Assembly: GCA_963733195.1 (NCBI GenBank)
Contig: CAVTCR010000078.1
Coordinates: 1 to 64,000 of the forward strand
Source: an uncultured delta proteobacterium
Lineage (GTDB): Bacteria; Desulfobacterota; Binatia; Bin18
Reading direction: 5' to 3'
DNA length: 64,000 nucleotides
Of this stretch, positions 1 to 64,000 are shown in pieces. The notes under the pieces are model-generated. The model saw nothing but the letters and a program-made list of their open reading frames with translations. It searched no databases and was not told where the DNA came from. Numbering within the stretch: position 1 is the stretch's first letter; every line of letters starts with the position of its first letter. Made by a program: the position numbers and the translations under genes.

Positions 1-776
1 AAATCAAACCCCAATTGTGTTGCCCGGCTACTCACCGGAAGTGGTCGGGGATTTCTCGCCTTCACTGGACAAAATTCCTGGAAGTCACAGCTTGCACACC
101 ACGCCCCCTCGTGGGGGTGAAACGTTTGCTCACGGCCGATGTCGCGACATAAAGCTCTGACGCGAGATTGAGCGGCCTCTAGTTTGTCAGCCTCCACCGT
201 TTCTTTCTGCCCAGGGCGTAGGTAGTAAAATGACAATTTCTTTGCCGTCTTTCCTGTGGTCGCATGAAAGCCGAGTTGGTAGACGTCCAATTGCAAAGGG
301 TCAGGAGCAATCACATTACGCTGCGCTAGTTTGTAATCGATAATCTCAAAGCCGTCTGGCGTGTCGTCCACTCGATCAATGCGCCCAGTCAGCGCAAACG
401 GCCCCACATGTAACGTGAACTTTTCTTCTAACAGATAGGGCGTGGGGAAGCGTCCGCGATGCGCTTCCCAATAGCGGGTGAGCAACTGACGACCTTCTTG
501 ATATTGTTGGTCAGTCAGCGGACGGGTGGGATTGTCATAATAGCCCTTTAAATGTGCCAGTAAGCTCTCCAGTGAAACAGCAGAACCAGGAAAGAGCCCA
601 GGATGGTCGGCTGGCTGTTGTTTTAACCCTTGATGAAAGAGATGTAACGCGCCGTGTAACGCACGTGACGATTGCGCCGCGGGTCGTGGCCGGGTTGGTA
701 ACCCACGATTATACCGCACGTGATAGCGAAAGTGGCACTGTTGAAACGTTTTGAGGGCGGTGTACGAAAGCTTCAT
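1..776 (-). CDS. PD-(D/E)XK RecB/AddB/Cas4-like nuclease with Fe-S cysteines (runs off window edge)
   Basis: Not in ORF track because there is no stop in the window. Manual translation from ATG 776: MKLSYTALKTFQQCHFRY...LTGRIDRVD...FEIIDYK...LQLDVYQL...WCASCDFQEFCP. ATGA overlap with the upstream ArsR stop. Confidence 0.85.
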   Translation of the reverse strand, partial: MKLSYTALKTFQQCHFRYHVRYNRGLPTRPRPAAQSSRALHGALHLFHQGLKQQPADHPGLFPGSAVSLESLLAHLKGYYDNPTRPLTDQQYQEGRQLLTRYWEAHRGRFPTPYLLEEKFTLHVGPFALTGRIDRVDDTPDGFEIIDYKLAQRNVIAPDPLQLDVYQLGFHATTGKTAKKLSFYYLRPGQKETVEADKLEAAQSRVRALCRDIGREQTFHPHEGAWCASCDFQEFCPVKARNPRPLPVSSRATQLGFD

Positions 777-1159
777 CCCTCTCCCCTCCTGCGGTTACCG
801 TGCTCGTCGTCGTTGTTGCCCATCGGTGGGTTGAGTTCGTCAATCTGCGCAGCTAGTCGGTCATGAAGACTATTACAGACAACCTCACATAAGGCAAAGA
901 TGGTTTCGTCTGCAATCTCATAGTACACATTGAGCCCATCTTTACGGCGGCGGACTAAGCCAGCGAGTTGCAGGATCCCTAAATGCTTAGACACGTTCGC
1001 TTGTAAGGCACTCGTGGCTGCAACAATCCCACCGACCGTTAGCTCCCCATCCCATAATGAATGGAGAATCTTGAGCCGCATCGGTTCGGCAAGGAGCTTG
1101 AAACGCTCGGCAATCATTGCCAAGGCGGCATCGGAAAGTTCTCGTTTCTGGCGCGGCAT
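773..1159 (-). CDS. ArsR/SmtB family transcriptional repressor, probably sulfur-responsive
   Basis: FKLLAEPMRLKIL...QANVSKHLGIL...VYYEI wHTH; LCEVVC in helix 5; divergent from the sulfur operon. Confidence 0.9.
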   Translation of the reverse strand: MPRQKRELSDAALAMIAERFKLLAEPMRLKILHSLWDGELTVGGIVAATSALQANVSKHLGILQLAGLVRRRKDGLNVYYEIADETIFALCEVVCNSLHDRLAAQIDELNPPMGNNDDEHGNRRRGEG

Positions 1160-1168
1160 GAATCTTCC

Positions 1169-1204
1169 TTGACATTAGTTAACTATATTGCTAAATGGTA
1201 ATAT
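1169..1204. promoter_or_regulatory. Putative divergent promoter / ArsR operator
   Basis: TTGACA at 1169-1174 and imperfect palindrome ATATT-N10-AATAT at 1185-1204 between the divergent genes. Confidence 0.4.
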
Positions 1205-1380
1205 GATCATAACAGAGAATATGCTTGCTCGCAAGGGAGACTAAATCGAACCACAGAACCTTGGTACACTTCGCGTAGCGCGCGATGTGCGCGTGACCCC
1301 TCAGCCACCGCCATTCGTGCGCATGGCGCACGCTACCAGAGAGAAAGTGAGGGCCAGGCAGTCGCAATGAAAGAAACTCT

Positions 1381-1812
1381 ATGGAAAACTTCACTCCGAT
1401 CGCTTCGCTGTGTGGAGGTATGTTGATCGGCCTGAGTGCGTCGCTCCTCTTGCTGTGTAACGGCAAGATCGCGGGCATTAGTGGTATCGTGGGAGGGCTC
1501 CTTAGCCCCACACAGAATGACACGGCTTGGCGTGTACTGTTCGTTGTCGGTCTCCTTACTGGCGGACTCCTCTTTAGTCTCTTCTCTCCGCAAGTCTTCA
1601 CCTTCAGTATTGCACGCTCGACTGGCGCACTGGTTCTCGCCGGTCTTCTGGTTGGCTTTGGCACTCGCCTTGGCAACGGCTGTACTAGCGGCCATGGCGT
1701 CTGCGGCATGAGCCGTTTCTCGGTACGCTCCATTGTCGCCACAGTCACGTTCATGATTACAGGAATCGTCACCGTGTACATCATCAATCACCTGTTGGGA
1801 GGATCACTATGA
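1381..1812 (+). CDS. YeeE/YedE family sulfur-carrier membrane protein (PmpA-like)
   Basis: [10 protein letters not shown] and [27 protein letters not shown] motifs; hydrophobic helices. Confidence 0.92.
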
Positions 1813-2309
1813 ACTCAGCACTCGCGGCATTTGTTGCAGGTCTGATTTTTGCCATTGGTCTTGCGATAAGCGGCATGACCCAACCCGGAAAAGTGACCGC
1901 CTTTCTCGATATTTTTGGCAACTGGGATCCAAGTCTGGCAGTTGTCATGATGGGGGCAATCGCGGTGCATGCGGTTCTTTATCGTGTGATTCGCCAACGT
2001 TCGACACCACTCTTTGCCCCAACGTTTGCTATCCCAACACGGAGTGACTTTGATCTTCGTTTGCTGGGCGGAGCTGCGCTTTTCGGCGTTGGGTGGGGAG
2101 TAGGAGGCTTCTGCCCTGGACCAGCAGTTACGTCACTTGCTTCGGGACAATCGTCAGTCCTGGTCTTCGTCGTGGCAATGCTCATCGGAATGTTTCTTCA
2201 CCGGCTTGTGGACAAAACCCGAGGACAGCCCGTGTTAACTCCATCGCAGCACGAGTCACACCTAGTTTCCCCAACCACTCCAGCGTTCCAGAGCCCACAA
2301 GACGCCTGA
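1809..2309 (+). CDS. YeeE/YedE family (DUF6691, PmpB-like) membrane protein
   Basis: [21 protein letters not shown] and [11 protein letters not shown] motifs; ATGA overlap with the preceding gene. Confidence 0.9.
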
Positions 2310-2360
2310 ACAATGGGAACTGACTCGCGCATTAGTCAGATATACATATAAGGAGGGTCT

Positions 2361-3400
2361 ATGCTGTTTCGCGAACTCAACCGTGGCAAATGTAAAACCT
2401 ATCTCATCGCTTGTGAGCATACGAAGAAAGCTGCCTTGATCGATCCTCTCAAAGACAAAGTCGAACGCTACCTCGCCTCTCTTGCTTATTTCGGCTGTGA
2501 GCTGGAGGCTATCATCGATACCCACACACATGCAGATCATCGCACCGCAGGTTGGGAACTGCATGATATCACCGGGGCACCGGTCATGATGCATCGTCGC
2601 GCTCCAGCTCCGCATGTTGATATCCACGTCGAAGATGGACAGATGATTCCAATTGGCAATGAGCGAATCCGCGTCTTTTATACTCCCGGTCATACGCCGG
2701 ATAGCATCAGCCTGCATGCTGCCAATCGTGTGCTTACCGGCGATACGTTGTTGATTCACGGTACCGGACGCTGTGATTTTGCTGGTGGTGATGCTGGAGA
2801 ACAGTATGATTCAATTATTCACAAATTGTTTTCCCTTCCCGACGAAACATTGGTGTTTCCTGCTCATGACTATCGTGGGCACCTGAACTCGACAATCGGT
2901 GAAGAGAAACGGACGAACCCTCGTGTCGCAAGGCGAACACGCGAGGCCTACATCCACTTAATGAACAACCTTGGGCTCCCGCTTCCCCAAGGGATTCAGG
3001 AATCGCTCCAGCCCAATCAGTCAGCCATCGAAGACGAGTCAGTCCATTTCCCAACTCTGGCGGAACTGAACAGCGTACGGCAACTGACCGCCCAGGAAGT
3101 ACACTCACAGCTTGCCGGGCCGCAGCGTCCCTACTGCTTCTCGATGTCCGCGAAACAGACGAGTTTAGTGGCGACCTTGGACACATTGCAGGAAGCGTAC
3201 TGATTCCTCTGAAAGAGTTGCCGACGCGAGCAAAAGAAATTGACGCGTATAAAGAAAAGGATGTGGTTGTCATCTGCCGCGCGGGGGTACGAAGTACTAC
3301 GGCTGCAGCGATTCTTACCGGTCTGGGCTTCGAACATGTCTCCAATCTAAAAGGCGGCATGCTCGACTGGAATGATCAGCAATTGCCGGTGGAACGGTAG
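2361..3400 (+). CDS. Persulfide dioxygenase (ETHE1-like MBL fold)-rhodanese fusion; frameshift near 3130
   Basis: HTHADH, PGHT, TGD, PAHDY motifs. A second frame continues LLLDVRE..GHIAGS..CRAGVRS..NLKGGMLDW (rhodanese). Confidence 0.88.
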
Positions 3401-3412
3401 GACCTGAGGGCA

Positions 3413-3500
3413 ATGAAGAATTAAGAGTGAAGAGTGAAGAATGCAAAATGAAATTTACTCCGATCATTCTTCACTTTTCACTTTTCACTCTTCATTCTTG
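3413..3500. repeat. Inverted heptamer tandem array (GAGTGAA / TTCACT[T/C])
   Basis: Purine-rich arm aagagtgaagagtgaagaatg followed by complementary arm cattcttcacttttcacttttcactcttcatt. Confidence 0.75.
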
Positions 3501-3547
3501 CTAAGGTCTTCCTATGACTGAGCCAACAGAAACTCAAGTGAGCAGCA

Positions 3548-5050
3548 GTGCAATGGGCGAAAGTAATCGACCACACCAAATGCATCGGCTGTCATGCGTG
3601 CAGTACGGCGTGTAAATCCGAAAATCAGGTTCCACTGGGGGTTAATCGCACCTACGTAAAGTATGTCGATGTTGGTACGTTTCCGCAGGTACGACGCGCG
3701 TTCCAGGTCACTCGTTGTAACCAATGTGAAGATTCTCCGTGCACCGAAATTTGTCCGACTAAGGCGATGCATGCTCGTCCTGATGGCATCGTCGACTTCG
3801 ATAAATCAATTTGTATCGGCTGCAAAGCTTGTATTGCCGCGTGTCCGTATGACGCCATTTTTATCAATCCTGAAGATCACTCCGCCGAGAAATGCAATTT
3901 CTGTGCGCATCGGCTCGACATCGGGTTGGAACCCGCCTGTGTCATTGTCTGCCCGACCGAGGCCATTCTGGTCGGAAACTTGAACGATCCGTCCTCAGCT
4001 GTCGCACAAGTAGTCGGGCGCCATCCGGTCGCCGTTCGCCGTCCAGAAAAGGCAACGTATCCAAAGCTTTTCTATCGTGGTGCGCATCAGGCAACCCTTG
4101 ACCCCATCGCGGCTCAACGACCTGAAGGCGGCATGTTTATGTGGAGTGAGCAAGGGAATGTTTCTCATCAACTCACTTCCGGTCATCCACTCGGTGGCAA
4201 TACCTCAGCCGCCGCCGTCCTCGCCTACGACGTCCCACATCGTACTCCATGGGATTGGCGTCTCAGTCTGTACACGTGGACCAAGGGGATCGCTGCTGGG
4301 GCGTATCTAGTTCCTGCACTGCTTGTGTTATGCGGTATGCTGTCGTCGACAAGCCCTCTGTGGCAGTGGGGAGCTCCGGTCGTTGCCGGAATCTTTCTCG
4401 CGCTCACCGGGCTAATCTTAATTGCTGACCTCGAACACCCGAAGCGTTTTTATTATCTCTTTACCCGTCCACAGATAAAGAGTTGGCTCGTGCGTGGCGC
4501 GGTAATTATCAGTCTCTACGCCTTCGTTCTCTTACTGCATTTTCTCGCCGGCTTTAGTACACAAGGAGCAGCGGTACGTAGTGCTTTGTTGTTTTTTGGT
4601 CTTCCACTGAGTGTGCTCACTGCTGTGTACACTGCGTATTTGTTTGCCCAAGCAACCGCGCGTGATCTCTGGCAGAATCCACTCCTCCCGTCTCATCTTT
4701 TCATGCAAGCCCTTCTGGCTGGCTCAGCTGCGCTTCTCCTAGGCGTCATGTGGGAGGAACCGACGAAAGGCTCAGCTCTCGCTTGGATACTGGGTATCGC
4801 CAGTCTGCTGCATTTGCTGATGGTCCTAAGTGAAGTGACATTGGCACATCCGACTGCGCATGCCCGCTTGGCGGTAGAAGAGATGATGCATGGGGCCTTT
4901 CGTTCCTATTTTTGGGCTGGGATCGGACTCGTAGCACTAGGCTTGACTGCGCCGTGGCTCGGCGGTCTTGTGGCGATCTTTGCTCTCGTTGGTCTCCTGG
5001 CCTATGAACATGCCTATGTGCAGGCCGGTCAGTCAGTCCCTCTGGCGTAA
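3548..5050 (+). CDS. 4x[4Fe-4S] ferredoxin (PsrB/NrfC-like) fused to NrfD/PsrC-type membrane anchor
   Basis: CIGCHACSTAC, CNQCEDSPC, CIGCKACIAAC, KCNFC motifs; C-terminal multi-TM domain with ADLEHPKRF..SWLVRG. Confidence 0.9.
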   Translation: MQWAKVIDHTKCIGCHACSTACKSENQVPLGVNRTYVKYVDVGTFPQVRRAFQVTRCNQCEDSPCTEICPTKAMHARPDGIVDFDKSICIGCKACIAACPYDAIFINPEDHSAEKCNFCAHRLDIGLEPACVIVCPTEAILVGNLNDPSSAVAQVVGRHPVAVRRPEKATYPKLFYRGAHQATLDPIAAQRPEGGMFMWSEQGNVSHQLTSGHPLGGNTSAAAVLAYDVPHRTPWDWRLSLYTWTKGIAAGAYLVPALLVLCGMLSSTSPLWQWGAPVVAGIFLALTGLILIADLEHPKRFYYLFTRPQIKSWLVRGAVIISLYAFVLLLHFLAGFSTQGAAVRSALLFFGLPLSVLTAVYTAYLFAQATARDLWQNPLLPSHLFMQALLAGSAALLLGVMWEEPTKGSALAWILGIASLLHLLMVLSEVTLAHPTAHARLAVEEMMHGAFRSYFWAGIGLVALGLTAPWLGGLVAIFALVGLLAYEHAYVQAGQSVPLA

Positions 5051-5062
5051 AGGAGTGACACT

Positions 5063-7979
5063 GTGAGTGAAACGAAAGCGACCGAACGCGTGACCGCACT
5101 ACGTGATAACGTCGAAGGGCGAGGAGAAACATTTCATCCCGGCCCGAGTCGCAGTCAGCTCGCAGCCTTTCCGCCGAAAGAACGCTGGGATGACTGGATT
5201 GAACTGGACTCCCGCGCCTGGCCGCAACGGCGTGAACGTCACTACATGTTAGTTCCAACGACGTGCTTTAATTGCGAATCTGCCTGCGGGTTGCTTGCCT
5301 ATGTAGACCGCGACACTTTGACCGTCCGCAAATTTGAAGGCAATCCACAGCATCCAGCGTCACGTGGTCGCAACTGTGCTAAAGGACCAGCGACCATCAA
5401 TCAAGTGAACGATCCCGATCGTATTCTTCATCCGCTTAAACGTGTCGGCAAGCGCGGCGAAGGACGTTGGGCGCAGGTATCATGGAATGAAGCCTTAACA
5501 GACATCGCCGGTCGCATTCGCACGGCAATCCAAGAAGGCCGCCCAAACGAGGTGATGTATCACGTTGGTCGTCCCGGCGAGGATGGCTATACTGAGCGGG
5601 TCCTCGCGGCCTGGGGTGTCGATGGGCATAATTCCCATACCAACATCTGCTCATCGAGTGGTCGTGCAGGATATCACTACTGGATGGGGTTGGACCGTCC
5701 GAGTCCGGACCATGCGAATGCAGACGTTATCCTGCTGATCAGCTCTCACCTCGAAGCCGGGCACTATTTCAATCCCCACGCTCAGCGCATTATCGAGGGT
5801 AAAAGTCAGGGCGCCAAACTGATCATCTTTGACGTACGGTTGTCGAATAGTGCAACACACGCTGATCACTGGATTTCTCCTTATCCTGGCAGCGAAGCCG
5901 CTATTCTTCTGGCGATCGCCAATTATTTGGTCCAGCACGATTTGTATAACCGCGAGTTCGTCCGTCGCTGGTGGAATTGGCAAGAATACCTGCAACAGGA
6001 ACATCCAGATCTTCCACTCATCTTCGAGAGTTTCACGCAGGTCCTCAACGATCTGTATCAAGAGTATACCTTTGCTTTTGCCGCTCAGGAATCTGGTGTG
6101 GACGCGCAGGTTATCGAAGAGATCGCTCGCCTGGTTAGTCGGGCAGGAACACGTCTCGCCACGCATACCTGGCGAAGTGCGACCGCTGGTAATCTTGGTG
6201 GTTGGCAAGTCTCACGTGCACTCTTTCTCTTGAATGCACTGCTTGGTGCCATCGCCACCGAAGGTGGCACCTATCCCAACGCGTGGAATAAATTTGTCCC
6301 GCGTCCTATCTACACTCCACCACATCCATCGCAGTGGAACACGTTGACGTGGCCAAGCGAGTACCCATTGGCGATGAACGAGCTGTCGTTCTTACTGCCA
6401 CACTTCCTCAAAGATGGACGTGGAAAGCTCGACGTGTACTTCACTCGCGTGTACAACCCGGTATGGACGAATCCCGATGGGTTTAACTGGGTCGAGGTGT
6501 TGAGTGATGAAAATATGATTGGTCTGCATGTCGCGCTGACGCCTACTTGGAGTGAGACCGCGTACTTTGCCGACTATGTCTTGCCAATGGGAGTGGGCAG
6601 CGAACGGCACGACATTCATTCCTATGAAACCCACGATTCCCAATGGCTTGGTTTTCGTCAGCCGGTGTTACGTGCCGCACGCGAACGCCAGGGCGAGCAG
6701 ATCACCGATACCCGGCAAGTAAATCCAGGTGAAGTGTGGGAAGAGAACGAGTTCTGGATTGAACTCTCCTGGCAGATCGACCCTGAAGGCACGCTCGGTA
6801 TTCGTAAATTTTTTGAGTCAAAGGAACATCCTGGAGAGAAACTCACCCTGGATGAATACTATGGCTTCATCTTTGCCAATTCAGTTCCAGGTCTTCCTGA
6901 GCGAGCAGCGAGTGAGAGGCTTACGCCGCTGGCCTACATGCGACGCTACGGAGCCTTTGAAGTGCAGAAAAACATCGGCACAGTGCACGAACAGCTAGTG
7001 CCACCATCAGAACTCGAAGACACCCATACCGATGGGATCGGGCGTGTCTTTACCCGTATCCCGAGGCCTGCAGAACCGAATATTGTTCCTTTGCCTACAC
7101 CGGATGGAGATGAAGATGGCCGGCGTCTCGTCGGGATTGAAGTCGACGGCAAAATCGTGCGCGGGTTTCCGACCCCTAGTGGACGACTAGAGTTTTACTC
7201 TAAAACGCTCAAGGATTGGGGATGGCCAGAGTATGCCCTGCCGACGTACATCAAGAGCCATATTCATCGTGACCACCTTGAGCCTGGACAGATGGTTTTG
7301 ATCCCAACGTTTCGCCTGCCTGTCCAGATCCACACCCGCAGTGCCAATGCCAAGTGGTTGGACGAGATTGCCCATACCAATCCGCTGTGGATGTACTCAC
7401 TTGATGCTGCCCGAATCGGAGTTCGCACCGGCGATTTAGTCCGTGTAGAAACCGAGATCGGCTACTTTGTCGTCAAAGCGTGGGTTACTGAGGGGATTCG
7501 CCCTGGTGTCGTGGCATGCAGCCATCATATGGGACGGTGGAAGCTCGAAGGAAGCGGGCAGCGACAACTGATGGCAACGGTTGGTCTGACTCACCAGGGA
7601 AGCCAGTGGAGCATGCGACGCAAGAAAGGAGTCGAAGCCTACGCGAGCACCGATGCTGACAGCCAACGGATTTGGTGGACGGATGCAGGCGTACATCAAA
7701 ATATCACTTTTCCTGTCCATCCAGACCCTATTTCTGGTATGCATTGTTGGCACCAAGCAGTGCGTGTCACCAAAGCGGAAACCAACGACCAGTATGGTGA
7801 TATTCATGTTGATACCGACAAATCCTGGTGCGGCGTACAAAAGATGGTTAAAGATGACACGTCCAGCGGAACAGGTCTCACCTGATGGCACCCGGCGCCC
7901 ATACTGGCTGTTACGTCCACTCAAGCCGTCACGAGAGGTGTATCGGTTGCCTGCTGATACTACGAAGAGAGAAATGTAA
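5063..7979 (+). CDS. Molybdopterin oxidoreductase catalytic subunit (Psr/Soe/Ttr-like, DMSO reductase superfamily); frameshift near 7825
   Basis: CFNCESAC...RNCAKG Fe-S motif, HTNICSS putative Cys Mo ligand, TPSGRLEF, IHTRS. C-terminus continues in frame 7653..7979. No twin-arginine leader. Confidence 0.9.
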
Positions 7980-8074
7980 AGCATGCTAAGGGTGCAGCTG
8001 CGACACACGACGATGAATCGCCACGCTCAAAAAACGAAGCTATATGGAAAGCACACCGAGACATGGATTTTTGC

Positions 8075-8152
8075 GTAAGAGCACCGTGGCGGGCGCAGCA
8101 CCGCCATACGGGTCTCCGCGGGTACAAGGTAGGGCAGGCTGTGCCTGCCCTC
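8075..8152. repeat. REP-like GTAG/GTAA palindromes
   Basis: gtagggcaggctgtgcctgccc hairpin and gtaagagcaccgtggcgg..ccgccatacgg. Confidence 0.55.
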
Positions 8153-8268
8153 ATCAATTGGCATTCCATACTTTGCTGTGCCACAGGTATAGGTAAACCA
8201 GGTTTCCCGGAGGCATTATCCCCTTCGTAAGTTCAGCCAGGAGCTGTAGCTCAGGGCAGTGGCGGCGC

Positions 8269-10071
8269 ATGTCATTCACACGGTATCTTCCCTTCCTTGA
8301 CCTCCGCACGTATCGCCTGAGTTCACTCCGACGCGACGTTCTTGCCAGTGCCTCCGTCATGTTCCTTGATATTCCGCAAGGTGTCGCGTATGCGATGATC
8401 GCTGGACTTCCACCGGCTATGGGACTGTACGCTGCTGCCATCCCCGCTATCGTTGGGGCGCTGTTTCGCAGTTCACGACACGTTGTGACTGGTCCCACCA
8501 ACGCACTCAGCCTACTTGTGGGCAGTGCCGTTGCTGCGTTCGCGGTCCAAGGTGGAATTTCACCGCTCGAAGTCGGGGTTACACTCGCCTTCATGGTCGG
8601 AGTAATGCAGTTTGCTGCTGGCCTCTTACGCCTTGATGCTGTCGCAGATTACATCTCACAACCAGTAGTCCGAGGCTACATCACCGGCGCAGCAGTCCTG
8701 ATCGCCGCCGGTCAGCTTGCCAATGTCACCGGCACCACAGGGGCGAGAGGCAACCTTGGCGATATCCTGAGCCATTGGATCACGACGCTCCCGCAGATAA
8801 ATCTTCTTGCGCTCACCTTCGCCATTGGGACCATCATCACTGTCATGGCGATTCGTCGATTCTCTCACCGCGTTCCAGGCTCGCTGGTGGCAATAATCGT
8901 GAGTATCGTGATCAGCAACCTTTTACACCTTCACGAACAGGGGCTCCACGTAGTTGCCGATCTTTCTCCGATCCCAGCAGGGTTTCCTCCTTTCACTCTA
9001 CCATCCCTTATCCACTGGGCAGTGCTCGTACCTGCAGCTGTCGCCTGTGCAGTGCTGTCTTTAGTGGAGTCAAGTTCCGTCGCGCGTGCACTTGCGGCAG
9101 GGAGCAGACAACGGCTCGATCTCGCAGCTGAGTTTACCGGTCAGGGACTCGCAAATGTGGCCGCGGCATTTTCTAGTGGCTATCCCGTCAGCGGGAGTTT
9201 GTCACGGTCAACTTTGAACCAGCAAGCAGGCGCAGAGAGTCGCGTATCCGCTCTATTTTGCGGACTGCTCATGATTATCGTACTCCTCTTTTTCGGACCG
9301 CTCGTTGCCCGTACTCCTATTGCTAGTCTTGCCGGCCTTCTCCTCGTCCTCGCCACTGATTTGATCGATCGTCAGCACATTCGCATGATCGTGAACGGAA
9401 CAAGAAGTGATCGAGCAGCGTTCGTCGCAACACTTGTGGGGACGTGGATTCTTCCGCTCGACAAAGCCATCTACCTTGGCGTGGCCATCAGTATTGTTTT
9501 ATTCTTGCAGCGTGCTCGCTTGCTCACCGTTCGTGAAATGATTATTGGCGAGAAAGGGCGGTTTCGTGAAATTGATCTCGACTTCCGAGAAGAACGACCG
9601 GCTTGCGCTTCTATCCGCATCCTGAACCTCACTGGACCACTATTTTTCGCCGTGGCTGGAGAGCTCGAATCAGCACTCGAACCTGCGGTGAATAACCCGG
9701 AAATTCGAGTGCTCATTCTGCGAGTGCGACAAGCGCAGGACTTCGACGTCACCACCGCGAATGTGCTGGATGCAACCGCTAAGAAACTCGCAACGGAAGG
9801 GCGGACGTTGCTCCTTCTTGGTCTCCGTCCTCCTGTGCTTGCCTTGTTGGAGCGTACTGGCATCGCTGCGCGCATCGGCACCGATAATCTTTTCCCAGCG
9901 CAATCCGGCTGGTTTACCGCGATGGAAGCCGCTCTCCACCGCGCGCTAACGCTTACCGGAGAGCACGCCTGTGGCAACCACTGCCCGTTCGTCGAATACG
10001 TGAGCACTCAAGAAGACTTTCGCGCGACGACAGAAATCTCGTCAAAAGCTATCTGGACCCCCGACTTGTGA
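8269..10071 (+). CDS. SulP family anion (sulfate) transporter with STAS domain
   Basis: IPQGVAYAMIAGLPP..GLY, GPTNA, SGSLSRS; STAS GPLFFA. Confidence 0.93.
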   Translation: MSFTRYLPFLDLRTYRLSSLRRDVLASASVMFLDIPQGVAYAMIAGLPPAMGLYAAAIPAIVGALFRSSRHVVTGPTNALSLLVGSAVAAFAVQGGISPLEVGVTLAFMVGVMQFAAGLLRLDAVADYISQPVVRGYITGAAVLIAAGQLANVTGTTGARGNLGDILSHWITTLPQINLLALTFAIGTIITVMAIRRFSHRVPGSLVAIIVSIVISNLLHLHEQGLHVVADLSPIPAGFPPFTLPSLIHWAVLVPAAVACAVLSLVESSSVARALAAGSRQRLDLAAEFTGQGLANVAAAFSSGYPVSGSLSRSTLNQQAGAESRVSALFCGLLMIIVLLFFGPLVARTPIASLAGLLLVLATDLIDRQHIRMIVNGTRSDRAAFVATLVGTWILPLDKAIYLGVAISIVLFLQRARLLTVREMIIGEKGRFREIDLDFREERPACASIRILNLTGPLFFAVAGELESALEPAVNNPEIRVLILRVRQAQDFDVTTANVLDATAKKLATEGRTLLLLGLRPPVLALLERTGIAARIGTDNLFPAQSGWFTAMEAALHRALTLTGEHACGNHCPFVEYVSTQEDFRATTEISSKAIWTPDL

Positions 10072-11236
10072 GAAACCGCCCGATGCGCGCGATACCCTCA
10101 CGTAGATTTTCCATCGAGGTCGTGTAGGTAATCCGCATATAGCGTTCTGACGCGTTCTTGCCAAAATCACGACCAGGAGTAACAGCAACTCCAGCTTTCA
10201 TCAGCAAATCCTCGGCTAAGGCGAAGGTGTCGGCGGTAAACCGTGAACAATCAGCATAGATATAAAATGCACCGACTGGGGTGACCGGCACCTCAAAGCC
10301 AGTTTCTCTGAGTGCAGGAAGAAGAAAATCTCGTCGGCGTTGGAACTCCGCCCGCCGGGCTTCGGTGATGGCTAGCGTTTCTGGACGAAACGCTGCCAGC
10401 GCAGCGTGTTGGGCGAGATTCGGCGGACAAATAAAAAGATTCTGCGCGAGTTTTTCGATCTCACGCACATATGATTTTGGCACGACTAACCAGCCAATGC
10501 GCCAGCCAGTCATCTGGAAGTACTTGGAGAAGCTATTGAGGACAAAAATCTCATCCGAGATTGCCAACGCCGTCGAGGCATCAAAACCATATGTGAGACC
10601 ATGATAGATCTCATCGACGATCAGTCGCCCACTACGTGCATGGATCACGTCAACAATCGCTCGCATCTCTGTGTCAGCAATCATGGTACCAGTTGGGTTC
10701 GACGGAGAAGCCAACATCGTAGCGACAGTTCTTGGCGACCAGTGTTGCGCCACCATTGCCGCGGTGAGTTGATAAGAGTTTTGTGGTCCGGTCGCAATCA
10801 GTCGTGCCTGGCCTTCTAAGGTACGTACAAAATGCCGATTGCAGGGATAGCTTGGGTCACCCATTAATACTTCGTCACCAGGAGAGAGGAGGACACCGAG
10901 CGTGAGGAGGAGAGCGCCACTCCCACCAGCAGTGATAACGATCCGCTCAGGGGGAACATTGACATGATAACGAGAGGCATACCATTGAGAGATTGCCTCG
11001 CGTAGAGCCGGAATACCCAGCGCTGGCGTGTAGTGAATGTTACCGTGCTGCAATGCTGACATACCCGCATCGATAATCGGTTGCGGCGTCGCAAAGTCTG
11101 GCTCACCCACTTCCATGTGAATGATCGAGCGACCTTGGGCTTCGAGCTCACGTGCTCTAGTAAAAAGCTCGACCGCTTCAAAGGCCGTGATGTCGGCCAT
11201 GCGAGCAGCGAAATGCGGATTCATGTTCATTAACAA
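10049..11236 (-). CDS. PLP-dependent aminotransferase class I/II
   Basis: GEPDF, SPSNPTG, DEIY, SFSKYFQMTGWRIG. Confidence 0.95.
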   Translation of the reverse strand: MLMNMNPHFAARMADITAFEAVELFTRARELEAQGRSIIHMEVGEPDFATPQPIIDAGMSALQHGNIHYTPALGIPALREAISQWYASRYHVNVPPERIVITAGGSGALLLTLGVLLSPGDEVLMGDPSYPCNRHFVRTLEGQARLIATGPQNSYQLTAAMVAQHWSPRTVATMLASPSNPTGTMIADTEMRAIVDVIHARSGRLIVDEIYHGLTYGFDASTALAISDEIFVLNSFSKYFQMTGWRIGWLVVPKSYVREIEKLAQNLFICPPNLAQHAALAAFRPETLAITEARRAEFQRRRDFLLPALRETGFEVPVTPVGAFYIYADCSRFTADTFALAEDLLMKAGVAVTPGRDFGKNASERYMRITYTTSMENLREGIARIGRFLTSRGSR

Positions 11237-11245
11237 TCCTTACTA

Positions 11246-11275
11246 CTTTTGACTTTTGATTTCTGCTTTTTGTCT
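11246..11275. repeat. Heptamer-like array TTTTGAC/TTTTGAT
   Basis: cttttgacttttgatttctgcttttt; imperfectly complementary to the array at 12306-12340. Confidence 0.55.
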
Positions 11276-11288
11276 TCGTCTACTTTCG

Positions 11289-12305
11289 TCACAATGCAAA
11301 CGCTTCTAACAAGTTCTGTCGATAATAATCCTGCTGCTCGCGAGTTGTACCAGTTGCAGGAACAGCGAGAATAGTCGTGTCCAACAGCCCTTCTCGTTCC
11401 TGTATTTTCGCGCGCACGCGATCAATCGGTCCGACTGCGCAAAAAGCATCGACCATCTCACGAGGAATGAGATCGATGGCTTTGAGTCGATCCGCCTCTC
11501 GCTGTGTTGCACGTACTTGCGCGACAGTCTCAGCAAAACCATGTGCCGTGAAAATGTCGTCGTAGATCATCGCCCAAATGCTGAAGAGCATCGCTCCAGC
11601 CGCAACACGATAAGCAGTGGCAAGATCGTCATCAACTACAGTGAAGCATTGCCCCAATACTTCGACAGCGGATCGTTGTCTCCCCGCTTTTCGCAGGCCG
11701 GTCTCCAGAGACGGTAGGATATTCTCCCGCACGTGCTTAGGTGAGAACATGGGATTGCCAACCAAGCCATCAGCCAACTCACCAGTAAGGGTCGCCATCT
11801 TCGGTTTTACCGCAGCAACATATACTGGCACCTGTGATCGCGGTCGTGGCGTGGAACGGGCAAAGAAATTACGCGCGTGAATCTGATAAAACTTCCCAGG
11901 GAAATCGATCTCGCCTCCGGTAATAGTTTTCTCCATGACGAGTCGTAGTACCTGGAGATACTCGCGCATCTGTGCGACCGGCTTTCCGCCGTCGTGCCCT
12001 GCATACCAGTTGTTATTGCGATGTTCGTGGGCTGCCCCAAGCCCCAAGATAAACCGACCATGACTCAAGAAATCAAGATCAAGCGCGGCAAATGCCAGCA
12101 TGACTGGACTGTGAGTAAAGGCAAGAACCACCCCAGCCCCAAGCTTGACCCGCTTCACTGACGAAGCCACACCGGCAAGGGGAATCAATGCAGAGGTGGT
12201 CAGCTCACCTTGCCAGAGGGAATCAAATCCAGCGGCTTCAATCTTCTGTGCCCAGTCGATCATCGTCTCCGGCGAATTGCCTGGAAGAAACATGGCGTAT
12301 TTCAT
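11289..12305 (-). CDS. LLM class flavin/F420-dependent oxidoreductase
   Basis: EAAGFDSLWQGE, LDFLSHGRFILGLG, VPVYVAAVKPKM..GELADG. Confidence 0.9.
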   Translation of the reverse strand: MKYAMFLPGNSPETMIDWAQKIEAAGFDSLWQGELTTSALIPLAGVASSVKRVKLGAGVVLAFTHSPVMLAFAALDLDFLSHGRFILGLGAAHEHRNNNWYAGHDGGKPVAQMREYLQVLRLVMEKTITGGEIDFPGKFYQIHARNFFARSTPRPRSQVPVYVAAVKPKMATLTGELADGLVGNPMFSPKHVRENILPSLETGLRKAGRQRSAVEVLGQCFTVVDDDLATAYRVAAGAMLFSIWAMIYDDIFTAHGFAETVAQVRATQREADRLKAIDLIPREMVDAFCAVGPIDRVRAKIQEREGLLDTTILAVPATGTTREQQDYYRQNLLEAFAL

Positions 12306-12517
12306 AGAAAGTCCAAATGCAAAAGTCAGAATGCAGAGTGATGAATTGAGTAGTCAGCATTCAGTAGTCAGTAGTGTGAAGATGAACTGGCGAATCAGCG
12401 AAGGAAGATGAGTGTTCCTTGTGTCTTCCCATTTCCATTTCTCCGGTTCTTCTTCATGCTGGCTACTGGCTACTGACTCCTGGCTACTTTTTCCTCATTC
12501 ATCGTTCCTCATTCATC
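12306..12517. repeat. Nested inverted heptamer arrays (GTAGTCA / TGACTAC, GATGAAT / ATTCATC)
   Basis: gtagtcagcattcagtagtcagtag ... ctggctactggctactgactcctggctac; outer gatgaattgag ... ctcattcatc. Confidence 0.75.
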
Positions 12518-12736
12518 CTTGAATCCGTTCTTCTTCCACTCCTCTACTTTCTTCAACGCCTCAGCCGGGGAGAGCCCTGCCCGTGCGATCAGCCAACAGG
12601 TAATCGGAGCAGCGATCCGCTCAGAAGAATGCGCGGCTTCACCAGCTAAGGCGAGCAGATCACGGACCTCGTCTCCGGTGGGAGGCTCGACGCCAAGCAC
12701 GGTGGCAAGCCCAAGAAACCATTCCTTTGCTGTCAT
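12509..12736 (-). CDS. DUF6457-like small protein
   Basis: LLALAGEAAHSSERIAAPITCWL resembles the domain seen alone or fused to MobA. Confidence 0.7.
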   Translation of the reverse strand: MTAKEWFLGLATVLGVEPPTGDEVRDLLALAGEAAHSSERIAAPITCWLIARAGLSPAEALKKVEEWKKNGFKDE

Positions 12737-12829
12737 GCGTTTCTCCTTCTGTGCCGTTGCACCGGTCATCATAAGAAGATATGCACGCATGGTCTACGAG
12801 GGCTCTTACAACACTTTCCAACAGAACGT

Positions 12830-14095
12830 ATGCCAACTTCTTCTGCGCGCGGAGATGAGGTCAGCAATCAGGTAAACGACGTCCCTGTTTCAGCCTTCCG
12901 TTCTCCAGGATTTCAACGCTATTGGATCGGTCGCTCGTGTGCGATCTTTGCCACGCAGATGCAATCGGTCGCAGTTGGTTGGCAAGTCTATGAACTAACG
13001 CAGCAACCGTTGGACCTCGGACTCGTTGGGCTAGCACAATTCCTTCCTGCCCTCGGGCTTGTCTTCGTCACTGGCCATGTTGCTGACCGTTATGACCGTC
13101 GCTACGTGCTTGCAGCTTGTATTGCTGTCGAGGCGCTCTGCGCATTAGTCTTTTTCGGACTGACAGTGACCGGCCATACCAGTCGTGGATGGATTTTCGC
13201 TGCACTGGTACTGTTCGGTATGGCGCGGGCGTTCGAGTTCCCGGCCTCATTTGCCTTGATGCCAAACTTAGTACATCCGAGTCAGTTTACTACCGCTGCA
13301 GCCTGGAATTCTTCCACCTGGCAGGTCGGCACAATTGGTGGACCAGCACTGGGTGGATTGCTGTACGCTTTTGGACCAAGTGTTGTCTATGGCATTTGTG
13401 TCGTACTACTACTCACTGGCGCATTCTTGGTGAGCTTGATTCCTCCCATCAGTACAACGACAACCGCACGCAAAGCTGTGACGTGGGAGTCGGTCGCCGC
13501 CGGTCTCCACTTCATTCGTCAGCAGCCGATTGTGCTTGGTGCGATTTCACTCGACCTCTTTGCCGTGCTGTTAGGCGGAGCCACCGCGCTATTACCAATC
13601 TACGCGAAGGACATTCTTCTGGTTGGCCCGTGGGGACTCGGCTTGCTACGCAGCGCTCCAGCCGTCGGTGCATTAGCGATGGCCTTGTACTTTACTCAAC
13701 GACCAATCAGGAAACGAGCGGGCTTTACGTTACTAGCGGCGGTTGGAGTCTTTGGTCTCGCGACGATCGGGTTCGCACTTTCTCACAGTTTGTGGTTCTC
13801 TATGGCAATGCTCGCCCTTCTTGGCGCAGCGGATATGGTGAGCGTTGTGATTCGCCGTGTGATTATTCAACTCGCGACTCCCGACGAGATGCGTGGTCGA
13901 GTTGGTGCGGTCGAATCAGTTTTTATTGGTGCATCAAACGAACTGGGAGAATTTGAATCGGGCGTAACCGCTGCATGGTTCGGAGTGATTTCGGCTGCGG
14001 TGCTTGGTGGTGTTGGAACCATCGCCGTCGTCATTCTCTGGTCCTGGCTCTTTCCGCAATTACGCAAAGTCGACGCGATGGAGGAGGTGGGGTAG
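12830..14095 (+). CDS. MFS transporter (MFS_3/EntS-like)
   Basis: 12 TM pattern; GHVADRYDRR; LDLFAVLLGGA; SNELGEFESG. Confidence 0.93.
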   Translation: MPTSSARGDEVSNQVNDVPVSAFRSPGFQRYWIGRSCAIFATQMQSVAVGWQVYELTQQPLDLGLVGLAQFLPALGLVFVTGHVADRYDRRYVLAACIAVEALCALVFFGLTVTGHTSRGWIFAALVLFGMARAFEFPASFALMPNLVHPSQFTTAAAWNSSTWQVGTIGGPALGGLLYAFGPSVVYGICVVLLLTGAFLVSLIPPISTTTTARKAVTWESVAAGLHFIRQQPIVLGAISLDLFAVLLGGATALLPIYAKDILLVGPWGLGLLRSAPAVGALAMALYFTQRPIRKRAGFTLLAAVGVFGLATIGFALSHSLWFSMAMLALLGAADMVSVVIRRVIIQLATPDEMRGRVGAVESVFIGASNELGEFESGVTAAWFGVISAAVLGGVGTIAVVILWSWLFPQLRKVDAMEEVG

Positions 14096-14143
14096 ATTCA
14101 CCTTGGCCACCTTCCCTGAGGGGTTGTCCGATTGAGAACATTT

Positions 14144-14503
14144 TCAGGATACCGCACCGTCCACTTCCATAACGAGTCGAATCCCTTCCCACACGCGGCG
14201 TAGCAGAGTCTGAGACAGAGCCCCGATCTTTTCGTGCAAATAGAGGCGATCAATTGTCTGAATCTGTGTGACATTCACGACACACGGTTTTGGCAGATTC
14301 GCTTCCCCTTTCCGGAGTCGCACATTTCCCGGCAACAGGGAATAACGTAGGTTCGAGGTGATCGCGACAACTACTACTGTATTGATATGACTGCGGTTAA
14401 ATCGATCATGTTGGAGAACGACAGCCGGACGACGTCCCCAAGGTTCTGAGCCTCGACCACTGAAAAAGGAAACCCAGTAAACGTCCCCCTGGTGGATCAC
14501 CAC
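14144..14503 (-). CDS. mazF: PemK/MazF family toxin
   Basis: QGDVYWV..GSEP.GRRPAVVLQ.D.FN..VVVAITSN..LPKPCVVNVTQI. Confidence 0.92.
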   Translation of the reverse strand: MVIHQGDVYWVSFFSGRGSEPWGRRPAVVLQHDRFNRSHINTVVVVAITSNLRYSLLPGNVRLRKGEANLPKPCVVNVTQIQTIDRLYLHEKIGALSQTLLRRVWEGIRLVMEVDGAVS

Positions 14504-14751
14504 TTCTCTTCGGTCCATGACCCTAACCGTAAGAACTCGTCTGCGGTGCGCTTTTGTTCTGCACTAATAGTTTTATCATCAAAGAGCGCATCAAGTTGTC
14601 GCGTTATATCTCGGTCTCGCTTGACTCGCGCAACCTTTGATAACAAGGTAGCAATGACGTGGCTCCGCGACTCACCTCGATGTTCTGCAAGCTGATCAAT
14701 TGTTTCAAGTACAGGTTCTGGGAGAGAAATTGCAATTTTCTTCATAGGCAT
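14497..14751 (-). CDS. Ribbon-helix-helix antitoxin
   Basis: MKKIAISLPE..IDQLA..SRS; overlaps the toxin start. Confidence 0.85.
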   Translation of the reverse strand: MPMKKIAISLPEPVLETIDQLAEHRGESRSHVIATLLSKVARVKRDRDITRQLDALFDDKTISAEQKRTADEFLRLGSWTEEKW

Positions 14752-14869
14752 GGCTAAGTCCCAATTCTGACGCAGGTCGAGCAATTCTTCGCTCATATCT
14801 TGGTATTCTATAATGTTCATACCAGGATAGTGTTCCTCGTCGCAAGCTACTACAGACTGTTCTGTTGTT

Positions 14870-14900
14870 AGAGGGCACGGCAGCGCCGTGCCCCTACAGA
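14870..14900. repeat. REP-like palindrome
   Basis: agggcacggcagcgccgtgcccctac (GTAG foot on the minus strand). Confidence 0.7.
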
Positions 14901-14912
14901 AAGAAGGCTGCG

Positions 14913-16258
14913 TTAGAACTGCAACCCAAGAGACGGTAGCGGATCGCGGTCAACTACCGGAAGGCGACTGGCACCGGCGTGTACTTTCACAGTTCCCGGC
15001 GTGCGCTCGTACGGATCAGGCAGGCCGATCTCTTTGGCGTAGTCGCGCAGCGCAGGAGCGACTTCTTCGGCTAACAAGCGGACACACTTCAGGCGATCAT
15101 CGTTGCCCACTGGCCCTTGCACGTTAAAGAACATGAATATGCTCGGGCGCAAAATACGTAGTAGCATCTTTGCTCGTTCAATCACGGTCTTCGGAGAGCC
15201 AGCAAGAATCTGAAAGTTCTTCTGTGCCTTCACATAACTTGACGCGAGCTTCCTACGCACCTCGTTGTAATCAACTTCTTCTGGCTGTTCATCATATTGC
15301 GCTTGGCGTAGTTTCTCGGGGCTGACGCCGAGCCAACTTCCGCCTGGATGTTGAGCCAGCATCTTGATCGCACCTTTCGAGTTGTAACCCGGTGGCAACG
15401 TATGCTCAGGACGGGAAACTGCAGCTTTTGCCCACCACCGTGAGACAAAACCTTTGCCAAGTTCCTGGGCTTTCTCTTCTGTCTCGGCAACAAAAGTCGG
15501 CAATCAAATAACCGAAGTTTTCCGGTCCAGCTTGATAGCCAAGCTTGGCTGCTGTGTCAGCGTAGATGTCCCACAAATCGCACGTCGGACCAAGTGCGGT
15601 ACCCAGCCCAATGTATGGATAGCGATGCTCTGCGCACCAGCGCACGGTCTCCTGCGAACCCTCAACACGCCAGGAATCCAAATCGGTGGATGTGGTCTCT
15701 GATATGGCAACGCCCACGGATTTACATGGCGATAGTGAAAATGCTTGCCTTCATACCGCCACGGTCCGGGTTTGGTCCACGCTTGAACGATGAAGTCATG
15801 CGCTTCGTTGAAGTACTCGCGGTTGTACGAGGGATTCGCATTGTTAAAAAACTGCTCGCTGCCGGCACCGCGCACCCAACCTGTGACCAAACGCCCACGG
15901 GAGATCAAGTCGATCTCTGCCAGCTCTTCTGCCATGCGCAGGGGATGCTTAATCACTGGTAGTGGGTTGCCGATCGAGTACGATCTTCACGCGCTTTGTG
16001 AGACGGGCGAGGATTGAGGCTTCGACGTTCATTACCCCACCCCATGCAATATGGGTTACCGTGATGCTCGTTGAGAGCAACGACATCAAAACCTTTCTCT
16101 TCGGCGTAGCAGTACTCATCAAGATAATAATTATAATCGTCAGCAGCCTTGTCGCGGTCGAAGTGCGAGTTGGACAGGGCAAAGAACGCATGGTTCTTGA
16201 GTACCTCGTCCTCTGGCACCCAACGATACGGCCGCTCGGTGAAGTAGCCGATTTTCAT
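14913..16258 (-). CDS. LLM class flavin-dependent oxidoreductase (several frameshifts)
   Basis: Fragments join as MKIGYFTERPY..GFDVVALNEHH / AEELAEIDLISRGRL..PHPPIWIPG / ..VRLLAEEVAPALR. Confidence 0.85.
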
Positions 16259-16304
16259 GGATGACGCTCCTTAATGTAGTGAAGCTGGAGGAAACGGCTC
16301 TACA

Positions 16305-16445
16305 GAGTACGTGACGCGTGTTATGGAATGCGTAATGAGGAAACGCTTCTAGTTTTCACATTTCACGTTTTACGCATGATGTTTCACGTTCCACGCACCA
16401 CGCAATACGTCAGACGTGATACGTATTGCGTGATCCGTGATGTGT
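16305..16445. repeat. Heptamer array (TTTCACG-type) with a perfect 12-bp hairpin
   Basis: ttttcacatttcacgttttacg..tttcacgttccacgcaccacgc; cacgcaatacgt..acgtattgcgtg. Confidence 0.7.
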
Positions 16446-16454
16446 ACTCCACTG

Positions 16455-17240
16455 CTATGCTGACAAGAAGCTTTTTACCGCCTTCACAAACTCCGCCGAG
16501 TTTTCGATTTCTGAGCGGTGCCCTGCATTCGCGATCTCCACGACTTTCGCTTGTGGCAGCGCCTTCTGATAGGCAGCAATACATCCTTTGGGAACAATAC
16601 GGTCTTTTGTTCCCCACACAAGCAAGGTGGGAAGATTCTTCGCCCCGGCGAGTAAGTAAGGAAGGCTAGGGTTGTGCATGTAGGGTTCCCAGCCGATACG
16701 GGCAGTTTCCGCACGCGCGTCTTCAAACGCCTCGAATTGCTCAGGGGTCATCTCACCACCATAAATCTTGCCGAACTCCGGTGTTGCAGGATCGGCTACC
16801 GTTGATCGTATCAAGGTACGAATGGTGAGTGGGAAAATATCCGCGATTTCTCCCTCAGCAGGCTTAAGGCCCATGGGGGCAACAAGTACCATGCGAGAAA
16901 ACATCTTCGGATCTGCTGCTGCCATTTCTGCCGCAGCATACCCACCAGCGGAAAAGCCAATCACATCGAGCGGAGCCAGATTCAACTCGCGCACGACGTT
17001 AGCATAAAATCCCCCAAGGTCACGGAAACTGCGAATCCACTCGATTCGTGGAGTTTTGCCAAAACCAGGCTGTAGGGGAATGATAATCTCACGATCCTTC
17101 GCCAGTTCTTCGTTCCAAGTCATCCAGCCCGGGTATCCGAGCTCGTCATGAAACATCAATAATGGTTTTCCTGATCCGCCTCGGACGACCGTCAGGTCTG
17201 CCCCGGCTACCTTCATTGTACTCTCAGTCCAATTTGCCAA
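16455..17240 (-). CDS. Alpha/beta hydrolase
   Basis: PGFGKT, GFSAGG nucleophile elbow, WGTKDRIVP, NAGH; AGGAGG RBS before the start at 17240. Confidence 0.9.
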   Translation of the reverse strand: MANWTESTMKVAGADLTVVRGGSGKPLLMFHDELGYPGWMTWNEELAKDREIIIPLQPGFGKTPRIEWIRSFRDLGGFYANVVRELNLAPLDVIGFSAGGYAAAEMAAADPKMFSRMVLVAPMGLKPAEGEIADIFPLTIRTLIRSTVADPATPEFGKIYGGEMTPEQFEAFEDARAETARIGWEPYMHNPSLPYLLAGAKNLPTLLVWGTKDRIVPKGCIAAYQKALPQAKVVEIANAGHRSEIENSAEFVKAVKSFLSA

Positions 17241-17331
17241 TGGTCTTTCCTCCTTCTTACGAATATGGGCGTGAAAGCCGTCGCCATTCGATAGCACACC
17301 TTCGATAGGGTCGGAAAGAGATGGAGAGGAT

Positions 17332-20030
17332 TTACGATTGAACAAGAAACTGACTCGCCAGCCCCTAAATAATCGTCATATTCTCAGCAATCGTATCGTG
17401 AGGAATGAGCAGATACTTCCACGGCTTACCATCGTTCTCACTGCATGATGGGTGGCGTGACGACACCACTGCACTGCGGCGTCCTTCTTGGCCTGAACTT
17501 CACGTCGTCCATTTCGTTTCGTGCTTTGGGCTCCAGCATGTAAATGCAGTCTGCTGTCTCCGCCACGAAATCGGGCTGATACTCCAGGATGATCGACACC
17601 TGACTTGTAGAAGATCTGGAACTGCCCCTTGGCCGGCTTGAACCACTTTTGGTGATTCGCGGTCCAGAATCACGGCGAGTTTTCGCTCGGCGTCGGATTG
17701 AAATTTCTGACCGGATAGAGACACCGCTTGAAGCCACCGAACAGGTATTTTCGCCATATTGCTCTTGTCGGCGAGCCGTCGGCGAAAGTCAGCGGACGGC
17801 TCGTCCGCTTGACGGTGTAAGGTGGGCTCCTTCAATTCGGTGAATCCCTTACTGACCTTCACCTCGTAGCCGAACGCCTCCTCCCAGTAATGGTCCTGCA
17901 TCTGCGCATGGATGAACTCGGCAGATGCCCGCTGATAGAAGCTCAGGACATTCCTGCGTCTCGTCTTCCGAAAGGTAGTTCGAGAAGTGCCTCACCATTT
18001 GCCCAGCCAAGTCGTAGAGCAGATCGGCGTGGTCGTCGTAGGCAACATCGTCGAAGTCGACGAGCCCGCTGACCACATAGTCTTCCAGGCCGTGCTTCCT
18101 CGATACTGCCCCCGCCACAGCTGAACGTCACCTGCACGTCGTGCGCAGGTACTGAATCAAGATTTCTCGGTCCACGGGCTGGATAATTGAATGTTCGAGC
18201 TGTCCAACGTGAACGGCTTGAAAGCCTGAGTGTCACTTCGCCCTTGGGCACCACAAGAATCCGGGGAATGTCGATGGTCTGCTGGATGACAAGGTTCGCG
18301 GTCTTCTGCCACCACCGCGGCGATGTTCGGCTTTCGCGTAACCCCTCCAGCTCCAGCTGCGCCGGCCCCAGCTGCTCTCCGTCACTTTCTCGCCTGATCT
18401 CGGCTTCCTGCACTGCGTCATTGAGCAGGTACTGCGAGCTGGCTGGTTTTCGTATTGCGGATCACCTCGATAGGCGTCTGCGCAACTTTTTGCTCTGCTC
18501 CTTCGTGAAGGACGGGTAGTCGATGCCTGGAACGTGCGTCTGCGGCTGGCCAGTTACACTGAGCCGGAGACAGCCAATTCCGCTGAGGTTGCGACTTCGA
18601 AACGACCGTCACGGTCTTCTGCAGGATCTGTGCCGGATCGAGGATCACCTGCTGCAACCGAATCGACCGAGTCCGGCTTGTTGGCTTCGTCGATGATCTC
18701 CTGAAACTTGTCGTGCGCGACGATGTTCAGCCGGTCCACTGCAGTCACGCCAGTGCGCTTGCCGTAGGGCAGGCGCAGGCCGCGGCCGATGGATTGCTCG
18801 ATCAGGATGCGCGCATTGGCGGCGCGCAGCGGGACGATCGTGTAGAGGTTGGTCACGTCCCAGCCTTCCTTGAGCATGTTGACGTGGATGACGATCTCGG
18901 TCGGCTCGTCGGTGTGCTCGACCTTGAGCAGGCGCTCGATCATCTCCTCTTCCTCCGCGCCGGTCTTGCTGGAATCCACCTGGATGACCTTGTCCTTGTA
19001 GCGGCCTTCGAAGAAGCCGTCCGACTGGATCAAGCTTCAGCAGCTGCGCCCGCGTGCGTCGTGTCGCGGGCGATCACCAGCACGAACGGCTTCACGATGT
19101 GTTGCCGGTCTCGCGCGCGTAGGTTTCCAGCTCCACCTTCACGTCTCTCGTGCAGGCGAACGCCGTCTTCCAGCTTGAGTCTTTTCAATCTCCTGCGGCG
19201 GACATGCCGGTCGGGTTGAAGTTCTTCTGCGTCACGACCGCCGGCTCCTTGACGAAGCCGTCCGCCATCGCCTTGCCAAGCGGGTAGTCGTAGATGACAT
19301 TCTTGAACGGCACCGCGCCCCTGGCTGGTTTCGACGAATGGCGTCGCGGTCAGTTCCAGCCCGAGCACCGGTTTCAATTCGTTGATCGCGCGCACGCCCG
19401 CGCGACGCCCGGTAGCGGTGCGACTCGTCCATGATCAGCACGAGGTCGTGCAGCCCGGCCAGATAGTCGAAATAGCTTTCGCCGATGTATTCCGACAGCC
19501 GCTTGATGCGCGGCGATTTGCCGCCGCGCACCTCGGAGTTGATCTTCGAGATGTTGAAGATGTTGACCTTGCAGCGGAGCAACTGGTCGAACAGCGTGCC
19601 GGCCTTGCGCCTCGTAGTTGTCGCCGGTGATGATCTCCGGCGCGTCGGTGGCGAACTCGGCGATGCCCTTGAAGACATACTTCGGCGTGTTCGGCGTGAA
19701 GTCGGTGATCAGCTTGTTGTAGATCGTCAGGTTCGGCGCCAGGACGAAGAAGTTGTTGATGCCGTGCGCCAGGTGCAGATAGCTGATGAACGCGCCCATC
19801 AGCCGCGTCTTGCCGACGCCGGTCGCCAGCGCGAAGCAGAGCGACGGAAACTCCCGCTCGAAATCGGTGACCGTCGGAAACTCGCTGCGGATGGCAGCCA
19901 GCGCCGCGTCGAGGTCCGCTGCCTTTCGTCGGCGGGACAATCTCCGTGATGCGGTCGAGAATCTCCAGCGAATGGCGCTGCGGCGGGCGCAGGCTCAGGC
20001 GCCGGCGATGGCGTTGACGTGGCGGTTCAT
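17332..20030 (-). CDS. res: Type III restriction endonuclease Res subunit (heavily frameshifted)
   Basis: LCFALATGVGKT, MDESHRYRA, NMLKEGWDV, EQSIGRGLRLP, C-terminal YQPDFVAE..LEPK nuclease and GKPWKYLLIPHD. Confidence 0.88.
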
Positions 20031-21671
20031 GCGCGCTCGCCATCCGCGCTCAAAGAGAGTTCCATGCTGTCCCGGCTTCGGCGGCGCCTTGGGCAGGTTC
20101 TCGACCTTCAGGCTGTAGTCGTCATGGCCCCATTCGCAGCGGGAGAGCACCTCCTTGGGAATCTTCTTCACCGTCAGATTCGGATACCGTCCGCCTTCGG
20201 CCGCGAAAGGCGGAGCAGAGCACCAGCAGTGTACGGTTCGTCGCCCACCTCATCGCTCAGCTGCTGGAGCTGCTCGTGGCTCAGGTTCGGCGTCGTGACG
20301 TAGATGAAGTCGCGCTCGGTCGAATGGCCGTGCTGCCAGTAGACCGTGTCGCTCGGCGCGTAGGTGAAGCCCTCCAGCTTGCACACCGCCTCGGCCAGCA
20401 TGGCGGCGTTGTAATTCCTTGTTGATAACCCAGTTGCCCCACTTGTCCTTCTCCAGCAGCGACGGCGCAAGCCGGTAGTAGCGGAACCCGCCGCCGCCTT
20501 TCCAGCCCACGGCTTCCGTGATGCCGCCTGGGTCTTCGCCGTCGATCACCTTCTTGAGCCGCGGAATGATGTGCGTGTGGCAATGCTCGCCCAGCTCGAC
20601 CATGATCCAGCGCCGGCCCATCTTGTGGGCAACCGCGCCGGTCGTGCCGGAGCCAGCGAAGGAGTCGAGAACGAGGTCGCCGGGGTTGGTGGCGATCTGA
20701 ATGATACGCTGCAACAAGCCGTTCGGGCTTCGGCGTCGCAAACAGTCTCGATGTCCGGCGACAAATTGCTTTAATTTCATGCTTCGCTTCCTCGATTGTG
20801 ACCGACTTCCTCGTGCGACCACACGTTCGAGGCACGACGCCTTCTGAACATCGCTGAGATAGCGCTTAATGATCGGAACCCGTTGCCGTCTTTCCCCACT
20901 AGATGCGCTCCGTCTTGCAGCAAGCTCTTAAAGTCTGCTTCGAGAAACGTCCAATATCGTCCTGCTGGCGGTCTGAACTGCTCGCCCAGATGGCACAGTG
21001 ATCGGATATATCTGCTCTCGGTGCGGTACTTGCGGCCGTACAGATCACCCTGCCTTCCAGGGGCCACGCGGATCATTGTCCGGGTTCTTGTAATCTTGCG
21101 TTCTGTTTCTCGTTCTCGGCAGAAGATTGTCAATCTGCCACTTCGCTCGAATCCTTTGCATAGCACGACAATGTAGTCATGCATCGTCGGAAAGTGAATT
21201 CGCCGAATTCTTCGCGCGTAATACCTTTTGCCAGACACACTGTAGCAACGAAGTTTGCTTCCGAATACTTCATCCACAAGACCTCAAATAGTGGCATCTC
21301 GTTGTCATCGATAGTGATCCAGAGCGATCCATCGTCCGACAAGCAGCGTCGGAGAACTCAAGCCTGTCGCGCATCAGCGTCAGCCAGAGAGAATGCTCCA
21401 TTCCATCGTCGTAATGCTCGAACGCACTGCCAGTGTTATACGGCGGGTCGATGAAGATGCACTTAATCTTGCCCGCGAACTCCTGCTCCAGCGCCTTGAG
21501 GGCGAGAAGGTTATCGCCAAAGATGAGCCGGTTATCGAAGATGTCGCTATCGGTGACTCGATGCGGGGCGTGATAGGACCTCTCCGGGTCTTCCAGCAGG
21601 ATGCGCGGCTCCAGCCTGGGCCGGTTCTCCTTACCAATCCAAGTCAGTTCGAGTTTTTGCTTCTTCGTCAT
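20027..21671 (-). CDS. mod: Type III N6-adenine DNA methyltransferase Mod subunit (frameshifted)
   Basis: KQKLELTWIGK, GDNLLALK, IDPPYNTG, TPKPERL, DSFAGSGTT; stop overlaps the res ATG. Confidence 0.88.
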
Positions 21672-21685
21672 GCGCGTTCCGATAC

Positions 21686-23142
21686 TTACGCCCAGTAGGG
21701 AATGTACTCCGCAAACTTCGAGGATGATGATGTCGGGTCTTTCCGCTTGATCCGGCCTGCCTCTACTGCATCTCGGATGAGGTTGGAGACTTGCGTGCGC
21801 TGTTTCTCATGCATCTTAAGACGCTCGCGTAACGATGTGTTGGTCAGCGAGCTACTGCTGAGATACTTGAGAACCGCATGCTGGTAGCAGGCCTCGATCC
21901 GTTCTGATTGGGACATCTCAGCAAATTTTCGAGGTGCGAATAATGAAACCTTAAAGTAATTTTCTCCCTGCTCGAAGGCAACAGGCGGAAGACCATAAAG
22001 TTCAACGCTGGTTACCACCTTCATAAAGCCGGTGCCGCGTTCCTCACAGATCCGATAACGTCGGAACGCCGAAGCAAGTATTTCGTTGCGTGACTCCGGT
22101 GTGGTGCCGATGAGCCGGTCGATTTTCTTGGATGGAGGAAGGGCTCCAGGATTAGTAAACTCGATACGGTTGTCAAAAATTTCTACCATCGGGCCTGTGC
22201 CAGTAATGGTAAAATCTTGATGAATAAGCGCGTTGGCAATGAGTTCCCGCAGGGCAATCTCCGGGTACACACTCACCTCGCGCCGCAGCGCCTTTTCGAT
22301 GACTTCGCTATGGGGAAGGATATGCTTGAGGTGCGTAATCAGTCCCTCGAAGCCGATAGCGTATCCTTTTTGTCCCACGGTCTCATCAATGGTTTCTACC
22401 TTGTTGAAGCCCCTGTAGTGGATCACGCGAATGCGCTTGCGTTCGAGCTCGTCGAACTCGGCCAGACGGCGTGCGGCGGCAACTACGCCAAAGTTAGTAA
22501 TGTAATATCCGCCGCCGTCTGGTTCGATGAATTTTTCCTCTCTTAGCCAGCGCAGCAGCTTTCCGTTTTCTCGGTTGCTGGACGGTCCAGCAACCTATGG
22601 ATACCCGTGGTATCGAGTTTTTGTAGCACCTCTTCGAATGGGAGCAGCGTTGAAGCCCGCAGTTCCTCCCAGCGCGGATTGCGGCTGTTTAAGAGCAATG
22701 CACCGACCTCCTGACGAGAAGCAACACGCGTGGTTCCTCCAGACCGGACATAGCAATGCTCAAGGGACTTACCGCGCAAATGCACGGGTTTAATCTTACT
22801 TTCCTTGACCAGCACGAACAGCAAAGATGTTTTGTGGAACTCTACAATGGCATGGTCTATCGTGACCGGTGGCTCCAAGGCATCGCGCCCAAGATTCGCA
22901 ATCTGACCAACGATCGTTTCGGCTTCTGGCTGTTGGATACCTATCGGGGTGGCCGTCTGGTCATTGACGCCAAATACGACGATCCCTCCGTTCGGAGAGT
23001 TAGCAAAGGCCGAAAGATGTTGCACCAGACGATCCTTCTTCGGGGAAAGGCTCTGCTTCCAATCCAGCTCGTTGAGTTCGTGAGGTACCGGCTCAAGGCT
23101 GGATTCAAGAGTGCTCACTGCGGTAGTAATCCAGTGCTTCAT
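21686..23142 (-). CDS. AlbA/Schlafen DNA-binding domain + RecG-like HATPase + wHTH protein (frameshift near 22560)
   Basis: ELDWK..SAFAN..GG..VFGVND; ALRELIANALIHQDF; NPG; ICEERGTG. Confidence 0.87.
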
Positions 23143-23232
23143 TGTCTATGAACTAGTAAATTGTTGTAATTGCAGCAGTTATATGACTTTTCCGTTTTCG
23201 AGTGAAGTAAAGAAACCACGCTATCGTTAGGG

Positions 23233-26093
23233 TTATCCTTCCTCAAGTCGCCACCGAATGGCCAGGAGTGACTCTAACCGGGTTGTCTGTGCTAGCTTCC
23301 CTTCAATATCCACGATTAACTGCTCGCGCTGCCGATCAATCTCGTCCTGCGCATCAAAGAGCGCCCGACGCTTGCCGTTGCGCTGTGATTCCAACGCCTT
23401 GATCTGCTTCTGACCCGCTAGCTTCTCCTCCAATGTCGGCGCGAGCGTAGCGGCCCGTTTCGCTTCCTTAACTTGCCGGTCAATGTCTTTGATCTCGCGT
23501 TCAAGCGCCACCTTCAGGTCATCAGCCCAGCGATCGAGTTTCTCGGCTTCAAGCTCGAAGAAGTTGGCGTTTCGTTCTGAAATGTTGCGCTGAATAGCGG
23601 CTTTTCGTTGCTCTACCAGTTCCTTCAACTCATCGTGGGAGATTACGTCCGCGAGCGGTGTCGTTGATGTCGCCGGGAGGGAAAGGAGTCGCCGCGCGGC
23701 GTCCTCTTCGAGTATCCATCCTTCCCTTGTGCTGACCGCCAACAGCAAATGATCCTCCGTCTGATTCAGAGATTCCACCATTAACAGGCTTAGGAGAAGC
23801 TCGCCACTTTGTCCAATGTAGGGCTCCAGGGCGCTGATTCTTGGCCCATAACTAGAGTAATCGAAAGTGAGCTCGGCCGGAGACAGCACGCGAGACTTGG
23901 CTTGCCGCAAGACCTGTTCGGCTAACGGGTGCCCAAGCCGGTAGAGGTGCGCTTCCCCGGAACGACGCGGCAGCTCGTATCGTCCTAATGGAATATCACC
24001 GGGGAAAGGGCAGGACTTCAGCCAAAAGGCAGACCCGTCAACGAGTTCCGCATGGTCTCGCAACTCGTAGCGAGTCAGGTCCATCAGCATTCGCTCGTAG
24101 CGATTCAGGTAGGTCTGGCTGTTCTCCAAGTTGATGCGTAACTTTTCGTGGACTTCCGTATCGAAGTTTTCCAGCAACTGTTGGCGGGTACGGGTTATGG
24201 CTTCGTCAATCTGTTGGCTTAATTCCCGCTGGAGTCATCAAAGGCGGCATTGATCTCTTCAGGTTTGCGACAGCGTTGATAAATGTCTGCGATCCGTTTC
24301 TCGAAGTCTACCCCCGACTCGACCGCACCGAGCACTTCATCACTCGCGCCAAAGACGCCTTCAAACAGGGAGAATTTTTCCGAGAGCAGTTGAAAGACGC
24401 GCTGATCGGCAGCGTTTGTCTGATTGAAAAAATTGACCACCACGACATCATGCTTCTGTCCATAGCGATGACAACGCCCGATCCGTTGCTCAATGCGTTG
24501 CGGATTCCAGGGCAGATCGTAGTTCACCACCAGAGAGCAGAACTGGAGGTTGATGCCTTCTGCTCCTGCTTCCGTGGCAATCATGATGTGCCCTTGCTCA
24601 CGGAAGTAATCGACCAGGGCCGAGCGCATGTCAGCCGTGCGGGAACCGGTCACGCGATCCGTGCCCTCATGCCGTCGCACCCAGTCAGTGTAGATCTTAC
24701 GCGATTGTGTGTCGGTATTGGAGCCGTTGAACAGCACGATACCTTCGGAGTACGGACTTTCGGCCAGCACTCGTAGCAAATACTCCTGCGTACGGCGGGA
24801 TTCCGTGAAGATGATGGCTTTGCGTGCAGCACCCAGACGCTCAGCCTCGGCGAAGGCACGATCAAGGGCGATGAGTAACGCCTGGCCCTTGGCATTGTGG
24901 GTGATCGAGACGGCGAGGGTACGGAACGCTTCGAGATCGGCAATTTCTTTTTCGAGAGCGACACGGTCAGCCTCGGAGAGCGGCTCAGGTTCAGAGTGTC
25001 TCTTCTGGCCATTCCTCTGCTGTTTCGTCGAGAGCTTCGTAGTCTTGGTCTAGCTCTTCTTCAAGCGATTGCTTCGGTTGGCGTTTTCCAAGCCGAGCCT
25101 GAAGACGCTGACTGATAGTGTCGAGCGCTCCGGCAATAGCGAAGGTGGAGGATGCGAGGAGCTTGCGCAGCACCAAGGTCATGAGCGAACGCTGACTCGC
25201 AGGCAGCGCTTGCAGGTTATCACGCCGCAGATACTCGGAGACGAGGTGATAGAGCCGGTCTTCACTTTCTTCGGGGGTAAAGGATTGCACGAGGGGATGA
25301 CGACGGGTGTAGGGCACGTAGGCTGTCACTTGTCGCCGGAGAGTGCGATGACAAACGGGTTTGATCCTGGCCTTTAGCGTATCGAAGACGTGCTTGTTGT
25401 TGAGAGTGGTAAACTGCTCGCGAAAGCTCTTGAGATCCCCGAAGGCATACTCGTCGATGAAGCTGACCAAACCGAAGAGTTCCAGCAATGAGTTTTGCAG
25501 GGGCGTGGCAGTGAGCAGCAGTTTCGGGACATCCTTGAGGGCGTGTTTGAGAGTGTTAGCGATCACGTTATTCGGCTTGTACACATTGCGCAGCCGGTGC
25601 GCTTCATCAATCACCACTAAATCCCATCGATCGCGTTGACATCAGCCGCCTTGCTGCGAGCGAACTGGTAAGAACAGATGACGATCGTGTCCGTGGTCTC
25701 GAAAGGCCGGAAGTTCCCGTGTTTGACTGCCTCGTTGTAAAAACGAGTCTCCAAAATTGTACACGGTAGAAAGAACTTCTCCTGCAGCTCTTGATGCCAT
25801 TGTTTACGCAGGTTGGCAGGGGTGATGATCAGAATCCGCCGTTTCCGTTCCGCCCACTTCTGCGAGATAACAAGTCCAGCTTCAATGGTTTTGCCGAGCC
25901 CGACTTCATCTGCCAGTAACGCACCTTTCGAGAGGGGAGAGTTGAAGGCAAACAGCGCAGCTTCGACTTGATGTGGGTTGAGATCAACCTTGGCATCCAC
26001 CAACGCCCCGGCCAGTTTTTCGAGACTGTCTGACGAGCACCGCTTCGTCAGTTCATACGCGAAGTATTTTGCTTGATAGTCGGTTAAGTTCAT
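23233..26093 (-). CDS. SNF2/RapA-like helicase-ATPase associated with type III RM (frameshifted)
   Basis: LADEVGLGKT, DEAH, TATP, TEAGAEGINLQ, YDLPWNPQRIEQRIGRCHR; coiled-coil C-terminus. Confidence 0.92.
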
Positions 26094-26207
26094 CACGACC
26101 ACACAAAAATCTCACAAATGGCAATAGGTGAAACCCTCACCTGAATGAACAGCAGCTCTAAATCTATGGAGAGATTGAGCAATCCCGATTTCCCCCCTTA
26201 AATAGAA

Positions 26208-26235
26208 ATTACAGTAACTTGATTGTTACCGTCAA
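26208..26235 (-). promoter_or_regulatory. Putative sigma70 promoter with an operator palindrome in the spacer
   Basis: Minus strand TTGACG-16 nt-TGTAAT; the spacer is GTAAC-N6-GTTAC. Confidence 0.45.
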
Positions 26236-26414
26236 ATTCCTTCAAGTTTCAGCCGAATTCCGAATTGTGCGGAGAAGCAGTCATTCACGTGGAAGGCTCT
26301 GCCGCTTCAGCCTAAATCCAGACGTTATGCACAGTAAGGAAGTGTGGAAGGATTGAGGACCTGATTCAACCAACAGAACTTTTCGAATAACTGTCGGGAA
26401 GGGCAGCGGTAGGA

Positions 26415-26447
26415 GAAGAAACCTCTCTGGGAGATAAGCCAGAGAGT
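26415..26447 (-). terminator. Terminator-like hairpin / riboswitch expression platform
   Basis: Minus strand CTCTCTGG-loop-CCAGAGAG followed by GTTTCTTCT. Confidence 0.5.
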
Positions 26448-26497
26448 CTCGCGAAGAAGCCGTGCACCATTACACAGCCCCCAGAGGAGGTGTGCGT

Positions 26498-26592
26498 GCC
26501 CGGCAGCCCTGCTGCCATATCCCACTAACTACACGAGACGTAGGCCAGTGGCTTTGCGTCCCACCCTTTCGAGCGGTTTGCCCTTGACGGGT
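26498..26592 (-). ncRNA. Cyclic di-GMP-I (GEMM-I) riboswitch aptamer
   Basis: Minus strand AGGGCAAACCGCTCGAAAGGGTGGGACGCAAAGCCACTGGCCTA...ATGGCAGCAGGGCTGCCG matches the GEMM consensus; P1 CCCG/CGGG. Confidence 0.92.
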
Positions 26593-26697
26593 TTCTTCTG
26601 CCTACCGCTGTTGGTCCAAGTACTAAGAACGGACAATGAGAGAAAAGCTTTAATACGTAACGCTCCACTGTCATGCACTTTGGATTTCTCATAAGAT

Positions 26698-27357
26698 TCA
26701 CGCACCCCGTGACGTTGGCTGCTGATTTCCCCAACCATCGAAATGTGTTACTTCTGGCGCAGGTCGGCGTGAAACCGGACCAAATTTCCCTTGTGGAAAA
26801 CCAATCGGTATCAGCGCTACGACTCCGTACTGCTCAGGAATGGCAAACCGCTCATGTAATTCCTCTTCAAACAGTTGATGCATGGTCGTCAGACTTGCTC
26901 CGAGCCCCAATCCACGACACGCTAACAGAATGTTTTGTACACAGGGATAAATCGAACCGTAGGATGGTGGCGCTTTTCCCACACGTTTGTCCTTCGGTAC
27001 GCTGAATGGCCAATCACGCAGTCCGCAAACCAGCAGCAACACTGGTACTTCGTGCATATGTTCAGCCAAATGCATGGCGGCGCGAGCGATGCGGGCGTTG
27101 GAAGAACGATCTTCTGGTTTCGGCAGAAAGGCAGCAAAGCGGGACAGCATTGCTTGGTGATAACGTTCTTGGATGAACTTTTTTCCCTGTGGTTCTTGTA
27201 CGACCACAAATGCCCACGGTTGCGTGTTCTGTCCGCTCGGAGCGCGCGTACCGGCATCAAGTACTTTGCGGATCAATTCAACCGGCACCGGATCGGGCTT
27301 GAGCCGCCGCATCGCGCGCATGGTAGTGATAGCGTCAAATAAATCGAGGTCTGGCAT
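26698..27357 (-). CDS. Nitroreductase family protein
   Basis: RAMRRLKPDPV, APSGQNTQPW.FVVV, QNILLACRGLGLG. Confidence 0.92.
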   Translation of the reverse strand: MPDLDLFDAITTMRAMRRLKPDPVPVELIRKVLDAGTRAPSGQNTQPWAFVVVQEPQGKKFIQERYHQAMLSRFAAFLPKPEDRSSNARIARAAMHLAEHMHEVPVLLLVCGLRDWPFSVPKDKRVGKAPPSYGSIYPCVQNILLACRGLGLGASLTTMHQLFEEELHERFAIPEQYGVVALIPIGFPQGKFGPVSRRPAPEVTHFDGWGNQQPTSRGA

Positions 27358-27476
27358 GAGAAACTCCTAAGAGGTTGTCATAAAAGCAGGAGGACCCTGT
27401 CATTGCGAGGAGTCGTAGGCAATGTAAGAGCACGGCGTACCGTGCCTCTCCAATGCATCGCGGTCATCTCTGTGAG

Positions 27477-28157
27477 CTATGTTTTGCTAATCTCGCGTAG
27501 ACAATCAACAATGGCCTGTGGTTCTAAACGGTGAGTGTAGTCGGCATCAACAAACGCTAAACGAACAGTTCCATCCTTGGCAACGACAAAAGTGCCCGGC
27601 ATCGGCAACTCCCACGATTCATCGCCATTGTAAGCTGGAAGGTCAGCACCGATGTTTTTGTAAATTGGGCGGAGGATTTCGGCGACTGGAAATACGAGTT
27701 TGAACTGCCGCGCTACTTTGTTGCCTGCATCACTGAGCACGTCAAACGTGAGATGATCTTTCTCTGTCGTTGCCACGGTTTTCTCTGGTTGCTCTGGAGT
27801 GATCGCGACAATCGACGCTCCTAATGCTTGCATCTCAGGCAGTCTCGTTTGGTACGCCTGCAACTGCAGGTTGCAGTACGGTCACCATCCACCGCGATAG
27901 AAAGTGACAACCGCAGGTCCCTTTTTGAGGACCTCGGAGAACGTGACGCGCTCCCCACGCGTATTGGCCAGCGTAAAGTCAGGAGCCTTCTCACCAACAT
28001 GGAGGCTGCGCTCGGCAATGCCAGAACGAACAAGTTCTGTCGTCGTTTTCTCGAAGGTCTCAAGGATCTCTTTGGGAATCTTTGGCAGCAAATCTTTTTG
28101 AAACGCACTGATCTGTTCTTGCAATTCAGTGCTCAAGCTGTGACTTTGCGTGCTCAT
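27477..28157 (-). CDS. AhpC/TSA peroxiredoxin-like selenoprotein (UxxC)
   Basis: Two track ORFs are one frame separated only by TGA at 27882-27884: FYRGGW-U-PYCNLQL. Homologous family has W-C-P-Y-C here. Confidence 0.88.
27852..27879 (-). promoter_or_regulatory. Putative bacterial SECIS hairpin
   Basis: Immediately 3' of the UGA: GUAC-UGCAAC-CUGCA-GUUGCA-GGC-GUAC stem-loop. Confidence 0.6.
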
Positions 28158-28255
28158 TGGCCGTGCCCTCCTCTCGTAAGATGAGGACACAGCTACTCTT
28201 GCTGAGCAGGTGAATCAACTCCCTCGCTGCTCTGAAACGAGCAGGTCCCGGGAAA

Positions 28256-28720
28256 TCAAATGTGATACATAGAAGCCGATGCCGCTCTGCGCTGGCTCTG
28301 CGCTGCGCGACGGCTCATATCGACCAAAGAAACTTGTTCAAGCACAGCAGTCACACCGCTATCGACCTCTGCCATAACTCCACGTAACCAGCAACTCTCC
28401 AACGATACACAGTCTGGACATTTCGTTGGAGCTACAGGGCTCAAGCAAGGAAGTGCCGTAAGCGGTCCATCCACTGCACGAATGACATCCCCCAGGGAAA
28501 CATCCGCCGGAGCCATGCTCAGACTATATCCGCCGGTTTTTCCACGGCTGCTCTGCAGAATCCCAGCTTTCTTGAGCGCCAAGAGGACTTGCTCAAGAAA
28601 TTTCTTGGGAATGCGCTCCCTCTGGGCAAGTTCTTGAATCGACATCATCGCCGGTGCCCCTGGAGATCCTAATCTCGTGAGAGCGCGGAGTGCGTATTCG
28701 CATTTCTTTGAGAGTTTCAT
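28256..28720 (-). CDS. Rrf2 family transcriptional regulator (Cys-rich)
   Basis: [41 protein letters not shown]; C-x8-C-x2-C-x5-C. Confidence 0.93.
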
Positions 28721-29480
28721 GTTGTGCCGTGAGCTCGGGGAACCACTGGAGGTGTTCTCGCAACGCGACTACCTCTCCTATAACCGTTACGACCGGCGGT
28801 TCAAGGCCAGCCGCAGTCGCCTTGGCAATAATATCAGCCAGGGTTCCAGTCACTGTCTGTTGCTCGCTAGTTGTTCCCCAACGAATGAGTGCAGCCGGTG
28901 TCTCTGGCGAACGTCCATGAGCAAGGAGCTGACCGACAATCTTGGCTAACCCTTTCACGCCCATCAGGACCACTAAGGTATCAACAGCAGTCGCAAGCGC
29001 GGCCCAGTCTCTCGTTGAAACGTCTTTGCCGCCTTCTTCATGCCCGGTCACTACCGCAAAAGAGGACGCAACTTTTCTGTGGGTCACTGGAATGCCAGCA
29101 TAGGCGGGAACCGCAAGCGCAGAACTGACACCTGGAACAATTTCGAAGGGAATACCTGCATCAACAAGCGCTTTGGCTTCCTCACCGCCACGACCAAAGA
29201 CAAAGGGATCTCCACCTTTCAGGCGTACTACTCGACGACCTTGACGAGCGTATGTCACCAGCAGCTCATTGATTTGCTCCTGCGGCACATAGTGCAGCCC
29301 AGTTTCTTTCCCGACGTAGATCCGAATTGCTTCGGGTGGGGCTTCTTGGACGATCTCGGGGTGAACAAGACGGTCGTAGATAACTACTTCAGCCTGTTGG
29401 ACAAGTTTCAACCCTCGCACAGTGATGAGTCCTGGATCGCCTGGTCCTGCACCAATCAAATAGACGGTTGGGAATGTCAT
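28593..29480 (-). CDS. cobA: Uroporphyrinogen-III C-methyltransferase
   Basis: [34 protein letters not shown]. The true end is probably near 28717; the tail overlaps Rrf2. Confidence 0.95.
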
Positions 29481-30109
29481 TGTTCCTCCCGTAGTTTCTC
29501 TAACAGCCAGTTTGTCGCATCTTCACGAAATCCGGCACGAATGAGGTCGCGAAAATCTTCGTTCCTGAGCGCCTGTACCCAACGGGCTCCTGGCACTGTC
29601 CGCTTGTCAGTACGAAGTTTTAATCGCACTTCAGCAGCGACTGTGGCGAGGAGGCTGTAATCAGCAGTGAAATATTCCTGTAGCTCCTCACGAATGGCAC
29701 GAGTTAGCGCCGGGCTCGTCCCACCAGTCGCGATAGCAACACTTAACGCTCCGCGCTGGACGACGGCAGGAAGAATGAAATCACAGTACGCGGGATCATC
29801 CGCAGCATTCACCCAGATGGCCCGCGCGTGCCCTTCACGCGCAATAGCGGCATTCGTCGTGCCATCATCGGTGGCAGCAAACACCAAATGATAGCCGAGC
29901 ATGTCTCCTTCTTGATAGGAGCGGGCAATATGCTGAATAGCTCCATGCTGGCTCCAGTCAGCAAGCAGTGCCGTCAATTGCGGACTCACAACCGTAACCG
30001 TGGCCTCCGCCGCAAGTAATCCATGCACCTTGCGCTCGGCGACGATACCTCCACCGATGACCAAACAGCGCCGCTCACGCAATTCTAAAAAAATCGGATA
30101 GTAACCCAT
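29477..30109 (-). CDS. sirC: Precorrin-2 dehydrogenase / ferrochelatase (CysG N-terminal type)
   Basis: [37 protein letters not shown]. Confidence 0.93.
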
Positions 30110-30171
30110 AACAAGGAAAACCTACGATGCATCTTTACTTTAGGCTCTTGACTCTGCCGGCGTGAAAAGGA

Positions 30172-30216
30172 TATTAACTCAGTAAATCTTTAATGTCTAT
30201 AGACTTAGTAGTTTTA
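30172..30216. promoter_or_regulatory. Putative Rrf2 operator in the divergent sirC/cysI promoter
   Basis: AT-rich imperfect palindrome aatgtctatagacttagtagtttt, resembling Rrf2-type boxes. Confidence 0.35.
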
Positions 30217-30233
30217 AAGAAAAAGGATTTTCT

Positions 30234-31980
30234 ATGGCGAACGTCGAGCATCTCAAAGCCAATAGCAAAGCGCTCCGCGGACCGTTGGCTGAGGAACTGA
30301 CGCACCAGCGTCCGGGGTTTTCCGCAGGCGGAGCCGGGATTCTCAAGTTTCACGGCATGTATCAACAAGAGAACCGTGATGCCCGACAAGACCCGTAAAC
30401 AAGAGGCGCAAGGCAAATCTCACTCTTTCATGATCCGCACGAGAATCCCTGGCGGGCGTGTCACCCCGCAGCAGTATCTTGCCCATGATGAGATCGCTAC
30501 ACAGTTTGGCGACGGGAGTCTACGCCTCACCACCCGCCAAGATTTCCAACTGCACGGCATCCTGAAAACCGATCTGCGAACAACACTGCAATCTATTGCT
30601 TCGACACTGCTCACGACGTTTGCTGCCTGCGGCGACGTCGTGCGTAACGTTGTGTGTTGCCCATACCCAGTCGCTGATAGCCTCGAACGCGAGATCTGGC
30701 AACAGGTCACAGCTCTCGCGCGTCACCTCGAACCAAAGACACAAGCTTACAGTGAAATCTGGCTCGATGGAGAAAAAGCGGCAGACGTCGGTCTTCCAGA
30801 GGAAGAGCCGTTGTACGGTGACACGTACCTCCCGCGCAAATTCAAGATTGGGGTTTCTCTGCCATGGGACAATTGCGTTGATATACTCGTTCAAGACCTC
30901 GGGTTTGTCGCCGTGACCAACGGTAAACGCATCATTGGTTATAACGTGTATGTCGGTGGCGGGCTCGGCATGACTCACAACAAGCCGGCAACGTTCGCTG
31001 CGCTTGGACAGCCGCTGGCCTGGGTAACCAGTGCTCAAGTGTTGCCGGTCGCAACCGCTATCGTCGCTATTTTCCGCGACTGGGGCGATCGAGAGAACCG
31101 CAAGCATGCGCGGATCAAATACCTTGTCGCTGAGCGTGGAATTGAGTGGTTCCGACAAGAGCTCAGCAGCCGTCTCGGCTACACTTTGGTCCACCCACAT
31201 CCGCTCACGATCAGCGATGCCCATAGCCATTTAGGTTGGCAGGCGCAGGAGAATGGGTTGTGGTCCCTCGGAGTGTACGTTGAGAGCGGACGTATCACCG
31301 ATACGAATACACATCGGACTCGCAGTGCGTTCCGTCGTATTGTCGAACGCGTGCAACCAGGTATTCGGCTGACCGCAGACCAAAATATCTTGTTCACCGA
31401 TATACTCGAATCTCAGCGCAGTGAAATTGATGCGATTCTTCAGAGCCACGGAGTGACAGCGATCGAAAATATTTCTCCGCTTCGCCATCGTGCGTTAGCC
31501 TGCCCGGCGCTGCCGACCTGTGGCCTTGCGTTGTCGGAAGCTGAGCGGTTCATGCCGTCGCTGCTACCGCAGCTTGAGCGTGCTTTCACAGCGTTAGGTT
31601 TAGAAAATGAAGCCCCGGTTGTCCGTGTCACAGGTTGTCCGAACGGGTGCGCTCGTCCCTACACTGCGGAGATCGGCATTGTTGGTCGCTCCGGTGATAA
31701 CTACGTGCTCTATCTCGGTGGGAGCCATCTTGGTACGCGTTTAGGATTCGCCGTTGCCGACTTAGTCCCCAGCAAAGAGATTATCCCGACTCTCTATCCG
31801 GCGTTGATCGCCTTCCGTAGCGAACGGCAGCATGGCGAACATTTCGGAGATTTTTGCCATCGTCTTGGCCTTGAGCGCATGCGTCAGCTCGTGAACCCGC
31901 AAGCGACGACTGACAACACCCCAAGGGTAAACACCATTCACGCGGAAGAGCCACATTTCCAGGAAGCGACGCTGGCCTAG
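30234..31980 (+). CDS. cysI: Assimilatory sulfite reductase hemoprotein (siroheme/4Fe-4S); frameshift near 30385
   Basis: MANVEHLK..LRG..LKFHGMYQQ from ATG 30234; TTRQDFQLHG, ACGDVVRN, YLPRKFK, CPALPTC, TGCPNGC. Confidence 0.93.
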
Positions 31981-32011
31981 TGCCATTCCACCCACGTAGA
32001 GGAAAGCTCTC

Positions 32012-32806
32012 ATGACCGACCGTATCAGATTGCACGAACAAGAAGTGACGACACTGGCACTAGCGTATGAAGCACAGAGCCCACAGGACGTACTGCAATG
32101 GGCACTAAAGCGGTTCGGTTCACAGATTGCACTGTGTACGAGTTTTCAGGCCGACGGGATGGCGATTCTCGACATGGCCTGGCGGATTGATCCTAAAGTG
32201 CGTGTATTCACTATCGATACTGGACGGTTACCGCAAGAAACCTATGCACTGCTTGATCAAGTACGCGAGAAGTACAACATTGAGGTTGAAGTCTATTTTC
32301 CTGATGCCACCCAGGTCGAAAGTATTGTTCGGCGGCATGGAACGAATCTTTTTTATCATTCTGTACAGTCGCGCCTCCTCTGCTGTGAGGCTCGTAAGGT
32401 TCTGCCCTTGCGCCGGGTTCTCGCCTCGCTCGATGCATGGGTCACTGGCCTGCGTCGTGACCAGTCTTCCACACGGGCAACCGTTGGGAAAATCGAACTC
32501 GATAACGACCACGGCGGACTCGTCAAAGTGAACCCCTTGGCAAGCTGGACCGAGGCAGATGTGTGGAATTATATCCGAGCGAATAACGTGCCGTATCATC
32601 CGTTTTACGATCAGGGATACACCAGCATCGGCTGTGTACCTTGCACACGCCCGACATCTACTGGTGAAGATTCACGTGCAGGCCGCTGGTGGTGGGAAAC
32701 TGGCGTTGCTAAGGAGTGCGGGATGCACTGCTCAATTGAGAGTGGCAGGTTTGAGCGTGAAGGGTTGCTCTCTATAAAAAACGAGGGCCGCTCGCAAGTC
32801 GAATAG
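32012..32806 (+). CDS. cysH: APS/PAPS reductase, [4Fe-4S] APS-type
   Basis: DTGRL, CC pair (LCCEARK), SIGCVPCT, RAGRWWWE..ECGMH. Confidence 0.95.
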   Translation: MTDRIRLHEQEVTTLALAYEAQSPQDVLQWALKRFGSQIALCTSFQADGMAILDMAWRIDPKVRVFTIDTGRLPQETYALLDQVREKYNIEVEVYFPDATQVESIVRRHGTNLFYHSVQSRLLCCEARKVLPLRRVLASLDAWVTGLRRDQSSTRATVGKIELDNDHGGLVKVNPLASWTEADVWNYIRANNVPYHPFYDQGYTSIGCVPCTRPTSTGEDSRAGRWWWETGVAKECGMHCSIESGRFEREGLLSIKNEGRSQVE

Positions 32807-32833
32807 CCCCTGCCATGACATTGAGCATGCTCA

Positions 32834-33811
32834 ATGTCACACGGAGCTTACATGGAAATGCTCTTCTCGGACCCAGCAGTCATCACGCTTATCCTGATCA
32901 CCTTCTTTGCCGCAACCGTCAATGGTGCCCTAGGGTACGGATTTTCCTCGCTCACGGTTCCAGTTGCTTTACTTTTTTATACAAACCGAGTTCTCAACCC
33001 GGCGTTGGTACTCCTGGAAGTCATCATTAACAGCTATGTGCTGGTGATGAACCGACGGAGCCTTCCGCAAGTGTGGCGGCGGGTTCTTCCTATGTTAGTT
33101 GGTCTCCTTCCTGGAGTGCTAGTGGGAAGTTACGCTCTAGCAGCAGTGCACCCAGGCTGGATCAAGTTTCTCACGTATGCAGTTATTCTCCCCTTCATCC
33201 TCATTCAAGCCGCCGGATTTCGCAGATATATAAAGGCAGAACGCGCAGTGAGTGTTCCCTTTGGGGCTGGTATTGGCATACTCTATTCGATCACCACCAT
33301 CTCTGGCCCTCCCCTGGCGCTCCTGTTCAATAATCAAGGTTACGTCAAAGAAGAGTTCCGCGCCGGGTTAGCGCTCATCAGAATTGCCGAATCATCCCTC
33401 ACCGCGGTCGCCTACTACTTCTTGGGCCTTTATTCTTCCACCACTCCTCAGCTTATGCTGATGATTGTTCCCAGTGTCATCCTTGGCGTTCCGCTGGGAA
33501 TTGCACTTCTTCGACGAGTCGCAGCAGAAACCTTTCGTCGCGTATGCATGAGTTTTGATGCCTGGGTTGTTGGGTTTGGGCTCTCACGCACCCTTATCGA
33601 GCTAGGTATCCTTGCGAGTCCGCAGGCCTACAGCGTGCTAGTAGCAACCTTTGTGATCGATGGGGTACTGCTTGCTCGCTATTTTGGCAAAGCCGGGAAA
33701 AAACTCTCTCCTGACCTTGCTCAGTTGAGCTCCTCGCCCACGGCATATTCTCCTTACCCAAGAAGCACAACCAACCCGCTCCCCAGGACAGACGTTTCTC
33801 TCTCTTCCTGA
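32834..33811 (+). CDS. TauE/SafE (TSUP) family sulfur-anion transporter
   Basis: NGALGYGFS and TTISGPPL repeats; 8 TM helices; lies in the cys operon. Confidence 0.88.
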   Translation: MSHGAYMEMLFSDPAVITLILITFFAATVNGALGYGFSSLTVPVALLFYTNRVLNPALVLLEVIINSYVLVMNRRSLPQVWRRVLPMLVGLLPGVLVGSYALAAVHPGWIKFLTYAVILPFILIQAAGFRRYIKAERAVSVPFGAGIGILYSITTISGPPLALLFNNQGYVKEEFRAGLALIRIAESSLTAVAYYFLGLYSSTTPQLMLMIVPSVILGVPLGIALLRRVAAETFRRVCMSFDAWVVGFGLSRTLIELGILASPQAYSVLVATFVIDGVLLARYFGKAGKKLSPDLAQLSSSPTAYSPYPRSTTNPLPRTDVSLSS

Positions 33812-33847
33812 TACACTAGGACTCCATCTTTTATACAGAGGAGTCCT

Positions 33848-34777
33848 ATGGCCAGGCTATTCAAAGATATCACTGAGACCATCGGTCGTACTCCGCTCGT
33901 TCGCCTCAATCGCATCACGCACGGTCTCTTCGCAGAGATTTACGCCAAGCTCGAATTCTTCAATCCGCTGGGGAGTATCAAAGACCGCATTGGTCACAAT
34001 ATGATTCTTGCCGCCGAAAGAGCTGGCAAGCTAACCTCCAATAGCGTCATCATCGAACCAACCAGCGGAAACACCGGAATCGCCCTTGCTTTTGTTGCCG
34101 CAGCGCGTGGCTATCGTCTAATCCTGACGATGCCAGAATCGATGAGTATGGAGCGGCGCAATCTGCTCCGCTTACTCGGCGCGGAACTAGTCCTCACTCC
34201 CGCGCAGGAAGGGATGCAAGGGGCAATTCGCAAAGCCACCGAACTGGCGAAGAAGACGCGTCAGGCGTTTATCCCGCAGCAGTTCGAAAATCCGGCTAAT
34301 CCTGACGTGCATCGTCATACAACCGCGCAAGAGATCTGGGAGGATACCGATGGGGCAGTAGATATTTTCATCAGCGGCGTGGGAACCGGGGGAACCATTA
34401 CCGGAGTCGCAGAAGTCATTAAGAAAAAGAAGCCAAGTTTTCAGGCGATCGCTGTTGAACCGGCACGATCTGCCGTTCTTTCAGGGAATCCACCAGGGCC
34501 GCATGCGATTCAGGGAATCGGGGCAGGGTTTGTTCCTAAAGTGCTGAACACCAAAATCATTGACGAAATCATCCAAGTGCAAGACAGTGATGCACTGGCA
34601 ACCGCACGGCAAATTGCCCGGCTGGAAGGAATCCCGGCTGGAATCAGTAGTGGCGCGACAGTATGGGCAGCCCTGCAAGTCGCGGCACGAAACGAGAACA
34701 AAGAAAAGATGATTGTCGTGATTCTCGCCAGCTCGGCTGAACGGTACCTCAGCACGGCGTTGGTTGAGGATCTCTAA
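33848..34777 (+). CDS. cysK: Cysteine synthase A
   Basis: [43 protein letters not shown]. Confidence 0.97.
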
Positions 34778-34791
34778 AAGGGCCACTCAAG

Positions 34792-35035
34792 GTAGGGTGG
34801 GCAAAAGCGGAGCGTTGCCCACCGACTCAACAGTTTCGGCACTGTTGGGCTTCGCTTGACTCAGCCCAACCTACTCGCTGTTGTCCCAGGCAGTGCCTGG
34901 GACGGAGCAGGTTTTGTTTCTGAGCAGCCCTTCGACAGGCTCACCTGTCGGACTGCGAGGCAGGATAGACTCCGCGAAACAATCTTTGCCAGAAAAAGAG
35001 ATTGCTTCGTCGCCTGGGCACCTCGCAATGACACC
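34792..35035. repeat. Cluster of REP-like palindromic elements from several families
   Basis: gtagggtgggcaa..ttgcccacc; gttgggct..agcccaacctac; cccttcgacaggctca; gagattgcttcg..ctcgcaatgaca, between convergent genes. Confidence 0.75.
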
Positions 35036-35076
35036 TTCCCTCCGCCTTTCAGACGGCCGCTAAAGGCTGGAGCGCC

Positions 35077-35628
35077 CTACCCCGCGCTCGCGGCACTCTG
35101 CAGCGCATCCATCAACTTGCGCAGCTCCCACGAGATGATCGAGCCCACTAAAACTATTTGTGATGATTTATTAACCTGCGCATAAAGGCTAGTGTTGACG
35201 GGATTATGTTTCCCGACCGTCAAATTTTGTGACCCTTCCCCTTCCACATTTAGTGTAATCTGCGTCACTGGCGGTTCGAGGCCGTAGTCAGAAAGTTTTT
35301 CATCTCGTCCTTTTTCGACTTCTCCCAAATTGACGAGTTTTGTCAGATTGACGAGGAAATCATCGATCACAGACGACGGTAGCACCGCTCCGTCAGGGGA
35401 CTTCCATCCCTCCGCCGTACGCTGGCCAATGACGTGCCTCCCATCATAGATCACCTCAAACTGTCCGATTTTCTCGGCATTAAATGCAAAAATCGGACGT
35501 TCACTGGTTTCTTCGACGGTAACGGTCAGCGTCTTCTTTGTCGGCGTGGTGACATAGGTGTATCCACCCAACACACAAGCAATCAGGCCAAGCATAAGGA
35601 TGCGACGGTTTTCTCCCGCAAGATTCAT
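35077..35628 (-). CDS. DUF4340-like periplasmic accessory protein
   Basis: N-terminal TM anchor; DYGLEPP; VGKHNPVNTSLYA; follows GldG-like gene. Confidence 0.7.
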   Translation of the reverse strand: MNLAGENRRILMLGLIACVLGGYTYVTTPTKKTLTVTVEETSERPIFAFNAEKIGQFEVIYDGRHVIGQRTAEGWKSPDGAVLPSSVIDDFLVNLTKLVNLGEVEKGRDEKLSDYGLEPPVTQITLNVEGEGSQNLTVGKHNPVNTSLYAQVNKSSQIVLVGSIISWELRKLMDALQSAASAG

Positions 35629-37031
35629 CCGTTCCGTCTCCGTCGTAAAAAGATGATCATCCCTACGCCAAAAACTAACAAAGGTTCAAGGACAACCATC
35701 AACCAGAAGAATCGACGCGACTGGGATGCAGTGAGATAGAGTGTTTGTTGTGGAGTCGTGTTGCGTTTCGCCTCTGACACTCTGGCCATGCGTCCCAATG
35801 CGACCAACTCTTGCCGGCCTAATATCCACCCAACGGTGTTCATGAAAAAATCGACGTTACCAGGTACCCGCGCATAAAAGTTATCGACAAAACCAGAGTC
35901 TCCCAACACGACAATTTTTCCTTGTTTCTCTTTACCCGTCGTAGCAACAGCAGCAACAGGAAGCGGGCCACGTTGGTCTTCTCCCTCTTTGAAGTTTATG
36001 TCTCCTTGCTCCGCACGCGTACGATTACGTAACGCCCAGCTCGCCTCACTGGAGAACGCGAACGCTTGAGCTTTGCCGTCTTGTACGCCGACTGATCGCA
36101 CTACAGGTAATACCGGTTCACCGCGCGGTTCGCGCGGAAATACCTCACGAGAGAAGTTTCCGATCACTGGGGTAAATGGGTCACCACCTGCGACTTGGAC
36201 TTGCGTATCAACCACAACATCTTCGACCAAGACAAAACCGAACTGGGCTAAATACTGCACCAAGCCTGGAACCGTGTAAGGATCAAGCAAGAACAGACCG
36301 TTTCCACCCGCGGCAAAATACGCGGACAGGGCATCCAACTCTTCAGCCGAGAGGTCCTCTTTTGGTCCACTGACAATAACCAAATGCGCTCCTTGCGGTA
36401 CAGCTCCCATTTGTCGTAATGGCAACGGACGCACACGGTAATTCTCGGTTTCCAGCACCTTGCGCGGCACACCGTAGCCATTCCGTTCTTCAGTATCTGC
36501 CGCGTCATTCTCTCCATGTCCAACAAGGAAGTAGACCGTCTTCCCCTCTTGTGTCACTCGGAGTGCAGCGTTGAGCATCCGCTCTTCGTCGGTCACCGGG
36601 ATCGAAACCCGATTGGTCGCCGTTTCCACGACCGTTGTTCCGTATGCAGACACCCCGTAGCGTTGGGCGATCCCCGGTGCACGGTCTAGGTCGAACAACT
36701 GATAAGTAAAATTTGGACTTTCTTGTGAGAGAAGGCGTAACAACTCTTCATGTTTCTCGCGATCACCACGACGGTAGAAGACCGTTGCCTGTATAGGCTG
36801 TGAGAGTGCGCGAAACGTCTGTGTCGTTACCTCGGAAAGACTATATTTTTGTCCCGGAGAAAGATCATAGCGAAGGTTCGTGCGACTCCAGAGCGCATCA
36901 AGCGAGACGATGATCACGAGCAAGAACAATACTTCCAGCCCCAGTAGGAGAAATCGCCTGGTTGATTCTCGAGTCAATACGCTTTGGGTTTCCGTCTCTG
37001 CGGACGGAGCGGTTATCGTGTCCCGCGCCAT
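35625..37031 (-). CDS. GldG-like ABC accessory protein
   Basis: DLS..KYSLSEVT, VYFLVGHGE, GPKEDL, VVLGDSGF..N.DF. Confidence 0.85.
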   Translation of the reverse strand: MARDTITAPSAETETQSVLTRESTRRFLLLGLEVLFLLVIIVSLDALWSRTNLRYDLSPGQKYSLSEVTTQTFRALSQPIQATVFYRRGDREKHEELLRLLSQESPNFTYQLFDLDRAPGIAQRYGVSAYGTTVVETATNRVSIPVTDEERMLNAALRVTQEGKTVYFLVGHGENDAADTEERNGYGVPRKVLETENYRVRPLPLRQMGAVPQGAHLVIVSGPKEDLSAEELDALSAYFAAGGNGLFLLDPYTVPGLVQYLAQFGFVLVEDVVVDTQVQVAGGDPFTPVIGNFSREVFPREPRGEPVLPVVRSVGVQDGKAQAFAFSSEASWALRNRTRAEQGDINFKEGEDQRGPLPVAAVATTGKEKQGKIVVLGDSGFVDNFYARVPGNVDFFMNTVGWILGRQELVALGRMARVSEAKRNTTPQQTLYLTASQSRRFFWLMVVLEPLLVFGVGMIIFLRRRRNG

Positions 37032-37759
37032 TTGCGTGACTCCAATGATTGCAGGGTCAGATAGAGGAAAAATACCGTGATCGCCACGAAGAACAGAATA
37101 TCTTTGCTATTGATCACTCCCTTGGCAAAATCCTGAAACCGGTCAAACAACGAGAAGCTGCTAATCACACTGAGTGCTTGCTGTCCAACGGCTTCTTCGT
37201 TCCAGGTAAGAAACCAGAACAAGACAAGCACCCCATAGGTAGACATAGCCGAGACGACTTGGTTCTCGGTGAGTGAGGAAATGAACGTGCCACAAGCAAT
37301 GAACGCCGCACCGAGGAGGATGGTTCCTAAATACCCCGCGAGCGGCGGCCCCCAATCAAACTGATGAACAGTGGATAGCAACAGCGGATACACAAGCGTA
37401 CAGGCAACCATCGCGACAAACACGACAAAACAGGCAAGAAACTTTCCGAGAATAATATGCGGATCTTTCAATGGATAGGTCCACAAGAGTTCGATCGTGC
37501 CGAGTTTCTTTTCCTCGGCGAACAAGCGCATGGTCAAAAGCGGCAAAATCAACATAATGACAAAGCGCATATCTTGCTGAAAAAAGTAGAACCAGAGTGA
37601 CGAGGTAATATCCATGAAATCGCCGAACAGATCATAGAAAATCATGTCGGTGTAGAAAAAGTATCCAGTCAGCACGAGGAACGCCGTCGCCAGGGAGTAG
37701 GCGATGAACGACCCGAAATAGAGCCGCAGTTCTTTCTTAAAAACGCAGAGGAATTTCAT
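37013..37759 (-). CDS. GldF-like ABC-2 permease
   Basis: KKELRLYFGSFIAY, PLLTMRLFAEEKKLGTIELL, SSLTENQVV. Confidence 0.9.
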   Translation of the reverse strand: MKFLCVFKKELRLYFGSFIAYSLATAFLVLTGYFFYTDMIFYDLFGDFMDITSSLWFYFFQQDMRFVIMLILPLLTMRLFAEEKKLGTIELLWTYPLKDPHIILGKFLACFVVFVAMVACTLVYPLLLSTVHQFDWGPPLAGYLGTILLGAAFIACGTFISSLTENQVVSAMSTYGVLVLFWFLTWNEEAVGQQALSVISSFSLFDRFQDFAKGVINSKDILFFVAITVFFLYLTLQSLESRKWRGTR

Positions 37760-37766
37760 AAGGCAA

Positions 37767-37795
37767 GTAGTCAGTAGTCAGCATTCAGTAGTCAG
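37767..37795. repeat. GTAGTCA heptamer array
   Basis: gtagtcagtagtcagcattcagtagtcag; 27 nt are the exact reverse complement of 41031-41057. Confidence 0.8.
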
Positions 37796-37855
37796 AAGGA
37801 AAAACGATGACTAGTAATGCTGCAGACTGATGACCCGGCGTTTCTTTGTCCAGCC

Positions 37856-38857
37856 CTAACATTTATGCTCATCCACATTGACCCACTGACCTAATTGGTC
37901 ATTGATGCTTTTTTCCGCATCGCGGACAAGCTGCAAATACATGTCTTCGAGTGTCGGCTCGACCGAGCGCACTTCTAGTAATCCCCATCCTTGCTCGAGA
38001 ATCATCCGACTGATCTTTTTCCGAATATCATCTCCAGCGTGCTCAACAATAAAGGCGGAAGTTCCATTCGTTGTGCCGCGGACTTCGGACTCCAGACCGC
38101 GGACTTTTTCGACTTCTGGCACCTTCTCAAGCGCTTCTCGGATAGCCGTTGTCGGTCCCTCGACTTCTACTCGTACCCGACGCGTGCGCTGTACTTGGGC
38201 ACGAAGTTCGGCAAGAGACTGCGACGCGAGGATACGTCCACCGTTAATAATGATCACACGGTCACACACTGTGCTCACTTCAGAGAGGATATGGGTAGAG
38301 AGAATTACCGTGCGTTCAGAGCCGAGGTCGCGAATCAATTTACGGATCTCAACCACCTGTTGCGGGTCAAGTCCGATGGTGGGTTCATCAAGAATCAATA
38401 CTTGTGGCTTATGAATCAACGCCTGGGCAATACCCACGCGCTGACGATAGCCTTTCGATAAATGACCGATGATGCGGTCACTGACTTTCTCGAGGCCACA
38501 GGATTCGAGGACTCTAGCGATTTCGCGTTTGCGTTCAGAACGGGGAACATCTTTGGCCTCGGCAACAAAGTCAAGAAAACTGCGGACCGGGAAGTCGGGA
38601 TAGACCGAGACTCGTTCGGGAAAATACCCAACCAGTTGCTTCACTTGCAGTGCGTGCGTCACGACATCGTTTCCGCCGACACTCGCGTGCCCAGATGTCG
38701 GCGGGAAGAACCCTGCTAGAATGCGCATGGTTGTGCTTTTTCCGGCTCCATTGGGACCGAGAAAGCCAACGACTTCTCCACGTGGCACAGAGAAAGAAAT
38801 GTGGTCAACTGCGAGGATGGGACCGAAACGTTTTGTAACGTTCTCGACTTCGATCAT
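37856..38857 (-). CDS. GldA-like ABC transporter ATP-binding protein
   Basis: GPNGAGKSTT, LSKGYRQRVG, ILDEPT, STH. Confidence 0.95.
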   Translation of the reverse strand: MIEVENVTKRFGPILAVDHISFSVPRGEVVGFLGPNGAGKSTTMRILAGFFPPTSGHASVGGNDVVTHALQVKQLVGYFPERVSVYPDFPVRSFLDFVAEAKDVPRSERKREIARVLESCGLEKVSDRIIGHLSKGYRQRVGIAQALIHKPQVLILDEPTIGLDPQQVVEIRKLIRDLGSERTVILSTHILSEVSTVCDRVIIINGGRILASQSLAELRAQVQRTRRVRVEVEGPTTAIREALEKVPEVEKVRGLESEVRGTTNGTSAFIVEHAGDDIRKKISRMILEQGWGLLEVRSVEPTLEDMYLQLVRDAEKSINDQLGQWVNVDEHKC

Positions 38858-38901
38858 GTATACTCTTTCACAACTCTAGGTGCGGGGGGATTATTCCGCG
38901 A

Positions 38902-39321
38902 CTATTTCAACTTCAACAACGGCAAGAAGGGAGACTCTGGTCGAGGTATGAGTTTTTGCTGAGAACAATCTACCAGCAAGTCTAATGTTTCCAGTATCAC
39001 CTGCCCGAGCAATGGTTCACTATTCGGCGGCCCAACCACACAATTCACACTGGTGAGGCGATTGCCAACTTTTACTGTGACAATCCCAGCAATTGGGCGT
39101 TCCTCTTTGCGTTCATCGGCATAGGTCACGATAGCCTTGCCAACTTCGTTGAGACCGAGGGCCTCCACTAAATCCTGAGGGAGAACCAACATAACTGCAC
39201 CACTATCGACCAGGATCGGAACCTTTGCCGAACGGATCTGTCCCTCCTGAAGGTATCCACGACGCGCTACCTCTCGATCGCCAGCATTCTCCAATTCGAC
39301 TTCAACTTTTACTTCTCCCAT
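38902..39321 (-). CDS. Clan AA (retropepsin-like) aspartic protease
   Basis: LVDSGA catalytic motif; PLLGQVILE. Confidence 0.88.
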   Translation of the reverse strand: MGEVKVEVELENAGDREVARRGYLQEGQIRSAKVPILVDSGAVMLVLPQDLVEALGLNEVGKAIVTYADERKEERPIAGIVTVKVGNRLTSVNCVVGPPNSEPLLGQVILETLDLLVDCSQQKLIPRPESPFLPLLKLK

Positions 39322-39345
39322 GCTGCTACCTTCAGCTTGTTCCGT

Positions 39346-39378
39346 ACAAAAAGCAAGGGTGACGCATGCGTCGCTCTC
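39346..39378 (-). repeat. Cassette-leader repeat copy 1 (hairpin + CCCTTGCTTTTTGT)
   Basis: acaaaaagcaagggtgacgcatgcgtcgctct. Confidence 0.75.
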
Positions 39379-39386
39379 AGGGAAAG

Positions 39387-39843
39387 CTAGCGGATAAACA
39401 AGATCGGGCAGTAGCCGAACGGGACGAGCGGATCGAACTCAGTGGTTCGTCAACTTAATTCTTGGACAGTTGTGACGCCCGGAAGCCTCTGTCATTGCGA
39501 GCGCAGCGAAGCAATCTTTGCTGAAAAAGCGATTGCTTCGTCGCCGAGCGATAGCGTGCTTGCCGGAATACGGAAAGGATGGCCGTTTCTACCTTACATG
39601 AACGCAGTGTCTTGGTATCTCGCAATGCATGCGATGGCCAATTCCCTTAAGCAATGATTGCAGAGCATCCTCCGCCACCACCTCTCCACGTCGCCGAAAG
39701 TAAATGTAATAGATCTCCATCAAGTTGAAGATGTGCGCGTAACAGGTGCTCCCCGGTTCGGTCAGCACCTGTTCGACAACGCCAGCCCCTGGTTCATCAT
39801 CCAGAAAGGCAATCATAGGGCCAGCATCAAGGACGTAATTCAC
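39387..39843 (-). pseudogene. vapC: VapC/PIN toxin, disrupted
   Basis: YVLDAGPMIAFL..EPGA..NLMEIYY; C-terminal EFDPLVPFGYCPILFIR* ending at 39387; middle frameshifted and carrying a REP-like element. Confidence 0.75.
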
Positions 39844-40149
39844 GCTTTGGCTCACGAGGATGCGGTGTTCTTCTCGTCCCTTATCTATTTGACGTTCCCG
39901 ATGGAGGGCCTCGGTGGCCGAACCTGTAGCTGTGTGGGCAAACTTTCCCCGGATGCTTTTCACCACAGCAACAAGCGCCGGGTCGCGCTCGGTAGGAGTC
40001 TCATCGTTAATAGGAGACTTGAGTGTAATGGCCGGGAGGTACGTTTGCAGGATTTGCTCAGCTACATTCACCGGGTCAACGCCTCGCGCTTGGGCGAGTG
40101 CTCGTAAACGAGCTTCTACTTCTGGTAGTAAGTGTAATGTTAACGTCAT
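39840..40149 (-). CDS. Putative VapB-type antitoxin
   Basis: MTLTLHLLPEVEARLRALAQARG..SIRGKFA..TEALHRERQ; directly upstream of the PIN gene (fused in the track ORF, probably by an indel). Confidence 0.65.
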
Positions 40150-40303
40150 GATTATCCTCCGCCTATTCCTTTTGCAATTCGATCTTCGGCATTCTCCAAT
40201 TCGACTTTGACTTCGTCCATAGTGTTTCTTCAACGCCATTTCTTCAGAAAAAGACAATGAGGCAGGAAGAGAAAGAAGCGACCGGAACGGTCGCGCTCCC
40301 AGC

Positions 40304-40338
40304 ACAAAAAGCAAGGGCGCAGCATGCTGCGCCCCTAC
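40304..40338 (-). repeat. Cassette-leader repeat copy 2 (GTAG REP hairpin + CCCTTGCTTTTTGT)
   Basis: acaaaaagcaagggcgcagcatgctgcgcccctac. Confidence 0.8.
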
Positions 40339-40450
40339 GATAATTAGGTGGGCGATGCCCACCCTACTTCTACTACTCCAGAGAATTCCCTCAAAAGCAA
40401 GGCGGCAACGTATTCCATGATTAGAGCTCCCTCAGACGCTCGATCTAAGG

Positions 40451-40726
40451 TCAATTGCGGTAAATCTCGCTCCGATGTCCGATCCTATGAACTGAGAGAA
40501 CTCGCCTCGTTTGATCGACCGTATAGAGAATGCGGTAGTCCCCGACTCTGAACTTAAAAATCCCCCGAAGATCTTTCCCAGAAAGTTGCTCTGGGGCAAT
40601 GGAATCGAAGTTTTCCACAAGCCATTTCAGTCGGTTAAGAAGCCTCTGTGCTACGCTCCGATCCAAATTTTGCAGGTCTTGTTCAGCGTCAGGCCGGAAC
40701 TCAAGAGCATATCCTTTCCCTACCAT
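40451..40726 (-). CDS. RelE/ParE family toxin
   Basis: YALEFRPDAEQDLQNLD..FKFRVGDYRILY..IGHRSEIY. Confidence 0.92.
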   Translation of the reverse strand: MVGKGYALEFRPDAEQDLQNLDRSVAQRLLNRLKWLVENFDSIAPEQLSGKDLRGIFKFRVGDYRILYTVDQTRRVLSVHRIGHRSEIYRN

Positions 40727-40938
40727 TGCAGTCCCAGTCTTCGCACAACCTCTTCAACTGGAATTCCCTTTTCTCCACGCCGCTCAGCTGCGATACTTTG
40801 CCTCAGCCTTTTTTTCACTTCTTCGCGCAAACGCTTCCCTCGGTCAGGGTCAACCGTCAGCTCCATCAGTTTATCCTCAACGACTTCTCTGATAACCTCT
40901 TTGAATTCTTCAACTGTCAAAGCTGAAACTTTTCTCAT
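40720..40938 (-). CDS. Putative antitoxin
   Basis: KVSALTVEEFKEVI..DPDRG..IPVEEVVRRLGL; overlaps the toxin start. Confidence 0.8.
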   Translation of the reverse strand: MRKVSALTVEEFKEVIREVVEDKLMELTVDPDRGKRLREEVKKRLRQSIAAERRGEKGIPVEEVVRRLGLQW

Positions 40939-40982
40939 AACGAGCGTCCTCTCTCATCCCCTTTCTTCAACGCCATTCCTCC

Positions 40983-41020
40983 ACAAAAAGCAAGGGCGCA
41001 GCATGTGCCACGCCCTTGCT
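40983..41020 (-). repeat. Cassette-leader repeat copy 3 / terminator-like hairpin
   Basis: acaaaaagcaagggcgcagcatgtgccacgcccttgct: stem AGCAAGGGCG/CGCCCTTGCT followed by a T tract on the minus strand. Confidence 0.8.
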
Positions 41021-41027
41021 ACCTATC

Positions 41028-41073
41028 CTACTGACTACTGAATGCTGACTACTGACTCCTGACTACTGACTAC
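41028..41073. repeat. CTGACTA heptamer array (about 6 units)
   Basis: ctactgactactgaatgctgactactgactcctgactactgactac. Confidence 0.85.
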
Positions 41074-41085
41074 TTTCCCCAGCCC

Positions 41086-43295
41086 CTAGTACAACTGATA
41101 CTGCAACTCGACCCAGACGTTATCCTTACGATTGAGAACACCCAAGCCCACCATTGCCACGGCCATCAATCACGTTGTAGCGAATGCTCACCGCAAACGG
41201 GTCCCAGAACTTCCAGTCCACCCGGGCTGAATCAGCCAGTTCCCATGCCAGTCGTAGAAGAAGGTGAAACTCGGTCGCAGATTCCCGCCCATGTACGGCG
41301 TGTTCACGTTGAACGTCGTCAACCAATCCCGACTCGGCGCCTTCCACAATGAACACCCCGTCCGGTTTCCCGTGCTCGGCTCGCAACGTGCCGCTACCGC
41401 CGCATTGGTCACCGGCTTCTGGAAGCTACGATTCCGACCCGCGATCTCATCCCGGTCGTTAAACACCCCGAACGGTGCGTTAGCGATCATTGAAATTCGT
41501 CTTCTGCGAATTGCGTCGGGTGTAGAAAATCTGCGCCGAGAAGGAAAAGGAGTTGGCCGGATTGATCCAGCGAAGCCATTGGTTGTGATCTAACCCAATC
41601 ACGAACAAGAACCAGTCCCGTTTCGCGTATCCAACTTTCCGTTTCGTGACCTGATTGGCCAGCGCGCCACCAGGGGCAAAGGCCCCACCGTTACTGCCCA
41701 GTGCCCCCCCCAGGAACCGATCAAAGGCCGTCGTCCCGTCACGATGCGCATAAGCCAAGTTCGTCGGTACATCCTTGAAGTACGCCACCTCACCGCGGAA
41801 GGTGGTGTATAAGTAGTACAGCGGGTTGTCGGAACCGACAAACATCCCAGTCAACGCGTTGACTGGAAACGACAGCGAGGCTCCAGACACCTGAATCCGT
41901 CTCGAATTCCACCGTCGAGCGAATGTTGCGCTCCACACCTGCAATCGTGGCAGTGCCCCCTCGCCCGGTCGGGTTGGCCCCAGACGAGATCATTCGGTCC
42001 GAGATCGGATCATCCAGCCCCCATGGATTCCCCTCGGGCCACGGTCGTCCCTGCGAGTCCGTCGCTAACCCTAAATCCCACCGCAAGTGGTCTCTGGTCG
42101 GTGAGATGATCGACCGCCCGCACCTGGGGTGCATCTTGATAGGTGTAGTAGTGGGCCAGAGAGAAGGTAAAGTCCTAATCGTCCCGACAATGCGACCACC
42201 ACCGCGTCCATCCTTCAGGTTCGAGTGTGGAACAGAGGCACGTTCAGAGCAATTCCCACCCTCGCGTGGCCCTGCCCCGGACCCGGCATACGGCATCAAC
42301 GGGTCTTCATTGTACGCTGGTATCCCTCGCCGCGCCATGTAGTCCCCACCACACGGCGTGCGCCCGACCATAATCGCCGTGTTGCCGTTCTGGATACTGC
42401 CCCAGTAGTTCGTCGAACTGGTCGGTAACCCTGTGGTGGGGATTTCGTTATCGATCGAATAGAACCCCTCCAGCGTCAGGTCATTGATCGGCCCGACCGT
42501 GCCAAAACTCCACTGCGCCCGCAGCATGTTGAGCGGAACCCGCCGCTCATCTAACCCACGTCAGAAACCCGGCAAAAGTGTTGTCCAGGGGGTTGATCTG
42601 GTCAAGCAGCCGAAACCCGTCCGATTCACCCCACGACAGGTTCTGCCTCCCAATGCGGATAAAGAGCGGTCCTTTGGTAATATTGAAGTACCACTCAAAC
42701 AAGCGAATGTTAGGACCGCGCAGCTCCCGCAGATGGCGACGGTTGGTAGAGCGAGATCACATCGGCCGGATCATCGGATGCCTTGCGTCCCGCAGGCCAA
42801 GGATGGCGCGTGACAGCTGCCGAAAATGGCGTGAAGTAGAGCCCATCATATGGGTCGCCGTTCTGCGATCATCAAAGTAGGGGGCTTTGAGGCGTGTCCC
42901 CTTCATCATCTTCTTCATCGCATTGGGGCCGTAGTCCCACACCCCGTCATACTCGTCGCGCATGTTGAGGTAGTAGTCGAAGGAGTCGAAATTGAGAAAC
43001 TCAAACACCGGGCCAATCGTCGGGAACCCGCGCGCGAGGCGGCTGATGTTATGGCGCCATTCTAAGGTGAGAAAGTTCCGGTGCTGGACCAAATTGCCGG
43101 TCTTGGTAGAGCTGTCGGCCCGCTGCCATGCTGTCACTCGACAGGGCGATGGTCCCCCGCGTAATAGGCAAAGCCCGATAGACTCATCTCCCGTCGATCA
43201 TCAAAGAAATACCCCCACGCCGCACTTGTTGGCAGAAACCAGACCGCAAGCACGACAGACAGCCACCAACCCATGTGTTGTCTTTGTCCCCTCAT
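41086..43295 (-). CDS. DUF1302-like outer-membrane beta-barrel (many frameshifts)
   Basis: Signal peptide MRGQRQHMGWWLSVVLAVWFLPTSAAWG; NLVQHRNFL, LFEWYFNI..RIGRQNLSWGESD, IGLDHNQW; C-terminal DNVWVELQYQLY*. Confidence 0.75.
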
Positions 43296-43488
43296 GACAA
43301 ACCCTCCTTAATCTTTGTGTAGACCCCTTCCGTTCGCCTTTGCCCTACGCACGGAGAAGAGCAGCCCCTACTCTACAGGTTCACATATATCGGTTCTTAT
43401 TTTTTTGTCAAATTTTTTTAACATTACGTAAAAAAACTTTCTCATTACAGCTTATAAATGGGCCGCCTAGATGGGTGGCCCAGCAAAA

Positions 43489-45985
43489 CTACGCCCGCAA
43501 CTCCATGCCGATATTCCGGCGCGTGGCCCACAGATGCTCGCCAACAGCGACAACGAGCGCCAAGACACCTAAGGTGAGCAACTCAGCATACCCAGTGTAG
43601 TAGAGAATGAGGGCGGGAACGAAGGTCACTAGCAGGACGACTATCATTGCCTTATTCGGCAAGGGGAAACGCGGCTGCAGGAGGGATACTATACCCGGAA
43701 TAAATGCCAGCGCTCCCACAATATGAAAAAAGAGCAGCATCGTGAGCAGGATCGCCATCTCGGCCTGGAATTTCATCGGGAAAGAAGATCCAGAAGAGCA
43801 CACTCATAGTGAGGGTTGTGCCGGTGAACATGATCGCCTTGCCCGTGGTCATCAGCGCTTCCTCAATCGCCCGGTCATAGTCATGAAAACGCTCGAACTC
43901 CTCAATAATACGCGAGAGTACGTAGTAGCCGTAATCGACGCCAATACCGATTCCCACAGCCGCCACCGGCAGGGAGTTGATGTTGGCATCGATCCCCATC
44001 CAGTACATGACTGCTTCGGAGAGCGGCTGGGACACGATCGAAGGGATCATGACGATCAATGCCCCCACCACCGAGGCGTAGGTCAATACGCTGAGGACAA
44101 ACACCGAGACCATCACCAGGATCAAGTTCCACTTGTACGACCACTCTACTTCCTCGTTCACCGCCGCGAGGATGCCGAGCAGTCCGCCCGCCAGACGAAA
44201 CTGGATATTCTCCACCGGGTTCTCATCAATGAACTGCCGCGCCCTGTCGATTGAGCCTACCACGGTCTCGTGGTTGTAGTCCTTGTAGAAAATGGTGATG
44301 GTGGCGTTCTGCGAGTTCTTATCGAGAAAACGGTCAAGGTCGTCAGACCCCAAGGTATTGAGGAATTGGTAGAAGATGTTGCCGATGTCACGCGGGTTAT
44401 CGGGAAGAATCGCCCACTTGGGGATGCCCTCTTGGAACATCTGATAGAGGCGACGGGCCATAGTCGTAATCGTGATACTGCCTCCCACCAGTGGCTGCTG
44501 CTCCATAAAGCGCTGAAATTTCTCGAGGGTCATCAGGACTTGGGGGTCTTTGATGACCCCGATGTCCTTCCCTTCCGCAAGAATCACGAGCTGTGAAGCG
44601 CCGACAAACTTCTCGTTCACCTTGTCATACGAAACATTGTAGTCGTGGGAATTGTACAGCAGGGCCTTGCCGATCGAGACGTCGCCGATCTTGAGGTAAC
44701 TCGAGTACGTCATGCCAAGGACCATAAACACCGCAAAGATACCGATCATCGCATAGCGATACCCGCCTTCACTGATCCTAATCATGGCACGGTTGATAGT
44801 GTTGTAGATGCGATCGGAAAAGCGTAACCCGGCCTTAGGGTCATCCCGTGGCGGTGGAAGAAAGGAGAGGACAATCGGATGCAAGGTGACCACACTGATG
44901 GCAATGGTAGAGACCCAAAAACAGGTGACATAGGCAATCTTCTGAATGACCGGGATCCGCGCGACGGCCAGGGTCAGAATGGCAAACGCATCGGTGGCGA
45001 TCGCCACCAGGGCCGGGCTAAACAGGCCCACGTAGGAGGCCATAATCGCGTCGCGCTGGTTCCCCAGGCGGTGGTATTCCTCGTGGTAACGCTCCATTGA
45101 CTGCACCGAGTGGGACAGTGCGCGGGCCGTAATCAGGACAAAGATCACGAGCACTAGCGGGTCGAGGTTAAACCCGAAGTAGCCGGCGAACCCCAGGGCC
45201 CACCACGAACTCAACAGTCCAGAGCCAAGGGGCACAAAGACCCCCACGGCTGTCCTGAAGTAAAACCACAATAGGAGAATAATGACCAAGATAGAGACGC
45301 CAATAACCGCGAAAATATAGTTCTTATAGTTAAAGATCCACGAGTAGAGCATTGGGAACCCGGCGACATAGACCTGGTGGTTCCCGTCCTTCTCGACCTC
45401 TTGGCGAATTCGCGTCATGCGATCATACAGGTTACGGAAATCCACTCCTTCTTCCCAGAAACCGGCGGTGATGAGCGCCGCAGTGTTGTCGCGTGAGACA
45501 TAAAAGCCGTGCACCCCTTCGTTGGTGTAGACAGCATTCTTGATTTGCTTGACATCGTCCATTGTTTTGGGCGGTCCAGGATACATGATGGGATAGGCCG
45601 TGATCATCGCCCCGGTGATGCGGATATTTTTCATCTTGGGGTGAGTGAGCGAGAGGAGTTGGTAGGGATTCACGCCCGCGGTTTCCAGCACTTGGCGCGT
45701 GGCCCAATCCAGTTTATTGATCGTTTCAACGTTAAAAATATCTCCCTGTTTCTTCTCAATGGCCATGACCAGCACGTTCGCCGTGCCGAACATACGCCGA
45801 TATTGCTGGTAGAGCTGGATATAGGGGTGATCAGGAGGGTAGAGATCGAAGAAGTTGGTGTAGACTCGCATCTTCCATGACTGCCAGCCGAGAAAGATGG
45901 TCATGAGGGTGAGCACAGCGAGGATCGACCAGCGGAAGTTAAGCAAAAATCTGAGATAGGCCTCCATTGCCCAACGAGGAAGCAT
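43489..45985 (-). CDS. MMPL/RND family transporter (copy 1; frameshift near 43780)
   Basis: FFDLYPPDHPY, ARALSHSVQ, LPVAAVGIGIGVDY, TGKAIMFTGTT. Confidence 0.92.
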
Positions 45986-46039
45986 AGCTATAACCTTTCT
46001 TCTTTGTGTTCGTGCGCACAGCGCACGTCACTGGGCTGA

Positions 46040-46192
46040 TGGCTCGCTCGTTTCACTCGCTCTATAACGGATGGCTCGTTCGCTGCGCTCACTCTATGGC
46101 AAGAAAGCTCTTCCATAGCCATAAAGCGAGCGTAGTGAGCGTGCTATCTGCTATAAAGCGACCGAAGGGAGCGGGCCATGAGCCTCTCTGCC
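46040..46192. repeat. Compound palindromic repeat between the MMPL paralogs
   Basis: ggctcgctcgtttcactcgctctata x2 ... tataaagcgagcgtagtgagc-like x2 in inverted arrangement. Confidence 0.6.
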
Positions 46193-46195
46193 GCC

Positions 46196-48717
46196 TCAGA
46201 CTCGCAACTCCATGCCGATATTGTGGCGCGTCGCGTACCAATGCTCACCGATAGCCACGATCACCGCCAAAATCCCAAGCGTCCCAAGGTCTGCATAATC
46301 AAAGTAATAGAGCACCCCAGCGGGGATGAAGATTGCCAGCAGGAGAATCATCATGATCTTATTCGGCAATGGGAAACGCGGCTTCAACAAGGACACCATC
46401 CCAGGAATGAAGGCGAGTGCCCCAACCACATGAAAGAACAACAAGAGTGTCAACAGGATGGCCATTTCCGATTGAAACTTCATCGGAAAGAAGACCCAGA
46501 AGATCACGCTGACGGTCAGTGTTGTCCCAGTAAACATAATCGCCCGCCCAGTGGTCATCAGCGCTTCTTCGATCGCCCGCTCATGGTCGCCGAACCGCTG
46601 GAATTCTTCCACGATGCGAGAGAGCACATAGTAGCCATAGTCGATGCCGATGCCGATCCCGACCGCAGCAACCGGCAACGAGTTAATGTTGGCATCGATT
46701 CCCATCCAATACATAGATGCTTCAGACAGTGGCTGGGCGACAATCGATGGAATCATCACAATCAGCGCGCCCACCACAGACGCATAGGTCAGCATGCTGA
46801 GAATAAAGACTGTCACCATCACCAGGATCAGATTCCACTTATAGGACCACTCGACTTCCTCATTCACCGCCGCCAGAATCCCCAGCAAGCCGCCAGCCAG
46901 GCGGAATGCGATGTTCTCGGTCGGATTTTGCGTCGATAAACTGCTGCGCGTTCGCGATTGATCCCACCACAGTTTCGTGGTTGTAGTCTTTGTAGAAGAC
47001 GGTAATGGTGGCGTTCTGCGAGTTCTTGTCGAGAAAGAGATCAAGGTCATCCGCGCCCACGGTATTGAGAAATTGATAGAAAATATTTCCCACATCGCGT
47101 GGGTTATCAGGAATAATGCCCCATTTGGGAATGCCTTCTTGGAACATTTGATAGAGGCGGCGCGCCATCGTGGTGATGGTGATACTGCCACCGACGAGCT
47201 CCTGTTGTTCCATGTGGCGTTGGAACTTCTCCAGGGTTTGCAGAATCTGCGGATCTTTGATGACGCCCGGCTTCTTTTCCTTCGGCGAGAATCACGAGTT
47301 GCGAGGCACCAACGAATTTTTCGTTGATCTTGTCGTAGGCAACGTTATAGGCGTGATCGTCGTACATGAGCGCTTTGCCGATCGAGACATCGCCGATCTT
47401 GAGGTCAGTGCGAATAGACCATGCCAATCGCCAGCGCAACCGTAAAACTCCCAAGCACATAGTAACGGGCATTGCCCTGGCTAATGCTGACCATCATGCG
47501 ATTGATGGCGTTGTACAGCTTGTCCGAGAAGCGCGTCCCAGCTTTTGGATCATGCGGAGGCGGGGGAATGTAATAGAGGATAATTGGATGCAGCGTGACT
47601 ACGCTGATAAAAATTGTAAAGACCCAGAAACTCGACACATAGGCAAGTTTCTGAATCAGCGGGATGTGGGCAAGCGCGAGCGTCAAGATCGCAAAGCCAT
47701 CTGCCAAAATTGAGACGATCGCTGGACTAAACAGGCTGAGGTAGGAAGCCATGATCGCGTCCATCTTGTTCGCTTTGTCGCCTTGCTCACGTTCCAGTCG
47801 GTGATACTCCTCGTGGTAGCGTTCCATCGACTGAACAGAATGTGACAGAGCGCGGGCGGTAATCAGGACTAACACCACGAGTACCAGCGGGTCGAGGTTG
47901 AAACCGTAGTAGCCCGCCAGTCCCAACGCCAGCATGCGCGCTGAGCAAACCAGAGAACAGCGGCACCCACACGCCGGTGAAGGTGCGGAAGTAGAACCAG
48001 AGCATGGCGACGATAATCAAAACCGTCACACCGATGACCGCCAGGATGTAGTTCTTGTAGCTAAAGATCCACGAGTACAGCATCGGAAAACCGGCAGATA
48101 TACGCAGTATGGTTGCCATCCGATTCAATCTCTGCTTTTAGCGCATTCAGGCGATTGTAGAGATTACGGAAATCCACCCCCTCTTCCCAGAAGCCGGCGG
48201 AAATTAAGGCAGCCGTATTATCTCGTGCGACAAAAAAGCCGTGTACCCCTTCATTGGTGTACACCGCTTTCTTAATCGGCTTGACATCATCCGGCGTTTT
48301 TGGTGGAGCCGGGTACATGATAGGATAGGCGGTGATCATCGCGCCCGTAATACGGATGTTTTTCATCTTGGGATGGGTGAGTGACCGCACCTGGTAGGGA
48401 TTCACTCCTGAAGTTTCCATCACCTGGATAGTGGCCTTATTGACTTTGTTGATCGTGTCAACGTTAAAGATGTCGCCATCCTTGCGTTCGATCATGATCA
48501 TCAAGACGTTGGCGGTACCAAACATCTTGCGATATTGCTGATAGAGCTGAATGTAGGGATGTCCAGGCGGGTAGAGATCGAAGAAGTTGGTGTAGACTTG
48601 CATGTTTTTAAGGTGCCACCCTAAGAACAAAGTAATGGCTGCCACAACAACGAGGACCGAGACACGAAATTTGATCAAGAAGTTAATGTATGCTTCCATC
48701 CAATGGCGAGGCAGCAT
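46196..48717 (-). CDS. MMPL/RND family transporter (copy 2; several frameshifts)
   Basis: Close paralog of copy 1: MLPRHWMEAY, ARALSHSVQ, GIGIGIDY, IGMELRV*. Confidence 0.9.
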
Positions 48718-48809
48718 GAGCTATCCCTCCTTAAACTATGTGAAACTTCAACAGGGGGCGTGTCGTCCAGAAAAGGCGGTGGTCTGATCGCCTTAAGTTA
48801 ACGACTTCC

Positions 48810-48955
48810 TCGGTCGCTCGCACCCTTCGACTTCGCTTCGCGTAGTTTATCCTGAGCTTTGTCGAAGGGCTCAGGGCGAGCGGCGTGATGGGAAAATCGT
48901 AGAAAAAGTTCCGCTCATGCTGAGCGTAGCCGTGTAAGCGGCGAAGTCGAAGCAC
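48810..48955. repeat. CCCTTCGAC..GCTCAGG-type nested palindromic repeat
   Basis: cccttcgacttcgc..cctgagctttgtcgaagggctcagggcgagcgg..ccgctcatgctgagc..gtcgaagca. Confidence 0.7.
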
Positions 48956-48966
48956 AGGTTGAATCC

Positions 48967-49967
48967 TTACTGTCGTTTGAAGCGCGTAGAGAAGTCTACT
49001 TTTGTCCCCTCGGCAAAGAGCGTCAAACCGTTTGATCCAGTGATCAAGCCATGTGAGCCCTGTATGACGGACAATCCCATGAGCCAGTACAACGACAGTT
49101 CTTCTGGAGCGTCTAGCAGGCTCCAATTCTTGCCAGCATCTGTTGAGGTAAGAATCACCCCTTCATCACCTACCGCAAGCCCAGTGTCCCCATCAAGCGC
49201 GACATTATAGAGCGCGGTCTGCACCGGGCTTTCGTACGCTTTCCAGGTTTTCCCTGCATCCTCACTTTGCAGGATCGTTCCATCCATACCAACCGCACAA
49301 CCGAAAGCCCCATCCTTAAAACTTAAACCTAAGAGCGTGGCCTCAGTCCCGGTTGGTTTGCTTCGTCCAAGCTTGCGCCACCATCCTCGCTGAGCAAGAG
49401 CGTTCCCCGCTCGCCAGCAATCCAGGCTTTTCCTGAATCGTGCATGACTACAGCATACAGAAAAACATCTTCTTTCTGTTCTGGTTTATCTTTAAATGGG
49501 TCATTCCAAGTTTTTCCCCCGTCTGTCGTCTGAATGACCGTACCAAAGTCCCCAGCCGCAATTCCCCGTTGATTGTCAAGAAATGTCAGATTGAACAAGT
49601 GATGGGGCGTTCCGCTGACTTGCTTCTCCCACGTTTTTCCTCCATCAGTCGTGTGAAGAATTAGCCCAGATTTCCCGGACACCCACCCTTCCGTCGGACT
49701 GACGAAACGCACTCCGTAGAGCGGCTCGAACACCTTGCTATCTTGCTTCTCCCACGTTTTTCCGCGGTCTTTGGTGTGGTAAATCGCCCCAAAGCTTCCT
49801 ACGGTCCATCCTTCATCAGCAGAAATGAGATGCGTGGCATAGAAGTGATCGCGAATTCGCATTTGTTCTTGTGCGACGGCCTCTCCTCTGTACCCTGCGA
49901 AGATCCCCACAATGCCGATGAAGATCATTACCCAGTGGCGCGAGGGGAAGAAATTGCTGCCTATCAT
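48967..49967 (-). CDS. YCF48/BNR-repeat beta-propeller periplasmic protein (frameshift near 49330)
   Basis: Repeated T.DGGKTW Asp-box motifs; signal peptide. Confidence 0.88.
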
Positions 49968-50167
49968 GATCAGTCTCCCTCCTTAAAAGATGCATGTAGA
50001 CTCGTGCGGCTGGAAAAGCGTGCCCATGTCTTAGACCAGGAGATAAAGACTTGTCAACAACGACCCTCTCCTCACGAAGAGAAGATGCCCTGCCTCAAAG
50101 GGTATTTTGCGCGGCACAGTGAATCCCTCGCTCCTGGAAAAACTCGATGCTATAAGGACATCGCCCA

Positions 50168-52510
50168 ATGGAAGGAGGGAGCATGTCTGTTCCACAATGG
50201 GGCAGCCGTTGGACCCATTTCATCGTTTCTCACCGGATGTTTGTTCTCTGCATTTTGGTCAGTCTCATTGTCGCTGGACTGTGGCAATCGCAGCGTGTCT
50301 CATTGTCAGCGAAAATGACTGACTATTATCCCAACCACCACCCCCACGTTCGTCTCTACCGTGAGTTTGCCGAAATGCTGAAGATGGCAAATACGGTTGT
50401 CATCACTGTGACCGTCAAAGAAGGCTCAATCTATACCAACGAAGCATTAGGAAAGATTCATCGCCTCACAGTGAATCTACTCGAAACCCGCGGTGTAAAT
50501 CCGAACGAGGTCATGTCACTGACCCATCCTCGTCTCAAAGACATCCGCGTCAGCAACGATAACATCGAAATATTGCCAGTCGTGAAGCAACCCGAACAGC
50601 AACAAACCCCAGACGCGCTCGCACACATTAAGAATGCGGTGTACACGAACCTCGGTATTCGTAGCGTGTATGTTTCCCCCGACGACAAAACGGCACTAAT
50701 TCGAGCCGGATTCTGGGATGGGATGGTAGAACCACTGGCAGTCTTTGAGCGGCTCCACACAATTACCGCTCGTGAGCGCGATGCGAGTACCGAGGTGCAT
50801 TTTACCGGGAATCTTGTCTTAGCCGCGTGGCTGAGAACCTCTGCCTCTCGCATCTTGCTCCTGCTTTTTGCCAGTGGAGCACTCGCGATATTCTTCTGTG
50901 GTCAGAGCCTTGGCTCTATTCACGCATTTTTTCTTGTGTTGTGCACCAATGTAGTTGGGGCAATCGTTAGTCTCGGTCTACTCGGAGCTTGCGGCCTCGT
51001 GCTCGAACCCCTGATGCTCTTCGTGTTTTTCCCTTTAGGAATTCGTGGCATGAGTCTCGTCATCAGTTGGTATACGCATCTAGTGCAGGTCTATCGAGCG
51101 GTAGGAACTCCCTTCGCCACTCAGGAAAGCCACCTCTCTGCCCTGGAGCAGACGGCAGCACAGGTGTATCGGCCGCTGACGATAGCGCTTGGCATTGACG
51201 GCCTCGCTTTTCTCAGCTTGGCTCTGTCGGATGTTCCAGTTATCCGATCCCTCGCTGTCCTCGGCGCGGGGTGGAGTATCGGTCTCTTGTTCGCGTTGTG
51301 GCTGCTGTTCCCATTGTGGTCCTTGATGTTTCGCTTCCGTCCAGTTTCTACACTCCAACCACTCCGCACGGAACGACTTATTACCCGGCTCACCCAGGGA
51401 CTACGGCATACTGTTCCTTCCTCATCTCTATTGCCACTGGGGTTGCTGATGCTCGCTGGGTTTGGCACCGTCGCTGCGGTGCAGCTTAAAGCAGGCCGCG
51501 AGGTGATGGGATCGACACTGTTCTACAGCACGCACCCGTACAATCAGGCGTTCGCCCTGGTTAGTGAGAAGTTCATTGGTGTGAACCAACTCATTATTGT
51601 CGCCCAAGCCAATGACGATGCTGCCTTCCGCAACCCGCAGGCACTCCGAACTATCGAAGCCTTCCAACAGCATATGGCAGAAGACCAAGACTTCGGCGGA
51701 ACCGTCGCAATTACGAATCTTGTCAAATCGATCACTCGCATGTTCCACGAAGACATTCCGAAATGGGAGGTCATCCCTGACGATCTTGATTCGGCGGGTC
51801 AAGTCATCTTTCGCGTTGTTTCTTCTGCGGCGACCCCTAGCGACGTCGCTCGCTTATTTTCGCAGGACTTTCGCGCTACCGCGGTGACGTTTTTCTATCG
51901 GCAATACTCCCCGAGTATTGTGGCTCGCATCCTCGAACGAGCGCGCACGTTTACGGTGACGGGTGATGGCCACAATGTCCAATTTCACATTGGTGGAGGA
52001 TTACTCGGAATCCTTGCTGCCATGCATGCGGCGGTCGAACAGAACTATTGGAGGTTCTATGCCGTGTTCATCGTGCTGATCGCACTCGGCATTCTGCTTG
52101 CCACCGGATCGGTCCGTTCACTACTAGAGATACTCGGAACAGCCTTACTCATCCAAGCAGCACTCCTCCTCCTCCTGTGGTGGGGAGGAATTGACTTGAA
52201 CATGTATTCGCTTCCCATCATTGTCGCTGGTCTGGGCATGTTCTTACTACCGACATTTTCCTTTTGGACCGCTCAAGAGGAGAACACCGCCTTTCATTCG
52301 TTGGTGACCACAGGTGTCATTACAGCAGTGGCAGCAGCGCTGTGGCTCCTTTCCCCATTGCGGTTGCAAGCAGAAATGGGAGTGTTCCTTATCGTCACGG
52401 CTTTCCTGAGCATATTGCTTCCGTTACAGCTACGACAAGTCTTCGGCTCAGCCAGTCTGACAGTCCAAGAGTCGAACAGTCAGACTGATAGACTTCAGGC
52501 TCCAGGCTGA
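50168..52510 (+). CDS. Divergent MMPL/RND family protein (copy 3)
   Basis: HPHVRLY, SLTHPRLK, IKNAVYTN, EKFIGVNQL, IPKW, GGLLGILAA shared with copies 1/2; TM motifs degenerate. Confidence 0.85.
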   Translation: MEGGSMSVPQWGSRWTHFIVSHRMFVLCILVSLIVAGLWQSQRVSLSAKMTDYYPNHHPHVRLYREFAEMLKMANTVVITVTVKEGSIYTNEALGKIHRLTVNLLETRGVNPNEVMSLTHPRLKDIRVSNDNIEILPVVKQPEQQQTPDALAHIKNAVYTNLGIRSVYVSPDDKTALIRAGFWDGMVEPLAVFERLHTITARERDASTEVHFTGNLVLAAWLRTSASRILLLLFASGALAIFFCGQSLGSIHAFFLVLCTNVVGAIVSLGLLGACGLVLEPLMLFVFFPLGIRGMSLVISWYTHLVQVYRAVGTPFATQESHLSALEQTAAQVYRPLTIALGIDGLAFLSLALSDVPVIRSLAVLGAGWSIGLLFALWLLFPLWSLMFRFRPVSTLQPLRTERLITRLTQGLRHTVPSSSLLPLGLLMLAGFGTVAAVQLKAGREVMGSTLFYSTHPYNQAFALVSEKFIGVNQLIIVAQANDDAAFRNPQALRTIEAFQQHMAEDQDFGGTVAITNLVKSITRMFHEDIPKWEVIPDDLDSAGQVIFRVVSSAATPSDVARLFSQDFRATAVTFFYRQYSPSIVARILERARTFTVTGDGHNVQFHIGGGLLGILAAMHAAVEQNYWRFYAVFIVLIALGILLATGSVRSLLEILGTALLIQAALLLLLWWGGIDLNMYSLPIIVAGLGMFLLPTFSFWTAQEENTAFHSLVTTGVITAVAAALWLLSPLRLQAEMGVFLIVTAFLSILLPLQLRQVFGSASLTVQESNSQTDRLQAPG

Positions 52511-52581
52511 TAAATTTCGAACTGATGAGGTGACGGTGCATTTGACAGAAAAGAGATATCCGGAAGGTGCGTGTTCCCAAA

Positions 52582-52665
52582 CAGTGAAGAATTAAAAGTT
52601 ATGAGTGAAGAGTTGAAAATTCCTCGTCCTCAACTCTTAACCGTTAATTCTGAACTCTTAACTGT
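52582..52665. repeat. Inverted heptamer array (GTGAAGA / TCTTAAC)
   Basis: cagtgaagaattaaaagttatgagtgaagagttga ... tcaactcttaaccgttaattctgaactcttaactg. Confidence 0.75.
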
Positions 52666-52782
52666 TTCTGCTATTGTCCTCACGATCGAACTCCGGTGTA
52701 GCGCGGCTCAAAGCAAAGACAGCGGCTGTTTCCTTTACTCTTCTAATTGGAGCGAATCTTGGCGATGCATGGGGCGCAAGGT

Positions 52783-52910
52783 TAGATGAGCTTCCTTGAG
52801 CTTGCCAGTCACAAACTTATGCAAGGTGCTGGCAATCAGTGTCTGATACGGAATGCCTTCCATCACGGCCCGTTTTTGCAGCTTTCCAGGTCTCGGGAAG
52901 AAATGCGACG
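52783..52910 (-). pseudogene. C-terminal remnant of a CopG/BrnA-type antitoxin
   Basis: RISSRDL / KLQKRAVMEGIPYQTLIASTLHKFVTG with no N-terminus and no toxin gene. Confidence 0.6.
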
Positions 52911-52915
52911 ATTCT

Positions 52916-54271
52916 TCACCAAATCTTTCCTGGATTGAGAATTCCTTTCGGATCAAAAAGCTGCTTAATCCCTTTCATCAGTTCGAGTGAGGCTCCGTGC
53001 TCTTGTTGCATGTATTTGCGACTACCAAGGCCGATGCCGTGTTCACCAGAAGCGGTACCGCCAACAGACAATACAAACGAGACAATCTCATCTTTTGCTT
53101 GATTCGCGGTAGCCCATCGCTCAGTGTCATCTGGGTCTTCGCGTAGTAGGGCGTGCAGAATGCCGATTCCAGCATGGCCAAACGTATGGAGTACAACTCC
53201 ATGCCGCTCGGCGATGGCATAGCTCTGCTCGACAATCTCAGGCAAACGCGAGACAGGGAATCCCATATCGGTCCGCAGTGTTTTGGCGTGGGGATTGAGC
53301 GCTTGGATTGCACGCGTAGTAAAGTGACGAATCTCCCACGGATTGCGTCCGTCAGGAAGCACGATCGATACACCTTGATATTCTTCACAAATAGTGCGTG
53401 CTGAAGCAAAGATTTCGTCAACTGATAAAGGAGAGCCATGTACCTCAATGAACAGGGATGGCTGTTCGATGAGACCAAAGTGCTGAAAGCGATTGAGTGC
53501 GGCAATAGAACGACGATCAAGAAACTCTACCGCGGCAAGGTCTACGCTATAGCGCATCATCTCAGCAATGGCCGACACTGCCGCCTTTTCTGAGGGAAAC
53601 GTGAACGCCCCTTGCTTCCGCCCTTGTGGCAACCCAACCAGCGACAATGTCAGTTCGGTTACGATCCCCAATGTCCCTTCCGATCCAACCAAAAGGCCAA
53701 GGAGATGATACCCAGATGAAGTTTTGCGACTGCGGGTACCAAGGTGCAGTACTTCTCCTGTGCCAGTCACAACCGTCATTGCCTTCACATGATCTCGCGT
53801 TCCTCCGTATTTCACGGAGTAGATACCACTCGCATTGTTGGCGACCATGCCACCGATGGTTGCGACATCTGAGCTGCCACCAGGTGACGGAGGAAAAAAC
53901 AAGCCGTAGGGTTTCAGTTGTTCATTGAGCTGGTTGTAGACGATTCCCGGTTGCACAGTCACTTGAAGATCCTCAGTATGAGCACTCACAACCGCGGTCA
54001 TCCGCGAGAGATCGAGGACAATCCCACCTCGCACCGGAATGGGGTTTCCTTCCAAGCTGGACCCAGCTCCGCGAGCAGTGAGAGGAACATTTTGTTCGTA
54101 GGCATAGCGAACGACACGGACAACCTCATCAGTTGTCAGCGGCCACACGACTACTTCGGGCATTGACGGTGGACAAGAAGATTCATCGCGTGACGCGCTC
54201 TCAAGGTCAGTTAGGTTCGTCGACACCTGGTTTGCAGCCAGTAACGCAATCAAATCATTGGCAATGGACAT
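52916..54271 (-). CDS. FAD-linked oxidase (GlcD / D-lactate dehydrogenase family)
   Basis: RGAGSSLEG, ATIGGMVANNASG, GSEGTLG, FGHAG, SGEHGIG, FDPKGILNPGK. Confidence 0.93.
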   Translation of the reverse strand: MSIANDLIALLAANQVSTNLTDLESASRDESSCPPSMPEVVVWPLTTDEVVRVVRYAYEQNVPLTARGAGSSLEGNPIPVRGGIVLDLSRMTAVVSAHTEDLQVTVQPGIVYNQLNEQLKPYGLFFPPSPGGSSDVATIGGMVANNASGIYSVKYGGTRDHVKAMTVVTGTGEVLHLGTRSRKTSSGYHLLGLLVGSEGTLGIVTELTLSLVGLPQGRKQGAFTFPSEKAAVSAIAEMMRYSVDLAAVEFLDRRSIAALNRFQHFGLIEQPSLFIEVHGSPLSVDEIFASARTICEEYQGVSIVLPDGRNPWEIRHFTTRAIQALNPHAKTLRTDMGFPVSRLPEIVEQSYAIAERHGVVLHTFGHAGIGILHALLREDPDDTERWATANQAKDEIVSFVLSVGGTASGEHGIGLGSRKYMQQEHGASLELMKGIKQLFDPKGILNPGKIW

Positions 54272-54584
54272 AATGCACCTACGAGGCCGCAGAGCGGCAA
54301 CATGAGACAAATAGACCAGTCTTCCCTACCCTCTAAGCTTCTCTACTCCTTGTCTCCCTTTCCTGACAATCACCCTCTATAGGCGGCAAAGTAACAGTCT
54401 CCCCTTTAGGCGCTACCTAATTTCTCCACTCAACGGTCTCCTTGCGCAAGAACTGTCGGCATACTTCAGTGGAACTACTAGACACTGCGGGGTTCTCCTG
54501 TTCATTATGCATGTTATTATGCCTGATCGAACCGCTGTCCGCACTTGATGACATCTCCTCGATAAGAGATTCGTGCAGAAAGCT

Positions 54585-55809
54585 ATGCCTATTCGTCTCA
54601 CTCGCCGTGCCGCTTGCACACTCATACTAACCGCACAGGGCCTTCATCGTCAGCCTGAAGGTACGGCAACGAAGAACAGTGTCCTGGAAGCGATCCGTCG
54701 CATGGGTGCGTTGCAAATCGATACAATCAACGTAGTCGCTCGCAGTCCGTATCTCGTCTTATGGAGTCGTCTCGGCCACTACGACCCTCGTTGGCTTGAC
54801 GAGTTACTCAGCGACGGAGCCTTATTCGAGTATTGGTCGCACGAGGCCTGTTTCTTGCCGATTGAGGATTATCGCTTGTACCGTCATCGGATGCTTGAAC
54901 CCAGTTCCTTAGGCTGGAAGTATCCCCAAGAATGGGCGGCTGCACATCAAAAGGAGATTGCACAGGTACTTACGGGTATTCGTGAACGCGGCCCTCTACG
55001 CTCGGCTGACTTTGCGAGTAACGGAAAACAGAAGAATGGGTGGGGGGGATGGAAGCCGGAGAAGCGTGCCTTAGAGACTCTTTTCACCACGGGTGAACTC
55101 ATGATCGCGCGTAGGCATAACTTTCAGCGTGTCTACGATCTACGAGAGCGCGTATTGCCGACCTGGGATGATACACAATTGCCGCCACGCGAGGAGCATG
55201 CAACGATCCCTCATCCTCAAAGCGGTTCGCGCCCTTGGCGTGACAACTGCGGCTTGGGTGGCAGACTATTTCCGCATCCGCAAGCAAGACACGATTCCGT
55301 TGGTGATACAGTTAGCAAAGGAAGGAGCGTTATTAACTGCGCAGGTCGAGGGATGGGACAATCCAGTATACCTCCACCCTGACCACCAGGAGAGCGCGGA
55401 GCAGGCAGTAGAAAGCACGATTCGCCCACAGCTTACGACATTACTCTCTCCGTTCGACCCTCTGGTGTGGGATCGTGAACGCACGAGAATGCTCTTCAAC
55501 TTTGATTACACACTGGAATGCTATACTCCTGCTCCTAAGCGACGCTACGGATACTTTACTCTGCCCATCTTGCATCGTGGAGCCTTGATCGGTCGGGTAG
55601 ATGCGAAAACCCATCGTCAGGACGCACTCTTTGAGGTGAAGGCGTTCCACCTGGAACCTGATGTTCGCATAACTGACAGATTGGTTACCGATGTCGCCCA
55701 GATGATCCGCGCGTGTGCAACGTGGCATGGAACTCCGGAGATCGTGATTCGCCACACCGATCCGCCCAAGGTCGCTCCTCTTCTGCAAGGGGCTATTGCA
55801 CGGAGTTGA
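54585..55809 (+). CDS. ycaQ: YcaQ/AlkZ-family (HTH_42) interstrand-crosslink DNA glycosylase; frameshift near 55200
   Basis: LQIDTINVVARSPYLVLWSRLG, FEYWSHEA, LLSPFDPLVWDR, ECYTPAPKRRYGY. Confidence 0.9.
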
Positions 55810-55938
55810 GCAGTATTGACAATGTGAGGACTCAATTAGACTGCAAGCGGAGAGTTACACCTGGAGATACAACGGATCGCGAATCTCCCTTTTGGGTTCA
55901 ACGAAAAGTCGTCCGCCAATAAAGAAAAGGAGGTAGGG

Positions 55939-56919
55939 ATGAAGATCGAGCCGTGGTCCCGCAGACATTTTCTCAAAAACCTGAGCGCAGCCACTGTCGC
56001 TGCAACGGTAGCTGGACGGGTGGCCGTGCCGCAAGTCAGCCAGGCTGCCCAAACAACTCCGGGAGCGCTACGCTTTGGTGTTCAAGTCGTCCCGCAGCAC
56101 ACTACATACGCCGATATTCTCCAAACCTGGCGCGAGGTGGATGAGTTGGGATTTGATACTGCCTTTCTCTTTGATCACTTCATCCCTATTCTCTCTGATC
56201 CCAACGGCCCATGCTTCGAAGGGTGGACGCTGCTCGCCGCCTTAGCGGCACAAACCAAGCGTGTGAAAATTGGATTGTTGGTGACCGGTAACACATATCG
56301 TAATCCGGCTTTGGTGGCAAAAATGGCCGCTACCGTGGATCAAGTGAGTAACGGTCGCGCCATTCTCGGTCTCGGAGCAGCATGGTTTGAAGCTGAGCAT
56401 ACAGCGTATGGTATTCCGTTCTTCACTCCGAGTGAACGTGCCAAGCGACTGGGAGAAGCAGTCTCAGTGATCAAACTTCTCTTCTCACAACAAAAGAGCA
56501 CCTTCAACGGTAAATTTTATCAGCTGAAGGACGCGCCGTGTGAACCTAAACCGGTCCAGAAACACCTGCCACTGTTAATTGGCGGCGTTGGGCCGAAACG
56601 GATCCAACCGCTCGCCGCACGGCATGCTGACATTTGGCATTTTTTCCCCGGCAGCGAAGATCCGCAGGATGTGAAGCGTATGTGTGAGAGTTTCGATCAA
56701 CTCTGTCAAAAAGTGAAACGTGATCCCGCCACAGTAGAAAAATCGCTCTCGCTACGTCCGCCGCAACTCGCTGGTCCGAGCAAAGAAGTCGCTAGCCGCG
56801 TCAAAACCCTCGCGGATGCTGGTGTTAGGCATTTCATCATCTCTCTGTCGCCACCTTTTGATCATGCGTTGTTACGACGTTTCGCGACCGAAGTCATTCC
56901 GGCAGTGAGAAAGGCATAA
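55939..56919 (+). CDS. Tat-signal LLM class F420-dependent oxidoreductase
   Basis: SRRHFLK leader; FLFDHF, EGWTLLAALAA, LVTGNTYRNPAL.AKMAATVD. Confidence 0.9.
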   Translation: MKIEPWSRRHFLKNLSAATVAATVAGRVAVPQVSQAAQTTPGALRFGVQVVPQHTTYADILQTWREVDELGFDTAFLFDHFIPILSDPNGPCFEGWTLLAALAAQTKRVKIGLLVTGNTYRNPALVAKMAATVDQVSNGRAILGLGAAWFEAEHTAYGIPFFTPSERAKRLGEAVSVIKLLFSQQKSTFNGKFYQLKDAPCEPKPVQKHLPLLIGGVGPKRIQPLAARHADIWHFFPGSEDPQDVKRMCESFDQLCQKVKRDPATVEKSLSLRPPQLAGPSKEVASRVKTLADAGVRHFIISLSPPFDHALLRRFATEVIPAVRKA

Positions 56920-57027
56920 ACGCAGATAACCTCACAGTAACGACCATCCCGATAAAGGAGTCACATTATGCAATTTTGTTTTCTCGCGCAAATAATCGAA
57001 GGAACCCCTAGGGAATAATAACATTAG

Positions 57028-57057
57028 CCACAGGCAGAAAATGCCGTCTGCCTGTGG
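57028..57057. terminator. Hairpin between convergent genes
   Basis: Perfect 11-bp stem ccacaggcaga/tctgcctgtgg directly after the typA stop. Confidence 0.6.
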
Positions 57058-57058
57058 A

Positions 57059-58891
57059 TTATTGATTACTCTCTCTGCGTTTCGGTCGTAGATTCTGTTG
57101 CAGAACCTTCTTGCGCAACCGGATCGACTGTGGCGTCACTTCCACGAGCTCCTCATCCGCGATCCACTCAAGCCCATCTTCGAGACCCATCTCGCGGTGT
57201 GGAGTGAGTCTGACGGCTTCGTCGTGGCCTGAGGCGCGCATATTGGTCAGCTTCTTCTCGCGACACGCATTAACGTCCAAATCTTTATCGCGGGAATACT
57301 CACCAACGATCATACCTTCGTAGACCGGTGTTCCGGGAGGAACGAAGAGCATCCCTCGTTCTTGCAGGTGAAATAGAGCATACGGGACCGCCACGCCTTC
57401 ACGATCGGCCACCATTGCACCATTGACACGGCTTTGAATCGCCCCTTGCCAAGGCGCATAGCCGTTGAACAATGCGTTAATGATCCCAGTGCCACGGGTA
57501 TCAGTCAGGAAATGCGAACGAAAACCGATCAAGCCACGTGATGGCACTGAAAACTCTAGACGTACCCGTCCTGAGCCTTCATGTTCCATTTTTGTCATGA
57601 CTCCACGCCGCACTGCTAACAGTTGCGAGACCACGCCAATGTATCCCTCTGGAACATCGACAAGAAGCGATTCCATCGGCTCTTGCAGCACCCCGCCAAT
57701 TTGCTTAGTGACAACAGTCGGCTTCGATACTTGTAGTTCATACCCCTCGCGGCGCATCGTCTCAATCAGAATCGCTAGCTGCAGCTCCCCACGTCCCAAC
57801 ACGCGGAAGGAATCCGGGGAGTCCATTTCTTCGATTCTTAGGCTCACATTCTTCCGCGCTTCTGCCCCTAACCGCTCACGGATTTTGCGCGATGTCACAA
57901 ACTGTCCCTCGCGACCAGACCACGGCGCGGTATTGACCCCGAAGATCATCGAGATGGTCGGTTCATCAATCCGAATGGCAGGTAAGGGTTTGGGAGTTTC
58001 ACGATCAGAAACGGTTTCACCGATTTGAATCTCTTCAATTCCAGCAATCGCCACAACGTCGCCAGCTTTGGCTTCGTCAATTTCCACCCGTTTCAGTCCC
58101 TGCCAGGTGTAGACTTGCACGATTTTACACGGAGCCTGGGAACCATCGAGGCGACAGAGGGTGTAGAGACCCGCGGTTTTGAGTACGCCACTGACGACAC
58201 GGCCAATTGCCAACCGCCCAACGTAGTCGTTGTAGTCAAGATTGTTCACCTGAAACTGGACCGTTGCTGTAGGATCACTCAGTGGTCCTGGCAGAGTAGA
58301 GACAATCAGATCAAACAGTGGACGCAGATCTTCTGACTCATCTGTCAGCTCCCGTTTTGCAATCCCAGCTCGGGCATTGGTATAGACAACTGGGAAATCC
58401 AGTTGTTCTTCGGTGGCATCGAGATCAATGAACAGATCGTAGATTTCGTTGAGCACTTCTGTGATGCGGGCGTCAGGTCGGTCGATCTTGTTGATACACA
58501 CAACCGGAGGTAAGCCAGCTTCGAGTGCTTTTTTCAGCACGAAACGAGTTTGGGGGAGCGGGCCTTCAGAAGCATCAACCAGCAACATAACACCATCGAC
58601 CATTGCCAGCGCGCGTTCCACTTCACCACCGAAATCAGCGTGTCCTGGAGTATCGACGAAGTTAATTTTCACTCCATGGTATGAGAGAGACGCATTCTTA
58701 GCGAGAATGGTGATGCCGCGTTCTCGTTCCAGTTCAAATGAGTCCATCACCCGGTCAACAACTTGCTCCTTCACTCGAAAAGTACCGCTTTGCCGCAACA
58801 GAGCATCAATCAGAGTCGTTTTGCCGTGGTCAACATGGGCGATGATGGCAACATTACGAATATCATCGCGCCGTGGCGTGCCGTTCTGCAA
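57059..58891 (-). CDS. typA: Translational GTPase TypA/BipA
   Basis: [45 protein letters not shown]. Confidence 0.98.
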
Positions 58892-59240
58892 TGGAATCCT
58901 CCTTACAAATTGGGGAAAAAAGGCCGGAGACGTCCGACCTCTGTACAGATATTTTGTTTGTAGCTTTATTGTTTATTGTGCCGGATTTGTCTCGGGAAGT
59001 CAGCAGGGACAACACTATTCCCCTCGGAAGTTAAAGATTTTTCTCGTATCGTCGATAGTACAGAGACGGGAAAGTCTGGGGGATATTCGGCACACACTAC
59101 ATTTCTCAAATATCCGTCTACATTTCCCTCCGTGTAGGAGACTCGCCTCTTCTTGGTGTGTAGAGAATTTACCACCAATAAGGACGAGTACCAAATCGGA
59201 ACAATTTGTCAGAATCTCGATGAGAAGAGAGGCAGGACGT

Positions 59241-59735
59241 ATGCAGCAGAAGCATAAGGGGACGCAAAAAAGCAATCAGACCGGAGAGCAAAAATCTCCA
59301 GCAAAGACTCGAGAGCTGGCTACAAGAGCCAGAAACGCGCTTGGAATTCGTCCGAGACCCTCTCAGGACTACACCAGCACAAAACCTACACCGCAACAGG
59401 GACAACGCCAGGCCTCATATGTGAAAGAAGCAACACTTCCCCCTTCATTTGAGTTTCGCCCTTGTGCTCTTGTTGGTCCCGACGGGCAAAATCGACCAGG
59501 CTGGGAATTGTGGGTCGGCGGTATGATGTTTGGGCGTGCTGATACAAAAGAGACCTTACTCGCATACCATGCACGCTTGCATGATCCTCTACCGAGTGGT
59601 CATTGGAAAGACCGCGCGTGGCAACCGATGAAGAAAAAATCGACAGGGCGACGGGCTAACGAAGAACAGGACTCTCGGTTCGACGATGAGGAGCCCGAAG
59701 CAGAGCCAGAGATAGAAAGTTCCTGGAAGGAGTAG
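59241..59735 (+). CDS. Hypothetical protein (basic N-terminus, small folded core, acidic tail)
   Basis: 3' part of track ORF 58449..59735; purine-rich RBS-like stretch before ATG 59241. Confidence 0.6.
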
Positions 59736-59809
59736 AAGAGAAAACGCCCTCCCCTCGTAGTTATCAGTTGTTCGGTAGCATTGTAAGAGAATGACCTCGG
59801 ACGACTGCC

Positions 59810-59852
59810 ATGCTCAAAGCGATATTCGTTGATCTCGATGGCACCCTTGCTG
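59810..59852 (+). pseudogene. N-terminal remnant of a HAD-family hydrolase
   Basis: ATG 59810: MLKAIFVDLDGTLA (HAD motif I), then similarity is lost. Confidence 0.5.
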
Positions 59853-59957
59853 GGGCTGAAAAAAGGCGAGGGCTATTGAAACCCTCAGCCTGCCTTTCCC
59901 CTTTATCCTTAATTTTCCATTGCTGTTTCGCCGTTTCTCATTTCGCCCTTTCTCTGC

Positions 59958-61160
59958 TCACAGCGTGAAGATATGTACCGATGCCACTGCGTTTTCATTT
60001 CCTAGTACCCCACCACCATTTTCGGTAAGACCAACCTTTGCTCCCGGAACCTGACGTTTTCCTGCTTCACCACGCAATTGCCAGAAAATCTCAGAAATTT
60101 GCGCCACTCCAGTCGCACCAACTGGATGTCCTTTGGCGAGAAGACCGCCACTTGGGTTCACCGGAACGCGACCACCAAGCTTCGTCACACCATCATCAAT
60201 CAGCTTGCCACCTTCACCAGCACGGCATAGTCCGAGTTCTTCATACACAATCAGTTCTGCTGGCGCGGTGGCATCGTGGACCTCTACTACATGCACCTCT
60301 TCTGGACCGATCCCTGCCATCTTGTAAGCCTTTTGCGCGGCTTTGGTTACAATGCCTGGAGCATCAGCCGTATGTTCTTCACTTGATGAGACAATCGACG
60401 CGCGCACGAACACCGGTTTCGCTGTGAGTTGGCGAGCCTTCTCTACGGTCGTAATTACCACTGCAGCGGCGCCGTCACCAATCGGAGAACACATCATCCG
60501 AGTAAGCGGCTCGGCAATCAGCGGAGCCGCAAGAATATCTTCCATCGTGCGTGGGGTCTGAAACTGAGCATGGGGATTCAGACTGCCGTTAGTGTGATTC
60601 TTTGCGGCGATGCGAGCAAATTGCTCACGAGTTGTGCCGTAGCGAGCCATATGCGCTCGGGCAAGGTTGGCATAATAGTCCATGAACACACTGCGTGACT
60701 CCCCAGCGCCGGCAGCCTGTTCGCCGCTCATTTGTCGCGCAAATTCATCGGCCAGTTCAAGATCAATCGCGCTACCAATTGCCTCGAACGTTCGCTTCTT
60801 GTCGGGGTGAAAGAGTTTCTCCATGCCAACAGCGAGCACGGTATCGTACATTCCCGATGCTACATACAACCACGCGAGATGGAATGCAGTCGAAGAACTG
60901 GCACAAGCATTTTCGGTGTTGATCACTGGGATCCCACCAATGCCCATTTCCCGTAAGACCACCTGGCCACGGATGCATTCTTGACCAGTAATGAGACCAG
61001 CTACAGCGTTCCCAACTGCCGCAGCTTCAATCGTCTCTTTCTCGATACCTGCGGTGCGCAACGCGTGTTCTACAGCCTCACGCGCAAGATCTTTCATACT
61101 GCGATCTTGATGTTTGCCAAAGCGGGTCATCCCTGCACCAACGACGGCAACTTGTCGCAT
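59958..61160 (-). CDS. Thiolase family protein (SCP2/SCPx type)
   Basis: ENACASSS, MCSPIGDGAAA, EVHDA, NPSGGLLAKGHPVGATG. Confidence 0.93.
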   Translation of the reverse strand: MRQVAVVGAGMTRFGKHQDRSMKDLAREAVEHALRTAGIEKETIEAAAVGNAVAGLITGQECIRGQVVLREMGIGGIPVINTENACASSSTAFHLAWLYVASGMYDTVLAVGMEKLFHPDKKRTFEAIGSAIDLELADEFARQMSGEQAAGAGESRSVFMDYYANLARAHMARYGTTREQFARIAAKNHTNGSLNPHAQFQTPRTMEDILAAPLIAEPLTRMMCSPIGDGAAAVVITTVEKARQLTAKPVFVRASIVSSSEEHTADAPGIVTKAAQKAYKMAGIGPEEVHVVEVHDATAPAELIVYEELGLCRAGEGGKLIDDGVTKLGGRVPVNPSGGLLAKGHPVGATGVAQISEIFWQLRGEAGKRQVPGAKVGLTENGGGVLGNENAVASVHIFTL

Positions 61161-61235
61161 ACTGGCCTCCTTTGTCTAACGTGATAGGGTGCAGAGTCTA
61201 GCAGGTGAATACACAGACAGGAAGGAGCGCATATC

Positions 61236-61490
61236 GTGGAAGACGCTTTAGCAGTTGTTGGACAATGGGTTGGCCTCGTAAAGGCAGCAAAGTTCGCCCT
61301 CGCCGAGATTAGTCGTGACTGCGAAGAACGAGTGGCAAACGGCACAGTAACAACAGAAGACGATTTCCGTGAAGCCGTGGATTCGATCTTTGAAGCGTTG
61401 AGTTCACTACAGGTCCAACTCGAAGAGCAGGAAGCTGCTCTGGAACAGGAGTTGGACGAGGAAGATGGTCATGATCATTCTGCTCATTGA
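61236..61490 (+). CDS. Small acidic helical hypothetical protein
   Basis: GGAAGGAG RBS before GTG; coiled-coil-like; tail DEEDGHDHSAH. Confidence 0.6.
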   Translation: MEDALAVVGQWVGLVKAAKFALAEISRDCEERVANGTVTTEDDFREAVDSIFEALSSLQVQLEEQEAALEQELDEEDGHDHSAH

Positions 61491-61514
61491 CATATCAAAA
61501 AAAATTGATATATT
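61487..61514 (+). promoter_or_regulatory. ars promoter with ArsR operator
   Basis: TTGACA-16 nt-TATATT overlapping palindrome ATATCAA-N6-TTGATAT; second box ATCAA-N6-TTGAT near 61896-61911. Confidence 0.7.
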
Positions 61515-61520
61515 GACCGC

Positions 61521-61874
61521 ATGACATTGGCTGCGACAAAAGCTGTCTTTCCATTGCGAGAGGATCTCGTCCCACGAGTTGCACGGTGGTTTCATGCGCT
61601 ATCTGATGAAACACGACTGCGGATCGTCGATCGGCTGAGTGACGGCGAGAAGTGTGTATGTGATTTAACTGACCTCCTTGACTCTGCACAGTCGCGTCTC
61701 TCGTTTCACCTCAAAACATTGAAAGATGCTGGCATCCTGAAGGACCGCCGTGAAGGGCGATGGGTGTACTACTCCCTCAACCCCGAGGTAGTGAAAGACT
61801 TAGAAACCTTTCTCTGTTCGCTCACCGATTGCTGTCGGAAGCTAAGAAAGGAGGCACCATCATGCTGTAATTAG
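61521..61874 (+). CDS. arsR: Arsenic-responsive ArsR repressor
   Basis: ALSDETRL, EKCVCDL, QSRLSFHLK; C-terminal CC pairs. Confidence 0.93.
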   Translation: MTLAATKAVFPLREDLVPRVARWFHALSDETRLRIVDRLSDGEKCVCDLTDLLDSAQSRLSFHLKTLKDAGILKDRREGRWVYYSLNPEVVKDLETFLCSLTDCCRKLRKEAPSCCN

Positions 61875-61932
61875 TCTCTTTTTTTACTCTAATCCATCAA
61901 TATTTTTTGATTTGACAATAAGGAGACGGACA

Positions 61933-62442
61933 ATGGCGCAGAACACATTTCATGTTGCACTCACGGTGAAGGATCTTCCCATAGCGATCGAGCATTACAA
62001 GAAGATTTTGGGCATTGAGCCGGCAAAGGTGAAATCAGATTATGCCAAGTTTGAACTGTCTGATCCACCGGTCATTCTCTCATTGAACCCTGGTTCCGGT
62101 GAGCCAGGAACGGTGAGCCATCTCGGCATTCGTTACGCTGACAGTGAAAAGGTTATTACCGAACAGGTGAGAACAAAAACTCAGGGGATTGCAGTCCGCG
62201 AGCAAGTCGGGACCACGTGCTGTTATGCGAAGGCGGATAAATTCTGGCTGCACGATGCCGACGGGATGGAATGGGAAATGTACACGCTGCTGGAAGATGC
62301 GGACGTACACTCACTACCGGATAATGCGTGCTGTGCACGACCCACGACCGTGCAGAAGAGCAAAAAAGAAGCCTCTGCCGCTGAACGCCGCGCTCCAACG
62401 ACAAAGCCGTCGTGGATGCGCCGCTCGTACAAATTGAGATGA
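61933..62442 (+). CDS. arsI: ArsI/CadI VOC-family metalloenzyme (C-As lyase-like)
   Basis: FHVALTV, PAKVKSDYAKF, SHLGI, TTCCYAKADKFW..D..WEMY. Confidence 0.85.
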   Translation: MAQNTFHVALTVKDLPIAIEHYKKILGIEPAKVKSDYAKFELSDPPVILSLNPGSGEPGTVSHLGIRYADSEKVITEQVRTKTQGIAVREQVGTTCCYAKADKFWLHDADGMEWEMYTLLEDADVHSLPDNACCARPTTVQKSKKEASAAERRAPTTKPSWMRRSYKLR

Positions 62443-62487
62443 AACGGTCATGTTGTTGAGGGGTATGGGGTTTACAGTACGTCACGG

Positions 62488-62588
62488 CACCTCCCCCGCT
62501 CTTGCAAAAAGGGTAGCAACGCGAAGCGTAGGGGGATTTTACGCTGTCGGTACGAGAAATCCTCCCTTGCCCTCCTATTGTAAAGGAG
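62488..62588. repeat. Degenerate CCCCC..AAAGGGG-type palindromic repeat
   Basis: cctccccc..aaaaaggg..agggggatttt..aaatcctccct..ctcct..aaaggag. Confidence 0.45.
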
Positions 62589-62647
62589 TGTGAATAAGAT
62601 TATGTTCAGATAGCCTCTGATAATGTCAATACAAGGAATCGTGAGGT

Positions 62648-63715
62648 ATGAAACAACTGTCTTTTCTCGACCGTTTTCTCACCTTATGGATTTTTCTGGC
62701 AATGGCCATCGGTGTCCTGATCGGCTATCTCTTTCCTGAAGTCGAATCCTTTATCAATCAGTTTCAGAGCGGCACGACCAATATCCCGATCGCCGTCGGC
62801 CTCATCCTCATGATGTACCCTCCACTCGCTAAGGTCCGCTATGAGAATCTTGGGAGTGTCTTCCATAACTGGCGGATATTACAATTATCGCTCGTGCAGA
62901 ACTGGATCATCGGTCCCATCCTGATGTTTGTCCTCGCACTTCTCTTCTTACATAATTACCCAGAATATATGGTCGGGCTGATCATGGTCGGGCTCGCGCG
63001 CTGCATCGCAATGGTGATCGTGTGGAACGAACTTGCGCGTGGAGATACAGAGTATGCAGCTGGCTTGGTCGCACTGAACAGTGTCTTTCAAGTGATTTTT
63101 TTTAGTATCTATGCATGGTTCTTCATCACCGTCTTGCCACCCTGGTTCGGACTGCAAGGCATCGTCGTGAATGTCAGCATTTCACAAATCGCGTACAGTG
63201 TTTTTATCTACCTAGGCATTCCTTTTCTTGCCGGTATGTTGACCCGTGCCGTTTTGGTGAATCTCAAAGGCAAGGAGTGGTATCACTCCCAGTTCATTCC
63301 CCGCATTAGTCCGCTTACGCTCATTGCGCTGCTATTCACGATCGTCGTGATGTTCAGCCTCAAAGGCAACTTAATTGTTCAGCTTCCGCTCGACGTGATT
63401 CGCATCGCCATCCCTCTCTTTCTCTATTTCGTCATCATGTTTCTCGTCAGTTTTTACATGGGACGGAAAGTCGGGGCAGATTACTCACAAACCGCAACTC
63501 TGTCGTTTACTGCGGCGAGTAATAACTTTGAGTTAGCTATTGCGGTTGCTGTCGCAGTCTTCGGAATCAACTCGGGGGCCGCATTTGCTGCCGTCATCGG
63601 ACCGCTCGTAGAAGTGCCGGTACTAGTGGGTTTGGTGAATGTGGCACTCTGGCTCCAGCAGCAGTACTTCTCCCCAACAACAGCAAAGGGCCTGGCACGG
63701 ACCGGGACAGCGTAG
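62648..63715 (+). CDS. acr3: Acr3 family arsenite efflux transporter
   Basis: [46 protein letters not shown]. Confidence 0.97.
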
Positions 63716-63799
63716 GCATACAGTCCGTGCCCCGGTTTCGCTCTTTTTGACTTTTGCGCTTTGACTTGCTGGGAAACAACCACGGCCAATACGTGTCTC

Positions 63800-64000
63800 A
63801 GCTCCCGTCTTCTTCTGTTGGCTGTAGGTGGGGATTCACCACCGTCAACCCGATCCTGCCAGCGCAGGAAACGGAACCCGTTAACGCCGATTCGTTGGAC
63901 CACAGCTCTCACACGATGTGTGGTTTTTATCTCGTTGAGGTATCCGACACTTTCAATTGTCACAACTTGCGGAATCGCGAAATTCAAACTTCGCCCCGCG
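63800..64000 (-). CDS. 3' end of a gene, possibly type II secretion GspK-like (partial)
   Basis: Open frame from the window edge ..VVTIESVGYL..RVRAVVQR..FRFLRWQD resembles GspK C-termini; the exact end is unclear. Confidence 0.35.

Follow-up and report, generated by a model that had tools for sequence, protein, structure and literature searches.

Does the gene row between positions 1381 and 10071 in the DNA of an uncultured delta proteobacterium encode a self-contained cytoplasmic pathway from sulfane sulfur to sulfate, built around an uncharacterised molybdoenzyme, as a first-pass annotation had proposed? The analysed stretch of 64,000 nucleotides is referred to here as the window. The row combines a known module for sulfur import and persulfide destruction with a membrane Mo enzyme that is widespread and has been described before.

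Organisation of the gene row

The six gene types, a YeeE/YedE pair, a persulfide dioxygenase (PDO), a ferredoxin-NrfD fusion, a Mo subunit and a SulP permease, were all recovered by Pfam and ORF calls in one orientation and where the first-pass annotation had placed them (Table 1). The row is composed of modules of two known types with an ArsR-family regulator, and an intergenic hairpin splits it into two halves.

Table 1. Features of the sulfur gene row and its predicted products in window coordinates.
Feature	Position	Strand	Evidence or remark
ArsR/SmtB-family HTH regulator	773..1159	-	Pfam HTH_5 2.2e-10; divergently transcribed
YedE1-type half-size sulfur-transport membrane protein, 143 aa	1381..1812	+	PF04143 1.3e-11
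YedE2-type half-size partner, 166 aa	1809..2309	+	DUF6691 8e-46, PF04143 3.8e-07
ETHE1-type persulfide dioxygenase with one rhodanese domain	2361..3400	+	interrupted by -1 frameshift ~3129-3133
Intergenic hairpin, GAAGAGT-type heptamers	3401..3547	.	MFE -47.1 kcal/mol
Fused four-cluster ferredoxin and NrfD/PsrC-type quinone-binding anchor, 500 aa	3548..5050	+	Fer4_11 1.9e-22, NrfD 1.2e-17
Mo-bisPGD catalytic subunit, Tat-less, ~971 aa read through	5063..7979	+	Molybdop_Fe4S4, Molybdopterin, Molydop_binding (Pfam)
SulP-family anion permease with STAS domain	8269..10071	+	Sulfate_transp 5.7e-81, STAS 7e-14

The divergent ArsR-family gene is part of the unit, and an orthologue with 73% identity takes the same position in the relative locus L010. 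Its product scored 79 bits with the NCBIfam model HTH_metalloreg (cut-off 55). It fell below the cut-off of the BigR equivalog NF040642 (45 vs 155 bits), and BigR (PDB 3pqj) was matched with an E-value of 8e-7 only. The sole Cys residues of the protein form a CxxxC near residue 91, which presumably differs from the sensing Cys pair of BigR and SqrR. Identity with these persulfide-sensing repressors was rejected on the model score and on the absence of the Cys pair from its presumed position. We regard the regulator as a candidate sulfur-responsive repressor with sulfur as the presumed signal.

Both YedE proteins are half-size, adjoining, of the PF04143 type and contain a conserved Cys each, as in the definition of YedE1E2; in the YedE1-type protein this Cys lies within GNGCTSGHG. 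The 4-nt overlap of the two genes suggests translational coupling, and the pair is also kept in the relative loci L006 and L010. In the PDB search the PDO protein (called MBL/PDO ORF 2361-3203) was nearer to characterised PDOs (4e-55 to 2e-35) than to glyoxalase II/GloB (1e-18 to 1e-9), the closest structures being 4ysb (3.9e-55), BpPRF 5ve3 (5e-41) and human ETHE1 4chl (1e-38). The metal motif HxHxDH is present as THTHADH, and the catalytic Cys loop of the rhodanese domain reads CRAGVRS. Since the genome of 6.95 Mb contains only three PDO-like matches, chance adjacency is probably small. Together with excerpts of PMC10812762, which show that split YedE1E2 imports zero-valent sulfur for PDO, these comparisons support the left half of the row as a putative module for sulfane-sulfur import and oxidation, in line with the first-pass annotation.

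Excerpts of PMC10812762 and PMC7315123 describe BigR/ArsR-controlled yedE1-yedE2-pdo (blh) detoxification operons in Agrobacterium, Xylella and Acinetobacter baumannii and a cst operon in Staphylococcus aureus. Like the blh operons, the row combines an ArsR-family regulator, a split YedE pair and PDO plus rhodanese in one unit; its regulator, unlike BigR, lies under the BigR model cut-off. In the blh and cst operons, which lack a respiratory molybdoenzyme, the route stops at sulfite or thiosulfate and a TauE-type exporter, whereas the row in the window continues with a predicted quinone-linked Mo enzyme and SulP.

A Pfam scan of the 80 window ORFs revealed no Sox, Dsr, sHdr or SQR, as the first-pass annotation had noted; a cluster of assimilatory sulfite reductase, PAPS reductase, TauE and CysK genes is located at 28.6-34.8 kb. 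The pathway is not self-contained, however, because contig C27 of the same genome carries SoxY, SoxZ, a SoxA/TsdA-like cytochrome and an FCSD-type flavoprotein.

The molybdoenzyme, its family and its relatives

The ferredoxin part of the fusion protein covers residues ~1-200 and the NrfD part residues ~230-500; a signal peptide is absent. Seven to eight hydropathy segments were found between residues 247 and 484 with a crude scan, which merges some segments and scores two false ones inside the ferredoxin domain. The Mo gene (called ORF 5063-7885) starts 12 nt downstream. Residues 1-67 of its product are hydrophilic and lead directly to a CxxCxxxC at residue 68, the N-terminal 4Fe-4S motif; no RR followed by a hydrophobic stretch occurs in this region of the Mo subunit or of its relative P0002, which bears out the missing RR leader reported earlier. 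The leader is also lacking in 17 other rows of the 21-row tree group of the Mo subunit. In the nearest Psr/Phs-like group it is present in 13 of 15 rows, and a long, fully supported branch separates this Tat-bearing group from the Mo clade in a quick tree. In the fusion protein the FeS domain is followed by the membrane domain, whose predicted inward loops are enriched in basic residues. The lack of a Tat leader on either protein, this domain order and the basic inward loops support a cytoplasmic location of the Mo subunit and of the FeS part, as predicted from sequence.

Cys196 of the Mo subunit, in the context N-I-C-S-S-S, aligned in HMMER with one Cys each in PsrA and ArrA, which we take to be the Mo ligands of these enzymes, and is predicted to be the Mo ligand here. 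The closest solved structure is the Thermus polysulfide/thiosulfate reductase PsrA (E 8e-33). NCBIfam scores against cut-offs were 198/694 for PhsA, the best model, 104/1750 for TtrA, 115/1600 for ArrA and 172/778 for DmsA/YnfE; membership in the PhsA/PsrA, TtrA, ArrA and DmsA equivalogs was rejected on these scores and on the absent Tat leader. Formate dehydrogenases have a His after the Sec/Cys ligand. Assignment as formate dehydrogenase or FqoABC is not supported, as the Fdh-alpha model reached 147 bits (cut-off 666) and the ligand Cys is followed by Ser. None of the 23 NCBIfam matches of the Mo subunit was a SoeA model, and neither SoeA nor SoeB appeared as a name among the 360 homologues listed.

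The Mo family is large and highly conserved, with 60-85% identity over at least eight named phyla, and the enzyme of the window is a fairly ordinary member of it. Matches of the clade include Chloroflexi and haloarchaea; one NCBI record names a member 'formate dehydrogenase'. The neighbourhood survey comprised 80 related loci from at least eight named phyla. In 71 of them the Mo gene is preceded by an NrfD-domain match on the same strand. A PDO-like gene occurs within 8 kb in 38 loci, and PDO together with rhodanese in 32; SulP is found downstream in 14. When only the 44 loci flanked by 6 kb or more on each side were counted, 21 had PDO and 11 had SulP. SulP follows the Mo gene in 16/30 loci of another class and in 4/5 loci of the same family. 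Neighbour clusters identified by Pfam comprised MBL plus two rhodanese domains (31 loci), a NarJ/TorD-like chaperone (23), DsrE_2 (3) and TauE (3); formate-related neighbours were absent from the 45 commonest clusters, 33 representatives of which were scanned. On plasmid pRHL3 of Rhodococcus jostii RHA1 the module is adjoined by ArsR, three MBL genes, DsrE and TusA, the latter two immediately upstream. In Thermomicrobium roseum it is adjoined by a metal-sensitive transcriptional regulator, presumably of the CsoR/CstR type. The linkage to PDO is lineage-dependent, since no PDO was found within 7 kb of the module in 30 loci of one other class. In the window's own lineage the module is patchy (12/30 relatives, 0/2 congeners). 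The survey, which the first-pass annotation had proposed, supports a linkage of the Mo module to sulfur genes across phyla far above chance.

The clade is widespread and previously described, and the idea of an unrecognised Mo clade does not hold. A Tat-less catalytic subunit, a fused psrBC and the order BC-then-A, together with the proposal of sulfite oxidation, are already contained in excerpts of PMC3906813, PMC9324843 and PMC6338057, which report the layout for green sulfur bacteria (PSRLC3, a cytoplasmic PSR complex proposed to oxidise sulfite), Marine Group A, Chloroflexi and haloarchaea. For PSRLC3, PMC3906813 cites Frigaard & Bryant 2008 and Gregersen 2011; psrBC-psrA operons are assigned there to Marine Group A, Marine Group II, Caldilinea, Chloroflexus aggregans and Haladaptatus (Wright et al. 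2013). The window enzyme shares with PSRLC3/psrBC-psrA the Tat-less catalytic subunit and the single gene for FeS and NrfD parts upstream of the catalytic gene. The distribution over Chloroflexi and haloarchaea matches as well, so that the likeness is one of architecture and taxa. Unlike the Dsr-adjacent PSRLC3 of the anaerobic, phototrophic green sulfur bacteria, the module of the window has YedE1E2, PDO-rhodanese and SulP as neighbours, and its host is probably aerobic.

With ~109 kDa SoeA is similar in size to the Mo subunit of the window. Like SoeABC, the window enzyme would be a cytoplasm-facing complex of Mo-bisPGD, four 4Fe-4S clusters and NrfD with a Cys as predicted Mo ligand; SoeABC consists of three separate subunits named in A-B-C order, whereas B and C form one protein upstream of A in the window. 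We take the CT0494-type NrfD group to be the family of the window enzyme, on the grounds that CT0494-0496 is presumably PSRLC3 and of the taxon distribution. This group stands apart from SoeC, whose reported occurrence is confined to Proteobacteria, Clostridia and Aquificae; its complex was tentatively named formate:quinone oxidoreductase FqoABC, with hosts in Actinobacteria, Chlorobi, Chloroflexi, Crenarchaeota and Deltaproteobacteria (Calisto and Pereira 2021). SoeABC itself is a cytoplasm-facing sulfite:quinone oxidoreductase of Allochromatium vinosum and Aquifex aeolicus (Dahl 2013 and Boughanemi 2020, cited in excerpts of PMC8076601), and SoeA has a Cys ligand and a cytoplasmic location (PMC10100899). 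The periplasmic PsrABC/PhsABC enzymes (Thermus 2vpw, Wolinella, Salmonella) share the superfamily fold, the Cys ligand, a four-cluster FeS subunit and the NrfD anchor. In contrast to the window enzyme they are Tat-exported, have ~750 aa and are assembled from subunits encoded separately in the order A-B-C. In the N-terminal half they share ~37% identity with the window clade, from which the long branch divides them.

Proposed function and competing explanations

Sulfite:quinone oxidation is the best-supported function of the Mo enzyme, and its chances appear somewhat better than even. Substrate, direction and quinone coupling, and also the role of SulP, are what we infer in the following scheme. 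YedE1E2 would import zero-valent sulfur, a thiol persulfide would be formed, and PDO would oxidise it with O2 to sulfite, while the rhodanese domain might shuttle sulfane sulfur or produce thiosulfate. The fused FeS-NrfD protein and the Tat-less Mo subunit would assemble into a PSRLC3-type, SoeABC-like complex iron-sulfur molybdoenzyme at the cytoplasmic face. Cytoplasmic sulfite would be oxidised to sulfate at the Cys-ligated Mo-bisPGD, and quinone in the NrfD domain would receive two electrons by way of five 4Fe-4S clusters. SulP would move the anion product out; its earlier designation as a sulfate exporter is conjectural. PDO requires O2, and T. roseum, R. jostii and Natrinema, cultured hosts of the module, are aerobes, which favours the oxidative direction. 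No activity assay for the Mo family was found in the literature examined. The SulP protein scored 308 bits with TIGR00815 (cut-off 380), and sulfate import or the transport of other anions is also found in the SulP family.

The reverse direction, already considered in the first-pass annotation, appears quite unlikely. The enzyme would then face the cytoplasm and use quinol to reduce polysulfide, elemental sulfur, thiosulfate or tetrathionate, like bacterial Sre or the 'PSR' of the Marine Group A annotation, and would release sulfide or thiosulfate inside the cell. Wright et al. interpret the equal architecture as polysulfide reductase (excerpts of PMC3906813), Wells et al. assign bacterial SreA and SoeA to one group (PMC10100899), and the Aquifex enzyme of the related bSreA/SoeA lineage was originally purified as a sulfur reductase (cited in PMC10100899 and in excerpts of PMC4378227). 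PsrA as closest structure and PhsA as best model point the same way, and rhodanese, TusA and DsrE neighbours may deliver sulfane sulfur to a reductase. The PhsA score, however, is far below its cut-off, and the long branch sets the enzyme apart from the Tat-bearing group. An O2-dependent dioxygenase and anion permeases as neighbours as well as the aerobic cultured hosts also argue against reduction, and cytoplasmic sulfide production next to a persulfide-detoxifying operon is hard to rationalise.

The prospects of a substrate other than sulfite are slim. Formate would make the enzyme a formate:quinone oxidoreductase, for which the FqoABC assignment of the CT0494-type group and the name of one NCBI record speak; the Ser after Cys196 in place of His, the low Fdh score, the lack of formate-related and the recurrence of sulfur-related neighbours stand against it. 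Direct oxidation of thiosulfate or of carrier-bound sulfane sulfur, supplied via rhodanese, TusA or DsrE and with quinone as acceptor, is likewise improbable for the PSRLC3-type enzyme. It would fit TusA and DsrE directly upstream in RHA1, and the module without nearby PDO in one class (0/30) and in anaerobic green sulfur bacteria could reflect it. An O2-independent cytoplasmic route parallel to PDO would then exist in many bacterial phyla and in haloarchaea.

Frameshifts and the intergenic hairpin

Two genes of the row are interrupted in this copy. The PDO-rhodanese fusion seen by the first-pass annotation is a single ORF of 340-346 aa in 6/6 relatives with the same PDO type; in the window the rhodanese domain is shifted to the -1 frame relative to PDO (stop-to-stop ORF 2903-3400). 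The offset from PDO to rhodanese is 771 or 756 nt in these relatives and 770 nt in the window. In the Mo gene a +1 frameshift at ~7827-7829 terminates the called ORF at 7885. The C-terminal ~47 residues, which all five inspected proteins of the clade conserve, continue in a different frame as far as 7979. One metagenome contig of a close relative has one base fewer at 7827, and P0002 (971 aa, 99% identical) and a 95%-identical relative of the Mo subunit are intact. The highest share of sampled words found in any metagenome run was 0.16.

Further genes of the window are broken, namely an LLM gene, an SNF2 helicase and an MMPL gene, with several more present as partial domains. As these are unrelated in function, the frameshifts are most likely assembly indels, and the organism probably has intact genes. 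Real frameshifts would render this copy inactive, with the PDO-rhodanese and Mo genes as pseudogenes of a decaying locus. Two independent single-base shifts inside 5 kb, the lack of an obvious long homopolymer at either and the accessory, patchy nature of the module are consistent with decay. We consider it rather unlikely, because split genes throughout the window fit an indel-rich assembly better than selective decay and because the frames, apart from the shifts, are clean and 99% identical to the intact relative.

The intergenic hairpin is a genome-wide repeat and not specific for the operon: blastn revealed 38 more partial matches on other contigs of the same genome. At the hairpin the contig depth was very high, and loose ends occurred in four metagenome runs.

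Gene content and reading frames of the operon

In the operon (773-10071), six coding regions share one orientation, and a divergent ArsR-family gene precedes them. Since a convergent aminotransferase gene comes next after SulP, the unit ends at SulP. The window is contig C78 of a genome that has 6.95 Mb in 87 contigs, is 93% complete and shows 4.5% contamination. The first-pass annotation had described a single run with a PDO-rhodanese fusion (PDO, persulfide dioxygenase). All gene types were indeed present and co-oriented between 1381 and 10071, but PDO and rhodanese do not share a single open frame in this assembly. The segment between the rhodanese and FeS-NrfD genes (3401-3547) contains a hairpin (-47 kcal/mol) with GAAGAGT-type heptamer repeats. 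Other contigs of the same genome carry 38 more partial copies of this repeat, and in four soil-type metagenome runs the segment had very high contig depth and loose ends.

Coding regions of the operon, with their positions in the window
Feature	Position	Strand or frame	Remarks
ArsR-family gene	773-1159	minus	
Two half-size YeeE/YedE proteins	1381-1812 and 1809-2309	co-oriented	PF04143; DUF6691; 4-nt overlap
Metallo-beta-lactamase-fold protein	2361-3203	co-oriented	
Rhodanese domain	2903-3400	-1 frame relative to dioxygenase	stop-to-stop ORF
Four-cluster ferredoxin (Fer4_11) joined to NrfD membrane domain	3548-5050		500 aa
Mo-bisPGD subunit	5063-7885		940 aa as called; Molybdop_Fe4S4, Molybdopterin, Molydop_binding
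SulP with STAS domain	8269-10071		

Comparison of the metallo-beta-lactamase-fold (MBL) protein with solved structures identified persulfide dioxygenases as its closest solved relatives (4ysb, 3.9e-55; the PDO-rhodanese fusion BpPRF, 5e-41; human ETHE1, 1e-38), glyoxalase II structures matching more weakly (1e-18 to 1e-9). The protein carries a THTHADH metal motif, and the rhodanese a CRAGVRS loop. Split YedE1/YedE2 pairs beside pdo genes and ArsR regulators are already known, and YedE1E2 of Cupriavidus imports zero-valent sulfur and feeds PDO, according to passages of PMC10812762. Judged by sequence, the regulator is an ArsR/SmtB protein of generic type; it scored 45 bits on the BigR model (cut-off 155), and its sole cysteines form a CxxxC near residue 91.

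In six of six related loci that carry this dioxygenase type (L006-L010, L036), PDO and rhodanese are encoded by a single ORF of 340-346 aa. The tblastn starts of the two parts are 771 nt apart in the relatives, 756 in L010 and 770 in the window, where the break lies at about 3129-3133 between '...AGPQRP' and 'LLLLDVRE'. The Mo gene changes frame near 7827-7829. Two homologues 99% and 95% identical to the window's Mo protein (P0002 and P0003) have 971 aa and run on as '...AAYKRWL...SPDGTRRPYWLLRPLKP...'; the window encodes the same C-terminal tail in another frame, to 7979, and the tail is kept in all five clade proteins inspected. X5, a 282-nt contig of about 96% likeness from a soil-type metagenome run, has one base fewer at 7827. 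Among the metagenome contig pieces listed, 7827 was spanned once and 3131 by none, and of the public runs in which the source reads were sought, the best held at most 0.16 of the stretch's sampled words. Because the rest of the window is rich in broken genes, we regard indels of the assembly as the likeliest cause of both frameshifts, an explanation that is highly probable; real decay of the PDO-rhodanese and Mo genes in this genome is conceivable. Across the window, split and partial genes suggest either an indel-rich assembly or widespread decay. A luciferase-like monooxygenase gene (14913-16258) is broken into three or more pieces and contains an in-frame TGA at 15504, an SNF2 helicase gene (24219-26102) is divided among three ORFs, and the tail of an MMPL gene (43652-47191) is out of frame, a partial copy of the gene lying upstream; DNA methylase, AhpC and AlkZ are partial (20250-20822, 27477-27863 and 54573-55382).

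Orientation, ligand and family of the molybdoenzyme

No export signal was found on either the Mo subunit or the FeS-NrfD protein. Absence of a twin-arginine leader from the Mo subunit, as initially read, was confirmed: the first 67 or so residues are hydrophilic, contain the conserved stretch 'FPPKERWDDW' and lead directly into CxxCxxxC. The ferredoxin domain of the fusion protein is N-terminal to the first membrane helix, and a crude hydropathy scan revealed seven to eight segments in 247-484. Basic residues cluster ahead of the first helix and in the loop at 294-317, a distribution that an inside N-terminus would predict. Cys196 aligned (HMMER) with one Cys of PsrA and of ArrA, which we take to be their Mo ligands.

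A word-indexed protein search with the Mo subunit returned 8000 significant matches among 8000 scored candidates, the best 120 of which were 73-100% identical and 921-986 aa long. Their source labels included Acidobacteriota/Pyrinomonadaceae, Armatimonadota, Binatia, Thermodesulfobacteriota, Gemmatimonadota, Chloroflexota, Actinomycetota, Myxococcota and Dormibacterota. With one genome per species, at least 600 pattern matches were obtained and at least 599 confirmed by tblastn; an even sample of the class to which the genome of locus L079 belongs contained the family in 159 of 401 genomes. Clustering at 50% reduced the family to a handful of representatives, the closest full-length ones being 58, 47, 46, 45 and 43% identical, followed by Tat-bearing Psr/Phs-like proteins at 33-37%. 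In this strong shrinkage the clade resembles the cytoplasmic, Cys-ligand bSreA/SoeA lineage of Wells et al. 2023, whose 1,354 hits nearly disappeared at 50% clustering (PMC10100899). When P0122, the 45% identical representative, served as query, only the same clade was returned among the homologues listed.

A quick IQ-TREE calculation was run on 36 rows. These comprised 7 members of the clade, 4 plasmid proteins with names, and 25 representatives that were left of 31 with a length of at least 700 aa once six garbled or partial ones had been removed. The tree separated a 21-row group, to which the window's clade and the T. roseum, R. jostii and Natrinema proteins belong, from a group of 15 rows by a branch of 1.19 (SH-aLRT 100). 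The Tat motif occurs in 13 of 15 members of the latter, one of which is named PsrA/PhsA by IMG, and in 3 of 21 of the former. These three (P0125, P0150 and P0194) have clear twin-arginine leaders within an otherwise Tat-less group and retain the N-terminal motif 'YPPFE.W..W'; exported versions of the enzyme type therefore exist. No SoeA model was among the NCBIfam models matching the Mo subunit, and the plasmid collection searched contained no SoeA-labelled record. Canonical soeABC was sought in the class of L079's genome, where only the fused form was found in the sample. An FeS-domain query for split SoeB-like relatives yielded, among its best 120 short matches, mostly fragments on short contigs or entries labelled partial.

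Gene neighbourhoods and cultured carriers

Neighbourhoods were counted for the best 80 loci of the Mo gene. In 71 of them the same strand carries an NrfD-domain match upstream, at a distance of at most 400 nt in 46 and behind inserted DNA in 25; six of the other nine have too little upstream sequence, and L045, L061 and L067 have room and no NrfD match. The linkage to sulfur genes that had been anticipated was observed, with a PDO-like gene within 8 kb in 38 of 80 loci and SulP in 14. PDO stood near the module in 0 of 30 loci from the class of L079's genome. Of the 80 loci, 32 had PDO accompanied by rhodanese, eight an ArsR-like gene and two the YedE pair. When the count was restricted to the 44 loci flanked by 6 kb or more on each side, 21 contained PDO, 17 PDO with rhodanese and 11 SulP. 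Pfam analysis, run on representatives of the commonest neighbour clusters, identified a 466-aa protein with MBL and two rhodanese domains (31 loci), a NarJ/TorD-like chaperone (23), DUF445 (21), DUF2807 (12), SulP (11), Usp (9), a single rhodanese (7), DsrE_2 (3) and TauE (3). The complete gene order of the window recurred in L006, from a Binatia MAG, and in L010.

In the class of L079's genome, the fused gene was upstream in 29 of 29 loci reaching far enough, of 30 fetched; L114 is cut off at a contig end with the NrfD part alone, and a gap of 4.5 kb occurs in one locus. SulP follows about 1 kb downstream in 16 of these 30. The module is patchy in the window's own lineage (12 of 30 relatives, 9 of 18 family genomes) and occurs in neither of two congeners, one of them 100% complete. 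Within the family, SulP of 70-71% identity directly follows the module in four of five loci.

Cultured carriers include Thermomicrobium roseum DSM 5159 (megaplasmid, 61% identity), where the module adjoins a gene annotated 'metal-sensitive transcriptional regulator', and Rhodococcus jostii RHA1 (pRHL3, locus L106, 58%), where ArsR, three MBL genes, DsrE, TusA and an Mrp/NBP35 ATPase are neighbours. Natrinema and other haloarchaea have homologues of 51-53% identity. The relatives encoded on Sulfurovum and Azoarcus plasmids are more distant (38% and 34%), and their B and C genes are separate. The Mrp/NBP35-family ATPase gene stands immediately behind the Mo gene and overlaps its end both in the actinobacterial L106 and in L119, on a plasmid of the haloarchaeon Natrinema halophilum, and may encode a dedicated Fe-S cluster delivery factor. 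The value of the survey lies in naming cultured carriers of an intact module (RHA1 pRHL3, the T. roseum megaplasmid, Natrinema species); the window's copy itself adds little, being one more and damaged in this assembly. R. jostii RHA1 is genetically tractable, so module function is directly testable there.

Predicted role of the module and other sulfur genes

We assume that CT0494-0496 is PSRLC3, polysulfide-reductase-like complex 3 of green sulfur bacteria. Wright et al. 2013 described PsrA homologues that are Tat-less and whose genes stand in psrBCA order with psrB and psrC fused, and named green sulfur bacteria, Marine Group A and II, Caldilinea, Chloroflexus aggregans and Haladaptatus as carriers (PMC3906813). 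They credit Gregersen 2011 with proposing sulfite oxidation for the cytoplasmic complex of green sulfur bacteria, and two further papers list PSRLC3 as a system for sulfite oxidation, either inferred or alternative (PMC9324843, PMC6338057). A review (PMC8232776) repeating Dahl et al. 2013 states that SoeABC-type genes occur universally in purple and green sulfur bacteria. Calisto and Pereira 2021 found SoeC in Proteobacteria, Clostridia and Aquificae only, and placed NrfD proteins of Actinobacteria, Chlorobi, Chloroflexi, Crenarchaeota and Deltaproteobacteria in a separate CT0494-type group, tentatively named formate:quinone oxidoreductase (PMC8076601). No assay of the fused FeS-NrfD/Mo family was found in the article texts searched. 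The window's module is one more member of this already known enzyme type, with a predicted function.

In the best-supported mechanism, which we favour with moderate confidence, YedE1E2 would import S0, PDO-rhodanese would convert persulfide to sulfite, the inward-facing Mo enzyme would oxidise sulfite to sulfate with reduction of quinone, and SulP would export the anion. We infer this substrate, direction and quinone coupling for the Mo enzyme, and this role for SulP, alongside the observed parts, orientation signals, ligand, conservation and linkage of the operon. That the Mo enzyme works in the reductive direction appears unlikely, and action on another substrate is judged quite unlikely. 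The closest solved relatives of the Mo subunit, PsrA (8e-33) and ArrA (4e-32), are distant. Its scores stayed below the NCBIfam equivalog cut-offs of PhsA (198 vs 694), TtrA (104 vs 1750), ArrA (115 vs 1600) and formate dehydrogenase (147 vs 666). Provided that the family oxidises sulfite to sulfate with reduction of quinone, soil and marine bacteria would possess in it a widespread respiratory sink for sulfite of the cytoplasm, and the role of PSRLC3, in question since 2008, would be settled.

The operon's parts are present in single copy in the genome. The pathway had been proposed to be self-contained, a view that the genome contradicts: contig C27 (L136:5237-11224) carries in one row SoxY (the one SoxY match in the genome), SoxZ, a small cytochrome c, an FCSD-type flavoprotein and a SoxA/TsdA-like dihaem cytochrome. 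With such sulfide and thiosulfate oxidation genes elsewhere, the operon is therefore not the organism's only sulfur route. The suggested search for sqr gave no clear type I-VI SQR with the models used (16 of 18 Pyr_redox_2 places scanned), but one place, FCSD-type by Pfam, weakly matched an SQR model (82 bits vs 525). No SoxB was located in the 20 kb read around the Sox row, DsrC had no match in the genome, and the DsrE, TusA and NarJ-like queries taken from other loci gave no tblastn match there. Two SUOX-fold matches were obtained.

The Sox row on C27 adjoins a MoCoBD/2Fe-2S pair of xanthine-dehydrogenase type. In the window, about 20 kb from the operon, a second sulfite-handling locus was observed, an assimilatory sulfate-reduction cluster (28593-34777) with siroheme synthase parts, an NIR_SIR sulfite reductase (534 aa), PAPS reductase, a TauE/SafE permease and a cysteine synthase-like PALP enzyme. 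A second ArsR-family regulator, a glyoxalase-fold protein and an SBF/ACR3-like permease at 61521-63715 look like an arsenic-resistance unit. A MazF/PemK toxin with an RHH antitoxin (14144-14820) is encoded just downstream of an MFS gene, and a PD-(D/E)XK/Cas4-like nuclease gene occupies the left end (3-776) beside the ArsR gene.

Follow-up and report, generated by a model that had tools for sequence, protein, structure and literature searches.

Toxin-antitoxin (TA) modules move and pile up, and TA cassettes are typical cargo of chromosomal integrons, whose recombination site, attC, folds into an imperfect hairpin, some 57-141 nt long, that has paired RYYYAAC ... GTTRRRY cores and extrahelical bases; a cluster of attC sites without an integrase is called a CALIN. 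Duplications, for their part, are known to join at REP sequences. The route by which modules devoid of mobility genes arrive at a site is, to our knowledge, largely unexplained, and TA loci were reportedly regarded as mobile cassettes by Pandey and Gerdes in 2005.

The closest precedent for the locus described here comes from T4-type phages, where modules are shuffled, with mini-circles, in the form of PeSL (promoter-early stem-loop) cassettes (Arbiol et al., 2010; PMC2839356). Non-essential genes there are separated by copies of a short regulatory junction, composed of a promoter and a terminator stem-loop, the content differs between relatives, and recombination between copies is held to shuffle the modules and to make circles of one junction and one module. 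The minimal mobile element (2007; concept quoted in PMC3787668) is, in the form quoted there, a variable region between conserved flanking genes that itself contains no mobility genes and passes between relatives through recombination. The dif (pdif) modules of Acinetobacter plasmids are discrete, often TA, bounded by short, inversely oriented sites of 28 nt with a XerC-spacer-XerD layout and served by the host XerCD, encoded elsewhere.

Here we analyse a locus in a 64,000-nt stretch of DNA from an uncultured delta proteobacterium (assembly GCA_963733195.1, contig CAVTCR010000078.1, positions 1 to 64,000, forward strand; hereafter the window, from genome G000). An earlier note, made from the letters alone, had read it as an integron-like array without an integrase, built by serial capture of three accessory units at a hairpin site and possibly driven in trans or by recombination between leaders. 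It is the last of these options that we favour, with moderate confidence: judging from comparison with related genomes, the locus appears to have been shaped by modular shuffling through recombination between copied terminator-leader junctions, and does not look like an integron. As in the PeSL cassettes, a short junction with a terminator stem-loop is repeated, content varies between relatives and copy-copy recombination is proposed to shuffle modules and release circles. The differences from those cassettes are that the host replicon is a bacterial chromosome rather than a phage, the modules are TA pairs, the repeated unit is the leader of one resident gene at one locus only, with a stem-loop but no promoter consensus found in it, and the circles are our own proposal. 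The locus also has the features of the quoted minimal mobile element concept, with crossovers that would, however, lie inside intergenic junction copies and not in flanking genes, and with inserts that pile up in tandem. A limited literature search turned up no description of arrays in which copies of a resident terminator-leader bound TA modules; an earlier one may exist.

Gene content of the locus

All units lie on the minus strand, and read along it the locus appears as a small, partly decayed TA islet between a DUF1302-like gene and a retropepsin-like gene heading an ABC-transporter row:

41087..43295, minus strand: DUF1302-like outer-membrane gene, in several broken frames in the assembly (PF06980 match at 42577-42708, weak at 28 bits; tblastn to relatives)
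41028..41077, minus strand: short tandem repeat of CAGTAGTCAG units, one copy of a genome-dispersed repeat
40720..40938, minus strand: putative antitoxin, 72 aa, its stop overlapping the toxin start; 87% aa identity to the copy in relative G001
40451..40726, minus strand: ParE/RelE-type toxin, full length, 91 aa (PF05016, E 1.5e-14, profile positions 1-89 of 89; TIGR02385)
40347..40363, minus strand: REP-like palindrome GGTGGGC..GCCCACC with GTAG before it; 14 genome copies of this palindrome type
40152..40220, minus strand: remnant of a retropepsin 5' end, 22 codons (MDEVKVELENAEDR..), ending 2 nt before vapB; 86% identity to the real 5' end (repeat search)
39589..40149, minus strand: in-frame fusion of vapB with the first half of vapC (PIN); the usual GTGA overlap is lost through one base that three relatives do not have
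39489..39546, minus strand: core of a genome-dispersed palindromic repeat of ~57 nt, inside ~200 nt that replace the middle of vapC (alignment)
39387..39443, minus strand: surviving vapC 3' end (..TEFDPLVPFGYCPILFIR, stop), from alignment to the intact vapC of relatives G014, G006 and G001
38902..39321, minus strand: resident retropepsin-like gene, 139 aa (PF13650, E 1e-9; PF13975; TIGR03698 below cut-off), with DSG versus DTG in relatives
37856..38857, minus strand: ABC transporter ATPase, first of a row continued by ABC-2 permease, GldG-type and DUF4340 genes

The ParE/RelE pair of G000 looks intact, with a small toxin preceded by a small, overlapping antitoxin gene as in type II modules, and its 72-aa putative antitoxin has no family match in profile searches. 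The vapBC pair is dead: no complete PIN toxin follows vapB, vapC is destroyed, and the remaining PIN fragment covers profile positions 1-63 of 120 with an E-value of 0.002, below the Pfam cut-off. A complete PIN toxin behind vapB is found in G014 (a translated VapC of 133 aa), and the copies in G006 and G001 align to it without frame-breaking gaps. The extra base behind the vapB-vapC fusion may be an assembly error; all genomes compared are metagenome-assembled, the G000 assembly has many broken genes, and its single-base features may be errors. Both dispersed repeats recur widely, the 13-mer core of the tandem repeat in 18 + 15 genome copies and the ~57-nt palindromic repeat in 32 other copies, each with many matches in relatives. 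The 3' end of the DUF1302-like gene (..CAGTATCAGTTGTACTAG) is kept in relatives.

Profiles thus bear out the RelE-type toxin and the retropepsin-like protease named in the earlier note, and leave only a partial PIN domain of its VapBC. Its DUF1302 label depends on the weak match given above, to a gene in pieces, and its gldA-like gene is the ABC ATPase, after which come genes for an ABC-2 permease and a GldG-type auxiliary protein.

A repeated terminator-leader junction

The inserts are separated by three copies of a junction and one degenerate site:

40962..41020, minus strand: junction A, a 14-pair terminator-like hairpin, the 14-mer at 40983-40996 and the leader motif R (AATGGCGTTGAAGAAA); short form
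40390..40403, minus strand: degenerate T-site, GCCGCCTTGCTTTTGA, closing the ParE insert at its 3' end, with no good hairpin (fold z-score +1.7) and a 10-base core CCTTGCTTTT at 40393-40402
40229..40338, minus strand: junction B, full-length leader with hairpin H1 at 40311-40338 (core GGGCGCAGCATGCTGCGCCC), the 14-mer at 40304-40317, hairpin H2 at 40278-40294, and a T-run, T2, with motif R at 40229-40260
39322..39380, minus strand: junction C, a decayed hairpin, the 14-mer at 39346-39359 and a short leader of the type of L059, an empty locus

The 14-mer CCCTTGCTTTTTGT, read on the minus strand, occurs exactly where the earlier note had placed it (39346-39359, 40304-40317 and 40983-40996) and nowhere else in the 6,946,292 bases of the genome, all three exact copies lying inside one 1.7-kb stretch; six copies are found at up to one mismatch. 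Within the window, four matches at up to two mismatches compare with 0.60 expected, and none of 100 shuffles reached four. The degenerate copy proposed at 40392 is present as well, with the core reduced to the 10 bases listed.

The 14-mer consists of the 3' stem and the T-run of the terminator that follows the DUF1302-like gene, and together with a second motif, AATGGCGTTGAAGA on the gene strand (motif R), it forms the T-R unit, the leader of the retropepsin-like gene. Motif R, which the note had located near 40226 and 40962, has two copies in the genome, at 40227 and 40964. All 12 aligned junctions have C(C/A)(C/T)TTG, a T-run and R in common. On the gene strand a palindrome lies 5' of every 14-mer copy, as claimed, and it is strong and terminator-like in two of the three: junction A has a 14-pair stem (41020-40989; fold z-score -5.2) and H1 of junction B a 12-pair stem (40338-40311; -4.2), both scored terminator-like, while the palindrome of junction C is weak in G000 (0.2) and well formed in G014 and G006. 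The stems carry compensating changes between genomes. Hairpins A, B and H2 have, on the minus strand, the G+C-rich stem-loop and following T-run of intrinsic terminators, and we infer that they are putative terminators of transcription.

The earlier note had proposed a REP/terminator-like recombination site. The motif is instead the locus's own terminator and leader, and no other locus was found to have it: a scan of one genome each from 185,579 species returned three records matching the T-R pattern, all with this junction and none outside it, and metagenome contigs gave 0 matches. All Rfam families, searched with E up to 1, had no match in 37.5-42.5 kb, and a promoter search of the gene strand over 38.7-41.3 kb gave no sigma-70-like site, in a host that may use other promoter types.

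Empty and filled loci in related genomes

Nine related loci (G018, G022, L058, L059, L060, L062, L064, L065 and L066; a further one, L130, is near-identical to L060) represent an empty state, with terminator hairpin, T-run and short leader followed directly by the retropepsin gene, which adjoins the leader in all related loci. Since these nine have terminator, leader and retropepsin without any insert, the retropepsin gene is, on this comparative evidence, the resident whose leader has been copied, and not a captured cassette as first supposed. The ABC ATPase lies 3' of the retropepsin in 8 of 80 metagenome loci.

Four genomes (G000, G001, G006 and G014) carry one to three TA inserts in this place, every one bounded by copies of T-R. 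In G014 and G006 it is a single vapBC between two leader copies, with a retropepsin 5' remnant; in G000 there are two inserts, the ParE/RelE pair and vapBC; and the G001 array consists of 1) an AF2212-like antitoxin with a 16-codon PIN stub, 2) the antitoxin of the ParE/RelE pair without its ParE, and 3) vapBC, whose right-hand junction has the H2 form without H1 or the 14-mer. The antitoxin unit thus stands at different array positions in G000 and G001, and empty (G018, G022) and filled (G014, G006) loci are mixed within one genus. Compared in this way across relatives, the content between the DUF1302-like and retropepsin genes is variable, as the earlier note had suspected: co-oriented cassettes that differ in number (0 to 3) and kind, with the repeated hairpin/14-mer and leader at every boundary. 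A fixed capture point is not what the left junctions of the inserts suggest, as these vary in position, lying between 4 and 16 codons inside the copies of the retropepsin 5' end. In G005 and G003, vapBC lies elsewhere, with a common upstream region of its own and no T-site; at the present locus that region is absent and only ~27 nt upstream of vapB are kept.

Exchange of the vapBC insert between genera

Judged by its identity profile, the vapBC insert has clearly moved between genera, so that one of the inserts at least appears mobile among relatives, as proposed. The insert is 92-97% identical between genera, against about 72% for the flanks and a range of 65-73% for the genes in them. Between G000 and G014, vapB matches at 272/297 positions and the 5' half of vapC at 191/197, compared with 305/416 in the retropepsin gene, 81/112 in leader B and 45/64 at the DUF1302 3' end (insert versus flank, Fisher p = 1.5e-17); between G014 and G006, the insert differs at 10 of 840 nt and the flanks at 85 of 601 nt (p = 1.6e-23).

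Breakpoints of identity fall at the 14-mer, in keeping with capture at the hairpin site, in an analysis that is post hoc and draws on four filled loci and three informative joints. The block of low divergence between G014 and G006 starts at T2 (last flank difference at 635) and ends at CCCTTG, the next base, 1488, being different. Junction C of G000 matches G014 on the insert side as far as CCCTTG, and from CTTTTTGT on it matches the empty locus L059. The common vapBC 3' end (hairpin-CCCTTG) has one right-hand sequence in G000 and another in G014/G006. Junction A equals G018 up to the 14-mer and the leader of the G001 antitoxin after it; it is 90% identical to the single junction of G018 over 60 nt, and junction B is 88-90% identical to the leaders of G001 and the empty locus L058. 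The junctions of G000 resemble three allele types (A that of G018, B that of G001 and L058, C that of L059), which fits recombination with the DNA of relatives rather than duplication within one genome. Because every insert is bounded by T-R, vapBC is more alike than its flanks and breakpoints lie at the 14-mer, the copied junctions are, in our reading of these alignments, recurrent recombination joints.

The same data bear on the alternative that survives best, that nothing moves at present: the leader would have received one or a few illegitimate insertions long ago, followed by vertical descent, differential loss and decay, with hairpin and T-run kept, or converged on, as needed terminators. 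The vapBC junctions are alike in 4/4 filled loci, as expected from one ancestral event; decay is heavy, with vapC destroyed in G000 and, in G001, ParE deleted and a PIN stub left; and hairpins A and B do score as terminators. We nevertheless consider it unlikely, given a vapBC far more alike across genera than the genes beside it, an antitoxin unit that changes its place in the array, and a genus of empty and filled loci in which the retropepsin gene of filled G014 is closer to that of empty G018 (94%) than to that of filled G006 (89%).

Recombination between copied junctions as the favoured explanation

In the explanation that we favour, recombination between terminator-leader copies, the ancestral empty region would have consisted of the REP-like hairpin H1, a T-run (with H1, the 14-mer), H2, T2, motif R in the ribosome-site region and the retropepsin start codon. 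Promoterless TA modules would have entered at the extreme 5' end of the retropepsin gene, each entry duplicating the leader (T-R) together with the first few codons, so that an intact retropepsin was kept downstream and an array of T-R, insert, T-R, insert, T-R, retropepsin resulted. From then on, recombination of T-R with T-R, within the genome or with DNA of relatives, could add, delete and reorder inserts: a crossover of two direct copies would yield a circle of one insert and one T-R, and a crossover of such a circle with a resident T-R would integrate it. The enzyme would most simply be of the RecA type, or short-homology recombination would act, on the 14-130 bp of shared junction; circular intermediates are presumed. 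Expression of the inserts from the leader is likewise presumed, the gene strand of the unit having shown no sigma-70-like promoter.

Several points tell against this reading. Homology at the joints is short, 14 to ~35 nt (up to ~130 nt if the full leader is counted), and the genera are ~70% identical in their flanks, so RecA-type exchange would have low efficiency; a site-specific enzyme, too, would be expected to leave joints at one short motif; and the duplication of the leader at the first insertion lacks an explanation in the model.

The possibility of a site-specific cassette platform

Site-specificity is the core of the second alternative, a true cassette platform in which the hairpin with CCCTTG|CTTTTT and R would be an attC-, pdif- or REP-like docking site of an integrase-free system. 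Promoterless TA cassettes would circulate among genera as one-unit circles and dock at the head of a resident operon for expression, cut at the foot of the REP-derived hairpin by a host enzyme encoded elsewhere (a RAYT-type HUH protein, Xer or the integron integrase acting away from its usual site). We regard this as improbable, even more so than an immobile locus, although a number of observations suit it: the three informative joints lie within the 14-mer, one vapBC 3' end has different right-hand partners, the cassettes are co-oriented, vapBC is devoid of the upstream region of its other loci, H1 belongs to a dispersed palindrome family, and the genome encodes both a RAYT-like protein and an integron integrase.

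The likeness to integrons and CALINs lies in cassettes that are small, share one orientation, include at least one without a promoter and are set apart by a repeat containing a hairpin, and in the integrase encoded elsewhere in G000 (contig C33, 20009-20953; 477 bits against a cut-off of 265). The hairpins themselves differ: by eye and regular expression they are near-perfect stems of 28-32 nt with a T-run, without RYYYAAC/GTTRRRY cores, extrahelical bases or the imperfect 57-141-nt structure of attC, which leaves the proposed analogy with attC without its features. Neither an adjacent intI with attI nor two or more attC sites were found at the locus, and the repeat takes in the ribosome-site region and first codons of the resident gene. 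None of 22 long ORFs tested in 26.7-55.4 kb matched integrase or transposase families. Beside the integron integrase on C33, no attC-like site passed a filter of core sites and fold; a repeat search near it shows one pair of CCTAAC...GTTAGG cores, 111 nt apart.

As to Xer, the modules here resemble pdif modules in being discrete, TA-bearing and bounded by short sites, with an enzyme encoded elsewhere as a candidate, and differ in being chromosomal and directly repeated; no 11-6-11 Xer-type site was seen by eye at the module borders. The likeness to REP/BIME elements and their RAYTs is closer in sequence: H1 and the palindrome upstream are GTAG-headed, G+C-rich and members of dispersed families, the 20-mer core of H1 having seven genome copies, mostly GTAG..CTAC, and GTAGGGGCG having 71. 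The variant with the T-run, in contrast, is confined to the locus. The 14-mer itself was rejected as a dispersed REP, because its three genome copies are all here; it is the hairpin core without the T-run that is the dispersed palindrome. The RAYT-like gene, at most a candidate actor, lies on another contig and is split by a frameshift in the assembly; a pattern search found no GTAG-headed palindrome within 600 nt of it, and one 15-nt inverted repeat with GTAG/CTAC lies just upstream. We know of no RAYT that moves gene cassettes. For the driver acting in trans that the earlier note envisaged, HUH/RAYT or integrase, there are thus candidate genes on other contigs, and the proposal is otherwise unsupported.

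What weighs further against a site-specific platform is the distribution of its site: the T-R unit occurs at this locus only, motif R in two genome copies, and the site of a functioning cassette system would be expected beside many cassettes. The variable left junctions described above and the H2-form right junction of vapBC in G001 are at odds with it as well. The weakest alternative, that the assembler joined alleles of co-occurring strains at short repeats, could draw on the three junction allele types and the many broken genes of a metagenome bin but is hardly credible, as three other assemblies have arrays of the same build, the shared repeats of 14-35 nt are too short to mislead an assembler, and short contigs from public runs, perhaps not independent of the source sample, span junctions C (39193-39463, 0 differences) and A (40875-41032, 1-3 differences), in a set of 20 runs with shares of at most 0.13 in which four appear as short contigs and most cover is of dispersed repeats. 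This thin read cover showed no circle, deletion variant or joint, an outcome that counts neither for nor against them.

Implications and distant homologs

The case is a readable one, with relatives that have no, one or several inserts and with identity breakpoints on a 14-base terminator tail. If recombination between junction copies is indeed at work, the junction-mediated modular shuffling of T4-type phages would extend to bacterial chromosomes, and an operon leader would serve as landing pad and expression signal together. The claim is a modest one, for a locus limited to a few uncultured genomes and a recombining enzyme that is an inferred candidate only.

Distant homologs of the retropepsin (53-60% aa identity), found at 14 genome loci, have unrelated surroundings and no such leader. 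A general link between retropepsins and TA modules was considered and is not claimed: among the 105 small ORFs scanned (of 179 selected from 309 ORFs beside retropepsin homologs in 90 loci), one matched a TA family (HicA, locus L067). By eye, some of the distant retropepsin loci have HicB-like or DUF433-like neighbours.

Gene order and the repeated motif

Both the locus and its variability are real, and the motif sits at its joints. In the window's own genome (G000), the whole gene row lies on the minus strand:

minus, first in gene order: DUF1302-like gene, in pieces (weak family match)
minus, second: 72-aa antitoxin candidate and full-length ParE/RelE toxin (family search)
minus, third: 22-codon copy of the 5' end of the retropepsin gene (sequence repeat)
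minus, fourth: vapB in fusion with one half of a PIN domain (family search)
minus, fifth: retropepsin-like gene (family search)
minus, last: ABC ATPase with ABC-2 permease, GldG-type and DUF4340 genes (family search)
39489-39546, also 34974-35014: ~57-nt palindromic dispersed repeat, GACGAAGCAATC..GATTGCTTCG..CGCTCGCAATGAC

Between 41087 and 47935, several frames make up each of two gene sets, the DUF1302-like gene and, upstream of it, the MMPL-type transporter genes, reflecting either pseudogenes or assembly indel errors. When aligned with its relatives, the vapC of G000 proves to have ~200 nt in place of its middle part, while its last 19 codons were kept; the replacement, which destroyed the gene, contains the 39489-39546 copy of the ~57-nt palindromic repeat, of which there are 32 other copies in this genome and many in related genomes. 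Integrase and transposase families matched none of 22 ORFs tested in the 26.7-55.4 kb interval.

The 14-mer CCCTTGCTTTTTGT starts at 39346, 40304 and 40983, at junctions C, B and A of the terminator-leader (T-R) unit, and these are the only exact copies in the 6.9-Mb genome; both genome copies of a second motif, AATGGCGTTGAAGA, are likewise at the locus. The palindrome that the earlier note had placed before each 14-mer is present at all three: those at A and B have stems of 14 and 12 pairs, terminator-like scores and fold much better than shuffles, and that at C is decayed in G000 and sound in two compared genomes, G014 and G006. An Rfam search of the locus region returned no match.

Two REP-like palindrome types are dispersed in G000, namely a GTAG-headed, G+C-rich perfect palindrome family, GTAGGGGCG...CGCCCCTAC (e.g., C26:75557, C62:242492 and C81:117224), with 71 copies of GTAGGGGCG and seven exact copies of the 20-mer at the core of hairpin B, and GGTGGGC..GCCCACC, with 14 copies. 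Units of the CAGTAGTCAG type form short tandem repeats at 41028-41077 and 33 sites genome-wide, which recur 3' of genes in G000 and relatives.

Empty and filled loci

The content between the DUF1302-like and retropepsin genes varies across relatives: nine related loci hold no insert and are called empty (G018, G022, L058, L059, L060 with its near-copy L130, L062, L064, L065 and L066) and four are filled with toxin-antitoxin inserts (G000, G001, G006 and G014). The retropepsin alignment retrieved 80 metagenome loci, and none of them has a homolog of vapB, vapC, the antitoxin or the AF2212-like protein.

In G018 and in L058, a metagenome contig, a short tandem repeat of dispersed type separates the stop codon of the DUF1302-like gene from a leader in the order hairpin H1, T-run (together the 14-mer), second hairpin H2, second T-run T2, the ribosome-site motif R and, 5-6 nt on, the retropepsin start codon. 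L059 has a short leader (H1, 14-mer, 24 nt, start codon), T2-R stands directly 3' of an MMPL-type gene in L060, L130 and L064, and L062, L065, L066 and G022 carry a different terminator hairpin and a short leader. Since these loci show the ancestral state, the 14-mer consists of the T-run of a predicted terminator and the 3' half of its stem, and T-R is the leader of the retropepsin gene, which is resident; the protease had been taken for a further cassette, which its presence directly behind the leader in empty loci does not bear out.

In a more distant genome, two tandem retropepsin-like genes ~1 kb apart (L044, G009:C1:391591-393000) each sit behind a ~100-nt repeated upstream region, so that a leader and its gene have been duplicated together independently in this family. 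A public record with this junction (L054/L055) is titled Klebsiella pneumoniae MAG, probably wrongly; other records matching the same leader pattern are titled Deltaproteobacteria bacterium only.

A T-R core is common to 12 aligned junctions. In G014 and G006, the full leader precedes a retropepsin remnant of 14-16 codons, 27 nt and intact vapBC; next come a hairpin, a T-run and R, another start remnant, of 14 nt, and the intact retropepsin gene. G001 comprises three units: a full leader whose start remnant is degenerate, with an AF2212-like antitoxin and a PIN stub of 16 codons; T-R with the same antitoxin as G000, ParE being deleted at a TGCAA microhomology; and vapBC, the H2-T2-R portion of the leader and retropepsin. 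In the first unit of G000, junction A precedes the ParE/RelE pair, which is followed by a degenerate T-site and two REP-like palindromes; the second unit holds the full leader B, a remnant, the broken vapBC, junction C and retropepsin.

Exchange of inserts between relatives

G000 and G014, different genera by their assigned labels, agree at 272/297 positions in vapB and 191/197 in the 5' half of vapC, versus 305/416 in retropepsin, 81/112 in leader B and 45/64 at the DUF1302 3' end (p = 1.5e-17). G014 and G006 differ at 10 positions in an 840-nt block versus 85 in 601 nt of flanks (p = 1.6e-23). The breakpoint analysis was post hoc and drew on few sequences, all compared genomes being metagenome bins and the G000 assembly having many frame breaks; T2 is where it places the start of this block, and CCCTTG forms the last bases of the block exactly. 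The retropepsin gene of G014 shares 94% identity with its counterpart in the empty G018 and 89% with that in the filled G006. Junction C of G000 resembles the G014 insert side until CCCTTG; after CTTTTTGT it resembles L059, an empty allele. Junction A resembles G018 until the 14-mer and the G001 antitoxin leader beyond it; by these matches, each of the three G000 junctions looks like a different allele of one intergenic region.

Of 401 genomes of the class, 6 were found to carry related vapBC DNA. In two of them (G005 and G003) the copy lies outside the locus; these copies share an upstream region of their own, without a T-site, so the vapBC insert at the locus lacks that region, the expected place of its own promoter.

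Proposed mechanism and relation to known systems

Most simply, crossovers would fall on the T-R copies and would proceed via homologous or short-homology recombination or, alternatively, via an enzyme. A circle with one insert and one T-R, crossed with the resident T-R, would yield the observed structure; crossing of two direct T-R copies would delete the insert and restore the empty locus, and unequal exchange between alleles would stack inserts. Surviving inserts may be shaped by selection for being expressed and for sparing the downstream gene.

That a dedicated site-specific recombination system acts at the T-R joints strikes us as unlikely. The joints do fall on one short motif despite flanks only ~70% identical, H1 belongs to the GTAG-headed palindrome family, and G000 offers candidate genes, one RAYT-like (split in the assembly) and one for an integron integrase on another contig; however, the T-R unit was found at no other locus, left insert junctions vary within the first 4-16 codons, and G001 has a right-hand junction without the 14-mer. 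The hairpins are also without attC features, and on this site structure the integron-like array proposed earlier falls outside integrons and CALINs.

Crossover at T-R copies finds its closest described process in the PeSL-mediated modular shuffling of T4-type phages (PMC2839356), and the minimal mobile element concept (PMC3787668) also fits. The locus is a local islet, half decayed, in a few uncultured genomes, and any enzyme involved is putative.

The RAYT-like HUH gene of G000 (C70:93736-94261; L146 937-1462; motifs ..LPDHLHCLW.. and ..DYIHYNPVKHGLV..) is split by a frameshift in the assembly, and six IS200-type Y1 transposase genes occur besides it, three of them with in-frame stops. The intact integron integrase lies at C33:20009-20953 (L138 507-1595; TIGR02249 with 477 bits, the cut-off being 265), with several integrase fragments at C33:5375-8931 and on C32 and C1, and ~5 kb from the intact gene is an attC-like pair with CCTAAC/GTTAGG cores.
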